In this document: positions 1 to 33,664 of the stretch, piece by piece | Numbering within the stretch: the stretch's first letter is position 1 | Layout: every line of letters starts with the position of its first letter | NCBI GenBank assembly: GCA_003250135.1 | Contig: QKHF01000302.1 | Coordinates: forward strand, 1-33,664 | Length of the DNA stretch: 33,664 nt | Reading direction: 5' to 3' | Origin: Paracoccaceae bacterium | Lineage (GTDB): Bacteria > Pseudomonadota > Alphaproteobacteria > Rhodobacterales > Rhodobacteraceae | Notes under the pieces: generated by a model | Told to the model about the DNA's origin: nothing | Database searches by the model: none | Seen by the model: only the letters and a program-made list of their open reading frames with translations | Made by a program: the position numbers and the translations under genes

Positions 1-462
1 GGATATCTGGCCGCTTGGTCCGCGTTCGGGATCGCCGCGCATCTGGCGGACGCGGCGCTGGCCGCCGGCGTCCGTCATGTCCCCTGGCTGGTGTTCAACG
101 GCTGGGCTGTCGGCGCCGCGGTGTTGGCAGGCGCCGGGCTGTTCCAGTTCTCCGACCTGAAGCGCAAATGCCTCGACAAATGCCGCATGCCGCTCGGCTT
201 CGTCATGGAGCACTGGCGCGGCCGGGGCGAGCGCGTCAACGCGCTGCGCCTTGGCTGGCGGCATGGGCTGTTCTGCGTCGGCTGCTGCTGGGCGCTGATG
301 CTTTTGATGTTCGTCGTCGGCGCTGGCAATGTAGGCTGGATGCTGCTGCTTGGGCTGGTGATGGCGGCGGAGAAGAACTTTTCCTGGGGCCGTCGTCTTA
401 GCGCGCCCCTGGGCGTCGGCCTGCTCCTCTGGAGCGCGGCGCTCGCGGCGATGAACATATAA
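1..462 (+). CDS. DUF2182-like predicted metal-binding integral membrane protein (5' partial, continues left of window)
   Basis: Frame 1 is open from base 1 to TAA at 460-462. The product is a hydrophobic multi-TM sequence with a Cys-rich segment (LFCVGCCWALMLLMFVVGAGN). GC3-rich codons. Family name is from memory, not searched. Confidence 0.5.
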   Translation, partial: GYLAAWSAFGIAAHLADAALAAGVRHVPWLVFNGWAVGAAVLAGAGLFQFSDLKRKCLDKCRMPLGFVMEHWRGRGERVNALRLGWRHGLFCVGCCWALMLLMFVVGAGNVGWMLLLGLVMAAEKNFSWGRRLSAPLGVGLLLWSAALAAMNI

Positions 463-479
463 GAACGGAATGGTAGGAC

Positions 480-932
480 ATGATGGGCGACGAGGCCAAA
501 TCCGGCTGGGCCGGGACGATCAAGGGCAAGCCGGAGAAGGGCGCATCCGCGACCCGCACCCGCGCCACCTCGATGCGCGATGTGGAGATGTTCACCGAGA
601 TGACCGGCGACCGGAACCCGATTCACTACGATGAGGCGCTGGCCAAGGCCTCCCCCTTCGGCAAGCTGATCGTGCAAGGCGGAGTCACCACGGGCCTCTT
701 CAACGCGGCGGTGGCCGAGGACCTGCCGGGGCCGGGCACGGTGTTCCTCGAGACGCGCTGGAAGTTCCTGAAGGGCGTGGGGATCGGCGAGACCATCTCG
801 GCGACGGTGACGGTGCTGAGCGTGCGCGACGACAAGCCGATCTGCGAACTGGAGACGGTGATCCGCGACGCCGATGGCAATGAGGTCGTGGCCGGAACCG
901 CGACCACCTACACGATGCCTCTCGGCGCCTGA
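480..932 (+). CDS. MaoC-like (R)-specific enoyl-CoA hydratase / hot-dog fold dehydratase
   Basis: 150-aa ORF with the MaoC signature region FTEMTGDRNPIHYDEALAKASPFGKLIVQGG and a hot-dog-fold C-terminal half. Purine-rich GGTAGGA lies upstream of tandem ATGs at 480/483. Confidence 0.8.
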   Translation: MMGDEAKSGWAGTIKGKPEKGASATRTRATSMRDVEMFTEMTGDRNPIHYDEALAKASPFGKLIVQGGVTTGLFNAAVAEDLPGPGTVFLETRWKFLKGVGIGETISATVTVLSVRDDKPICELETVIRDADGNEVVAGTATTYTMPLGA

Positions 933-1023
933 GCGCGCCTATCTGACCTATGTCAACGCGGCGGCCCGCGCGGTCGTTAGGGTCCCGCCACGATCATTCA
1001 TTCATTTGAGAAGGAGCCAGACC

Positions 1024-1371
1024 ATGGCGGTCACGAATTGGGACGCGTTCATCCAGCAGACAGACAACCGGATCGGCGAGGTGCGCAAGGGCGCGCCGGA
1101 CATGGCGAGGGCGTTTCAGGGCCTCGCCAAGGCGTCGACCGCGCCGGGTGCGCTCGACACCAAGACCAAGGAGCTGATCGCGCTGGCCATCGGCATCACC
1201 GCGCGCTGCGACGGCTGCCTCGCCTACCACGCCCGCGCGGCGGCCAAGCACGGCGCCACGCGCGAGGAAATCATCGAGGTGATCAGCGTCTCGGTCTATA
1301 TGGGCGGCGGCCCATCTATGATCTACGGGGCCGAGGCGCTGGCCGCCTTCGACGGGTTGGCGAAATCCTGA
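1024..1371 (+). CDS. Carboxymuconolactone decarboxylase / AhpD-family protein (CxxC)
   Basis: Internal ATG at 1024 is preceded by GAAGGAG. Sequence KELIALAIGITARCDGCLAYHARAA carries the AhpD-core CxxC motif. The track ORF starts at 874, but that Pro/Arg-rich extension overlaps the MaoC gene end. Confidence 0.8.
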   Translation: MAVTNWDAFIQQTDNRIGEVRKGAPDMARAFQGLAKASTAPGALDTKTKELIALAIGITARCDGCLAYHARAAAKHGATREEIIEVISVSVYMGGGPSMIYGAEALAAFDGLAKS

Positions 1372-1394
1372 AAAGAGAGTGCGCGCCGCGGGAC

Positions 1395-2357
1395 TCAGTT
1401 CAGCGGCGCCAGCCAGTAATCGAACCCGCCAGAAGCCTGCGTGTTAACCGGGGCGGCGGACAGCGCCGCGCGTTCATCGAACGTCATGGTGGTCAGGCCC
1501 GCCGGGCGCAGTTTCGGCAGGGGCGAGCGCGCGCCGAGGCCCCGGGTCGCGGCGCGGGCGTCGTCGATAAACGCCGCGGCCTTGATCAGGTAGCCGCGGG
1601 TTTCGCTGAAGGGCGGCACGCCGCTATATTCCTCGATCCGGTGTTCGCCGGCGTTGTATCCCGCCAGCGCCAGCACGTGATCGCCCTGGAAATGGCTCAG
1701 AAGGAACGAAAGATATTTCGCGCCGCCCATGATGTTCTGGGCGGGATCGAATGAGTTCTGAACCCCGAAACGCTTCGCGGTCTCTGGCATCAGCTGCATC
1801 AGACCCTGTGCGCCGACCGGGCTGACCGCCCTGGGGTTGCCGTTCGACTCGATGCCGATCACCGTGACGATCAGAGAGGTCTGCACGCCGGTCGCCATAT
1901 GCGCCGAAAAAATCTCGTCGCCATAGTCGGCGAGGATGCGCAGCGCCTTCTCCTCTGACCCGTAATGTCCGAGCCGTTTCTTGACGCGCACGGACTCGAT
2001 CAGCGCCAAATCCAGAACCTCGCCATCCTGCTGAACCGCCTTGTCCAGCTCCGTCCAGACGGCCTTCACATAGATCGCGTCGCCGCGATAGGAGCGCCGT
2101 CCGCCCTCGGACCGCTGCTTGAGGCGCATGAGCAGAGATCGTGTGATGGGAATGGTCTCGGTCGCTTTGGCGGGACCTGCGCCGATCAGCGCGCCCCCGA
2201 CGGGTCCAAGCGGCGCGAACATGGCCAGCGTCAGCGCGGAAACCGCGACGAGTTTCGCATAGCCAAGTCGAGATGACGCGCCCACCGGCAAGCTCCCCCA
2301 AGAAAATCCGCTGCTGGACCCCTGATGTGGAGATCCCAGCTCCGTTTTCAACGCCAA
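1395..2357 (-). CDS. Lytic transglycosylase, SLT-domain protein (secreted)
   Basis: SLT motifs are present: ESNGNPRAVSPVGAQGLMQLMPETAKRFGV and LALAGYNAGEHRI. Hydrophobic signal-like N-terminus (LVAVSALTLAMFAPLG). The track start at 2357 is TTG, so the exact start is uncertain. Confidence 0.8.
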   Translation of the reverse strand: MALKTELGSPHQGSSSGFSWGSLPVGASSRLGYAKLVAVSALTLAMFAPLGPVGGALIGAGPAKATETIPITRSLLMRLKQRSEGGRRSYRGDAIYVKAVWTELDKAVQQDGEVLDLALIESVRVKKRLGHYGSEEKALRILADYGDEIFSAHMATGVQTSLIVTVIGIESNGNPRAVSPVGAQGLMQLMPETAKRFGVQNSFDPAQNIMGGAKYLSFLLSHFQGDHVLALAGYNAGEHRIEEYSGVPPFSETRGYLIKAAAFIDDARAATRGLGARSPLPKLRPAGLTTMTFDERAALSAAPVNTQASGGFDYWLAPLN

Positions 2358-2414
2358 GCCGCGCCGGTGCGCCGGCGCGGCACTGCTTGCCTCAGAGACC
2401 GCTTATAACGGTTT

Positions 2415-3155
2415 CTACGGGGATTCGGAAGATCGGGGCGTATCGCCCAACGCGATCTGCGCCCTGGTGAAGTAATGCCGCCGCAGCGTCGGCAGGTTCA
2501 GATGGGCGTAGGCCGCCCCCGCCTGGATCGAGTAGATCGGGCGATATTGCGGCAGATTGCGATCGACGCGCAGCGCGCTGGAGACGTTGTCGAGCACCAC
2601 CTCGCCGACCTTGTGAGCCACCGTCAGGACAGCGTGACCCAGTTCGCGGTCGGTGTCGCGCAGCACGATAATGCGCATCTTCTTCTCGTCCACGCCCAGG
2701 GCGCGAAGGATGACGTATTTGGCGATCGAGTAATCCTCGCAATCGCCGCCGATCCGAAGGGCTTCGGACGGAGACAGCCAGCGGTCCTCGACGCCCGAGG
2801 CCAGAAGGTCGCTGGTGTACTGAATTTCACGGTTCACAAGCCGGTTCACCGCGTCCAGCTTTTCGTGAAGCGGCGCATAGCGCAGAGGCTCCACCTTCAG
2901 AGCGATGCGCGCCAGCACCGGATCGGCGCTCATCTCGGGACGGCGAATAGCTACGGAAAGCTCGCGGGCGTCCGCCTCGACCTGGTCGCGTACGGCGGCC
3001 CAGCTGGCGGTCAGTTCACGGTCGATTGCAGAAGACAGGAGAGATCCGAAGGCGCTAGTTTGCGGGGCGGCCGACACGCTGGTCGACCAGGCCCCCGCAA
3101 TGACACACACAACACCTAGTAGGCGTTTGAACACGCAACGCATCGAACACACCAC
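2415..3155 (-). CDS. Bacterial transglutaminase-like cysteine proteinase (BTLCP, peptidase C93, LapG-like)
   Basis: Signal peptide MRCVFKRLLGVVCVIAGAWSTSVSA. Cys motif GDCEDYSIAKY, His motif ELGHAVLTV and downstream VVLDN form a C-H-D arrangement typical of BTLCP. GTG at 3155; the ATG at 3143 is a likelier start. Confidence 0.8.
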   Translation of the reverse strand: MVCSMRCVFKRLLGVVCVIAGAWSTSVSAAPQTSAFGSLLSSAIDRELTASWAAVRDQVEADARELSVAIRRPEMSADPVLARIALKVEPLRYAPLHEKLDAVNRLVNREIQYTSDLLASGVEDRWLSPSEALRIGGDCEDYSIAKYVILRALGVDEKKMRIIVLRDTDRELGHAVLTVAHKVGEVVLDNVSSALRVDRNLPQYRPIYSIQAGAAYAHLNLPTLRRHYFTRAQIALGDTPRSSESP

Positions 3156-3763
3156 TCACAACACCGAGGTCCACTTTCCGGCCACACCCGATTTCTGAAC
3201 CTCGTGGATTAATAGAATCCAAAAACTTGATTCTGAAAAGTTATTTTTTTCAACAAGTTGGAGTCATTGATTAACGCCTCACCTGAAGTAAGGCGGTTAT
3301 TTGGCCCCGATCCGCCTGTGGCATCGAAGATTCAGCGAATCAAAAAGTTTTAACCACAAGATGTAGATTTCGGGGGCTCTGCTTCGCCTGAAATCGGGCG
3401 AGAATGAGTCCAGACCTGCTGTCAAAAATGGGCCTTTCGCCACCTTTGATGTGATAAATTTGGCACAAATTTCGCCATATAGATGCACGAATTCCGCCGA
3501 AGATTCGCGTGAGTCGCGAGTCAAAGTCTGATTCTACACTTTCTGGCAGGTTAAAATCCGAATCCGACCGGTCCTCCGCCTGAAAATCTGGCGCCAAAAT
3601 GGGCGCGGCCGACTCAGCGCTGCGCCGCGGACGCCGATCCGCGCCCCTTCGGCCCGTCCGCCTTATTGTGGCCGTCCGGATCAGCGACCGCGCGATCAAG
3701 CACCGTCGCGGACCCCGTCGCGGACGCGCGCCGGACCCCGCAAAATGGCCTGGCCGGACCCGC

Positions 3764-3792
3764 TTGACGCCGTCCGCACCGGGGCGTAGATA
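3764..3792 (+). promoter_or_regulatory. Sigma70-type promoter for tRNA-Met
   Basis: TTGACG (3764-3769), a 17-nt spacer, then TAGATA (3787-3792). This puts a start about 6-8 nt downstream, just before the tRNA 5' end at 3805. Confidence 0.55.
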
Positions 3793-3804
3793 ACGCCCCG
3801 CCTT

Positions 3805-3881
3805 GGCGAGGTAGCTCAGCCGGTTAGAGCGCAGGACTCATAATCCTGAGGTCGAGAGTTCGAGTCTCTCCCTCGCTACCA
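3805..3881 (+). tRNA. tRNA-Met, anticodon CAT, elongator-like, encoded CCA
   Basis: Hand-folded cloverleaf. D stem is GCTC/GAGC. Anticodon stem is CAGGA/TCCTG with loop CTCATAA. T arm is GAGAG-TTCGAGT-CTCTC. Acceptor is GGCGAGG/CCTCGCT with G1-U72 wobble, followed by ACCA. It lacks initiator features (no C1xA72, no three G-C pairs in the anticodon stem). A lysidine-modified tRNA-Ile2 cannot be excluded from sequence alone. Confidence 0.9.
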
Positions 3882-4005
3882 CTTCTCTTCTTCACCCGAT
3901 CCTTCATCATGCGTCGCGGAATGCCGGCCGATCCGCGGCTGACATGCCGGCGGCCGTTCTGATAGGCTCCCGCCCGTCATAATTGATTAGTCGAGGTTCA
4001 GGCCC

Positions 4006-4686
4006 GTGACGCGTTCCTTTCGCCTGTTTGCTCCCGAACTTTGGGTCGTAGCGGCCCTGACGGCCTTCACCCTGATCGCCAGCGCCCCCGCGGCGCGCGC
4101 GGCCGGGCCGTCGGCCATCGTCGAGGAAGTCAGCTACGAGACCGAAGACCTGCTCGTTTTCGACTATCTCTTCGCCGGGCGTGAAATCGCCGTGCCCGCG
4201 GGCCAGAGACTTGTCATCGGGTATCTCTCGAGCTGCGTGCGCGAGGTCGTGACCGGCGGGACGATCCGCATCGGCGCCAAGCAGAGCGAGGGCGACGCGG
4301 CGATCACGCGAGAGGCGATGGCCTGCGCTGGCGCGGCGCAGGTCGCGGGGGCCGACGCCTCGGCCACCGCGCTGACGGCGATCTTCCGCGGCGGAGACAA
4401 GGAGGTGGTCACCGGGGATCGCCCTGTGAACTCCACTCTGCCCGTCTTCCTGGCGCCCCATAACGCATCGACCCTGTCGGTCTCCCGGTTGGACGCGGAC
4501 GGACCGGAGATCCAGCTCGACGTCTCCGGCGGCGTCGTCGACATGGCGGCCGCCGGCGCCGCGCCGCTGCAACCCGGCGGCGTGTATTTCGCCTCGGCCG
4601 GCGCGGCTTTCGTCGAGTTCGCCATTTCGGCGACCGCAAAAGCCACGGGCGGCCCAGCGACGCCGCGGCTGGTCCGCCTGCGCTAA
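4006..4686 (+). CDS. Secreted hypothetical protein upstream of the CHASE2 cyclase
   Basis: GTG start. Signal peptide LWVVAALTAFTLIASAPAARAAG. GC3-rich frame. No motif I can name. Ends at TAA 4684-4686, in the same frame as the next gene. Confidence 0.6.
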   Translation: MTRSFRLFAPELWVVAALTAFTLIASAPAARAAGPSAIVEEVSYETEDLLVFDYLFAGREIAVPAGQRLVIGYLSSCVREVVTGGTIRIGAKQSEGDAAITREAMACAGAAQVAGADASATALTAIFRGGDKEVVTGDRPVNSTLPVFLAPHNASTLSVSRLDADGPEIQLDVSGGVVDMAAAGAAPLQPGGVYFASAGAAFVEFAISATAKATGGPATPRLVRLR

Positions 4687-4761
4687 GGACCGGCCCTGAC
4701 CTCCCCGCCCTCTGGATCGCGAACCCGGCGCCGCAGGCTGCGCGCCGCGGCCGCCCTGGTC

Positions 4762-6798
4762 GTGACTTCAGCCGCGGTCGCCTTCGCCATACTCATCACC
4801 GAGCCCGCGCTGGGCGGACTCAATATCGATATCCAGCACATGATGCGGGATCTCCTGCGCGACGAGGACGACCCGGTCGAACAGGCGTCCGTGGCCGTCG
4901 CCGCGATCGACGAGGCGACGTTTCTGGACCCCGCCTTCGCCGCGCGTCCGCGCGCGGTGTGGACGCCCGAACTGGCGCGGGTGCAGGACGCGATACTCGA
5001 CGCCGGGGCGAAGGCCGTGGCGTGGGACCTGATCCTGCCGACCTCGGCGGCGTCCTGGACCCATGACATCGCGTTGGACCGGCCGCTGCTGCTCAGCCTC
5101 AGACGGGCTTCGAAGGAGGACCGGGTGATCCTGGGCGAGGCGGCGTTTCGCGGGCGGCGCATCTCGCCTTTCGCAGGCTACGCCTTCGCCGCAGGCGGGG
5201 CCGCCAACATCCGGCTGGTGAACACTCTGGTGGATGGCGACGGCGTGGTGCGCTCCGTCCCGCTGATGACCTTCGAGGCCACCGAAGCGGGCGACCGCGC
5301 CGTCCCCGGCATGGCGATGGAGGCGGCGCAAAGGGCGGGAATGGCGGCCCCCGACTGGCGCGCCCGGAACAACCGCACCATCGTCAATTTCGACCCTGCG
5401 CGGCCAATTCCGGTCTACAGCTTCGCGGACCTCAACGCATGCGCCGAGCGGGGCGATGCGGCCTATTTCGACGCGGCCTTCAAGGACAAGGTCGTGCTGA
5501 TCGGGCTGATCCTGAACCTTGAGGACCGCAAGGTGTCCTCCTCCCGCTGGATGGCGCGAGAGAACGCGCGGTCCGAGGCGCCCTGCGCTTCGGAGGCGAC
5601 ATCGGCCTCCGGCGCCAACCGCAGCGCGTTCGGAACGCCCGGCCCGCTGATCCTGGCGACCGCGATCGACAATCTGATCAGCGGCCGCGCGTTCCAGCCG
5701 CCGCCCGCCGCGCTCGGCGTGTTGCTGCTGGCGCTCCCGTCGATGGTCACCGCCGCGCTGGCGTTGTTCGCGCGCCTGTCGGTGGCGCTGGGCGGGGCGG
5801 CCCTGATGATCGCCATGGCCCCGGCGACGGGCCTGCTGTTCCTGGAGCGCCTTTGGGTCGCGCCGATGATCGAGGGGGCGTCGGCCGCGGCTTTCTCTCT
5901 GGCCAGCGGTCTGGTGATGCGGGTGCTGTTCGCCGACCGCCGAGAGGCGGTGCTGCGGCGAGCGTTCTCGGCCTATCTCGACGACCGGATGATGAAGAAA
6001 CTGCTGGAGGATGAGGAGCCGCCGCTTCTGGGCGGCGAGACGCGCGAGATGACCTCGCTGTTCGTCGACATCGCGGGCTTCTCCAGTATCTCCGAGCGGC
6101 TCGACTCCACCGATCTGGTCGCTTTCCTGAATCGGTTCTTCGAGACCATCCAGCGCGAGGTTCAGGCCCGCGGCGGCATGATCGAGCGTTTCGCGGGCGA
6201 CGCGGTGATCGCCATCTACGGGGCGCCGCTGCGCGATCCCGACCACGCCGAGAACGCGGTGCGCACCGCCATCGCCGCGCGCGGCGCGCTGGCGCAGTTG
6301 CGGGACCCGTGGGGCGCGCCGCTGCAGGCGCGGTTCGGCGTCAACACCGGCCCCGCGACGGTGGGCAATATCGGGGCCGAGGGGCGGCTCTCCTACACCG
6401 CCATCGGGGATGCGGTGAACCTCGCCTCGCGGCTGGAGGGCGCGAACAAGGCCTTCGGCACGCGGGTGCTGTGCGGCGAGGCGACGAAGGAGGCGACGAC
6501 CGGCGTCGTCTGGCGACGGATCGGGCGGGTGCAGGTTGTCGGCCGGGCGGAGACCGCGCAGGTATTCCAGCCATTAGGCCTCGCCGGAACGATCAGGCCC
6601 GAGGAAGAGGCGACCGCAGCGGCCTATCACGCGGCGCTGGCGCTTGCCGAAGCGGGCGACCTGGTCGCCGCCCACCGGGCGGCGGAGGCCGACGCGCTGG
6701 CGGATGACGGTCCGGCCCGAACGCTGAGGGCCGAACTCCAGCGGCGCATTGAATCCGGCGAACTCAACGCCTTCGCCTTCCGGCTGGCCGCGAAATAG
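4762..6798 (+). CDS. CHASE2 sensor-domain adenylate/guanylate cyclase (class III)
   Basis: N-terminal TM, a roughly 300-aa extracytoplasmic region, then several TM helices. C-terminal cyclase motifs are FVDIAGFSSISE, ERFAGDAVIAIYGAP, GVNTGPATVGNIG and YTAIGDAVNLASRLEG. The start is uncertain (see findings). Confidence 0.88.
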   Translation: MTSAAVAFAILITEPALGGLNIDIQHMMRDLLRDEDDPVEQASVAVAAIDEATFLDPAFAARPRAVWTPELARVQDAILDAGAKAVAWDLILPTSAASWTHDIALDRPLLLSLRRASKEDRVILGEAAFRGRRISPFAGYAFAAGGAANIRLVNTLVDGDGVVRSVPLMTFEATEAGDRAVPGMAMEAAQRAGMAAPDWRARNNRTIVNFDPARPIPVYSFADLNACAERGDAAYFDAAFKDKVVLIGLILNLEDRKVSSSRWMARENARSEAPCASEATSASGANRSAFGTPGPLILATAIDNLISGRAFQPPPAALGVLLLALPSMVTAALALFARLSVALGGAALMIAMAPATGLLFLERLWVAPMIEGASAAAFSLASGLVMRVLFADRREAVLRRAFSAYLDDRMMKKLLEDEEPPLLGGETREMTSLFVDIAGFSSISERLDSTDLVAFLNRFFETIQREVQARGGMIERFAGDAVIAIYGAPLRDPDHAENAVRTAIAARGALAQLRDPWGAPLQARFGVNTGPATVGNIGAEGRLSYTAIGDAVNLASRLEGANKAFGTRVLCGEATKEATTGVVWRRIGRVQVVGRAETAQVFQPLGLAGTIRPEEEATAAAYHAALALAEAGDLVAAHRAAEADALADDGPARTLRAELQRRIESGELNAFAFRLAAK

Positions 6799-6889
6799 CC
6801 CGCAGGCGCCGTCAATCGCGCTTTCCACGCGCGGCGTGTTGCGGTTAGGAAATATCGTACGCGTATTAGTGACAGGGAACGCAATCAGG

Positions 6890-7660
6890 ATGCCGCAGCG
6901 GAATGAGGCTGACGAACCGATCTCGCAGTTCAAACTCGAGGGCGCGCCGCCCCCCTTCTATGGCGGCCTGACCGTTCTGGAGGCCCGCCTCCACAGCGAC
7001 CTGGCCGTCTCGGACGCGCGAAACTTCGAATTTCTGCGCGGCGCGCAAAGCGTGCCGCTGACGGCGGAAGAGATCCCCGCCGCCCAGCGCGACTTTCCGG
7101 TGGTCTTCGCGGAGGGCGACGAGCCCACCCCGGTGGCGGCGCTTGCGGCGCGCGGCGCCGATGCGTTTCTGACCGAAAGCGGCGCCTGGAGGCCGGATGT
7201 ATATCAACCGGCCTATCTGCGTCGCATGCCGTTCATCCTGGCGCGCATCGACGGCGATTCAAAACGTCGCGCCCTGTGCGCCGATCTGAAGTCCCCGCTT
7301 TTCGCATCCGACCCTGACGCGCCGCCGGAGCGCCGGCTGTTTGCGGACGGCCGACCGACGGAACTCGCGCAGAGGGCGATCAAGATCTGCGAGGAGTTCG
7401 ACGTGGCCGCGGCGCGAACCAGCACGCTCTGCCGGCGGCTCAGCGATCTCGGCGTATTCGAGCGCCGCTCGGTGCAAGTAAGGACGCCTGGCGGCGTACG
7501 TGAATTCCGCGGCCTCGTCGTCATCTCGGAAGCCAAGTTGTGGGAGCTTGACGACGCGGCCCTGGCGGGGCTGGCGCGGACCGGCGCATTGAACATCGCT
7601 GCGGCGCATCTTATGTCGATTGCTAACTTTCGTTCTCCGCAAGCCGCCTCCACGACTTAA
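6890..7660 (+). CDS. SapC-family protein
   Basis: ATG at 6890 follows CAGGA. Segments resemble the SapC family: FEFLRGAQSVPLTAEEIPAAQRDFPVVF and YQPAYLRRMPFILA. The track start at 6749 overlaps the cyclase end and is unlikely. Confidence 0.7.
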   Translation: MPQRNEADEPISQFKLEGAPPPFYGGLTVLEARLHSDLAVSDARNFEFLRGAQSVPLTAEEIPAAQRDFPVVFAEGDEPTPVAALAARGADAFLTESGAWRPDVYQPAYLRRMPFILARIDGDSKRRALCADLKSPLFASDPDAPPERRLFADGRPTELAQRAIKICEEFDVAAARTSTLCRRLSDLGVFERRSVQVRTPGGVREFRGLVVISEAKLWELDDAALAGLARTGALNIAAAHLMSIANFRSPQAASTT

Positions 7661-7794
7661 ATTTTCTGGAAAGGCTACCGCGCTTTGAATTAATGACCTA
7701 AGGTGCGCCGCAGCGACGGCGCGGCGCTTCGGCCGGCAGCTGGTTTTGCGCGCGTTGTTCGCAGTGGTATCGTCTCGCGCAGGAGGGAGCGCAC

Positions 7795-8853
7795 GTGCCG
7801 ATCGACGTCGATTCTTTACTTGTAAGCCTCGGGGACGATGAGCCCTGCGGAGAGGATCTCGAGTACGATCTTTCATTTACTGAGCTGGAGATCGCCGCTC
7901 AGCCCAAGGAAGAGCAGCAGGTCGGAGATCAGGTCCTCGAAGGCGCCGAGCCCGAATGGGGGGACGTGAAGGAAAAGGCGCTGGCCGTGCTTCAGGAAAG
8001 CAAGGACCTGCGCGCCGCCGTCTACCTCGCCAACGCGGAACTGTTTCTCGAAGGCTTTCCAGGCTTCGCCGCGGTCCTCGAATACATGCACCGCACCCTC
8101 ACCGAGTATTGGGACCACGTCCATCCGCAGCTCGACGCGGATGACGACAACGACCCCACGATGCGCGTCAACGCGGTGGTGGGCCTGACGGATTCCGACA
8201 CCGTGCTAAGGGCCGTCCGCCGCGCCGTGCTGACGGACTCGCGCGGCTTCGGCCGGATGACCCTGCGGCACATCGAAGTCGCCAACGGCGAAAGCACCAC
8301 GCCGAGCGATATGGACGACCCGCCGGACTCGGCGCAGGTCGCAGCGGCTTTCCAGGACACGGACGAGGAAACCAAGCAGGAGATTTTCGCCGCGCTCGAC
8401 AAGTGCGTCGAGATGACCAAAGCGATCACGGGCGTGTTCGACGACAAGCTCGGCACCGGCTATGGGCCGGACCTGTCGCCGCTCGCCGACACGCTGAAAA
8501 AGATCGTGAACGCCTGCAAGCCTTACGGCGCAGGCGGCGGCGCGGCTGGCGAGGAGTTCGCTGAAGGCGGGGCCGGCGGCCCGAGCGGCGGCGGCGGACC
8601 TGCCGTGGGTCCCGGGCCAAGCGGCGGCGGCGGCGTCGGCGGCATCAACAATCCGAATGACGTGCGCAATGCGATCGACCGCATTTGCGAGTATTATGAC
8701 CGCGTGGAGCCGTCGAGCCCGGTGCCGCTTCTGCTGCAGAGGGCGCGTCGGCTTGTCGCCGCTGACTTCCTGACGATCATGAAGGATCTGGCCAGCGAAG
8801 GCGTGGAACAGGTGCGCAATGTGGGCGGCATCCAGGAAGAGGACGAAGATTGA
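7795..8853 (+). CDS. tssA: Type VI secretion protein TssA (ImpA N-terminal domain, short form)
   Basis: AGGAGG lies 7 nt upstream of GTG. ImpA_N signature: EPCGEDLEYDLSFTELE ... KDLRAAVYLANAEL. A Gly-rich linker (GAGGGAAGEE...GGGGVGG) precedes the C-terminal domain. It is the first gene of the cluster. Confidence 0.9.
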   Translation: MPIDVDSLLVSLGDDEPCGEDLEYDLSFTELEIAAQPKEEQQVGDQVLEGAEPEWGDVKEKALAVLQESKDLRAAVYLANAELFLEGFPGFAAVLEYMHRTLTEYWDHVHPQLDADDDNDPTMRVNAVVGLTDSDTVLRAVRRAVLTDSRGFGRMTLRHIEVANGESTTPSDMDDPPDSAQVAAAFQDTDEETKQEIFAALDKCVEMTKAITGVFDDKLGTGYGPDLSPLADTLKKIVNACKPYGAGGGAAGEEFAEGGAGGPSGGGGPAVGPGPSGGGGVGGINNPNDVRNAIDRICEYYDRVEPSSPVPLLLQRARRLVAADFLTIMKDLASEGVEQVRNVGGIQEEDED

Positions 8854-8951
8854 GCGTGATGACGGGTTTGGCGACCAGCCATCACTTGGGGAAGAGAACA
8901 GGGCGTAGCGCCGCTGGCTTTTGGGGGCGGCCGTCAAAATGGAGCTGAGAC

Positions 8952-9470
8952 ATGGCTGACAGCAGTCAGAAATTCATCGCGCGCAACCGCGCGCCGCGCG
9001 TGCAGATCGAATACGACGTCGAGGTCTACGGCGCCGAGAAGAAGGTGCAACTCCCCTTCGTCATGGGCGTCATGGCGGATCTCTCGGGCAAGCCCGAAAA
9101 TCCCCTGCCGGCCGTCGCCGACCGCAAGTTCCTGGAAATCGACGTCGACAATTTCGACGCCCGCATGAAGTCGATGAAGCCGCGCGCCGCGTTCACGGTC
9201 CCCAACACGCTTACCGGCGACGGCAATCTGGCGGTCGACATCACTTTCGAGAGCCTTGACGACTTCTCGCCCGCCGCCATCGCGCAGAAGGTGGAGCCGC
9301 TGAAGAAACTGTTCGACGCCCGCACCCAGCTGTCCAACCTGATGACGTATATGGACGGCAAGCAGGGCGCCGAGGACCTGTTGACCAAGATCACGCAAGA
9401 TCCCGCGGTTCTGCAGGCGCTGGCCGCTGCGCCCAAAGAGGGCGGTGACGAAGACAAGACGGAAGAGTGA
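8952..9470 (+). CDS. tssB: T6SS contractile sheath small subunit TssB (VipA/ImpB)
   Basis: RVQIEYDVEVYGAEKKVQLPFVMGVMADLSGK and FESLDDFSPAAIA are classic TssB motifs. GGAG is upstream. Confidence 0.95.
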   Translation: MADSSQKFIARNRAPRVQIEYDVEVYGAEKKVQLPFVMGVMADLSGKPENPLPAVADRKFLEIDVDNFDARMKSMKPRAAFTVPNTLTGDGNLAVDITFESLDDFSPAAIAQKVEPLKKLFDARTQLSNLMTYMDGKQGAEDLLTKITQDPAVLQALAAAPKEGGDEDKTEE

Positions 9471-9475
9471 CGAAC

Positions 9476-10963
9476 ATGGCTGAAGCTGAATCCCAAGCCG
9501 CCCAAGGCGAAGTCGCATTCGCCGAAAGCGATTTCGCGGCCCTGCTGGAAAAAGAATTCCGGCCGAAATCGGACCAGGCCAAAGAGGCTGTCGCGAGCGC
9601 GGTGCGCACGCTGGCCGAACAGGCGCTGGCCAACACCAACCTGATCAGCGACGAGGCGTTGAAGACGATCGAGTCGATGATCGCCGAGATCGACGCGAAG
9701 CTGACCGAGCAGGTGAACCTGGTTCTGCACCATCCCGATTTCCAGGCGCTGGAATCGTCGTGGCGCGGCCTGCACTTCCTCGTCAATAACACCGAGACGG
9801 ACGAGACCCTGAAGATCCGGGTGCTCAACATCTCGAAGAAGGACCTCCACAAGACGCTTCGGAAGTTCAAAGGCACGGCCTGGGACCAGAGCCCGATCTT
9901 CAAGAAGATGTACGAGGAGGAGTACGGTCAGTTTGGCGGCGAGCCCTATGGCGCGCTGGTTGGCGACTACTACTTCGACCACAGCCCGCGCGACGTCGAG
10001 ATTCTGGGCGAGATGTCCAAGGTCGCCGCCGCGGCGCACTGCCCGTTCCTGACCGGCGCCGAGCCGACGCTGTTCCAGATGGACAGCTGGCAGGAACTGG
10101 CGAACCCGCGCGATCTGACCAAGATCTTCCAGACGCCGGAATACGCCGCCTGGCGCAGCCTGCGCCAGTCGGAGGACTCGAAATATGTCGGGCTTTGCAT
10201 GCCGCGTTTCCTCGGCCGTCTGCCCTACGGCTCCAAGACCGACCCGGTCGAGGCGTTCGACTTCGAAGAGGACACCGAGGGCGCGACGAGCGACAAGTAC
10301 GGCTGGGTCAACGCCGCCTACGGCATGGCGCGCAATATCACCCGCGCGTTCAAGTCATACGGCTGGTGCACCCGCATCCGCGGCGTCGAGTCGGGCGGCG
10401 CGGTGGACAACCTGCCGACCCACACCTTCCCGTCGGACGATGGCGGCGTGGACATGAAATGCCCGACCGAGATCGCTATCTCGGACCGGCGCGAGGCGGA
10501 ACTGGCCAAAAACGGCCTGATGCCGCTGATCCACCGCAAGAACAGCGACATGGCCGCATTCATCGGCGCCCAGTCGCTTCACCAGCCGGCCGAGTATGAC
10601 GACCCGGACGCGACCGCGAACGCCAATCTCGGCGCGCGCCTGCCGTATCTGTTCGCGACCTGCCGTTTCGCCCACTATCTGAAGTGCATGGTCCGCGACA
10701 AGATCGGCTCGTTCAAGGAGCGTGACGACATGCAGGCCTGGCTGCAGAAGTGGATCGACAACTACGTCGACTACTCCGAGAACTCGCCGGAAGAAGAAAA
10801 GGCCAAAAGGCCGCTGGCGGCCGCCGAGGTCGTGGTGGAGGAGGTCGAGGGCAACCCCGGCTATTACACCTCGAAGTTCTTCCTGCGTCCGCATTACCAG
10901 CTTGAAGGGCTTTCGGTGTCCCTGCGGCTGGTCTCCAAGCTCCCGTCGCAGAAAGCGGCGTAA
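9476..10963 (+). CDS. tssC: T6SS contractile sheath large subunit TssC (VipB/ImpC)
   Basis: HHPDFQALESSWRGLHFLV, PRFLGRLPYG and the C-terminal YYTSKFFLRPHYQLEG are present. The ATG at 9476 is preferred; the track gives GTG at 9467, overlapping the tssB stop. Confidence 0.95.
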   Translation: MAEAESQAAQGEVAFAESDFAALLEKEFRPKSDQAKEAVASAVRTLAEQALANTNLISDEALKTIESMIAEIDAKLTEQVNLVLHHPDFQALESSWRGLHFLVNNTETDETLKIRVLNISKKDLHKTLRKFKGTAWDQSPIFKKMYEEEYGQFGGEPYGALVGDYYFDHSPRDVEILGEMSKVAAAAHCPFLTGAEPTLFQMDSWQELANPRDLTKIFQTPEYAAWRSLRQSEDSKYVGLCMPRFLGRLPYGSKTDPVEAFDFEEDTEGATSDKYGWVNAAYGMARNITRAFKSYGWCTRIRGVESGGAVDNLPTHTFPSDDGGVDMKCPTEIAISDRREAELAKNGLMPLIHRKNSDMAAFIGAQSLHQPAEYDDPDATANANLGARLPYLFATCRFAHYLKCMVRDKIGSFKERDDMQAWLQKWIDNYVDYSENSPEEEKAKRPLAAAEVVVEEVEGNPGYYTSKFFLRPHYQLEGLSVSLRLVSKLPSQKAA

Positions 10964-11034
10964 TCGCTATCCCGGCGTCTCCGAATTAGGGACGCCGGAC
11001 CCGACCATCAACTGTCCCACAGGGAGACCCGACT

Positions 11035-11550
11035 ATGTATGACGCGTTTTTCCATTTCACCGGCGGCGAAGTGAAAGGCGAGACCCAGGACGACGAGATG
11101 GCGAAGAAGCACGCCTTCGAAGTTCTGAGCTTCGACTTCGGCTGCGAGAACTCGATCTCGATCGGCTCGATCTCGGGCGGCGGCGGCGCCGGCAAGATGT
11201 CGTTCAAAGAACTGTCGATGACCAAGAAGTGCGACACGTCCTCGACCGCGTTCTTTGAGAAACTCTGCCTGGGCACCCACTTCGACGAAGGCAACCTGTC
11301 GATCCGGCGCGCCGGCGGCACGACCGACTCGGTCGGCAAGACCTTCTTCCTCTTCAAGTTCAAGTTCATGATGGTTCAGGACATCGCCTGGTCCGGTTCG
11401 GAAGGTGACGAGATCTTCACCGAGACCATCATCATGAAGTTCGGCGCGTGCGAGATGGAGTACACGCCGCAGCTCGCCACCGGCAAGGACGGCACCAAGC
11501 AGGTCAGCCGCTTCAGCGCGACCAAGAACAAGAACAAGTACGAGGTCTGA
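11035..11550 (+). CDS. hcp: Hcp (TssD) tube protein
   Basis: 171 aa starting MYDAFFHFTGGEVKGETQD. KHAFEVLSFDFG and FKFKFMMVQDIAWSG are typical of the Hcp1 family. Position after tssC fits. Confidence 0.93.
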   Translation: MYDAFFHFTGGEVKGETQDDEMAKKHAFEVLSFDFGCENSISIGSISGGGGAGKMSFKELSMTKKCDTSSTAFFEKLCLGTHFDEGNLSIRRAGGTTDSVGKTFFLFKFKFMMVQDIAWSGSEGDEIFTETIIMKFGACEMEYTPQLATGKDGTKQVSRFSATKNKNKYEV

Positions 11551-11616
11551 CCTTCGTGCTTGCGCCGTGGCCGCTCCGCGGCCCGGCATACGACACGCGT
11601 CCGGCCCCCCGGCAAG

Positions 11617-11633
11617 CCCCCGCCTCGCGGGGG
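11617..11633 (+). terminator. GC-rich hairpin downstream of hcp (possible attenuator or mRNA stabiliser)
   Basis: CCCCCGC-ctc-GCGGGGG is a 7-bp all-GC stem. A second hairpin, GGCCGC-tcc-GCGGCC, lies at about 11569-11583. There is no U-tract, so this is not a canonical intrinsic terminator. Confidence 0.3.
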
Positions 11634-11683
11634 TCGGACGTCCCAACGCCCTCCCAACCGCTATTTGAGGTCGCATCGCCGCC

Positions 11684-12496
11684 ATGCTCGCAGAAGACAA
11701 ACTGAAGGCCGGCGACCTGCCCGGCGCCAAGGCGGCGCTGCAGGATGCGGTGCGCAAGGACCCGTCCAACGCCCATCTGCGCGTATTCCTGTTCCAGCTC
11801 CTCGCCGTCCTGGGCGAGTGGGAGCGTGCGGTGGCGCAGTTGAAGGTGTCTGCCGAACTCGCGGCGGAGGCCGAGCCGATGGCCCGCGCCTATCGCGAGG
11901 CGATCATCTGCGAGGTCTTCCGCGCGAAAGTGTTCGCCGGAGAGAAGGAACCCCTGCTGTTCGGCGAGCCCGCCGAGTGGATGGCGCTTCTGGTCGAGGC
12001 TGCCAAGTGCGTCAACACCGGTCAGCCAGAGGCGGCGGTCGCGCTGCGCGATAAGGCGTTCGGCATGGCGCCGACCCTGTCGGGAGAGATCGACGGCCAG
12101 CGCTTCGAGTGGATCGCCGACGCCGACATGCGCTTCGGCCCGCTTCTGGAGATCGTGATCAACGGGCGTTATTTCTGGGCGCCCTTCACCGCCTTCTCCT
12201 CGATCCAGTTCGACGAGCCGAAGGACTTGCGCGACAGCGTCTGGACGCCGGCGCAGGTGAAGTCCGCAAGCGGCGGCGAAGTGGTCGCCTTCATCCCCAC
12301 GCGCTATCCCGGCGCCGAGCGAGAGGAAGACGACAAGCTGCGCCTCGCCCGCTCGACCGAGTGGGTCGATGTGGGGGCCGATACCTGGATCGGGCGCGGT
12401 CAGCGCATGTTCGCCACCGATTTCGGCGACGTGCCGATCATGGACGCGCGCCGGATCACCTTCGATCCGCCCAAGACAGAGGGCGACGATGGCTGA
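11684..12496 (+). CDS. tagJ: T6SS accessory protein TagJ (ImpE family)
   Basis: TPR-like N-terminus (AKAALQDAVRKDPSNAHLRVFLFQLL) and an ImpE C-terminal region (INGRYFWAPFTAFSSIQFDEPKDLRDSVW). Same position as tagJ1 in the P. aeruginosa H1 cluster. Confidence 0.88.
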   Translation: MLAEDKLKAGDLPGAKAALQDAVRKDPSNAHLRVFLFQLLAVLGEWERAVAQLKVSAELAAEAEPMARAYREAIICEVFRAKVFAGEKEPLLFGEPAEWMALLVEAAKCVNTGQPEAAVALRDKAFGMAPTLSGEIDGQRFEWIADADMRFGPLLEIVINGRYFWAPFTAFSSIQFDEPKDLRDSVWTPAQVKSASGGEVVAFIPTRYPGAEREEDDKLRLARSTEWVDVGADTWIGRGQRMFATDFGDVPIMDARRITFDPPKTEGDDG

Positions 12497-12986
12497 CCAG
12501 CAGCTTTACGAGCGCCTCCAGCCGTCGCTGCTCGACCGGCTGACGGATGAAGACCCCACGAACATGAAGGAAACGCGCGCCCATCGCGTAATCGACCTGG
12601 AAAAGCTGCGGCAGATCGTGCGGCGCGACCTCGCCTGGCTGCTCAACACCACGAATTTCGCCGCCGGCCAGGATCTGGAGCGTTTCCCGAACGTCGCCAA
12701 GTCGGTGCTCAATTACGGCATCCCGGACACCGCCGGGCAGCGCATCACGGATTTGCGCGACCGCAGCATCGAGCAGTTGCTGAAAAAGACGATCCAGAAC
12801 TTCGAGCCGCGGATCATGCCGAACACGCTGAAAGTCTCCTACTCCGAGAACACCGATCGCGACCAGACCGCCGTAATCGCTTTCGACGTGCGCGGGCAGC
12901 TTTGGGCGCAGCCGGTTCCGCTGGAGCTCTTCATCCGCTCCGAGGTCGACGTGACCTCGGGCGAGGTGAAGATCGTCGACGGCTGA
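12489..12986 (+). CDS. tssE: T6SS baseplate subunit TssE (gp25-like)
   Basis: ATG at 12489 overlaps the tagJ stop by 8 nt. LQPSLLDRLTDEDP and DLAWLLNT are typical TssE/GPW_gp25 motifs. Confidence 0.92.
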   Translation: MADQQLYERLQPSLLDRLTDEDPTNMKETRAHRVIDLEKLRQIVRRDLAWLLNTTNFAAGQDLERFPNVAKSVLNYGIPDTAGQRITDLRDRSIEQLLKKTIQNFEPRIMPNTLKVSYSENTDRDQTAVIAFDVRGQLWAQPVPLELFIRSEVDVTSGEVKIVDG

Positions 12987-13005
12987 CGGCGGGGGAGCGC
13001 CGCCG

Positions 13006-14889
13006 ATGGACCAACGCCTTCTGAAGCACCTGGAAGACGAGCTCGTCTACATCCGCGAGATGGGGGCCGAGTTCGCCCAATCCTATCCGAAGATCGCCTC
13101 GAGGCTGGGACTCGAGGGCATCGAATGCCTCGACCCGTATGTCGAGCGCCTGCTGGAGGGGTTCGCCTTCCTGTCGGCGCGCGTGCATCTGGAGCTGGAG
13201 CAGCAGTTCCCCGTCTTCACCCAGCACCTGCTTGAAATCATCTATCCCCACTACCTTTCGCCGATCCCGGCGATGGTCGTGGCCGAGTTCACGCCCGACA
13301 AGGCGCAGAGCAGCTTCGTCGATGGTCACAAGCTGCCGCGCGGCACGGTCATGCGCACGCCGCTGAAAGAGGGCGACCGCATTCCCTGCGAGTTCCGCCT
13401 GGCGCAGGATGTCACCTTCTGGCCGCTGCAGGTGCTGGACGCGGAGTATATCTCGGGCCGCGGCGCGGTGGTGGCCGCGGGCGTCGGCGAGGATGAGCGC
13501 GCGACGGCGGCGATCCGCATCCGCCTGGGCCGGGTCGGCGACGGAAACCTGTCGGAGATCAAGTGCGACCAGCTCGACCTTCTGGTGCACGGGTCCGAGC
13601 CCGCGCGCTGGCGCCTGCACGAGCAGATCGCCGGGTTCGGACTGGGCGTCATCGGCCGCTCGACCGACCGACGCAAGGACTGGAAGGTCTCGGCCAAGAA
13701 GCCCGCGATCGAAGACGTCGGCTATGATCCGGGCGAGGCCCTGCTGCCCTATCCCGGCGAGTCCTTCGACGGCTACCGCCTGCTGCAGGAATACTTCGCG
13801 ATCCCCGAGCGGTTTCTGTTCGTCCGCCTCTCAAATCTTCGGCGGATCTTCAAGAAGGCCGAGGGCAAGGAAGTCGACATCTTCATCCCGGTCTCGGACA
13901 ACCGGCCCGATCTGCGCCACTCGCTGGATGCGGACTGCTTCCGCCTGTTCACCGCGCCGGCGGTCAACCTGTTTCCCAAGCGCTGCGACCGCATCCACCT
14001 CAGCGGGCTGGACAACGAGCATCACGTCGTGCCCGACCGCACCGCGCCGATGGATTTCGAGGTCTACCGGATCACCAAGGTCACCGGCATCGGCGCCGAG
14101 GGGAAGGAGGACGTGCGGTTCCGCCCCTTCTACTCCACCGACGACCTGACTGCGGCGGGCGAGATCCATCCCGCCTACTACACCGTCAAGCGCCGGCCCC
14201 GCGTGCGGTCCGAGAAACAACGCCTGAAGGGCGCGCGCACCAACTATCTGGGCGGCGAGTGCTTCCTGTCGCTGGTCGACCGCTCGCAGGCCCCCTACTC
14301 CGAGTCGCTGAAGCAGCTGGCGGTGGAGTGCCTGGCCACCAATCGCGACCTGCCGATGCTGCTGGCCACGGGCACGGGCGACACCGATTTTCTGCTGCCC
14401 GAAGGCGGCCCGGTGAAGCAGATCCGCGCCATACACGGGCCGACCAAGCCGCGGCCCAGCCTCGCCTTCGACGGCGGCGCCGCCTGGCGGCTGATCAGCC
14501 ATCTCAGCCTCAACTACCTGTCGCTGACCGACAACGACGCCGAGCACGGCGCAGCCGCGTTGCGCGAGCTTCTGGCGATCTACGCCCCGATCGGCGGCTC
14601 GGCGGCGGGCAAGCAGCTTGAAGGCGTGCGCTCGGTCTCCACCCGCCCCATCGTGCGGCGGATTCGGGACAAGGCGCTGTCCACCGCCGTGCGCGGGCGC
14701 GAGGTGACGGTCACCTTCGACGAAAGCTTCTTCACCGGATCAAGCGCGTTTCTTCTGGGCGCGGTGCTCGACCGGTTCTTCGCCAAATACGTTTCGCTCA
14801 ACAGCTTCACCGAAACGGTGGTCCGGGATCAGCAGAGAGGGGAGATTTCGCGATGGCCAGCGCGGACCGGCCTTCGACAACTGCTCTGA
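13006..14889 (+). CDS. tssF: T6SS baseplate subunit TssF (ImpG/VasA)
   Basis: N-terminus LLKHLEDELVYIREMGAEFAQSYPKIASRL is the TssF hallmark. 627 aa. Confidence 0.95.
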   Translation: MDQRLLKHLEDELVYIREMGAEFAQSYPKIASRLGLEGIECLDPYVERLLEGFAFLSARVHLELEQQFPVFTQHLLEIIYPHYLSPIPAMVVAEFTPDKAQSSFVDGHKLPRGTVMRTPLKEGDRIPCEFRLAQDVTFWPLQVLDAEYISGRGAVVAAGVGEDERATAAIRIRLGRVGDGNLSEIKCDQLDLLVHGSEPARWRLHEQIAGFGLGVIGRSTDRRKDWKVSAKKPAIEDVGYDPGEALLPYPGESFDGYRLLQEYFAIPERFLFVRLSNLRRIFKKAEGKEVDIFIPVSDNRPDLRHSLDADCFRLFTAPAVNLFPKRCDRIHLSGLDNEHHVVPDRTAPMDFEVYRITKVTGIGAEGKEDVRFRPFYSTDDLTAAGEIHPAYYTVKRRPRVRSEKQRLKGARTNYLGGECFLSLVDRSQAPYSESLKQLAVECLATNRDLPMLLATGTGDTDFLLPEGGPVKQIRAIHGPTKPRPSLAFDGGAAWRLISHLSLNYLSLTDNDAEHGAAALRELLAIYAPIGGSAAGKQLEGVRSVSTRPIVRRIRDKALSTAVRGREVTVTFDESFFTGSSAFLLGAVLDRFFAKYVSLNSFTETVVRDQQRGEISRWPARTGLRQLL

Positions 14890-15893
14890 GCCGCCTCAAG
14901 GCGCTTGCGGCCGATCCCACCCGCTTCAACTTTCAGCGGGCGATGCGGATTTTGGACGCCGCGTTTCCGGGCCGTCCGCGCCTTGGCGAATCGAAGCGCC
15001 CAAAAGAGGACGCCGTGCGGCTGGGGCAGGAGGTCTCTCTGGCCTTTCCGACCTCCACCATCGCCGCGTTCAAGGAGGGGGAAGAGGGCAAGCCGGCCCG
15101 GCTGACCACCCGCTTCTTCGGCGTGTTCGGGCCCAATGGCCCGCTGCCCCTGCACCTGACCGAATACGCCCGCGAGCGTCAGCGCCATCACCGGGACGAC
15201 ACGCTGATCGCGTTCACGAACATCTTTCATCATCGGTTCCTGAGCCTTTTCTGGCGGGCCTGGTCCGCAGCCGACCCCGCCGCCTCGTTCGACCGGCCGG
15301 ATTCAGACCATTTCTCGGACGACGTCGCGGCGATCGCCGGGTACCGGGGCCAGGCGCTCGCGAACCGGGATGAGATGCCCGATCTGGCCAAGCGGCGTTT
15401 CGCCGGGCGGCTGGCGCACCACACGCGCAGCGAGGACGGGCTGCTGGCCATCGTGTCCTCGTTCTTCAACGCGCCGGTGGAGATTCAACCGTTCATCGGA
15501 TCGTGGCTGCGGCTGGAGCCGGAGGAGCACTGGCGGCTGGGAGATCGCGGAGTGAACGCGCGGCTGGGCCAGTCCACCAGTCTGGGCGCGCGGGTCTGGA
15601 CGCGGCAGGACAAGTTCCGCATTCGCATCGGCCCCATGAGCGTGGAAGAATACGAACGCCTTTTGCCGGGCGGCGACAGCCTGAAACGACTGGTCGCCAT
15701 CGTGCGAAACTATATCGGCGACGAACTGGACTGGGACGTAAATCTGGTCCTGAAAGAGATCGAGACGCCGCCCGCGCAGCTGGGCAAGGCCGGGCAGCTG
15801 GGCTGGACCACATGGATCGGCCAGCGACAGAAGCAGGACGCGTATGACCTGTATCTGTCGCCGCTGACCTCAGACAAAGTGACATACGGGTAG
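14853..15893 (+). CDS. tssG: T6SS baseplate subunit TssG (ImpH/VasB)
   Basis: FNFQRAMRILD near the N-terminus. 346 aa. Overlaps the tssF end by 37 nt. Confidence 0.92.
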   Translation: MASADRPSTTALSRLKALAADPTRFNFQRAMRILDAAFPGRPRLGESKRPKEDAVRLGQEVSLAFPTSTIAAFKEGEEGKPARLTTRFFGVFGPNGPLPLHLTEYARERQRHHRDDTLIAFTNIFHHRFLSLFWRAWSAADPAASFDRPDSDHFSDDVAAIAGYRGQALANRDEMPDLAKRRFAGRLAHHTRSEDGLLAIVSSFFNAPVEIQPFIGSWLRLEPEEHWRLGDRGVNARLGQSTSLGARVWTRQDKFRIRIGPMSVEEYERLLPGGDSLKRLVAIVRNYIGDELDWDVNLVLKEIETPPAQLGKAGQLGWTTWIGQRQKQDAYDLYLSPLTSDKVTYG

Positions 15894-15920
15894 GCCGAAC
15901 GAGGCCGCAGGGAGAGAGAT

Positions 15921-18623
15921 ATGGCGGAAATCAGCAGAGTCGCGCTGTTCGGAAAGCTCAACAAGCTGGGCTATCAGGCGATCGAGGGGGCGACCGTGTT
16001 CTGCAAGATGCGGGGCAACCCCTATGTGGAGCTGGTGCACTGGCTGCAGCAGATCCTGCAGATGCAGGATAGCGACCTGATGCGGATCGTGCAGCACTTC
16101 GACCTGAACCCGTCGAAACTGGCCAAGGACGTGACCGAGTCGCTGGACCGGCTGCCGCGCGGTGCGACATCGATCTCCGATCTCTCCACCCATATTCAGG
16201 AAGCGGTGGAGCAAGGCTGGATCTACGCCAGCCTGTTGTATAATTCGAACCACATCCGCACCGGCCACCTGATGATCGGCCTGGTGAAGACGCCGTCTCT
16301 GAAGAACGCGCTCTACGCGATTTCCGGCGAATTCAAGAAGGTCAAGGCGGACGAGCTGTCCGACAATTTCGAGGACATCCTGGGCGATTCCGTCGAAGCG
16401 CGGCTGTCGCCGACGGACGGGTCCCAGGTTGGCGGCGGCGCCGTGCCGGGCGAGGCCTCGGGCGCGATGTCGCCGGCGCAGATGGGCAAGGAGGAGGCGC
16501 TGCAGCAGTTCTGCGTCGACCTCACCGAGAAGGCGCGCGAGGGCGATATCGACAATATCGTCGGCCGGGATGAGGAGATCCGCCAGATCGTCGACATCCT
16601 GATGCGGCGGCGGCAGAACAACCCGATCCTGACCGGCGAGGCGGGCGTGGGCAAGACGGCCGTCGTGGAGGGCTTCGCGCTGAGGATCGCCCGCGGCGAC
16701 GTGCCCCCCAGCCTGGCCGACGCGCGACTCCTGATGCTGGATGTGGGCCTGTTGCAGGCCGGCGCCTCGATGAAGGGCGAGTTTGAGAACCGCCTGCGCG
16801 CCGTGATCGACGAAGTTCAGGCGAGCGCCACCCCGATCATCCTGTTCGTGGATGAGACGCACACCCTGGTCGGCGCCGGCGGTCAGGCCGGCACCGGCGA
16901 CGCGGCCAACCTGCTGAAACCGGCCCTCGCCCGTGGCACGCTGCGCACCATCGGCGCGACGACCTGGGCCGAGTACAAGAAATACATCGAGAAGGACCCG
17001 GCGCTGACCCGCCGCTTCCAGGTGGTCAAGGTCGATGAGCCGGGCGAGGAGAAGGCGATCCTGATGATGCGCGGCATCGCCGGGATGCTGGAGAAGCACC
17101 ACAAGGTGCAGATCCTCGACGAAGCGCTGGACGCCGCCGTGCGCCTGTCGCACCGCTACATCCCCGCGCGCCAGCTGCCGGACAAGTCGGTCAGCCTGAT
17201 CGACACCGCCTGCGCCCGCGTCGCGATCAGCCAGCATGCGGTGCCGGCCGAGGTGGACGATTGCCGCCGCCGCATCCAGGCGCTGGAGACGGAGCTGGAG
17301 ATCATCGAGCGCGAGGAAAGCGCCGGCTACGACGTGGTCGAGCGCCGCGCGCAGGCCCAGACCCTGCTGGACGAGGAGAAGGAGCGCCTCGAAGGGCTGG
17401 AGGCGCGCTGGGCCGGCGAGAAGGAGATCGTGGAGAAGATCCTCGAAATCCGCGGCAAGCTGAGGAAGGGCGGCGCCTCGGTGGACGAGCCGGGCGCGGC
17501 CGAGGACACCGAGCATTCCGAGCTTTCGGAGGACGAGCGCGCGGCGCTGCTTGTGGAGTTGAAGGAGACGCAAGAGAAGCTGCACGAGGTGCAGGGCGAG
17601 ACGCCGCTGATCCTGCCCATCGTCGACGCGCAAGCCGTGGCGACCGTGGTCGGCGACTGGACTGGCATCCCGGTCGGCCGGATGATGAAGGACGAGATCT
17701 CGACAGTGCTCAGCCTTGCGGATCACCTGAACAAGCGGGTGATCGGGCAAGACCACGCGATGCACATGATCGCCAAGCGCATCCAGACCTCGCGCGCCGG
17801 GCTCGACAACCCGAACAAGCCGATCGGCGTGTTCATGCTCGCCGGCCCCTCGGGCGTCGGCAAGACCGAGACAGCGCTGGCGCTGGCCGAGGCGCTCTAT
17901 GGCGGCGAGCAGAACGTCGTCACCATCAACATGTCCGAGTATCAGGAGGCGCACACCGTCTCCTCGCTGAAAGGCGCGCCTCCGGGCTATGTCGGCTATG
18001 GCGAGGGCGGCGTTCTGACCGAGGCGGTGCGCCGCAAGCCCTACTCCGTCGTCCTTCTGGACGAGGTGGAGAAGGCGCACCCGGATGTGCACGAGATCTT
18101 CTTCCAGGTGTTCGACAAGGGCATCATGGAGGACGGCGAAGGCCGCCTGATCGATTTCAAGAACACGCTGATCCTGCTGACCTCGAACGTGGGTTCGGAG
18201 CTGATCATGGACATGTGCTCGGACCCCGAGTTGCTGCCTGAGCCGGAGGGAATCGCCAAGGCGCTGCGCGAGCCGCTGCTGAAAGTATTCCCGGCGGCGC
18301 TTCTGGGCCGGATCGTAACCATTCCTTACTACCCGCTCAGCGATCACATGATCGGCGAGATCTCCAAGCTGCAGCTTGGCCGCATCGTCAAACGCATCAA
18401 GGCCAATTACGGCATTCCGCTGACCTATGACGACTCGGTGATTCAGACCATTATCGACCGCTGTCAGGAACTGGAGTCCGGCGGGCGCATGATCGACGCC
18501 ATCCTGACCAACACCATGCTGCCCGCGATCTCGACCGAGTTCCTGCGCCGGACCATGGAGGGCGAGCCGATCGAGAAGGTCAACGTCACGATCAAGGACG
18601 GGGAATTCGCCTACGAATTCTGA
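15921..18623 (+). CDS. clpV: T6SS AAA+ ATPase ClpV (TssH)
   Basis: Clp N-domain, two Walker A motifs ([16 protein letters not shown]) and a coiled-coil middle domain. 900 aa. Confidence 0.96.
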
Positions 18624-18683
18624 GCGGCGCTTCAATTTGGCGCCGCCGCAGGGCGCCGCCTCGACCGACAGGGAGGATGACCA

Positions 18684-19919
18684 ATGGCGAAGACAAAGAC
18701 GACGACGCACAAGTTCTACGTTGTCGACCTGATCCGCAACAAACCCAAGTCGCAGTATATCGAGATCCCGAAATACCGGGTCGATGTCGAGATCGAGGTC
18801 ACGACCAAGGGCAAGCTTTCGGCCAAGGAAGTCCCGTCGGCCGCGATGGAGCGGCTCGAGAAGACCGCCCGGAAGACTCTGGACGAGTACGAGAAGGTCA
18901 TCACGGAAGAGGCCATCAAGCTCGACAAGAAGATCACCGACCTGATGAAGCAGCCTTCGAAAGCGGCTCAGCAGGAAGCGGAAAAGCTGATCCAGGGGAC
19001 CAACGCGTCGATCAAGAACGCGCTCGATTCAGCCGAAGGCGCGGCGCAGAAGTCGATCGAAGCGCGGCTGAAGAAGGAAGCGCAGGGCGACAAGAACCTG
19101 AAAGAGGCGCGGGTCCGCACCGGCCTGAAGGTGGGCAAGAGCGTGATCAAGATCGCCGGGTCCGTCGGCAAGCTGGTCGCCAGCGCGGGCGCCGATGTTT
19201 CGTCCTATCTCACGATCACCAAGGAACTGGTCAACCTCGGAAAGGAGCTTCAGCAGCAGCTCAAGAACGAGGAGAAGCTTCGCAGCGACCTGCAGAAGGG
19301 CGTCGAGGCCTATGTGGCTTTCCGGGGCGACGAGATCATGAGGGCCGCCAAGAAGATCGGCCTGACCGACACGAAGGGCATCGACTTCAAGAAACCGCGC
19401 GAGGCGATGAAGGTCGTCGCGGATCGGCTCGCCGAGGGCGGCGAGGTCGCAAAGAAGGAGTTTCAGGACCCGAAGTCCGGCCTGACCAAGCTCAAGAGCG
19501 TCGTGATCAGGGGCGTCAAGTCGAAGCTTGCGGACGCGAACAAGGCCCGCCAGAAGTACCGCGAGCACACCACCAAGACGCGGCAAAAGGTCGACTCCAT
19601 GTCCGCCTCCGCCGACAAGCTGCAAAAGGCGATGCGGAGCGCGAAGAACCTGAAAGAGGGCGTGAAGATCGGCGCCCAGTGCATGCAGGTCAAACACGGG
19701 GTCTCGGCCATGGCCAGCAAGCTGGACGACCGCGAGAAATTCCTCGACAGCATGCAGGATATCCTGTCCGAGGCGGGCATGGACATTGACGACCGCACGA
19801 CGCTCGACAAGCTGAAGGAACTGGACAAGAAGACGATCCTGACCGAAGGCAAGGACCTGCTGAAGTCGATCAAGACGGTCAAGGGCGCGATCGAGTCGGT
19901 CGCTTCGGCGGTCGTCTAG
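18684..19919 (+). CDS. Lys-rich, predicted mostly alpha-helical protein of unknown function (T6SS-embedded orphan)
   Basis: AGGGAGGA lies upstream of the ATG. Strong GC3 bias in this frame (AAG, GAG, GTC, ATC codons). 66 Lys in 411 aa by my count. A short beta-like N-terminus (HKFYVVDLI ... YRVDVEIEVTT) is followed by long amphipathic helical sequence. No family recognised. Confidence 0.75.
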   Translation: MAKTKTTTHKFYVVDLIRNKPKSQYIEIPKYRVDVEIEVTTKGKLSAKEVPSAAMERLEKTARKTLDEYEKVITEEAIKLDKKITDLMKQPSKAAQQEAEKLIQGTNASIKNALDSAEGAAQKSIEARLKKEAQGDKNLKEARVRTGLKVGKSVIKIAGSVGKLVASAGADVSSYLTITKELVNLGKELQQQLKNEEKLRSDLQKGVEAYVAFRGDEIMRAAKKIGLTDTKGIDFKKPREAMKVVADRLAEGGEVAKKEFQDPKSGLTKLKSVVIRGVKSKLADANKARQKYREHTTKTRQKVDSMSASADKLQKAMRSAKNLKEGVKIGAQCMQVKHGVSAMASKLDDREKFLDSMQDILSEAGMDIDDRTTLDKLKELDKKTILTEGKDLLKSIKTVKGAIESVASAVV

Positions 19920-20013
19920 GATTGATGCCGGCGCCTCGTCCGCGACTCAAAGCCATCGCTGGGAACGGGTGATGCGCGCGGCGGCGATAAGACGATAGAC
20001 TGCGCGGCGCCCC

Positions 20014-20964
20014 GTGGCGCGGCGCGACAAGATGAGACGAATGACGATGCCCGATTCTGAATCCATAATGAAGGCGCTGACGCCCAAGGGGCTGTCAACG
20101 ATCACCGACACCGAAAGCGTGATGGAGACGTCTCCGGAGGATCACAGCCTGCGCGCCAGGGCGCGGCGTCTGGTCGAGCTCGAAACGTTCAAGAACGTGA
20201 TCATGGTGGTCATCATCATCAGCGCGGTCGCGATCGGGCTGGGAACGGCGCCGTCGATACAGGAGAAGTTTGGCCCCGCGCTTGAACTTCTGGACACGAT
20301 CGTCATCGTGATCTTCGTCGTCGAGCTCGGACTGAAGCTGTTCGGTTACGGCTGGAATTTCTTCAAGTCCGGCTGGAACATTTTCGACCTCGTGATCGTG
20401 ATCATATCTCTGGCGCCGGCCGATGAAAGCCTGAAGGCCCTGCGGACCCTGCGTATCCTGCGGGCGATGCGAATCCTCTCGATCGTGCCGCAGATGCGCA
20501 AGGTCGTGGTGGCGCTGCTGACCGCCCTGCCCGGCATGGCCTCGGTGATCATCGTCCTCGGCATCGTCTTCTACATCTTCGCCGTGATCACGACCCGACT
20601 CTATGGCGAAGCCTTTCAGGACTGGTTCGGAACCGTCGGCCTTTCGCTCTACTCGCTGTTCCAGATCATGACGCTGGAAAGCTGGTCCATGGGCATTGTG
20701 CGTCCGGTGATGGAGGAATTTCCCTACGCCTGGGTGGTGTTCGTGCCCTTCATCATGGTCACGACCTTCGCGGTGGTGAACCTGTTCGTCGGTCTGCTGG
20801 TCAACACGATGCAGGAGGCGGTCGAAGAGGAAAAGGACGCCGAAATCGAGAAGCTGCGCGAACTTGTGCGGGGGGAGAACGCCGCCGTCAGCGCGCAGAT
20901 CACAGAATTACGCAAGCTGGTCCTGGAGCTGCGGGCCTCCGCCCAAAACGACCGGCAAAGTTGA
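20014..20964 (+). CDS. Voltage-gated sodium channel, BacNaV/NaChBac family
   Basis: Six hydrophobic segments. S4 is LRTLRILRAMRIL with four Arg at every third position (about 20431-20502). Pore filter is FQIMTLESWSMGIVRPV (TLESWSM at 20671-20691). C-terminal coiled-coil-like EKLRELV...ITELRKLVLELRA. Start is ambiguous: GTG 20014, or ATG at 20032, 20041, 20047 or 20068. Confidence 0.88.
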   Translation: MARRDKMRRMTMPDSESIMKALTPKGLSTITDTESVMETSPEDHSLRARARRLVELETFKNVIMVVIIISAVAIGLGTAPSIQEKFGPALELLDTIVIVIFVVELGLKLFGYGWNFFKSGWNIFDLVIVIISLAPADESLKALRTLRILRAMRILSIVPQMRKVVVALLTALPGMASVIIVLGIVFYIFAVITTRLYGEAFQDWFGTVGLSLYSLFQIMTLESWSMGIVRPVMEEFPYAWVVFVPFIMVTTFAVVNLFVGLLVNTMQEAVEEEKDAEIEKLRELVRGENAAVSAQITELRKLVLELRASAQNDRQS

Positions 20965-21016
20965 GACCTGATACTCCCGCAAGGCCGTCGCCCCCGACGG
21001 AGATAGGAGCCAAGCC

Positions 21017-22885
21017 GTGAGCGACACCGAGTTCGCACCCAATTTCGGAACCCTCAACGCCCCTGAGCCCGAGCGACGCCCGGACGGGAAGGGCCGCAAG
21101 CGCCTGGCGATTCTGGGTGATTTCTCCGGCCGCGCCACCCGCGGCGAGCTGGAGATCGGCGACGGGCTGGCCAACCGCAAGCCGCTGAAGCTGGACGTCG
21201 ACACGATGGAGCAGCTTCTGCAGCGGCTCGAGGTCAAGGTCCAGTTGCCGATCGGCGCGGACGACTCGGTGATCGAGGTCGAGATCAGCGAGATCGAGTC
21301 CTTCCATCCGGACGAGCTGTACGAGGAGCTGGAGCTGTTCTCGGAACTGGCCGGGCTGCGCCAGCAGCTGAAGAACTCCAGCACCTTCGACCGGGCCGCC
21401 GCCACGGTGCGCGGCTGGGCCGAGGAGGCCGGCGAGAAGCCCAAGCGGAAGAAGAAGCCCAAGGCGGCCGCGGTTGCAGTCGGCGCCCGGCTGTCCGACT
21501 TCGAAAAGCTGATGGGCCAGCGCGTGACCGCCAGCCATGAAGAGGCCGATATCGACAGTCTTCTGGCCAATATCGTCGGCCCGCATATCGTCGCCGCGCC
21601 GGACCCGGAACAGTCGACGATGATTGCGGCGGTCGACGCCGCCCTGTCGGACGCCATGCTCCGCGTGCTGCATCATCCCGACTTCCAGACGGTGGAGGCC
21701 GCGTGGCGGTCCGCCGACCTGCTGACCCGGCGGGTGGAGACCGACGCCGAGCTGCAGCTGGTGATGTACGACGTCTCGGTCGAGGAATTCACCGCCGATC
21801 TCGCCGCGCAGGACGAGCTGAGCGAGAGCGGGCTCTACAAGATGCTGGTTGAGAACCCGGCGCTCGACGAGGATCAGGGCCCCTTGAGCGCGATCTTCGG
21901 GCTCTACGAGTTCGATGAAACCCCGCCCCATGCGGAATTGCTCAGCCGCATCGGCAAGATCGCCCAGCAGGCGCACGCGCCCTTCGTCGCCTCGATGTCG
22001 GCCAATGCGCTGAAGACCGACTGGGATGACCACCATGTGCTGATCCGCGACACCTGGAAGGCGCTGAAGAAATCGCCGGAGGCGGCCTATATCGGCCTCG
22101 CCAGCCCGCGCTTCCTGCTGCGCCACCCCTACGGCGCGAAGTCCGAGCCGGTGGACCCGTTCGATTTCGAGGAGTTCTCCCGCCGCGAAGGCGTCAAGGG
22201 CATGCTGTGGGCGAACCCCGCCGTGCTGGCCTGCGTGATGCTGGCCAAGACCCTGAAGGAGGGCAAGCGCCTCGGCCAGATCATGACCATGGGCGACGTT
22301 CCCTATCACGTGATGGAGGACGAATACGGCGACCAGATCGCCCTGCCGACCACGGAGCGGCTGCTGAACGCGAAGACCGCGCAGAAGCTGGCCAAGCGCG
22401 GCTACATGCCGGTGCTGTCGATCAAGGGCCGCAACGAGGTTCGGCTCGGCTCGTTCCAGTCGCTCAAGGGCAAGCCGATCGCCGGCTTCTGGTCCGGCGC
22501 GCCGATCCCGATCGAGGCGGAGGAGCCCGAGGTCGAGGTGATGATGGTCGCCGGCAAGGCGCCCGAACGGGTCAAGGTCGAAGAGGAGGAAGAGGACGTC
22601 ACGCCCGGTTTCGAAGACGACGATGACGATCTCGATCTTGACCTCGATCTCGACTTCGATCTGGACGATGACAGCGAGGCTGAGGAGTCCGACGGCGACG
22701 ACGACCTGGACCTCGATCTCGACTTCGATCTCGACGACCTGGGCGGCGACGATGACGCCGGCGATGACGACGATGGGATGGACGAGTTGGACGCCCTTCT
22801 GGCCGATCTCGGCGGCGACGACGACGAGGACGACGAAGACGAGGACCTCGACGCCGATCTGGACGCCCTGCTGGCCGATCTTTGA
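21017..22885 (+). CDS. Single-chain TssB-TssC sheath-like paralog, C-terminally truncated, with polyacidic tail
   Basis: GTG follows TAGGAG. Residues about 25-125 align by eye with TssB (LAILGDFSGR ... LKLDVDTMEQLL ... IESFHPDELY). Residues about 165-500 align with TssC (HHPDFQTVEAAWRSADLL, ASPRFLLRHPYG, PVDPFDFEEF). The TssC C-terminal region is absent. The last 101 aa contain 58 Asp/Glu and no Lys/Arg/His. Confidence 0.8.
   Translation: MSDTEFAPNFGTLNAPEPERRPDGKGRKRLAILGDFSGRATRGELEIGDGLANRKPLKLDVDTMEQLLQRLEVKVQLPIGADDSVIEVEISEIESFHPDELYEELELFSELAGLRQQLKNSSTFDRAAATVRGWAEEAGEKPKRKKKPKAAAVAVGARLSDFEKLMGQRVTASHEEADIDSLLANIVGPHIVAAPDPEQSTMIAAVDAALSDAMLRVLHHPDFQTVEAAWRSADLLTRRVETDAELQLVMYDVSVEEFTADLAAQDELSESGLYKMLVENPALDEDQGPLSAIFGLYEFDETPPHAELLSRIGKIAQQAHAPFVASMSANALKTDWDDHHVLIRDTWKALKKSPEAAYIGLASPRFLLRHPYGAKSEPVDPFDFEEFSRREGVKGMLWANPAVLACVMLAKTLKEGKRLGQIMTMGDVPYHVMEDEYGDQIALPTTERLLNAKTAQKLAKRGYMPVLSIKGRNEVRLGSFQSLKGKPIAGFWSGAPIPIEAEEPEVEVMMVAGKAPERVKVEEEEEDVTPGFEDDDDDLDLDLDLDFDLDDDSEAEESDGDDDLDLDLDFDLDDLGGDDDAGDDDDGMDELDALLADLGGDDDEDDEDEDLDADLDALLADL
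22640..22881 (+). repeat. Intragenic direct repeats encoding the acidic tail
   Basis: A 29-nt unit, gacctcgatctcgacttcgatctSgacga, occurs at 22640-22668 and 22709-22737 (28/29 identical, 69 nt apart, in frame; DLDLDFDLDD). A 20-nt unit, gacgccctKctggccgatct, occurs at 22790-22809 and 22862-22881 (19/20, 72 nt apart; DALLADL). Confidence 0.85.
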
Positions 22886-22893
22886 TGCGCGCA

Positions 22894-22915
22894 GGCCGCG
22901 CCGGCAGGCGCGGCC
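22894..22915 (+). terminator. Strong GC hairpin between the sheath-like gene and vgrG
   Basis: GGCCGCGCC-ggca-GGCGCGGCC is a 9-bp stem with a 4-nt loop, followed by CTTGTTG. This is a weak U-tract, so a partial terminator or processing site at best. Confidence 0.35.
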
Positions 22916-22938
22916 CTTGTTGAGACGGGAGGCGCTGA

Positions 22939-25074
22939 ATGCCGGATCTTGCTCTTGAGAACAGGAAATACAAGCTGGAGACCGGCGCCTCGCAGGACCT
23001 GTTCGTGGTCCACATGGTGCGCGAGGAATCGTTCAACTCGCTCTACACGCTCACCTTCGTCGTCGTCGCCGACGAGCACGTCGCGGCCAGCGAGATCGTC
23101 GGGCACGACGCGAAGATGTGGCTGGAGTCCGAGGCGCACGGCAAGACCTGGTATGGCGGCATCTGCACCGACTGCTCCTATGAGGGAATGATCGGCCAGC
23201 TGCATGTCTATCGCCTGATCGTCAGGCCCGAGTTGTGGCTGCTGACCCAGCGCCGCAACCATCGGATTTTCCAGGACGAGCTGGCGATGGACATCGTCGA
23301 CCAGGTGGTCCGCGACGCCGGCATCGACGTGGCGACCCGCAAGGGCGGCGAGTTTCCATCGACCGAGATGCAGGGCGACGACCCACATTCGAAGTTCGAG
23401 CATTGCGTCCAGTACGGCGAGACGGATTTCAACTTCGTCCAGCGCCTGATGGCCGAGGAAGGCATCTTCTACTATTTCGACCACAAGGACCCCAAGCCCG
23501 AGCTGATCGCCGGGCGGGTCAGCAGCGGTCTGGACCAGATCGCCGGCGACACGCTGACCTTCCAGAAGACCGAGACCATCGCCTCGCTGGATGGCGAGCG
23601 GATCTTCGTCTGGCGCTCCAGCCATCTGGTGCGGTCCGAGAAGGCGACTCTGAACGACTACAACCACCAGAACCCGACCGCGGACCTGAAAGTCTCCAAG
23701 GTCATCGAGAACAACAAGAAGTCGGGCTCGGAGCTGGAGCTGTACGACTATCCCGGACGCTATCGCGTCTCCGGGCGCGGCGACGATCTGGTCAAGAACC
23801 GGATGGAGGCGTTCGACGAGCCGACCTCTACCTGGGAAGGCAAAAGCAACATTCCGATCATGGTCGCAGGGCGGCACTTCCAAATGAAGGAGCACCCGGT
23901 CGACGCCTTCAACAACACGTCGTTTCTGATCACCCATTGCAAGCACGTGCTGCGCGCCGAGATGGACCTGATCCAGTCGATCATCTCTAACGGCGCGATG
24001 ACCGACGTTTTCGACGACAAGGAGGAGGCGCTGGCGGGCGTGCAGGCCCAAGGCGGCGACGCCGCTCCGACAGGCGGCGCCATCGACGGCTTTTCATGCG
24101 AATTCCGAGCGCAGGAACTGACCACCCCCTACCGCCCGCCGCAGGACACGCCGAAGCCCATCGCCTATAGCACCGAACCGGCGCTGGTGGTGGGCGACGA
24201 GGAAGAAAAGCCCCACGTGGACGAGTTCGGCCGCATCAAGTGCCATTTCTTCTGGGACCGCGACAGCCAGAAGGACGACACGTCGAGCGCCTGGATCCGG
24301 GTCATGCAGCCGGGCTTCGCCGATGCGCGCTGGGGCCAGCAGTTCATCCCGAGGGTCGGGCAGGAGGTGGTGGTCGCCTTCCAACGCGGCGATCCCGACC
24401 GGCCGATCGTCATCGGCGCGATGTATCACAAGGATTTCAAGCCGCCATACAAGCTGCCCGACAACAAGAGTCAGAGCGGCATCAAGACCAAGTCGCTGTC
24501 GGGCGCCGGCTATCACGAGCTTCTGTTCGACGACAAGGAGAACGAGGAGTACGTGCGCCTGCAGTCCCAGAAGGACTTCCACTTCATCGTCAAGAACAAG
24601 TGGCTGACTTCGATCGGATATGAAGAGATCGACAATCGCGGCATCGACGAAGCGACGCACGCGCCCAGCGATCCGGCCGCCGCGACCGGCGGCAGCGTGA
24701 CGGGCGGCGGCGACGACGGCGACTGCGCTATGAAGATCAAGAACAACTACAATGTCGAGGTCGACCAGGGCGACAACAACTTCAAGGTCTCGACCGGCAA
24801 CCAGAACACCGACGTCGCGACCGACCGCAAGACAACGGTGGGCGGCAACCACGAAGAGACGATCAGCGGCACTCAGGACATCACCATCACGGGGGCGTGC
24901 ACGATCACCTCGAACGCCAGCATCGAGCTGATCGTGGGGGCGTCCTCGATCAAGCTGGAGCCGGCCAAGATCACCATCAGCTCGACCGCGTTCGAGGTGA
25001 AAGGCACGGCGAGCGGCACGGTGGACGGCGGCCTGTCGCTGACCGTCAAGGCCGCGACGGTGAACATCAACTAG
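22939..25074 (+). CDS. vgrG: T6SS spike protein VgrG (TssI), no C-terminal effector domain
   Basis: gp27-like N-terminal half, the gp5 OB region with GQEVVVAFQRGDPDRPIVIGAMYH, then a beta-helix repeat tail ending ATVNIN. 711 aa. Confidence 0.95.
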   Translation: MPDLALENRKYKLETGASQDLFVVHMVREESFNSLYTLTFVVVADEHVAASEIVGHDAKMWLESEAHGKTWYGGICTDCSYEGMIGQLHVYRLIVRPELWLLTQRRNHRIFQDELAMDIVDQVVRDAGIDVATRKGGEFPSTEMQGDDPHSKFEHCVQYGETDFNFVQRLMAEEGIFYYFDHKDPKPELIAGRVSSGLDQIAGDTLTFQKTETIASLDGERIFVWRSSHLVRSEKATLNDYNHQNPTADLKVSKVIENNKKSGSELELYDYPGRYRVSGRGDDLVKNRMEAFDEPTSTWEGKSNIPIMVAGRHFQMKEHPVDAFNNTSFLITHCKHVLRAEMDLIQSIISNGAMTDVFDDKEEALAGVQAQGGDAAPTGGAIDGFSCEFRAQELTTPYRPPQDTPKPIAYSTEPALVVGDEEEKPHVDEFGRIKCHFFWDRDSQKDDTSSAWIRVMQPGFADARWGQQFIPRVGQEVVVAFQRGDPDRPIVIGAMYHKDFKPPYKLPDNKSQSGIKTKSLSGAGYHELLFDDKENEEYVRLQSQKDFHFIVKNKWLTSIGYEEIDNRGIDEATHAPSDPAAATGGSVTGGGDDGDCAMKIKNNYNVEVDQGDNNFKVSTGNQNTDVATDRKTTVGGNHEETISGTQDITITGACTITSNASIELIVGASSIKLEPAKITISSTAFEVKGTASGTVDGGLSLTVKAATVNIN

Positions 25075-25083
25075 GCGGATGCC

Positions 25084-25725
25084 ATGAGCGACGACAAGAA
25101 ATTCGCCGATCTGAAGAAGCTCTCGCCGGAGCCGCTGGCCGAGATCCTGACCCGCGCGACCGTGCGGCTGAAGACCAAGGTCAACCTGCCGCGCGAGGCG
25201 CCTGCGGCCGACTACCTGCCGCTGCTCGAGAAGGCCGAGGCGCCGCTCGACCTACTGATGGCGCTGGCGTACGCCCTACCCGCGCGAGAGGCGGTCTGGT
25301 GGTCGTGCCTCGCCACCCGGCATGACATGGACAAGGAGGAAGCCGACGCCTCGCACCCGATCAAGGCGGCGGAGAACTGGGTGTTCCAGCCCGGCGAAAA
25401 AAACAAGAAGATCGCCGACAAGGTGTTCAAGCGCGCCGCGGGCGACGACCCGGCCAAACTCTGCGTCATGGCCGCGCTTTATGGAGACGGCAAGGTGGAT
25501 TTGGGCGACGACCAGCAGATCGACGCGCCGCCCTATGTCAGCCAGGGCTGCGCTTACAGCGCCATCGTCGGCGCCGCCAGCCGAGCCGAGGAAGGCCTGC
25601 TGGAGCGCGCCGCCCTGCTGATCGAACAGGGGCTCGACATCGCTCGCGGCGGCAACGGCAAGATTGAGAAACCCGGCGGCGCGTCGGCGGATGGCGCTGG
25701 CGCAGCGGGGGGCGGGAATGCATAA
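25084..25725 (+). CDS. Hypothetical protein between vgrG and PAAR (candidate adaptor or cargo)
   Basis: 213-aa GC3-rich ORF starting 10 nt after the vgrG stop. Contains REAVWWSCLATRH and a Gly/Ala-rich C-terminus. No family recognised. Confidence 0.65.
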   Translation: MSDDKKFADLKKLSPEPLAEILTRATVRLKTKVNLPREAPAADYLPLLEKAEAPLDLLMALAYALPAREAVWWSCLATRHDMDKEEADASHPIKAAENWVFQPGEKNKKIADKVFKRAAGDDPAKLCVMAALYGDGKVDLGDDQQIDAPPYVSQGCAYSAIVGAASRAEEGLLERAALLIEQGLDIARGGNGKIEKPGGASADGAGAAGGGNA

Positions 25726-25782
25726 TCGTTCAAAATCAAGGGCGCGCGCCAGTCGGACGTCGCGCCATGAGGAGATAAGGCC

Positions 25783-26091
25783 ATGCCTCCAGCAGCCCGA
25801 TTGACGGACATGCACGCATGCCCGATGCAGACCCCGACCCCGGCCGGGCCGGTGCCGCATGTGGGCATGCCGATCATTCCGCCAGACGCGCCGACGGTGA
25901 TGATCTGCATGATCCCCGCGGCGCGGGTCAGCGACATGGGCGTCTGCACGGCGCCGGTGCCGAACGATCCGATCGTCAAGGGCAGCACCAGCGTTTTCAT
26001 CTGCAAGATGCCGGCGGCCCGCATCGGGGATTCCACGGCCCATGGCGGAACGGTCACCGCGGGCGCGCCCACGGTCAACATCGGCGGCTGA
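25783..26091 (+). CDS. PAAR-domain protein (spike-sharpening cone, no extension)
   Basis: Three PAAR motifs: PPAARLTD, IPAARVSD and MPAARIGD. 102 aa. Confidence 0.92.
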   Translation: MPPAARLTDMHACPMQTPTPAGPVPHVGMPIIPPDAPTVMICMIPAARVSDMGVCTAPVPNDPIVKGSTSVFICKMPAARIGDSTAHGGTVTAGAPTVNIGG

Positions 26092-26109
26092 CGGGAAAGT
26101 GGCGAGCGT

Positions 26110-27789
26110 ATGAGTCTGTCTCTTGTGATCCAGGGTTCCGGCGCCGCGCCGCAGGGCGTGCCGGAGCGCGCCCAGTTGAGCGGCGGCACGCTGACGCTCG
26201 GCCGCGGCGCGGAGAACGACCTCGTACTGCCCGACCCGGAGCGCCGCCTGTCGAAGCGCCATTGCGTGATCGAGGAACGGAACGGCGTCTACGTGCTGGT
26301 CGACATCTCGACCAACGGCACATTCCTGAATTTCGGCGGAGAGGCCGTCGCAGGGGAAAGTCCGCCGCTGGGCGACGGCGACATCATCACCTTGGGACCC
26401 TACGAGTTCCGTGTGGAGATCGCCGATACCGGCGCGCCCGTCAGAAGTTCCGACCCGTTCGGGGACCTGCCGCCGCCGCTGGAGGACGCGCCGATGTCGC
26501 CCGGCCCCCGGGGCGGCGAGGACTTCGTCGGCCGACTGGACGATCCCGGCGCCTCGCTGAACGAGGGGAGCGAAGACATTCTCGCCCCGTTCGGCGACGC
26601 TCCGAAGGGGAATCTTGCGGGGGCCGACCCGTTCGCCTCGCCCGATGCGGACAGCGTGCTGCCCGACGACGATTCCTTCCTGCGCGATCTGGGCGCGCTG
26701 GGGCCTGCGCCGGACGATGGCCACTCGGGCGCCTCGATCGGCGACCACGGCCGGGCCGAGACGGACGTGTTCGAAACCGCGGCGACCAACCGCGTCACCA
26801 TCCCCGACGACTGGGATCTCGACGCGCCCGACGATGCGGGAGGCGGCGATCCGTTCGCTCCGCCCCCGCAGCAACCCGCGCCGCCACAGCCGACGCAGGC
26901 CCCCGCTGCGCCGCCTCCTTCCTCGCCGCCCTCGACCGATCCGTTCGCCGAGGAGGAGGACGATCTTCTGGCCCCTGCGCCGGAACCGTCTCAGCCCGCG
27001 CCGCCGCCGCAATCGCCGGCCTCACCTCCACCCGAAGCGCCGGGCGCCGATCCGTTCGCGGAAGAGGACGACCTGGAGCCGCTTGCGCCGGCCGAAGCCG
27101 CGCCGCCGCCGCAGCCTGAGCCCCAGCCGGCGCCGCCGCCTCAACCCGCCGCGCCGCCACCCCAGGCCGCAGCGCCCGCAGCGCCTGTCTCGGGCGACGC
27201 GGCGCGCGCGTTTATCGAAGCCGCGGGGTTGGGCCCGGACGCCATTCGCGACGAGGAGCTGGAGGAGGTCATGCGCCGCTCCGGCGCCGCGTTCCGGGCG
27301 ATGGTCGAGGGGCTGCGCGAGGTGCTGATGACCCGCTCGTCGATCAAGGGCGAGTTCCGCATGAACCAGACGATGATCCAGTCCGGCGGCAATAACCCGC
27401 TGAAGTTCTCGATCTCTGGCGAGCACGCGGTCAAGGCGCTGCTGAAGCCGGACGTCACCGGCTATCTGCCGGCGGACGTGGCGGTCAAGCAGGGCCTCGA
27501 CGACGTCAAGGCGCATGAGGTCGCCATGGTGACCGGCATGCAGGCCGCGCTGGAAGCGCTGATCAAGCGGTTCGATCCGGAGCGGCTGGAGAAGCGCATG
27601 GCCAAGTCGGCCAGCGGCATCGGCGCGGTGTTCCGCGGCGGCAAGAAGGCGACCTACTGGGACGCCTTCACCCAACTCTATGAAGACATCGCCACCGAGG
27701 CCGAGGACGATTTCCAGGCCTTGTTCGGCAAAGCTTTCGCCAAAGCCTATGAAGACCAACTCCGGTCGCTTGAAGGAGAGAAAAAATGA
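26110..27789 (+). CDS. tagH: T6SS-associated FHA-domain protein TagH (Fha/ImpI)
   Basis: N-terminal FHA (LGRGAENDLVLPDPERRLSKRHCVIEERNGVYVLVDISTNGTFLN). A long Pro/Asp-rich linker. A conserved TagH C-terminal domain (MTRSSIKGEFRMNQTMIQSGGNNPLKF). Confidence 0.92.
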   Translation: MSLSLVIQGSGAAPQGVPERAQLSGGTLTLGRGAENDLVLPDPERRLSKRHCVIEERNGVYVLVDISTNGTFLNFGGEAVAGESPPLGDGDIITLGPYEFRVEIADTGAPVRSSDPFGDLPPPLEDAPMSPGPRGGEDFVGRLDDPGASLNEGSEDILAPFGDAPKGNLAGADPFASPDADSVLPDDDSFLRDLGALGPAPDDGHSGASIGDHGRAETDVFETAATNRVTIPDDWDLDAPDDAGGGDPFAPPPQQPAPPQPTQAPAAPPPSSPPSTDPFAEEEDDLLAPAPEPSQPAPPPQSPASPPPEAPGADPFAEEDDLEPLAPAEAAPPPQPEPQPAPPPQPAAPPPQAAAPAAPVSGDAARAFIEAAGLGPDAIRDEELEEVMRRSGAAFRAMVEGLREVLMTRSSIKGEFRMNQTMIQSGGNNPLKFSISGEHAVKALLKPDVTGYLPADVAVKQGLDDVKAHEVAMVTGMQAALEALIKRFDPERLEKRMAKSASGIGAVFRGGKKATYWDAFTQLYEDIATEAEDDFQALFGKAFAKAYEDQLRSLEGEKK

Positions 27790-28250
27790 CCATTCTGCGC
27801 AGACGATTCCTCGGCCTCACCGGCGCGGCCGTCGCCGCCGCGGCGCTTTCGGCCTGCGGCGCTCCGCCGCCGCCGCCGCCGACTGACGTCGCGCTCAGCA
27901 TCGCGGGCGGGTCCGACATGAACAACGCCCGCCCGGCGCAGGTGAAAGTCTATTACCTGACCAGCAAGGCGGCGTTCGATGGCGGCGATTTCTTCGCCCT
28001 GTTCGACACGCCTGAAGCCACTCTGGGGACGGACCTGATGGCCGTGGACGCCTATCTGCTGCAGCCCGGCTCGGCCATCGCCGACGCCAAGAGCTTCAAG
28101 CAGGCGCCCAGCCATGTCGGCGTGATCGTCGCGTTCCAGAGCGTCGACCAGCCGGGCTGGAAGGCGGTCAAGCCGCTGGCGCCGAACACGGTCAATACGG
28201 TTGCCGCGTCCGTTTCGGGCATGCTTGTGAGCCTCGCCGTCAGCCAATAA
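27786..28250 (+). CDS. tssJ: T6SS outer-membrane lipoprotein TssJ
   Basis: ATGA overlap with the tagH stop. Signal peptide with lipobox LSAC. VKVYYLTSKAAFDGGDFFALFD is typical of TssJ/SciN. Confidence 0.9.
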   Translation: MTILRRRFLGLTGAAVAAAALSACGAPPPPPPTDVALSIAGGSDMNNARPAQVKVYYLTSKAAFDGGDFFALFDTPEATLGTDLMAVDAYLLQPGSAIADAKSFKQAPSHVGVIVAFQSVDQPGWKAVKPLAPNTVNTVAASVSGMLVSLAVSQ

Positions 28251-28287
28251 GGCGGCTGGGCCCGACAACGATAAGAGGGGGACGTCC

Positions 28288-29628
28288 GTGTCCTGGGAAA
28301 ACCGCATCGTCTGGAGCGAGGGGCTGTTCCTGCAGCCCCAGCACTTCCAGCAGCAGGACCGCTATCTCGAAGCGCTGGTCCACGGGACCACGGGCGCCGT
28401 CGCGCCCTACCCCTGGGGCTTCACCAAGCTGACCATCGACGAGGAGATGCTGACGCTGGGCAAGTTCGGCGTCTCGGAGTGCGCCGGCGTGATGCCCGAC
28501 GGCACGCCTTTCAGCGCGCCGCATCGTGACGACCCGCCCCCGGCGATCGAGCCGCCGGAGGACGTGAAAAACTGCACCGTCTACCTGACCCTTCCTGTGC
28601 GCCACGCCGGCGCGCGGGAGTTCGAGCTGTCCAACAACGACGAATCCGTGGCGCGGTTCCAGGGGACCGAATTCACGGTTCACGACACCGTCAGCGACGG
28701 CGGGCAGGCGGTGACGCTGGCGGTCGGCCGGCTCCGCATGCGGTTCATGCTGGAGATGGACGAACGCGCCGACATGCTGTGCATTCCCGTGGCCAAGATC
28801 GTCGAGGTGCAGTCGGACAAGCAGATCGTGCTGGACCGCAGCTTCGCGCCCACGTCGATGGACACCCGCGCCGCGCCCGCTCTGCACAAGTTCGTCGGCG
28901 AGATCGAAGGCCTGCTCAGCCACCGGGCCGAGGCGCTGGGCGGACGGCTGTCGGAATCCGGCGCGACCAAGGGCGTCGCCGAGATTCAGGACTTTCTGCT
29001 GCTGATGGTCGTGAACCGGATGCATGCGATGATCCGGCATCTGCGCACGATCCCCAACGCCCATCCGGCGACGATCTACGGCTTCCTGATCTCGCTGGCG
29101 GGCGAACTGGCCACTTTCATGGCGGCCACCAAGCGCCCGCCTGAATTCCCGGTCTACAAGCATGACGACCTGACGGGCACGTTCCAGCCGGTGATGCGCA
29201 CGCTCCGGCAGTACCTGTCGGCGGTGCTGGAGCAGACCGCGATCTCGATCCCGATCGAGCCGCGCAAATACGGTGTTTACGTCGCAGTCATCGCGGACAA
29301 GAGGCTGGTCACCACCGCCAGCTTCGTGCTGGCGGTCAAGGCGGAGACCCCGGTGGAGACGATCCGGCGGCACTTCCCGACGCAGGCCAAGCTGGGTCCG
29401 GTGGAGCAGATCCGCCAGCTGGTGAACTCGGCGCTGCCGGGCATCACGCTCAGGCCGCTTCCCGTGGCGCCGCGACAAATCCCCTATCATGCGGGGGTGG
29501 TGTATTTTGAGATGGACCCGGACAGTCAGTTCTGGCGACAGTTGACCACCTCGGGCGGCCTGGCCGTCCATGTGGCCGGAGACTATCCCGGACTTGAGAT
29601 GGAGCTTTGGGCCATTCGCAAAGCCTGA
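28288..29628 (+). CDS. tssK: T6SS baseplate subunit TssK (ImpJ/VasE)
   Basis: N-terminus VWSEGLFLQPQHFQQQDRYLE is the TssK hallmark. GTG start follows AGAGGGGGA. Confidence 0.95.
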   Translation: MSWENRIVWSEGLFLQPQHFQQQDRYLEALVHGTTGAVAPYPWGFTKLTIDEEMLTLGKFGVSECAGVMPDGTPFSAPHRDDPPPAIEPPEDVKNCTVYLTLPVRHAGAREFELSNNDESVARFQGTEFTVHDTVSDGGQAVTLAVGRLRMRFMLEMDERADMLCIPVAKIVEVQSDKQIVLDRSFAPTSMDTRAAPALHKFVGEIEGLLSHRAEALGGRLSESGATKGVAEIQDFLLLMVVNRMHAMIRHLRTIPNAHPATIYGFLISLAGELATFMAATKRPPEFPVYKHDDLTGTFQPVMRTLRQYLSAVLEQTAISIPIEPRKYGVYVAVIADKRLVTTASFVLAVKAETPVETIRRHFPTQAKLGPVEQIRQLVNSALPGITLRPLPVAPRQIPYHAGVVYFEMDPDSQFWRQLTTSGGLAVHVAGDYPGLEMELWAIRKA

Positions 29629-29674
29629 GCGCGCGAGGCGCGCCGGGCCGCGCAGGAGTTAGGGAGGGCCTGCG

Positions 29675-31039
29675 ATGAACCGCGACGACCCCTTCGCCGA
29701 ATCAGGCGACGACGAACGCACCGTGATCGGCTCCGCCCTGGGCGGCGGCCGGCCGCAGCAACCCGCGCAGCCGCAATCGCAACCCGCGCCGCAACAGGCG
29801 CCGCGGGCGCCGGCCGCTGCGACGGGCGAGGTCGACGCCGTGCCCAGCGCCGGGCTGAACCCTCTGGCCGCCGCCGCCGCGCCGCTTCTGGCGCTGGTCA
29901 GCCGCATCCGCAACCGCGCCCAGCATGGCAACGTGCCCGCGCTGCGCGACCGGGTGATCCAGGAGATCAAGTCCTTCGAGCAGCGCGCCCTGCAGGCCGG
30001 GCAGCCGGCGCAATCGGTGCGGATCGCGCGCTACGCCCTCTGCGCCACCATCGACGACGTGGTGCTGAACACGCCATGGGGCGGGCAGAGCGTCTGGGCC
30101 ACGCAGTCCATGGTCGGCACCTTCCATAAGGAGACCCATGGCGGCGAGCGCTTCTTCGACCTTCTGACCCGGCTGGAGCAGGAGCCCTCCAAGAACCGCG
30201 AACTGCTGGAGGTGCTGTATCTCTGCGCTTCGCTGGGCTTTGAGGGCCGCTACCGCGTCGAAGAGCGCGGTTTCGAACGGCACCTGTCGGTCCGGGACGC
30301 GCTGGCGCGGTTGATCCGCGCCCATCGCGGCCCGCTGGAGCGCGATCTGGCGCCGCACTGGAAGGGGCTGGAGGCGCTGCACAAGCCCTTGTCGGCGGTG
30401 CTGCCGGTCTGGATCATCGCCGTCGTCACCGCCAGCATCCTGGCGCTGGCCTACGCCGGTCTGGCCTGGGCGCTGTCGACGGACACGGAGCGCCTGCAGG
30501 GCCAACTGGCCGCGCTGGGCGCCGACGCCGCCGTTCAGCTGGAGCGGGTCGCTCCGCCGCCGCCCCCGCCGCCGCCCCCGCCGCCCAACGTGGTCACGCA
30601 GGTGCAGCGGGTCGCCACTTTCCTGAAGCCGGAGGTCGCGGAGAAGAAGGTCACGGTGTTCGAGGACACTTCCACCGTCACCGTCCGCCTGCGCGGCGAG
30701 GGGATGTTCGGCTCGGGCTCGGACCGGGTTAAGGACGAGTTCCTGCCGCTGATCATCCAAGTCGCCAAGTCTCTGAACACGGAGCCGGGCTCGATCATCG
30801 TCGCGGGGCATTCGGACAACGTGCCGATCCGCTCGGCGCGGTTCCCGTCGAACATGGCGCTCTCGCTGGCGCGGGCTCAGGCGGTGACCGACCTGATCAA
30901 GCGGCAGCTTGAGGACCCGCGGCGCATCCGGGCCGAGGGGCGCGCGGACCGAGAGCCGATCGCCTCGAACGCCACCGCCGAGGGGCGGTCGCGCAACCGG
31001 CGCATCGAAGTCATCCTGGTGAAATCCGGCCGCAACTAA
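29675..31039 (+). CDS. tssL: T6SS membrane-complex subunit TssL (DotU family), long form with OmpA-like peptidoglycan-binding domain
   Basis: DotU core (ELLEVLYLCASLGFEGRYRV), one TM (VWIIAVVTASILALAYAGLAWAL), an 11-Pro spacer, then an OmpA/MotB C-terminus (GHSDNVPI ... NMALSLARAQAV ... RNRRIEVIL). Confidence 0.93.
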   Translation: MNRDDPFAESGDDERTVIGSALGGGRPQQPAQPQSQPAPQQAPRAPAAATGEVDAVPSAGLNPLAAAAAPLLALVSRIRNRAQHGNVPALRDRVIQEIKSFEQRALQAGQPAQSVRIARYALCATIDDVVLNTPWGGQSVWATQSMVGTFHKETHGGERFFDLLTRLEQEPSKNRELLEVLYLCASLGFEGRYRVEERGFERHLSVRDALARLIRAHRGPLERDLAPHWKGLEALHKPLSAVLPVWIIAVVTASILALAYAGLAWALSTDTERLQGQLAALGADAAVQLERVAPPPPPPPPPPPNVVTQVQRVATFLKPEVAEKKVTVFEDTSTVTVRLRGEGMFGSGSDRVKDEFLPLIIQVAKSLNTEPGSIIVAGHSDNVPIRSARFPSNMALSLARAQAVTDLIKRQLEDPRRIRAEGRADREPIASNATAEGRSRNRRIEVILVKSGRN

Positions 31040-31102
31040 GCGCCCCCGGGACGCGGCCGCGCCGCGCTCCGCTGAAGCACAGGTTAAAGACGGACCCGCG
31101 AC

Positions 31103-33664
31103 ATGATGATCAAGTTCTTAATATTCCTGCGCAGCATCTACTTCCTGCTTCCGCTTTGCGCAGCGGCCGTCTCTTCGATGATCTGGTTCTATGGCCCATT
31201 GCTGGGCTGGGGCGACTTCTATCCGCTCGAATCCGAGACCGCGCGCTTCATCGCCATCGGCGTCCTGTGGTTCCTGACCATCCTGATCCTGGTTCTGGTC
31301 TTCTGGCTGCGCCGCCGGAGAGACAAGAAGATGACCACCGACATCGTCGAGGAGGCCGAAAAAGCTGCGGCAGAGTCAGTCGATCCCGCCGACCAGCTTG
31401 CGCTGGAGGAGACCAAGGAGCTGGCCGGCCGCATGGCCGAGGCGATGACGCTGCTGAAGAAGTCGAAGATCGGCGGCGGCGGGCGCAAATACCTCTACCA
31501 GCTGCCCTGGTACATCATCATCGGCCCGCCGGGCGCGGGTAAGACCACCGCCATCGTCAAGTCGGGCCTGAAGTTCCCGCTGGCCGAGCAGATGGGCATG
31601 AACGCCATCGGCGGCGTCGGCGGCACCCGCAACTGCGACTGGTGGTTCACCAATGACGCGGTGCTGATCGACACCGCCGGGCGCTACACCACGCAGGAGA
31701 GCGACGCGACGGTCGATTCCGGGGCCTGGCTCGGCTTCCTGCGCATGCTCAAGCGAAACCGCAAGCGTCAGCCGATCAACGGCGCGGTCGTCGCCATCAG
31801 CCTCTCGGACATCTCGACCCAGGACGAGGGCGAGCGCCGCTCCCATGCGCTGGCCATCCGAGCCCGCCTGCGCGAGTTGCGCGAGGAGCTGGGCGTCCGG
31901 TTCCCGGTCTACGTCATGTTCACCAAGGCCGACCTGATCGCCGGCTTCACCGAGTTTTTCGAGGATCTGGGCCGCGAGGACCGCGCGCAGGTCTGGGGCT
32001 TCACTCTGCCGCTCGACAACGGCAAGGGCGAAGGCGGCGCGATGAGCCAATTCGACGCCGAATTCGACGCTCTCGTCGCGCAACTGGATGATCGTTCGCT
32101 GGAGCGGATGCAGGCCGAGACCGACCACGCGCGGCGCAGCCTGATCTTCGGCTTCCCGCAGCAGGTCGCCTCTCTGAAGCGGGTGGCGCACGAATTCCTG
32201 GACGACGTGTTCCAGTCCAACCGGTTCGAGGAGCGCCAGCTGCTGCGCGGCGTCTACTTCGCCTCGGGCACGCAGGAAGGCACGCCGATCGACCGGCTGA
32301 TGATGTCGATGGCCCGCACCTTCGGCCTCGGCCGTCAGGCCATCGGGTCCGGACAGGGGCAGGCGCGCAGCTACTTCCTGAACCGGCTGCTGACGCAGGT
32401 CATGTTCCGCGAGGCGGGGCTGGTGAGCCAGGACGACAAGATCGCCCGGCGCTACAAATGGATTCTGCGCGGCTCCATCGCCGCGGCGGTGCTGATCGCG
32501 GCAGGCGTCGGCGCCGCATGGACGATCAGCTTCCTCAACAACCGAGACCTGATCGCCGACGCGCGCACCGATGTCGGCCGCTATCAGGAGCTGGTGAGCC
32601 AGATTCAGGTAAACCCGGTCAAGGACACCAATATCGCTCAAGTGGTCGAGCCGCTGAACATCCTGCGCGACCTGCCGGAGAACGATCTTTCGGAAGTCGA
32701 GCAGGAGGACGTCTCGACCACTTACGGATTCGGCCTCTACCAGGGCGGCGCGATCGGCACGGAGGCGGCGCAGACCTATCGCGGCGGCCTCAATCAGCTG
32801 CTGCTGCCTCGACTGCTGCTGCGGCTCGAGCAGCAGATGCAGACCAACATCAACAACCCCGAATTCCTCTACGAGGCGCTGAAGGTCTATCTGACCCTCG
32901 GCCTGCAGGCCCCCAGCATCGACGACGATCTGGTCGTCCAGTGGATGGACATCGACTGGAACCTGTTGTTCCCGGGCGAGCGCAACGCGCAGATGCGCAA
33001 GGACCTGAACGGGCATCTGACCGCGATGATCACCCAGCCGATGAAGGAAATCGGCCTCAACGGCCCGCTGGTCCAGCAGGTGCGGGCGATCATCTCCTCG
33101 ACCCCGATCGCCGAACGGACCTATCAGGCGATCATCCAGTCGGCCGAGGCGCGCGAATTGCCCGAATGGCGGGTGGGAGAGGCCGGCGGCCCCGCCACGC
33201 AGCGCGTGCTGATCCGCATCTCGGGCGCGCCCTTCACCGAAGGCGTCAAGGGCATCTACACCTATGACGGCTTCCACGACGTGTTCTTCCCCGCGGTGGG
33301 CGACGTGGCGACCCGCGTGCAGAACGAAAGCTGGATCCTGGGCGAACGCGCGCCGGAGATGACCGAGATCGCGCTGGCCCGCCTCGCCCGCGACGTGCTG
33401 CAGGTCTACTACGCGGACTACATCCGGGCGTGGGAGAGCGTGCTGGGCGATATCGACGTGATCCCGATCGGCTCGATGGCCGAAGCGACAGAGGTCATCA
33501 ACCTGCTCTCCGGCCCGAACTCGCCGCTGGTCAACATCGTCAAGTCTGCCGCCGAGGAGACCCAGCTGACCGAGTCCCGGATCGATCTGAACCTCTCAGA
33601 AGGCGCGGAAGGCGCGCTCGAAATCGGCGCGGATGTGGTCAAGTCGGGCCTGTCGGTTCGCACA
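31103..33664 (+). CDS. tssM: T6SS membrane-complex subunit TssM (IcmF), 3' partial
   Basis: Not in the ORF track because the frame stays open to the window end (854 codons from ATG 31103). My translation gives MMIKFLIFLRSIYFLLPLCAA ..., two N-terminal TM helices, and Walker A YIIIGPPGAGKTTAI followed by WWFTNDAVLIDTAGRY. This is typical of IcmF. Confidence 0.92.
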   Translation, partial: MMIKFLIFLRSIYFLLPLCAAAVSSMIWFYGPLLGWGDFYPLESETARFIAIGVLWFLTILILVLVFWLRRRRDKKMTTDIVEEAEKAAAESVDPADQLALEETKELAGRMAEAMTLLKKSKIGGGGRKYLYQLPWYIIIGPPGAGKTTAIVKSGLKFPLAEQMGMNAIGGVGGTRNCDWWFTNDAVLIDTAGRYTTQESDATVDSGAWLGFLRMLKRNRKRQPINGAVVAISLSDISTQDEGERRSHALAIRARLRELREELGVRFPVYVMFTKADLIAGFTEFFEDLGREDRAQVWGFTLPLDNGKGEGGAMSQFDAEFDALVAQLDDRSLERMQAETDHARRSLIFGFPQQVASLKRVAHEFLDDVFQSNRFEERQLLRGVYFASGTQEGTPIDRLMMSMARTFGLGRQAIGSGQGQARSYFLNRLLTQVMFREAGLVSQDDKIARRYKWILRGSIAAAVLIAAGVGAAWTISFLNNRDLIADARTDVGRYQELVSQIQVNPVKDTNIAQVVEPLNILRDLPENDLSEVEQEDVSTTYGFGLYQGGAIGTEAAQTYRGGLNQLLLPRLLLRLEQQMQTNINNPEFLYEALKVYLTLGLQAPSIDDDLVVQWMDIDWNLLFPGERNAQMRKDLNGHLTAMITQPMKEIGLNGPLVQQVRAIISSTPIAERTYQAIIQSAEARELPEWRVGEAGGPATQRVLIRISGAPFTEGVKGIYTYDGFHDVFFPAVGDVATRVQNESWILGERAPEMTEIALARLARDVLQVYYADYIRAWESVLGDIDVIPIGSMAEATEVINLLSGPNSPLVNIVKSAAEETQLTESRIDLNLSEGAEGALEIGADVVKSGLSVRT

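Follow-up and report, generated by a model that had tools for sequence, protein, structure and literature searches.

[quoted passage not shown] This channel-tssCL pairing is conserved across marine Rhodobacterales, and the trio of genes that fills the block is not a conserved unit. We tentatively favour a reading that makes the block an accessory module for a T6SS of the TagJ class, typical of Rhodobacterales, with the channel and TssCL tuning sheath assembly or disassembly in response to an electrical input.

Layout of the locus

Across the window, the whole stretch of 33,664 nucleotides, Pfam matches give the order tssA-tssB-tssC-hcp-tagJ-tssE-tssF-tssG-clpV-[P1-P2-P3]-vgrG-DUF6931-PAAR-tagH-tssJ-tssK-tssL-(tssM). 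As an earlier note on this DNA had described, three co-directional genes on the + strand, P1 (18684..19919), P2 (20014..20964) and P3 (21017-22885), lie between clpV (15921-18623) and vgrG (22939-25074). The cluster has its own tssB (8952-9470) and tssC (9467-10963), both separate from P3. It belongs to the TagJ, H1-like class, with an ImpE match (1.2e-43), FHA and T6SS_FHA_C domains, and a TssC N-terminus, SDFAALLEKEF, that falls in the EFASLL rather than the LLDEII type (classes of PMC4239648). The GC3 of the three genes (0.84-0.89) is like that of their neighbours, and the block is thus not recently inserted foreign DNA.

The GC-rich hairpins said to bracket the block are both real. One follows the clpV stop codon (18624..18646, + strand, GCGGCGC-N9-GCGCCGC), in an intergenic stretch that folds at -24 kcal/mol; the other lies between P3 and vgrG (22894..22915, + strand, GGCCGCGCC-GGCA-GGCGCGGCC), inside a stretch (22883-22938) that folds at -30.3 kcal/mol. 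Neither is followed by a T-run or flagged by the terminator scan, and the first is not kept in the closest relative, L001, or the next-closest, L002. When the regions upstream of the channel gene in the window, L001 and L002 were aligned, conserved blocks became apparent in its 5' leader (19920..20046, + strand), which is retained irrespective of the gene farther upstream. The leader has no Rfam match, and the single weak sigma-70-like site, at 20041-20069, is no better than chance.

A variable slot after clpV

P1 is a basic protein of 411 amino acids (pI 9.67, 16 % Lys, net charge +25) that matches no Pfam or NCBIfam family. It consists of an N-terminal beta-hairpin and long helices, with a conserved, moderately hydrophobic hairpin at about residues 143-190; the AF2 model of the protein has a pLDDT of 68. 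Its earlier description as an orphan does not stand, as we found at least 145 homologues of 405-411 amino acids with 47-86 % identity. The family amounts to just 171 clusters among 1.84 billion representatives.

These homologues do not follow the other two genes. P1 is missing from L001, and in L002 an unrelated Lys-rich protein takes its place. In three loci (L004, L019 and L087) it adjoins tssCL with no channel present, and in two others (L085 and L086) it occurs outside any T6SS context. The slot after clpV is hypervariable among close relatives, and it is empty in L001, L095 and L097, where the channel and tssCL are nevertheless kept. Thus the view of the three genes as one unit fails, and the proposed co-occurrence within T6SS loci survives for the channel and tssCL but not for P1. 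P1 is a separate, exchangeable helical protein that the core unit does not require. Where present, it may bind the acidic TssCL, in the partnership at which the note hinted.

Such a slot could hold secreted cargo. Under this alternative, P1, the unrelated PB family of slot proteins and others would be effectors, possibly alpha-helical pore-formers, the region would partly be an effector cassette, and TssCL and the channel would serve for loading or self-protection. Besides the hypervariability of the slot and the P1 homologues outside T6SS clusters, this would account for the hydrophobic hairpin conserved in the P1 family, with its GADVxAY hallmark, and for the Sec signal peptide of one distant relative. 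P1 may also resemble the ClyA-family toxins (MakB, AhlB, XaxB, Hbl) in folding as a bundle of long helices around a hydrophobic hairpin, and toxins of this family appear, scattered and low-ranking, among its Foldseek matches. However, none of these similarities is significant: P1 scores E 0.06 against the MakB model (12.7 bits, cut-off 240), which matches 3 of 26 family members with a best E of 0.003; the Foldseek search of the PDB returned nothing at E <= 0.001 (best 4.7e-3, TM <= 0.26); and the PDB profile search was empty. Unlike those toxins, P1 is Lys-rich and basic with no partner subunits encoded nearby. Its hydropathy peaks at only 1.19 (Kyte-Doolittle, 19 residues), and model confidence is low in segment 143-190. 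The neighbours of P1 are clpV and the channel gene, with no small membrane or immunity-like ORF there; it is neither linked nor fused to VgrG, PAAR, Hcp or any adaptor, and two genes separate it from vgrG. A mean column identity of 65 % is unlike that of many effectors, and the persistence of the channel and tssCL beside an empty slot argues in the same direction. We therefore consider an effector cassette unlikely.

The channel and TssCL as a conserved pair

The ORF of P2 opens with GTG at 20014; its likely start is ATG 20047 (305 amino acids), in agreement with the called gene P0241. The protein has one 6-TM domain (Ion_trans, PF00520, residues 59-273, E 6.7e-43). Among solved structures it is closest to 5hvx (NavMs; E 5.5e-75), followed by 4ekw/3rvy (NavAb; ~2e-69); all are full-length matches. 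NaChBac is the founding member of this channel family. Four S4 arginines at every third position (LRTLRILRAMRILS) are conserved in all 16 T6SS-linked homologues, across which the selectivity filter TLESWSM (FQIMTLESWSMGIV) is invariant; the unlinked relative L092 has TFDDWSG instead. P2 shares these features, and a C-terminal helical region, with BacNaV channels at large, which bears out its earlier identification. Judged by its sequence, P2 is a canonical BacNaV, predicted to form a homotetramer and carry a voltage-activated Na+ current. It differs from other BacNaVs in its genomic setting, inside a T6SS operon and immediately before tssCL. Channels linked to a T6SS also share a C-terminal segment, E(F/I)ExLRxLVRxE, that is absent from three unlinked relatives (L090-L092), and some possess a second, N-terminal voltage-sensor domain. 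Our literature search found no paper that ties BacNaVs to T6SS or other secretion systems.

P3 (622 amino acids, net charge -81, + strand) comprises a core of residues 1-493 (21017..22495) and a tail of residues 494-622 (22496..22885) that is 50 % D/E and predicted to be disordered. The core joins TssB' and TssC' in a single chain: Pfam finds VipA at residues 30-120 (30.4 bits, cut-off 24) and the VipB N-domain at residues 201-483 (E 3.5e-47). Against the PDB, it matches TssC1 (5n8n_B, E 3.4e-36); Foldseek recovers TssC chains at E 1e-11 and TssB chains weakly. The note's fused TssB-TssC-like protein with a polyacidic tail is thereby recovered. The fusion is incomplete on both sides. A canonical TssB has the whole VipA domain, with an N-terminal segment to which TagJ binds in H1-type systems; P3 falls short of this, as it covers just VipA profile positions 30-122 of 155 and has nothing that corresponds to QKFIARNRAPRVQIEYDVE in the window TssB. 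Nor is it a canonical TssC, which combines the VipB N-domain with VipB_2: this C-terminal gpW/gp25-like domain, which the window TssC (2.7e-45) and a TssC40-type protein both have, was not found in P3 by the Pfam search. HsiC1 requires the TssC C-terminus to form tubules (PMC3597794). As TssCL is missing that domain, it probably cannot build a sheath alone.

Suria et al. (2022, Front Microbiol, PMC9515649) named TssCL, with no function assigned, in the T6SS1 clusters of roseobacters. The core of P3 shares 49-50 % identity with the plasmid copies of Leisingera (49 % over residues 3-494), occupies the same position from tssH/clpV to vgrG in an H1-like cluster with separate tssB and tssC, and has the same weak VipA' and VipB fusion that lacks VipB_2. 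Compared with the long, 1,684-residue protein, P3 is missing the first of the VipA domains, which is TssB-identical, as well as the extended region of acidic repeats; long relatives exceed 318 bits for TssB. Because it has one weak VipA match rather than two and only 622 residues, P3 is a short form of the already named family, and it resembles the 'second tssC' reported in Tateyamaria (PMC9515649). The claim that the block holds no recognised Tss or Tag component was thus right except for P3. The channel, the slot proteins and the terminal motif described below are unmentioned in that study. Whereas the family was reported solely from Alphaproteobacteria (PMC9515649), we found a copy labelled Pirellulales (P0108, 52 % identical) and distant tail-less members in metagenomes of unassigned taxonomy.

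A comparable case is Agrobacterium TssC40, or ImpD (Atu4340), a second TssC paralogue that is essential for Hcp secretion (PMC3702570) and, like P3, an extra TssC-like product of a TagJ-containing alphaproteobacterial cluster. The TssC40-type protein that we compared (L088:10355-11743), however, keeps both VipB and VipB_2 and has neither a TssB part nor a tail, and its gene sits between tssC and tagJ. P3 is no closer to it (25 % identity) than to canonical TssC (30 %).

In 16 distinct loci (the window, L001-L003, L006, L008, L010, L012, L013, L015, L084, L089 and L094-L097), all of them T6SS clusters, the channel gene is the immediate upstream neighbour of tssCL and shares its strand. In one of these, from Pseudooceanicola batsensis (L094), the called channel gene, ending at 7858, overlaps the called tssCL, starting at 7855, by 4 nt. 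All four sampled channel homologues at 55-59 % identity were directly upstream of tssCL in a T6SS, and those at 42-49 % identity (Skermanella, Peteryoungia, Microvirga plasmids) had no T6SS linkage. Purifying selection acts on the two genes as strongly as on clpV: dN/dS was 0.13-0.20 (channel), 0.105-0.108 (P3; core 0.09, tail 0.12), 0.07-0.10 (clpV) and 0.33-0.39 (vgrG). In 10 of the 16 loci, a PB-family gene immediately precedes the channel gene, the sole position in which this family occurs, which suggests a larger co-inherited set.

When TssCL was named, it was suggested to be a structural variant of the sheath that co-polymerises with TssB and TssC; the channel could then be an unrelated passenger inherited with the operon. 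Indeed, long TssCL forms, P0091 among them, include a whole additional TssB domain that nearly equals the TssB of their cluster (86 % identity in Leisingera, PMC9515649), and such near-identity points to real sheath contact. P3, in contrast, has neither a full TssB domain nor the TssC C-terminal domain, so that its own co-polymerisation is unlikely. As for the channel, BacNaVs are common across Rhodobacterales generally. At least 823 matches to TssCL were found, the majority with no channel nearby, among them copies in Rhizobium, Rhodospirillum and A. pusense and in the marine Cohaesibacter. TssCL can thus work in its absence, and, against the reading that we favour, the channel might be a lineage-specific addition whose effect is slight. 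A mere passenger, however, would hardly keep a constant position, orientation and tight spacing while TssCL cores have diverged to ~50 % identity, retain an intact filter and sensor at the dN/dS given above, or have the PB family at its side. We judge the combination of sheath variant and passenger improbable.

That P3 is a functionless, decaying tssB-tssC duplicate and the module evolutionary debris, as its domain losses and weakly scoring TssB-like part might suggest, is contradicted by the low dN/dS of both core and tail, the abundance of homologues, the many invariant columns in an 18-sequence family alignment, the conserved terminal motif and the confident AF2 model of the core, and we reject it as highly improbable.

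The TssCL tail and a possible electrical input

The tail of P3 ends in two short helices (587-598 and 613-621 in the AF2 model) that bear the motifs MDELDALLADL and DLDALLADL-COOH. This double motif is kept at the C-terminus of 45 family members, including those whose tails are not acidic, and the number of copies rises from two here to as many as 19 in long TssCL forms. [quoted passage not shown] A pattern set after inspection of both TssC sets, [DE][LF][ADES][AS]LL (background rate 8.7e-6 per residue), occurs within the first 60 residues of 9/9 TssC proteins whose cluster has a TssCL with a tail and of 0/8 whose cluster has a tail-less one, the latter TssC proteins having LLDQIV instead; as the comparison covers two clades, it amounts to approximately one evolutionary event. 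[quoted passage not shown]

In TssC, the two motif classes (EFASLL and LLDEII) co-evolve with ClpV and TagJ (PMC4239648). The two-hybrid assays of that study count against our favoured reading, for in P. aeruginosa the binding of ClpV1 did not depend on the N-terminal helix of HsiC1. In the accessory module that we favour, TssCL would engage a partner that reads the TssC N-terminal helix on the sheath surface, candidate readers being ClpV and TagJ of the recycling machinery, and would thereby tune assembly or disassembly of the sheath. The inner-membrane channel, positioned beside the apparatus, would add a response to depolarisation or Na+ entry, for example upon envelope attack. The likeliest reading, we infer, would couple membrane potential or Na+ entry to sheath assembly or recycling. 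The earlier suggestion of an undescribed sub-system agrees with the channel-tssCL linkage and with dN/dS, but the fused sheath protein itself had been described in 2022 (PMC9515649).

This fast electrical input to T6SS dynamics would act beside the Fha-based, threonine-phosphorylation-type input that tagH suggests. The P. aeruginosa H1-T6SS has a threonine-phosphorylation sensing pathway, TagQRST-PpkA-Fha1-PppA. As a route by which membrane perturbation feeds into assembly within one T6SS class, that pathway would be functionally analogous, although it senses through an outer-membrane and periplasmic relay and a kinase rather than a voltage-gated ion channel. The window encodes Fha (tagH), and one relative encodes a kinase, TagF and a PP2C phosphatase.

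A bolder version, which we find rather doubtful, holds that a BacNaV clade has been recruited as a dedicated T6SS component, so that depolarisation, for instance by attack or cell contact, opens the channel and, by way of TssCL and its tail, triggers or resets sheath assembly or recycling. If true, a contractile injection machine would have an electrical 'trigger', and BacNaVs in marine bacteria would gain a defined physiological role for the first time.

In conclusion, our analysis corrects the record of TssCL: some forms of it are short, some tail-only and some tail-less, its distribution is much wider than had been reported, and in Rhodobacterales it is accompanied by a channel. BacNaVs are structurally among the best-studied ion channels but, to our knowledge, their role in the host bacteria is largely unknown; a BacNaV clade encoded in T6SS operons beside a sheath-derived protein offers a concrete, genetically testable hypothesis on that role. 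Membrane voltage or Na+ thus becomes a candidate new input to the T6SS. Furthermore, the mimicry of the TssC helix in the TssCL tail offers a new approach to the recycling interface in TagJ-class systems, which is still poorly understood.

A channel gene paired with tssCL inside the T6SS cluster

The window contains a complete T6SS cluster of the TagJ class, in which Pfam identified tssA (7795-8853), tssB (8952-9470), tssC (9467-10963), hcp (11035-11550), tagJ/impE (11684-12496), tssE (12369-12986), tssF (13006-14889), tssG (14853-15893), clpV (15921-18623), vgrG (22939-25074), a DUF6931 gene (25084-25725), a PAAR gene (25783-26091), tagH/fha (26110-27789), tssJ (27786-28250; PF12790, 7e-20), tssK (28288-29628) and tssL (29675-31039). 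By analogy with related clusters, tssM presumably comes next after tssL. The tssJ gene, reported as absent from roseobacter T6SS1 clusters (PMC9515649), is also found in several relatives (loci L003, L004 and L098-L100). Directly 5' of tssA lie a gene for a CHASE2-sensor adenylate/guanylate cyclase (4762-6798), which could provide cyclic-nucleotide input to the cluster, and a SapC-family gene (6749-7660). An SLT-domain lytic transglycosylase is encoded on the minus strand a few kb before the cluster (1395-2357), and MaoC-dehydratase and CMD-family genes (480-1371) mark the border with unrelated metabolism.

Between clpV and vgrG are three plus-strand reading frames, P1 (18684-19919), P2 (20014-20964) and P3 (21017-22885), exactly where the earlier note had placed them, with a GC3 of 0.84-0.89 that is in line with that of the neighbouring genes. 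The two GC hairpins said to flank this block are real. A role as intrinsic terminators is not supported, since they have no T-tract and drew no flag in a terminator scan, and an Rfam search of the block returned no RNA family.

P2 shows the classic features of a BacNaV: an Ion_trans domain (E 6.7e-43), a TLESWSM filter, four arginines in S4 and, at the C-terminus, a helical domain. It matches PDB entries 5hvx (NavMs; E 5.5e-75) and 4ekw/3rvy (NavAb; about 2e-69). Its start is likely the ATG at 20047 (305 aa), in agreement with the called gene P0241.

For comparison, 100 loci were gathered from genome, plasmid and metagenome collections; iterative HMM searches annotated 98 sources (97 loci and the window), and L098-L100 were checked separately. 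Scanning the genome collection with one protein query yielded two close relatives, and the wider context came from a metagenome scan, a plasmid collection and contigs. In 16 distinct loci the channel gene lies immediately 5' of tssCL, the gene family of P3, and shares its strand. Their hosts include Leisingera, Qingshengfaniella, Limibaculum, Paralimibaculum, Pseudooceanicola batsensis HTCC2597, Defluviimonas (Albidovulum), Heliomarina and two Paracoccaceae MAGs; in P. batsensis the called channel and tssCL genes overlap by 4 nt. All four channel homologues sampled blind at 55-59 % identity were directly upstream of tssCL, and none of three at 42-49 % identity was T6SS-linked. Throughout the linked set, neither the voltage sensor nor the filter varies. 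Some T6SS-linked BacNaVs (P0247, P0257, P0258, P0262 and L095 7001-8266) reach 416-425 aa, with an extra N-terminal voltage-sensor-like domain that precedes a full channel, and occupy the same place upstream of tssCL. The question in the earlier note, whether the trio co-occurs and always sits inside T6SS loci, has a split answer: the channel and tssCL are tightly paired within T6SS clusters, and P1 may be absent, replaced or found outside a T6SS.

Exchangeable basic proteins after clpV

P1 is a helical protein rich in Lys (pI 9.67, net charge +25) that has a beta-hairpin at its N-terminus. Sequence and profile searches of Pfam, NCBIfam and PDB placed it in no family, and Foldseek gave no match at E <= 0.001. 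The only faint leads were sub-threshold matches to a model of the pore-forming toxin MakB and to scattered ClyA-family toxins (TM <= 0.26); that the proteins in this variable slot are effectors we consider unlikely. Among 1.84 billion representatives, the small P1 superfamily accounts for 171 clusters. In four of four distant relatives (P0478, P0431, P0441 and P0455) the hydrophobic hairpin retains a segment resembling GADVxAY. Some distant relatives are 520-720 aa long with an N-terminal extension, and one distant relative has a Sec-type signal peptide. A Pfam search of these extensions found no domain.

P1 is missing from the closest relative of the window, L001 (clpV 93 % and P3 88 % identical), and in the next-closest, L002, a protein of a second Lys-rich family, PB, stands in its place. 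In L004, L019 and L087 P1 adjoins tssCL with no channel, and in an Aquabacterium and a Planctomycetota genome it occurs without T6SS context. Judged from this distribution, P1 is an exchangeable part of the region. The window (19920-20046), L001 (8950-9072) and L002 (about 8950-9065) share a conserved leader of ~110 nt 5' of the channel gene, which is kept regardless of whether P1, clpV or PB, respectively, precedes it. P1 is therefore an indel beside a fixed channel-tssCL unit, which might be controlled from an internal promoter or a regulatory site in the leader.

PB proteins (312-359 aa, pI 9.0-9.8) are confined to the position immediately 5' of the channel gene, which they occupy in 10 of the 16 channel loci (L002 7733-8812, L003 8093-9040, L012 5628-6566, L089 5030-5980, L094 5960-6967 and others) and not in the window. 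The family evolves fast, with an invariant K-W pair. Both slot families are basic; remote homology between them was rejected (hhalign probability 0.9 %), and neither the P1 nor the PB HMM matches the proteins that fill the slot in L098-L100. A partnership of basic P1 with the acidic tail of P3, as the earlier note suggested, is plausible electrostatically. It would not be obligatory, because the core unit is present without either slot protein in L001, L095 and L097.

TssCL and its tail

In a single chain, P3 combines a partial match to VipA/TssB at residues 30-120 (30.4 bits) with a VipB N-domain at residues 201-483 (E 3.5e-47). The C-terminal VipB_2 domain, present in the window's own TssC, is absent. 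The core of its AF2 model is confident and matches TssC chains (E 1e-11) and, weakly, TssB chains; residues 494-622 are 50 % D/E and predicted disordered except for two short helices. Suria et al. named TssCL, with the architecture VipA, weak VipA and VipB; the Leisingera sp. ANG-M7 protein has 1,684 aa. Of 28 roseobacter genomes carrying an H1-like cluster, 20 encoded it, and the authors assigned no function and did not mention the neighbouring genes (PMC9515649). In the literature searched, the name is not used beyond that paper. The cores of P3 and Leisingera TssCL are 49 % identical, P3 being a short form that, unlike the latter, has no first, TssB-identical domain. Identity of P3 with Agrobacterium TssC40/ImpD was rejected, given another domain set and 25 % identity.

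The family comprises at least 823 matches, nearly always inside a T6SS cluster wherever flanking sequence is available. Long TssCL without a channel occurs in A. pusense, Cohaesibacter, Rhizobium halophytocola and Rhodospirillum, and all distant members are without one. By this distribution the channel is dispensable for TssCL. Marine habitat as the reason for the channel is weakened, since marine Cohaesibacter has long TssCL and no channel. A neighbour-joining tree of TssCL cores covered the shorter forms that passed a length filter. Between tssCL and vgrG, most relatives encode a small protein of 88-104 aa, acidic at a pI of about 4.2-4.9 (L003 11896-12201, L004 12751-13050, L089 10501-10788 and others). 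It is absent in the window, L001 and L002, and a Pfam search assigned it to no family.

TssCL falls into two groups: 45 sequences end in the motif pair LDALLA(S/G/D)(L/F) and (M)D(P)ELAALLxxL-COOH, separated by a short linker of commonly about 15-25 residues, whereas those of L050-L083 have no tail. The pair is conserved also in Pro/Ala-rich, non-acidic tails. The tail-less proteins, from metagenome loci, measure 512-547 aa at 34-39 % identity; their T6SS clusters have a TssC N-terminus of LLDQIV type yet encode TagJ, a combination regarded as rare (PMC4239648). The pattern [DE][LF][ADES][AS]LL, defined after both TssC sets had been seen, occurs within the first 60 residues of 9/9 TssC proteins from clusters with tailed TssCL (SDFAALLEKEF in the window) and of 0/8 from tail-less clusters, which have LLDQIV there; elsewhere in the loci it occurs nine times in 1.03 million ORF residues. 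With two clades alone, this contrast amounts to about one evolutionary event. The two N-terminal motifs are those by which Forster et al. 2014 divided TssC proteins into classes: 'EFASLL', as in P. aeruginosa HsiC1, and 'LLDEII', the latter a ligand of the ClpV N-domain (PMC4239648). At the level of motif likeness, the TssCL tail is a copy of the TssC N-terminal helix; ClpV and TagJ are candidate readers of the EFASLL-type helix.

Constraint and possible role of the pair

Relative to L001 and L002, dN/dS was 0.13-0.20 for the channel and 0.105-0.108 for P3 (core 0.09, tail 0.12), compared with 0.07-0.10 for clpV and 0.33-0.39 for vgrG. By these ratios the channel and P3 are both kept as functional genes. 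Our comparisons show that a BacNaV clade and a sheath-subunit derivative, predicted from its domain loss to be non-polymerising, make up a two-gene unit that is conserved and under selection within a T6SS operon.

What the unit does can be proposed only tentatively. TssCL would work on the sheath/ClpV-TagJ interface via its TssC-like helices, to which a genuine TssB domain would add in the long forms, and the channel would tie this action to membrane potential or Na+ influx. We regard such coupling as more likely than any single rival. On one rival reading, TssCL is no more than a structural variant, with the channel as a passenger; this would suit the loci with TssCL alone, less so the invariant sensor and filter, and seems improbable. 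Decay of the region is hardly credible beside the dN/dS values.

While TssCL as a fused protein is already known (PMC9515649), the literature searched held nothing relevant on a T6SS with a sodium channel or a BacNaV with a secretion system. New relative to that literature are the link to a channel, the two slot families PB and P1, TssCL forms that are short or have no tail, the broader distribution of TssCL and the motif mimicry. A voltage-gated Na+ channel conserved within a T6SS operon would surprise specialists of either field, and the link puts the question of what BacNaVs are for directly within reach of testing.

Follow-up and report, generated by a model that had tools for sequence, protein, structure and literature searches.

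A BacNaV gene lies within a complete T6SS cluster in the window analysed here (the whole stretch of 33,664 nucleotides, contig QKHF01000302.1 of a Paracoccaceae bacterium), and related channels occupy the same slot in about 20 lineages. Because this slot is conserved, a contact-dependent weapon may receive an electrical or sodium input that has not been reported before. The reading favoured here, to which a probability of about 0.45 is assigned, is that the gene represents a distinct BacNaV subfamily that forms functional homotetrameric voltage-gated Na+ channels and serves as a dedicated 'Tag'-like accessory of the marine Rhodobacterales H1-like (subtype i3) T6SS, with a proposed role in controlling its assembly or firing. 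The author of an earlier note on this DNA knew of no described link between BacNaVs and T6SS, and no paper tying the two together was found in the literature either.

Results

Identity and integrity of the channel gene

The open reading frame at 20014-20964 had been read from its letters as a BacNaV, and database comparisons agree. The Pfam Ion_trans profile matches residues 59-273 of the window channel (E 6.7e-43), and PDB searches with the open reading frame returned NavMs (5hvx, E 5.5e-75) and NavAb (3rvy, E 2.4e-69, residues 41-308 of 316, C-terminal domain included). Identity to NavMs is 51% over 230 aa with one gap, and the end-to-end alignment with NavMs and NavAb bears out a single six-transmembrane Ion_trans domain composed of an S1-S4 sensor and an S5-P-S6 pore. 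The four S4 arginines and the filter TLESWSM are present as first described, together with the S2 Glu and S3 Asp countercharges. The start of the gene is probably the ATG at 20047 rather than the GTG at 20014: in an alignment with three orthologues the ATG coincides with their starts and follows a conserved GACGAA motif, and the gene call on record is likewise 305 aa. The features of the gene are as follows.

20047..20964, + strand: coding sequence of the BacNaV, which gives 305 aa when read from the conserved ATG (316 aa from GTG 20014, where the longest open reading frame begins)
20164..20481, + strand: voltage-sensor domain S1-S4, about residues 40-145 of the 305-aa product, placed by the NavMs alignment
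20440..20472, + strand: S4 gating charges LRTLRILRAMR (R133/R136/R139/R142), read from the sequence
20494..20805, + strand: S4-S5 linker and pore domain S5-P-S6, placed by alignment
20671..20691, + strand: selectivity filter TLESWSM, of the NavAb/NavMs Na+-selective type, invariant in 195/195 aligned channels
20809..20961, + strand: cytoplasmic C-terminal domain comprising an acidic neck (MQEAVEEE...) plus a putative heptad helix, placed by the NavAb alignment to residue 308/316

All four S4 arginines are invariant in 130 T6SS-clade channels and 65 other BacNaVs, as are S2 Glu93 and S3 Asp114 (130/130 T6SS-clade members and all 195 aligned channels). Pairwise comparison with the three orthologues gave dN/dS values of 0.11-0.19 at dS of 0.68-0.98, which indicates purifying selection. 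Judged by its residues, the window gene is apparently a functional BacNaV in which both the gating and the filter positions are intact.

The channel shares with the solved NavMs (Magnetococcus marinus) and NavAb (Arcobacter butzleri) a common six-transmembrane fold by sequence, the four S4 arginines, the S2/S3 countercharges and the TLESWSM filter. A neck and a helical bundle are probable at its C-terminus too, where the domain has heptad-like hydrophobic spacing and can be aligned up to residue 308 with that of full-length NavAb. It differs from both in belonging to a separate clade that is T6SS-encoded in every context checked, in carrying an S4-S5 linker Gln in place of Ser/Thr (Gln149 in a VPQMR motif), in its distinct S6 end (Leu251 and Thr254) and in a longer conserved C-terminal domain with a clade-specific NTMQxAVEE motif and LRxLV..E insertion. 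A PDB search with this domain returned no close match, and no solved structure with a C-terminal domain of this type was found. The NavSp1-like pore of PDB 7pgf resembles the standalone Roseovarius lineage and not the T6SS-linked clade. The N-terminus of NavSulP, searched for as a possible characterised BacNaV within the clade, was not found among the 360 proteins gathered.

An accessory module between clpV and vgrG

The surrounding T6SS cluster is complete and runs tssA, tssB, tssC, hcp, tagJ, tssE, tssF, tssG, clpV, the genes listed below, vgrG, DUF6931, PAAR, fha, tssJ, tssK, tssL and tssM. From clpV to vgrG all genes lie on the + strand. The channel is genuinely embedded in this T6SS cluster, a putative operon, on the same strand and between core genes, as had been claimed. 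The sole Rfam match over the window is a tRNA-Met.

15921..18623, + strand: clpV/tssH, upstream boundary of the accessory module (Pfam AAA_2, AAA_lid_9, ClpB_D2-small)
18684..19919, + strand: slot gene for a 411-aa helical protein of uncharacterised function, with neither a Pfam nor an NCBIfam match
19934..20046, + strand: conserved 5' leader (about 113 nt) that immediately precedes the start codon of the channel
21017..22885, + strand: sheath-like paralog, 622 aa, a weak TssB/VipA-like region fused to a TssC/VipB N-domain
22939..25074, + strand: vgrG/tssI, downstream boundary of the accessory module (Pfam Phage_GPD, Phage_base_V, Gp5_trimer_C)

The earlier placement of the channel between clpV and vgrG holds only loosely, since its immediate neighbours are the 411-aa gene and the 622-aa paralog. 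The sizes given for the flanking gaps are right, but the 94 nt extend to the 411-aa gene (127 nt when counted from ATG 20047) and the 52 nt to the paralog; the earlier note had missed the sheath-like paralog, the constant partner of the channel. Clusters of this kind have an H1-like gene order and belong to subtype i3 (PMC9515649). In that cluster analysis, non-T6SS genes are drawn as unlabelled 'other' and the channel is not mentioned (PMC9515649).

The paralog matches Pfam VipB (3.5e-47) and VipA (3.9e-07), both under the NCBIfam equivalog cut-offs; it lacks the VipB_2 C-domain and carries an acidic tail of DLDLD repeats. It adjoins the channel downstream in every T6SS-linked locus checked, and in three loci from other genomes (L085-L087) the 3' end of the channel gene and the beginning of the sheath-like gene overlap by 4-11 nt. 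A metagenome scan with the paralog recovered five loci, most of them incomplete. An inseparable pair of channel and paralog was considered and rejected, because Rhizobium sp. GN54 and Eleftheria carry the paralog alone. A Pirellulales T6SS has the same sheath-like paralog adjoined by a different voltage-gated channel homologue, which is encoded on the opposite strand, has a four-Arg S4 and shows only 30-34% identity; this copy is frameshifted in an error-prone MAG. Its filter, TLEGWND, is similar to the TLEGWVD of CavMr-type native bacterial Ca2+ channels, in contrast to the Na+-type TLESWSM of the window channel.

The position between clpV and the channel is variable. Members of the 411-aa family share 47-86% identity, and one of them fills this slot on a plasmid of Leisingera caerulea; the family is also present outside T6SS clusters; in other genomes the slot is empty or is filled by unrelated or only distantly related proteins, some of which have glycine-zipper-like hydrophobic hairpins. 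The 411-aa family is itself predicted to form an extended helical bundle that includes a hydrophobic hairpin. In a Foldseek search of the PDB with its AlphaFold model (pLDDT 65, low confidence), the one borderline match was a designed helical bundle (E 9e-4, TM <0.3). An identification of this protein as a pore-forming toxin is unsupported because ClyA/Ahl/Smh-type toxins matched the model only at non-significant levels (E 0.1-0.5, TM ~0.2).

Linkage, phylogeny and co-divergence

The earlier note proposed that the neighbourhoods of BacNaV homologues be surveyed for T6SS genes. The order clpV - (variable gene) - channel - sheath-like gene - vgrG was fixed in all of the approximately 20 same-clade lineages checked (Paracoccaceae MAGs, Paralimibaculum, Albidovulum, Pseudooceanicola batsensis, Sulfitobacter and 22 plasmids of Leisingera, Ruegeria, Phaeobacter and others), on chromosomes and plasmids alike, whereas T6SS genes were absent within +-10 kb of all 68 other BacNaV loci. 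The channel therefore recurs in the T6SS loci of related genomes, and the objection that it might be missing from them does not apply. The channel and the sheath-like paralog occur on one and the same set of 22 Rhodobacterales plasmids, which also give the best TssF matches. The T6SS-linked channels are monophyletic (neighbour-joining bootstrap 99/100) and stand apart from the standalone Rhodobacterales BacNaVs of Roseovarius, Loktanella and Paracoccaceae, which were included among the 68 loci. Chance and taxonomic confounding are excluded as sources of the association because these standalone channels fall outside the clade and are without T6SS neighbours. Distances between channels correlate with those of ClpV, TssF, TssG, the sheath-like protein and VgrG at r = 0.77-0.84, compared with 0.87-0.89 between core components. 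Most of the carriers found are of marine or saline origin.

A second S1-S4 sensor domain, itself conserved, has been acquired by one T6SS-linked subgroup (VSD-VSD-pore); the AlphaFold model of one such tandem-sensor channel is of low confidence (pLDDT 60). On the strength of this gain, voltage sensing seems to be the selected property of the T6SS-linked channels. Plasmid pSC52_2 has a cluster of the same type in which clpV is followed directly by vgrG and the channel is absent, and the channel copy on a Parasedimentitalea marina plasmid is broken by frameshifts. Since related T6SSs without the channel exist, the gene content indicates that it is an accessory, not a core, component of the system.

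Transcription and the conserved leader

Co-expression of the channel with the T6SS, suggested earlier from strand and spacing, was borne out in part. A scan of the gaps flanking the channel for promoter and terminator motifs gave nothing above background, and exact metatranscriptome contigs lie within the channel and, at 20929-21146, across its junction with the sheath-like gene; the RNA comes from one low-depth, unstranded metatranscriptome that may contain DNA, the only one in which the window sequence was found, and the junction covered is the downstream one only. The 4-11 nt overlaps in other genomes point the same way. The conserved leader weighs on the other side, as a possible internal promoter. 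Aligned with three orthologous loci, it has a mean column identity of 73% although the upstream gene differs or is absent there; it was not detectable beyond the closest relatives, had no match in Rfam and, in a consensus fold of the four sequences, formed a weak and unconvincing hairpin of 4-7 bp. An internal promoter in the leader could be read from this conservation, and the regulation of the channel may therefore diverge partly from that of the upstream T6SS genes.

Discussion

A possible electrical input to the T6SS

The earlier note had suggested that membrane depolarisation or Na+ influx might be coupled to T6SS firing or to defence against an attack. Under the favoured reading, the channel subfamily would be inherited with the T6SS cluster and expressed from it. 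The channel acts most likely in the producer, not in the prey, and would reside as part of a complex in the inner membrane of the attacker, where it could serve as both electrical sensor and actuator. Depolarisation, caused for example by membrane damage from a neighbour's attack, by envelope stress or by cell contact, would open the channel; the steep Na+ gradient of seawater would then drive a fast Na+ influx and further depolarisation, and this signal would exert post-translational control over T6SS assembly or firing. The likely route would lead through cytoplasmic surfaces peculiar to the clade, namely the S4-S5 linker Gln, the S6 end and the conserved C-terminal domain with its neck, and through the sheath-like paralog co-translated with the channel. 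A bolder version, which we regard as rather unlikely, is that an action-potential-like Na+ spike, set off by depolarisation on contact or attack, directly triggers or positions sheath assembly or contraction through the cytoplasmic domain of the channel and the acidic tail of the paralog.

The closest known parallel is the TagQRST-PpkA-Fha1-PppA pathway of the P. aeruginosa H1-T6SS, in which, by analogy, the input would be of the same kind as that proposed for the channel, namely a membrane perturbation that leads to a firing decision. Window-type clusters likewise carry Fha/TagH, TagF, a PP2C phosphatase and a Ser/Thr kinase; on one Leisingera plasmid PpkA, PP2C and TagF lie near tssM and TagH/Fha lies within the cluster, and no TagQRST genes are annotated in the regions of that plasmid examined. 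The channel has no homology to TagQRST, which consists of a lipoprotein, a periplasmic protein and an ABC transporter, and we hypothesise that it might feed a phosphorylation pathway of the TagQRST-PpkA type. Ion-selective pore-forming effectors of the Tse4, Tse5 and Ssp6 type also link T6SS with membrane potential and monovalent-cation flux (PMC12169545, PMC9637101). Unlike the channel, they are delivered toxins of unrelated sequence that have paired immunity proteins and act in prey.

Alternative explanations

The channel could be a passenger that travels with the T6SS island or plasmid, fills the general physiological role ascribed to standalone BacNaVs (Na+/pH homeostasis, motility or chemotaxis) and leaves secretion unaffected. 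By gene content, related T6SSs work without it, one copy is frameshifted, the leader may confer regulation of its own, and the T6SS plasmids also bear chemotaxis and ExbBD clusters and are therefore niche-adaptation replicons. A passenger would not, however, be expected to hold a fixed same-strand position between core genes in about 20 lineages on chromosomes and plasmids, to overlap the next T6SS-type gene by 4-11 nt, to co-diverge with core proteins to a degree also seen between some core pairs, to form a clade distinct from the standalone Rhodobacterales BacNaVs and to conserve cytoplasmic residues in a clade-specific manner, and this explanation is considered improbable. A comparably low probability is given to a gate for salinity or energy state, in which the channel reports external Na+ or the resting potential and so restricts T6SS assembly to seawater-like, energised conditions. 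The largely marine or saline carriers and the strictly conserved Na+-selective filter agree with such a gate, which draws on the same linkage evidence as the attack-sensor explanation and is a variant of it; yet a voltage-gated, inactivating channel makes a poor steady-state salinity sensor, and the second voltage sensor acquired by one subgroup suggests that the input under selection is voltage.

Two further explanations involve toxins. The channel might work with the variable upstream gene, taken as a putative membrane-active effector, either as an immunity-like protection of the producer against ion-selective pore-forming effectors or as a helper. The clpV-channel slot is hypervariable, as effector slots are, hydrophobic hairpins occur in the 411-aa family and, in glycine-zipper-like form, in some other slot proteins, and vgrG and PAAR are near the locus. 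The channel is nevertheless kept while the slot gene switches family or is missing (L001, L086, L004, L005), whereas an immunity protein would normally vary together with its effector; a Na+ channel opened by depolarisation would worsen rather than relieve intoxication by a depolarising toxin; and the 411-aa family, whose fold matches to ClyA-type toxins are non-significant, is also found outside T6SS clusters. A toxin-related role thus appears slightly less probable still. That the channel itself is a secreted effector inserting into prey membranes is very improbable: ion-selective pore-forming T6SS effectors do exist (Tse4 and Tse5; PMC12169545, PMC9637101) and vgrG is close to the channel gene, but the product is a six-transmembrane subunit that has to assemble into a tetramer, a cognate immunity gene is not apparent, and the strong purifying selection resembles that on a housekeeping channel. 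Moreover, a search of the channel and its neighbours for delivery determinants and adaptors found no MIX, PAAR, Rhs, Eag/DUF1795, DUF4123 or DUF2169 features in or beside the channel, which has only the Ion_trans match and a weak overlapping match to PKD_channel.

Implications

BacNaVs are structurally among the best-understood ion channels. In alkaliphilic Bacillus they have been connected with motility, chemotaxis and pH homeostasis, and to our knowledge their cellular role is largely unknown elsewhere. The present association ties a whole BacNaV subfamily to one cellular machine and makes the purpose of bacterial voltage-gated sodium channels directly testable in culturable roseobacters (Leisingera, Phaeobacter and Ruegeria). 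Were a Na+ spike to trigger the sheath, these bacteria would possess a voltage-gated weapon, BacNaVs would have their first defined cellular function outside alkaliphilic Bacillus, and the tandem-sensor variants and the planctomycete TLEGWND channel would be parallel solutions. For the biology of the T6SS, the analysis exposes an overlooked accessory module composed of a variable gene, a channel and a sheath-like TssB/TssC' paralog, and it suggests that membrane potential or Na+ flux may regulate the system by a route unrelated to the known TagQRST/PpkA, TagF and transcriptional ones.

Genomic context and identity of the channel

The window contains a complete T6SS cluster on the + strand, in which the last gene, encoding TssM, is represented by its first 859 aa.

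Gene order of the T6SS cluster in the window

4762-6798, +, CHASE2-cyclase (CHASE2-adenylate/guanylate cyclase), first in cluster order
after CHASE2-cyclase and before TssA, +, SapC
7795-8853, +, TssA
between TssA and TagJ, +, TssB, TssC and Hcp, in that order
11684-12496, +, TagJ/ImpE
between TagJ and ClpV, +, TssE, TssF and TssG, in that order
15921-18623, +, ClpV
18684-19919, +, 411-aa protein, no family match
20014 (ATG 20047)-20964, +, BacNaV channel
21017-22885, +, 622-aa sheath-like paralog, weak VipA match and VipB N-domain
22939-25074, +, VgrG
between VgrG and PAAR, +, DUF6931
25783-26091, +, PAAR
after PAAR, +, Fha, TssJ, TssK and TssL-OmpA, in that order
31088 to window end, +, TssM, first 859 aa

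The earlier note had placed a BacNaV gene between clpV and vgrG with gaps of 94 nt and 52 nt; both gaps are correct, but the flanking genes are those of the 411-aa protein and the sheath-like paralog. The CHASE2-cyclase and SapC-family genes (4762-7660), directly upstream of tssA on the same strand, are candidate cluster-specific regulators. Upstream of the T6SS region, a tRNA-Met gene (3805-3881) lies in a low-GC stretch (2500-4000; 0.57 vs ~0.66) that may be an island boundary, with SLT transglycosylase and BTLCP protease genes beyond it.

The channel, annotated in GenBank as 'ion transporter', is encoded, as had been claimed, by an open reading frame at 20014..20964; it is on the + strand and has a GTG start and 316 aa. 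It matches Pfam Ion_trans (E 6.7e-43), and its best matches among all PDB chains are NavMs (5hvx, E 5.5e-75; 51% identity across 230 residues with one gap) and NavAb (3rvy, E 2.4e-69), the alignment with the latter spanning residues 41-308, C-terminal domain included. The arginine set of S4 (LRTLRILRAMR, nt 20440-20472) and the selectivity filter TLESWSM (nt 20671-20691), both described previously, were read in the sequence together with the S2 Glu and S3 Asp countercharges, and the residues kept indicate an intact voltage-gated channel of the Na+ type. The true start is probably ATG 20047, giving 305 aa, because the gene call on record (P0001) is also of 305 aa and this codon is aligned with the starts of three orthologues; a conserved GACGAA motif precedes it.

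Conservation of the channel-T6SS linkage

The nearest homologues (79-83% identity) occupy the same position on two complete Paracoccaceae MAG chromosomes and one 10.5-kb contig. At 50-61% identity, the position is retained in Paralimibaculum aggregatum, two Pseudomonadota MAGs, Albidovulum marisflavi, Ostreiculturibacter, a Paracoccaceae MAG, Pseudooceanicola batsensis HTCC2597, Sulfitobacter sp. BDSS02 and a JGI contig, and in the last three the end of the channel gene and the beginning of the following one overlap by 4-11 nt. The channel was also found on 22 Rhodobacterales plasmids of a plasmid collection (17 Leisingera, 2 Parasedimentitalea, Ruegeria conchae, Phaeobacter sp. G2 and Qingshengfaniella), and the records with the sheath-like paralog (at least 44% identity) are exactly these 22, which also give the 22 best TssF matches in that collection. 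In the deposited annotation the order is tssH, hypothetical, 'ion transporter', 'contractile sheath large subunit', tssI.

A survey of BacNaV neighbourhoods, as the earlier note had proposed, revealed T6SS genes near only the five closest of 73 loci in a genome-collection scan; none occurred within 10 kb of the other 68, among them loci of Erythrobacter, Halopseudomonas, Marinomonas, Luteimonas, Roseovarius and Loktanella and one on a Paracoccaceae chromosome. The last common ancestor of all T6SS-linked sequences in a 195-channel tree defines a clade of 130 members (bootstrap 99/100 in a 100-sequence subset) that includes 0 of 65 non-T6SS loci. Rhodobacterales thus possess two BacNaV lineages, only one of which is in T6SS clusters, and since non-T6SS loci, those of Rhodobacterales included, fall outside the T6SS-linked clade, the linkage is not simply taxonomic.

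Selection and clade signature

R1-R4, the S2 Glu, the S3 Asp and TLESWSM are kept in all 130 clade members, and dN/dS of the channel against three close orthologues is 0.11-0.19 (dS 0.68-0.98). Its pairwise distances correlate with those of ClpV (0.77), TssG (0.78), TssF (0.81), the sheath-like paralog (0.82) and VgrG (0.84), as compared with 0.87 for the core pair ClpV and TssF and 0.89 for TssG and TssF; its evolutionary rate is close to that of TssF. The channel has been in this T6SS lineage since the common ancestor of the lineage. Conserved cytoplasmic features also set the T6SS-linked clade apart. Gln149 of the S4-S5 linker (VPQMR) occurs in 100% of its members vs 3% elsewhere; Leu251 and Thr254 at the end of S6 and Val259 in the neck belong to the same signature, as do an NTMQxAVEE motif, also in the neck, and an LRxLV..E insertion within the C-terminal domain.

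Seventeen BacNaVs (P0006-P0022; 406-451 aa) have an extra N-terminal S1-S4 before a complete S1-S6, resulting in a VSD-VSD-pore layout (AlphaFold model of low confidence, pLDDT 60), and the extra domain keeps four Arg, the S2 Glu and a WNxFD motif. All three loci checked, representing two of these proteins, are T6SS clusters (among them L004 10001-11266, Paralimibaculum aggregatum, and L005 10001-11278). Because a second conserved S1-S4 was gained in these channels, we argue that selection acts on voltage sensing itself.

Neighbouring genes and accessory status

The slot between clpV and the channel is hypervariable. It is empty in four loci (L001, L086, L004 and L005) and otherwise holds one or two genes, whose products are of several kinds: the 411-aa family, one of 513 aa marked by a glycine-rich hydrophobic hairpin, one of ~310-360 aa, and an unrelated 402-aa protein. 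The 411-aa family (conservation 47-86%) occupies this slot in the window and on a Leisingera caerulea plasmid (60% identity), has members named from Ruegeria, Betaproteobacteria and Planctomycetota, and also occurs in a non-T6SS context in an Aquabacterium MAG (L096). The model of the 411-aa protein is a low-confidence helical bundle (pLDDT 65), for which no meaningful fold match was obtained.

The 622-aa paralog fuses a TssB/VipA part (weak VipA) to a TssC/VipB N-domain, lacks the VipB_2 C-domain and ends in an acidic DLDLD-rich tail. Counterparts lie at L085 8855-13150, L082 16069-19803, L099 ~9335-12298 and L084 13983-15761. In many roseobacters the protein reaches 1063-1517 aa and begins as a complete second TssB that shares 66-77% identity with the real tssB; in the one such protein scanned, a linker of ~900 aa comes next. 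Members of the family are widespread (Rhodobacterales, Roseibium, Rhizobium sp. GN54, Cohaesibacter, Planctomycetes, Eleftheria), and no description of it was found in the literature searched.

The channel belongs to the accessory rather than the core components and is separable from the core machine. Plasmid pSC52_2 (Rhodobacteraceae bacterium SC52) carries the same cluster (TssF 53% identical) with vgrG directly after tssH and with no slot gene, channel or sheath-like paralog. The channel is also absent from Rhizobium sp. GN54, in which clpV is accompanied by the sheath-like paralog and a distant 411-family member, and from Eleftheria terrae, where the paralog follows tssK. On Parasedimentitalea marina pW43D (L100 ~1250-2200), several frameshifts spread the channel across at least three reading frames, and the annotation gives it as an 'ion transporter' of 193 aa; the cause is either gene decay or sequencing indels.

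A single T6SS locus of a Pirellulales MAG (L098 ~12064-12800, minus) has a voltage-gated channel homologue (30-34% identical; S4 FRLARLLRTLRMV) adjoining the sheath-like paralog on the opposite strand, with a TLEGWND filter resembling the Ca2+-type filter of CavMr. It is frameshifted and so was not called as a gene; assembly errors are likely, because ClpV of the same MAG is split in three. On this one error-prone assembly, the locus may represent an independent channel-T6SS association.

Expression

In neither gap did simple scans detect a site resembling a promoter or a terminator; the sole promoter-like match, at background frequency, spans the start codon. One sediment metatranscriptome, of low depth and with strandless contigs and possible DNA carry-over, yielded near-exact contigs in the 411-aa gene (18692-18842), inside the channel (20231-20440), over the channel stop and sheath-like start (20929-21146, 0 mismatches) and further into the sheath-like gene. 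By this one dataset, the channel appears to be expressed at least with the next gene, which partly supports the co-expression suggested earlier. The ~113 nt before the ATG (19934-20046, non-coding) show 73% mean column identity in three close relatives regardless of the upstream gene, and they might serve as an internal promoter or as a leader or control element for translation. It contains a weakly supported small hairpin and has no Rfam match.

Proposed role

Full-text literature searches turned up no paper that connects BacNaVs or voltage-gated sodium channels with T6SS, in agreement with the earlier note, and the channel gene is unmentioned in the roseobacter T6SS surveys consulted, one of which draws non-T6SS genes as 'other' (PMC9515649). 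The protein adds a new member to a known family, and its status as a conserved T6SS accessory component seems not to have been described before.

We are highly confident, at a probability of roughly 0.85, that this is a dedicated T6SS accessory channel. Rival readings of its role, all less likely than the one preferred here, are a passenger gene, a gate responding to salinity or energy state, a partner of a toxin or of an immunity protein, and a secreted effector. The clusters are H1-like, of subtype i3 (PMC9515649), and carry Fha, TagF, a PP2C phosphatase and a Ser/Thr kinase, with TagQRST not annotated in one Leisingera plasmid region examined; a sensor role is therefore favoured. The 108-kb T6SS plasmid of Leisingera sp. 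S132 (L094, L095) has a PpkA-like kinase, PP2C and TagF set, with no TagQRST annotated in the examined regions. This plasmid also bears a full chemotaxis operon, ExbB/ExbD genes and caspase-family proteins.

The specific sensor mechanism is put forward tentatively and is rather doubtful, and the statement combining it with the dedicated accessory channel falls just short of even odds. As a dedicated accessory channel in the inner membrane of the producer, the protein would provide a voltage-dependent input to T6SS activity: membrane damage or contact would cause depolarisation and open the channel, seawater Na+ would flow in, and the signal would be passed on to the T6SS machine by way of the sheath-like paralog and the channel's conserved cytoplasmic surfaces.

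Follow-up and report, generated by a model that had tools for sequence, protein, structure and literature searches.

A natural single-chain TssB-TssC-like protein without the handshake domain, encoded alongside ordinary sheath genes in an H1-type T6SS cluster

What role is left for a third sheath-like gene in a T6SS cluster that already encodes both sheath proteins? The question is raised by a contig of a Paracoccaceae bacterium (QKHF01000302.1), of which a stretch of 33,664 nucleotides was analyzed, hereafter the window. A complete H1-type cluster encloses the gene (FUS below), in the order tssA-tssB-tssC-hcp-tagJ-tssE-F-G-clpV ... FUS-vgrG-DUF6931-PAAR-fha-tssJ-K-L-M. Ordinary tssB and tssC are included, and Pfam and NCBIfam profiles agree with the preliminary description that they coexist with the fusion. 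We assign the system to the H1 class because its ClpV begins with MAEISR (Arg6) and its TssC carries DFAALL rather than LLDEII. No TssB-like sequence was found between clpV and the fusion gene in the window. How sheath growth, anchoring and recycling are controlled in short-TssA (H1-type) T6SSs is still debated, and the family to which the fused protein belongs is a widespread, conserved component of exactly such clusters. The features on which the analysis relies are the following.

8952..9470, + strand: canonical tssB, comparator and presumed partner system (Pfam, NCBIfam equivalog)
9467..10963, + strand: canonical tssC with VipB and VipB_2, probable start ATG at 9476 (Pfam, NCBIfam equivalog)
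21000..21009, + strand: ribosome-binding site GGAGATAGGAG, also written GGAGATAGGA(G), 7 nt before the GTG, read directly
21017..22885, + strand: whole gene; fused sheath-like protein of 622 aa, the short form in the TssCL family (ORF, Pfam, homologs, dN/dS)
21017..21433, + strand: TssB-like module, aa 1-139 (Pfam T6SS_VipA, BLASTP to the window TssB, AF2 secondary structure)
21434..21463, + strand: basic patch EKPKRKKKPK, within a linker modelled at low confidence (sequence, AF2, family alignment)
21494..21514, + strand: SDFEKLM helix, counterpart of the TssC N-terminal helix motif (alignments, AF2; motif class of Forster 2014)
21551..21574, + strand: IDSLLANI helix, equivalent in position to helix H1 in sheath domain 3 of TssC (phmmer to VipB, AF2 helix 179-190, regex)
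21617..22465, + strand: N-terminal domain of TssC (VipB in Pfam, aa 201-483), matching the middle and outer layers of the sheath (Pfam, phmmer, BLASTP, Foldseek)
22502..22882, + strand: acidic tail (aa 496-622), disordered, where TssC has its gp25-like handshake domain (AF2, composition)
22787..22810, + strand: first LDALLADL motif, predicted short helix (AF2, regex, sequence)
22859..22882, + strand: second LDALLADL motif, the extreme C-terminus (sequence, regex, family alignment)

The gene is intact. Its 622-codon frame runs unbroken on the + strand from the GTG at 21017 to the TGA at 22885, and in the family alignment the N-terminus of the protein lines up with those of its homologs. GC3 lies between 0.80 and 0.96 in each 300-nt block, so that no frame change is present. 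Against an 88%-identical ortholog, dN/dS is 0.07-0.15 in 4/4 segments: the gene is under purifying selection. Terminator and promoter scans around it gave nothing meaningful, and a GC hairpin 3' of the stop codon was not significant (z = -1.8). The weak score of the TssB-like part (30 bits) might have pointed to a decaying duplicate, or to an assembly or frameshift artefact, but the chance of this is practically nil and the idea is already refuted by the single frame with uniformly high GC3, by dN/dS of ~0.1, by the 644 clusters retrieved at E<=1e-10 with the family-specific N-terminal 200 aa, and by hundreds of genomes with the same architecture.

The TssC-like part is complete only up to a precise point. 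The whole TssC N-terminal region is present at aa ~155-490, and the Pfam VipB N-terminal domain is matched at aa 201-483 (161 bits, E 3.5e-47). VipB_2, the gp25-like domain that contains the handshake strand, gave no Pfam match in the fused protein even at E<=1, whereas the window's own TssC matches both domains. BLASTP to that TssC aligns aa 201-483 at 30% identity and ends exactly at ...GAQSL371, i.e. residue 371 of 498. The canonical TssC equivalog TIGR03355 scores 158.4 bits, below its cut-off of 271.5, over profile positions 51-351 of 473. The AF2 model is confident over aa 1-495 with a disordered tail, and Foldseek matches it to the TssC chains 5n8n_B and 3j9g (E ~1e-17 over ~310 columns; 2e-17 for the shared fold of the TssC N-terminal part). 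Its nearest solved relative is the H1-type TssC1 (128 bits, versus 103 for VipB). Upstream of the VipB match, the SDFEKLM helix has SDFAALL as its counterpart in the window TssC and EFASLL in P. aeruginosa TssC1, with F162 and L165 invariant in the family.

The TssB-like module has a conserved xYxxxFGTL segment at its N-terminus, and two strands and two helices besides. Over aa 30-120 it matches T6SS_VipA with 30.4 bits, above the cut-off of 24, and aa 30-124 align by BLASTP with the TssB of the window at 20% identity (E 8e-6). The canonical TssB equivalog TIGR03358 reaches 26.8 bits, below its cut-off of 97.25, over profile positions 33-125 only. Neither the TssB N-terminal arm, whose residues 8-30 are the TagJ-binding site (Forster 2014), nor the TssB C-tail is present in the module; the arm segment QKFIARNRAPRVQIEYDVE is absent from the fused protein, and the FGTL-type segment found at its N-terminus shows no sequence similarity to the arm. 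This segment is itself conserved across the family (M1, G11, FGTL consensus) and modelled with a pLDDT of ~86. An R/K-rich patch occupies the linker position throughout the family alignment.

The single chain combining TssB-like and TssC-like parts, the loss of the TssC C-terminal domain, the pattern expected from profile scans (VipA and the VipB N-terminal domain, with no VipB C-terminal domain) and a frame free of any splitting frameshift or stop are thus as the preliminary description had them. All the motifs that it quoted were found in place, with one adjustment: the basic patch is there, and starts at 21434, one codon before the 21437 first given.

These results show that the covalent TssB'-TssC' module corresponds to one sheath protomer reduced to its middle and outer layers (domains 2 and 3, 5N8N nomenclature), TssC N-terminal helices included, and that the inner gp25-like domain and both handshake arms, the TssB N-terminal and TssC C-terminal strands, are lost. 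The handshake is formed by precisely these two strands (Salih 2018, PMC5807055), and HsiC1 needs its C terminus to form tubules (Lossi 2013, PMC3597794). An ordinary lattice-forming role is therefore not expected, and from established sheath biology a load-bearing place in the sheath lattice would be impossible for the fused protein. Compared with canonical TssB/TssC (VipA/VipB, HsiB1/HsiC1; 5N8N, 3J9G), it has the same TssC N-terminal fold and keeps the TssB strands and helix, but it is a single chain with an acidic tail, devoid of the gp25-like domain, the handshake strands and the TssB C-tail. Truncated HsiB1-HsiC1(1-212) and soluble T4 gp18 fragments likewise keep the outer fold and have lost the tubule-forming C-terminal region; these are laboratory constructs, whereas the window gene is natural, conserved and endowed with an additional tail motif.

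In the tail, 64 of 127 residues are D/E (pI 4.05). The preliminary description saw an acidic tail replacing the TssC C-terminal domain. The tail is, however, more than acidic filler, its C-terminal motif being conserved across phyla: of 83 related loci, almost every one has a [DE]xDxELAALLxxL-type sequence at the protein's end. A regex scan shows that the LD-type pattern of the tail motifs also fits the IDSLLANI helix. Among 23 window proteins the pattern was otherwise met once only, in a TssC domain-3 helix. The TssB C-tail consensus DPALLKALAAAP loosely resembles MDPELAALLADL; neither this comparison nor the pattern scan of the window proteins identified a partner for the tail motif.

The architecture is not new, having been mentioned since 2013 and given the name TssCL in 2022, so that the statement that no component of this kind had been described does not stand. 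Lossi et al. 2013 (JBC 288:7536, PMC3597794) mentioned proteins combining DUF770 and DUF877, with a 622-aa protein of gamma proteobacterium HdN1 as example, and brought them up solely in favour of a gp18-like fused ancestry. HdN1-type fusions resemble the window protein only in Pfam architecture (VipA/DUF770 and VipB/DUF877 on a single polypeptide) and in their comparable length. TssCL ('long TssC') was named in roseobacter squid-gland symbionts by Suria et al. 2022 (Front Microbiol 13:988044, PMC9515649), according to the available text a purely in silico study. That text describes clusters with 'two tssC', a 'second tssC' in Tateyamaria, no detection outside Alphaproteobacteria, and proteins of ~1000-1700 aa with two VipA domains, the N-terminal one highly similar to the cluster TssB, and a diverged VipA with one VipB N-domain, which share ~26-31% identity with their cognate TssB and TssC. 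To judge from these passages, the window protein corresponds to this second tssC: it has a diverged VipA followed by one VipB N-domain (20% identical to the window TssB, 30% to TssC), its core is 42-55% identical to those of Ruegeria, Leisingera and Tateyamaria loci, and its gene lies in an H1-like cluster with separate tssB and tssC, downstream of clpV and upstream of vgrG. It differs from the TssCL described there in its 622 aa, with one VipA match and neither the authentic N-terminal TssB domain nor the acidic repeat array of several hundred residues. The available text of Suria et al. mentions neither the handshake-domain loss nor the conserved C-terminal motif. These two traits, the spread of the family and its TssB- and TssA-fused forms are new here. 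Searching the literature under the phrase 'TssB-TssC fusion' returned nothing, and the family is absent from a 2026 review of T6SS accessory genes. TssA, TagA, TagB and TagJ are encoded in T6SS clusters like the fused protein, whose action on sheath or cap is by comparison only presumed, and share no sequence similarity with it; TagB (Bernal 2021), considered as a counterpart, is an unrelated protein of ~30 kDa.

With the family-specific N-terminal 200 aa as query, the family comprises at least ~640 clusters at 50% identity (644 at E<=1e-10), in Alpha- and Betaproteobacteria, Planctomycetes and Verrucomicrobia. VipB_2 was found in 0/265 members. Core identity across orders is 42-55%, versus 81-86% for canonical TssC in the Alphaproteobacterial loci, and this faster evolution fits what a release from lattice constraints might produce. 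In 23/83 loci a genuine TssB domain, which shares 69-83% identity with the canonical TssB of the window, is fused N-terminally in the same ORF, and the clusters concerned still hold separate tssB and tssC. The AF2 model of one such long form (P0091), built from an alignment of 24 sequences, is poor (mean pLDDT 51, TssB domain 27-62). Two of 265 members (P0329 and P0377) join core and acidic tail to a C-terminal TssA ImpA_N domain. P0329 lies on an 11-kb contig where no T6SS genes are found, and is uninformative for this reason on whether the fusion replaces tssA. Finally, tail-less relatives of ~500 aa occur outside T6SS clusters in planctomycete-like genomes, so that the core may also have roles not tied to the sheath.

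Given that relatives carry TssB at the N-terminus or ImpA_N at the C-terminus, the protein may act at the sheath surface or the TssA cap. The reading that we prefer, at somewhat less than an even chance, is that of a non-polymerising mimic of the sheath protomer, serving on sheath or cap as an adaptor or decoy. Soluble or tethered, such a mimic would present a composite surface recognised by sheath-binding factors, the candidates being TssA Nt1, TagJ and ClpV1, while the C-terminal motif(s) would hold a further partner; sheath assembly, anchoring or recycling would be tuned and the sheath would not be extended. TssA Nt1 binds only TssB and TssC together, and models put it at the distal sheath end (PMC11106082); C-terminal fusions to TssB are tolerated at the native locus, as in TssB1-sfGFP (PMC7896307). 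Some observations weigh on the other side. TssA fusions are rare, and the short form of the window has neither a TssB fusion nor ImpA_N (Nt1), for which Pfam found no match, so that its recruitment to the machine is only presumed. The ~500-aa relatives outside T6SS clusters count here too. We also entertain, as a conceivable but doubtful extension, that handshake-less TssB'-TssC' proteins form a new accessory class, displayed on the sheath in the long forms and docked on the TssA cap in the short ones, with multivalent LD-type helices coupling sheath dynamics to another component of the cell. A candidate for the latter would be a voltage-gated sodium channel, by which membrane potential might be linked to firing or anchoring.

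The anatomy of the family offers testable constructs, namely a natural soluble single-chain TssB-TssC 'head' and short linear motifs. If TssA Nt1, TagJ or ClpV bind it, this would tell which sheath surface is read by those factors, and the head would give structural studies a monomeric stand-in for the sheath that is ready to use. If the protein is dispensable, only an annotation correction would follow, since genes of the family are now mislabelled as sheath large or small subunits.

The features that suggest a mimic can be read in other ways. The nucleating, capping or poisoning roles named in the preliminary description are conceivable. As a chain terminator or poison, the protein would dock on the last ring or on free protomers through its xYxxxFGTL segment or its domain 2/3 surfaces, and would limit sheath length or suppress off-pathway polymerisation. 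Kept protomer surfaces with no acceptor for the next subunit, the conserved and well-modelled N-terminal segment and the link to TssA, which is located at the growing end, all fit this scheme. We nevertheless think it unlikely, given an N-terminal segment unlike the TssB arm in sequence, and a pure inhibitor would hardly be kept in core operons of four phyla-level groups, in which very long repeat arrays are frequent.

Alternatively, exposed TssC-type and LD-type helices might recruit or titrate a ClpV1-type unfoldase and so time disassembly. The TssC N-terminal helix motif is indeed kept with its two invariant residues, the LD-type helices share their amphipathic character with the VipB helix to which ClpV-N binds (Forster 2014), the gene follows clpV in most Alphaproteobacterial loci, and the cluster is of the TagJ and ClpV1 class, in which ClpV recognises TssC indirectly (Forster 2014). 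Against such a ClpV- or TagJ-directed factor, which we also consider improbable, the short form is devoid of the TagJ-binding TssB residues 8-30, the H1-class ClpV1 N-domain has a blocked groove, and binding does not depend on the TssC1 N-helix (Forster 2014).

Quite unlikely, in our estimate, is an alternative subunit that co-polymerises with TssB/TssC into a functional modified sheath, as raised by Suria et al. 2022, whose available text (PMC9515649) asks how TssCL, TssB and TssC interact in sheath formation. Sheath domains encoded in a sheath-containing cluster invite the idea, and the highly conserved authentic TssB domain of the long forms might find a partner in canonical TssC and so be built into the lattice. 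The window protein has no such domain, however; both handshake donor strands and the acceptor domain are absent, HsiC1 forms no tubules once its C terminus is removed (PMC3597794), and the canonical sheath proteins change far more slowly than the core.

Secretion as an effector or cargo, with PKRKKKPK as nuclear localisation signal, was a side suggestion of the preliminary description; it is highly improbable and found no support: the basic patch is present and the gene directly precedes vgrG in Rhodobacterales and Hyphomicrobiales, but free-living marine, soil, planctomycete and verrucomicrobial members conserve the patch too, neither a toxin domain (Pfam) nor an adjacent immunity gene (window neighbours) was found, the core is far from the divergence of fast-evolving effectors (in these loci VgrG reaches no more than 27-34% identity), and in these core structural operons the vgrG adjacency is not conserved among lineages.

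The gene order of the window recurs in L001, L002 and many of the other loci. Other lineages show clpV-FUS-fha, tssA-FUS-tssB or tssL...FUS, and in L023 the order is tssA-FUS-tssB-tssC. A K-rich upstream protein was considered as an obligatory partner and rejected as not universal, since tblastn found it in only ~9/85 loci; the ORF at 18677-19789, taken as its gene, is in the wrong frame. In Rhodobacterales, a voltage-gated sodium channel (BacNaV) gene lies immediately upstream of the fusion.

The fusion gene (window 21017-22885, + strand) is a single unbroken ORF of 622 codons, opening with GTG behind a ribosome-binding site read from the sequence:

GGAGATAGGAG, + strand, ribosome-binding site, its end 7 nt upstream of the GTG

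GC3 lies between 0.80 and 0.96 in every 300-nt block, as in the adjacent genes, so that a hidden frameshift is absent and the single gene proposed in the preliminary description holds. That description also predicted VipA and VipB N-terminal domains without VipB_2, the TssC C-terminal gp25-like domain (handshake domain), and this is what Pfam returned: a weak T6SS_VipA match at aa 30-120 (30.4 bits against a gathering threshold of 24), the VipB N-terminal domain at aa 201-483 (161 bits), and no further family, VipB_2 included, even at E<=1. The canonical TssC of the window (9467-10963) has both VipB and VipB_2. In NCBIfam scores, the fusion protein falls far under the equivalog cut-offs of both sheath subunits. 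By BLASTP, it shares 30% identity with its own cluster's TssC, in an alignment that stops at TssC residue 371 of 498, and its aa 30-124 share 20% with TssB. An AlphaFold2 model based on 45 homologs was confident over aa 1-495 (pLDDT 84-97 in most 10-residue blocks) and predicted disorder from residue 498 on, except for two short helices (589-596 and 613-621). With Foldseek, TssC chains of solved sheaths were matched over about 310 columns (5n8n_B, E 2e-17; 3j9g; 5urx), the nearest solved relative by sequence being the P. aeruginosa H1-type TssC1. The protein is made of the following parts:

aa 1-139, TssB-like part, retaining the TssC-interlacing strands (two) and helices
aa 160-166, SDFEKLM, F162 and L165 being invariant in the family
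aa 179-190, helix IDSLLANIVG, at the position of TssC H1
aa 496-622, acidic tail, 64 D/E among 127 residues, pI 4.05

The TssB-like part lacks the TssB C-tail and the N-terminal arm QKFIARNRAPRVQIEYDVE; in canonical TssB this arm is the handshake donor strand and TagJ-binding segment (Salih 2018, PMC5807055; Forster 2014). A basic linker of low model confidence follows, then the counterpart of the TssC N-terminus in correct order and spacing: SDFEKLM corresponds to SDFAALL in the window TssC and EFASLL in TssC1, and the long domain-3 helix comes after helix 179-190. In 5N8N nomenclature, the fusion protein reproduces domain 2 (middle layer) plus domain 3 (outer helical bundle), without domain 1 (inner, handshake layer) and without either donor arm. 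LDALLADL occurs in the tail as two exact copies, and the protein ends with the second. All motifs quoted in the preliminary description are at their positions, and its account of this protein was accurate and the finding real; the basic patch is present too, but starts at 21434, one codon earlier than given.

The same description knew of no T6SS component reported with this architecture. The architecture is not new in kind, since it had been noticed in print: Lossi et al. 2013 (PMC3597794) mention DUF770 and DUF877 combined in a number of proteins, citing a 622-aa example. In Suria et al. 2022 (PMC9515649), TssCL is described from roseobacters that live as symbionts in the accessory nidamental gland of squid, with two VipA domains (86% and 26% identity to TssB) and one VipB (31% to TssC); Tateyamaria clusters are given as 'two tssC, no tssCL', TssCL is reported as undetected beyond Alphaproteobacteria, and its function is left open. 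The fusion protein corresponds to their 'second tssC' type, the TssCL C-terminal module without authentic TssB domain, and is almost certainly a short-form member of the TssCL family. Our literature search found no use of this name outside that paper, and the family is missing from a 2026 review of T6SS accessory genes.

A protein search gave at least 120 close relatives (560-1084 aa) with VipA and VipB and without VipB_2. The family-specific N-terminal 200 aa matched 644 clusters at 50% identity (E<=1e-10, 1.84 billion representatives searched), and in species-representative genomes a scan confirmed 566 stretches; the best 80 of these are from Rhodobacterales, Hyphomicrobiales, Rhodospirillales, Acetobacteraceae, Burkholderiales (Ideonella, Aquabacterium, Rubrivivax, Caldimonas), Pirellula and other Planctomycetia, and Verrucomicrobiia. 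None of 265 family members has the TssC C-terminal domain, and nearly all of the 83 ORFs reconstructed from related loci end with one kind of motif (...MDPELAALLADL, ...TEPDLDALLASLK or ...MDPDLAALLKSLE, for example). Between orders, the core (TssB-like plus TssC-like part) is 42-55% identical, a range similar to that of TssF and TssK of the same loci; canonical TssC is there 81-86% identical (Alphaproteobacterial loci) and VgrG 27-34%. Relative to one ortholog, 88% identical, dN/dS was 0.07 in the TssC-like and 0.10 in the TssB-like part; linker and tail each gave 0.15. Source annotations are inconsistent and generic (sheath large subunit, small subunit, 'sheath domain-containing protein', ImpC, ImpB/VipA family, 'pilus assembly protein FimV', hypothetical). 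T6SS typing by automated tssB/tssC counts will miscount clusters carrying family members.

At 23 of the 83 loci, every one from Rhodobacterales or Hyphomicrobiales, the ORF opens with a complete authentic TssB domain, 69-83% identical to the window canonical TssB and retaining the TagJ-binding segment. Next comes an array of acidic LD-type repeats, several hundred residues long (DILSDLA, DALSSLP, DLDALLGDL; up to 22 LD-type matches), then core and tail. These long forms are single ORFs of 917-1936 aa (for example at loci L010 7430-11719, L075, L014 and L002 10001-12754), their clusters retain separate tssB and tssC, and Pfam bore out the layout for a 1429-aa Ruegeria protein. Some database gene calls, such as protein P0110, begin at internal methionines and lose the TssB domain. 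In two other relatives, P0329 (L086 4918-8184) and P0377, a TssA ImpA_N domain follows the sheath module, here too handshake-less, and its acidic tail. The P0329 gene is an orphan: its 11-kb metagenome contig has no T6SS genes, and it adjoins a transposase there. In one verrucomicrobial locus the order is tssA, fusion gene, tssB, tssC. Relatives without a tail, about 500 aa long and made up of VipA' and the VipB N-domain alone, are found away from any recognisable T6SS cluster, in planctomycete-like surroundings:

L087, 10001-11578, tail-less relative
L088, 823-2349, tail-less relative
L089, 10001-11536, tail-less relative

L088 and L089 have many sulfatases, and L089 also PSCyt/PSD1/DUF1501 genes, a content that looks planctomycete-like; L087 has a divergent hcp adjoining and large unannotated genes downstream.

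Architecture, conservation, cluster membership and coexistence with canonical subunits are established here, and the remaining interest lies in a widespread, conserved, handshake-less apparent sheath mimic with a conserved C-terminal motif. The sheath lattice is held by TssC C-terminal and TssB N-terminal strands inserted into domain 1 (Salih 2018, PMC5807055), and HsiC1 needs its C terminus to form tubules (Lossi et al. 2013, PMC3597794). From such established sheath work, we infer that the fusion protein would not be a lattice subunit, and it is probably unable to polymerise. Fusions in relatives point to the sheath or its cap as the likely site of action. TssB1-sfGFP at its native locus (PMC7896307) shows that TssB accepts fusion at its C-terminus, and therefore a long form, provided its TssB domain pairs with canonical TssC, could hold the remainder of the chain on the sheath. 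TssA Nt1 binds TssB+TssC solely as a complex, and in docking models it sits at the distal sheath end (PMC11106082); the fusion, in some lineages, of a TssB'-TssC' head to ImpA_N is therefore a suggestive Rosetta-stone link. We tentatively propose, at a little short of an even chance for the whole, that the fusion protein would mimic a sheath protomer and serve sheath-binding factors as adaptor or decoy, while its tail motif would hold an additional partner. Rival readings would make it a subunit that co-polymerises, a terminator of the chain, a factor directed at ClpV/TagJ, an effector or an artefact.

The fusion gene is housed in a complete T6SS cluster, with tssM extending past the window end:

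cluster start: tssA (short, ImpA_N), tssB, tssC, hcp, tagJ (ImpE), tssE, tssF, tssG, clpV
from clpV on: K-rich 411-aa protein, voltage-gated sodium-channel homolog, fusion gene
3' of the fusion gene: vgrG, DUF6931, PAAR, fha, tssJ, tssK, tssL-OmpA, tssM

ClpV begins with MAEISR (Arg6) and TssC has DFAALL, not LLDEII; because of these two features and the presence of TagJ, the cluster was assigned to the P. aeruginosa H1 class. The family occurs in precisely that T6SS class whose sheath control is least understood. A promoter and terminator scan around the fusion gene found none setting it apart. A perfect 9-bp GC-rich hairpin (GGCCGCGCC-GGCA-GGCGCGGCC, 22894-22915, + strand) between its stop and the vgrG ribosome-binding site was not retained as significant (no U-tract; folding energy against shuffles, z = -1.8).

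Immediately upstream of tssA, a CHASE2-sensor adenylate/guanylate cyclase and a SapC-family protein (4762-7660, + strand) could provide regulatory input to the cluster; a Ser/Thr kinase takes the corresponding place in the Cohaesibacter-like L085. After clpV, the lysine-rich 411-aa protein (18684-19919, + strand, pI 9.7) has neither Pfam nor PDB match; an overlapping ORF-finder call, 18677-19789, was rejected as lying in the wrong frame. Homologs of the lysine-rich protein come after clpV in loci of Ruegeria, Cohaesibacter and Agrobacterium pusense. The pairing of this very basic protein with an adjacent very acidic one may be meaningful, although the basic one is missing from some loci. After vgrG come the DUF6931 and PAAR proteins (25084-26091, + strand), with no obvious effector/immunity pair in that stretch; most loci of Rhodobacterales and Hyphomicrobiales keep the vgrG-DUF6931-PAAR trio downstream of the fusion gene. 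The bacterial voltage-gated sodium channel homolog (20014-20964, + strand) ends 52 nt upstream of the fusion gene, matches NavMs 5hvx (E 5e-75) and NavAb 3rvy, and has the selectivity filter TLESWSM. A literature search for T6SS and BacNaV together gave no joint mention among the top matches. By tblastn, about 23 of the related loci, all Rhodobacterales-like, have a channel homolog upstream of the fusion gene; in L003 (Pirellulales) it lies downstream, on the opposite strand.
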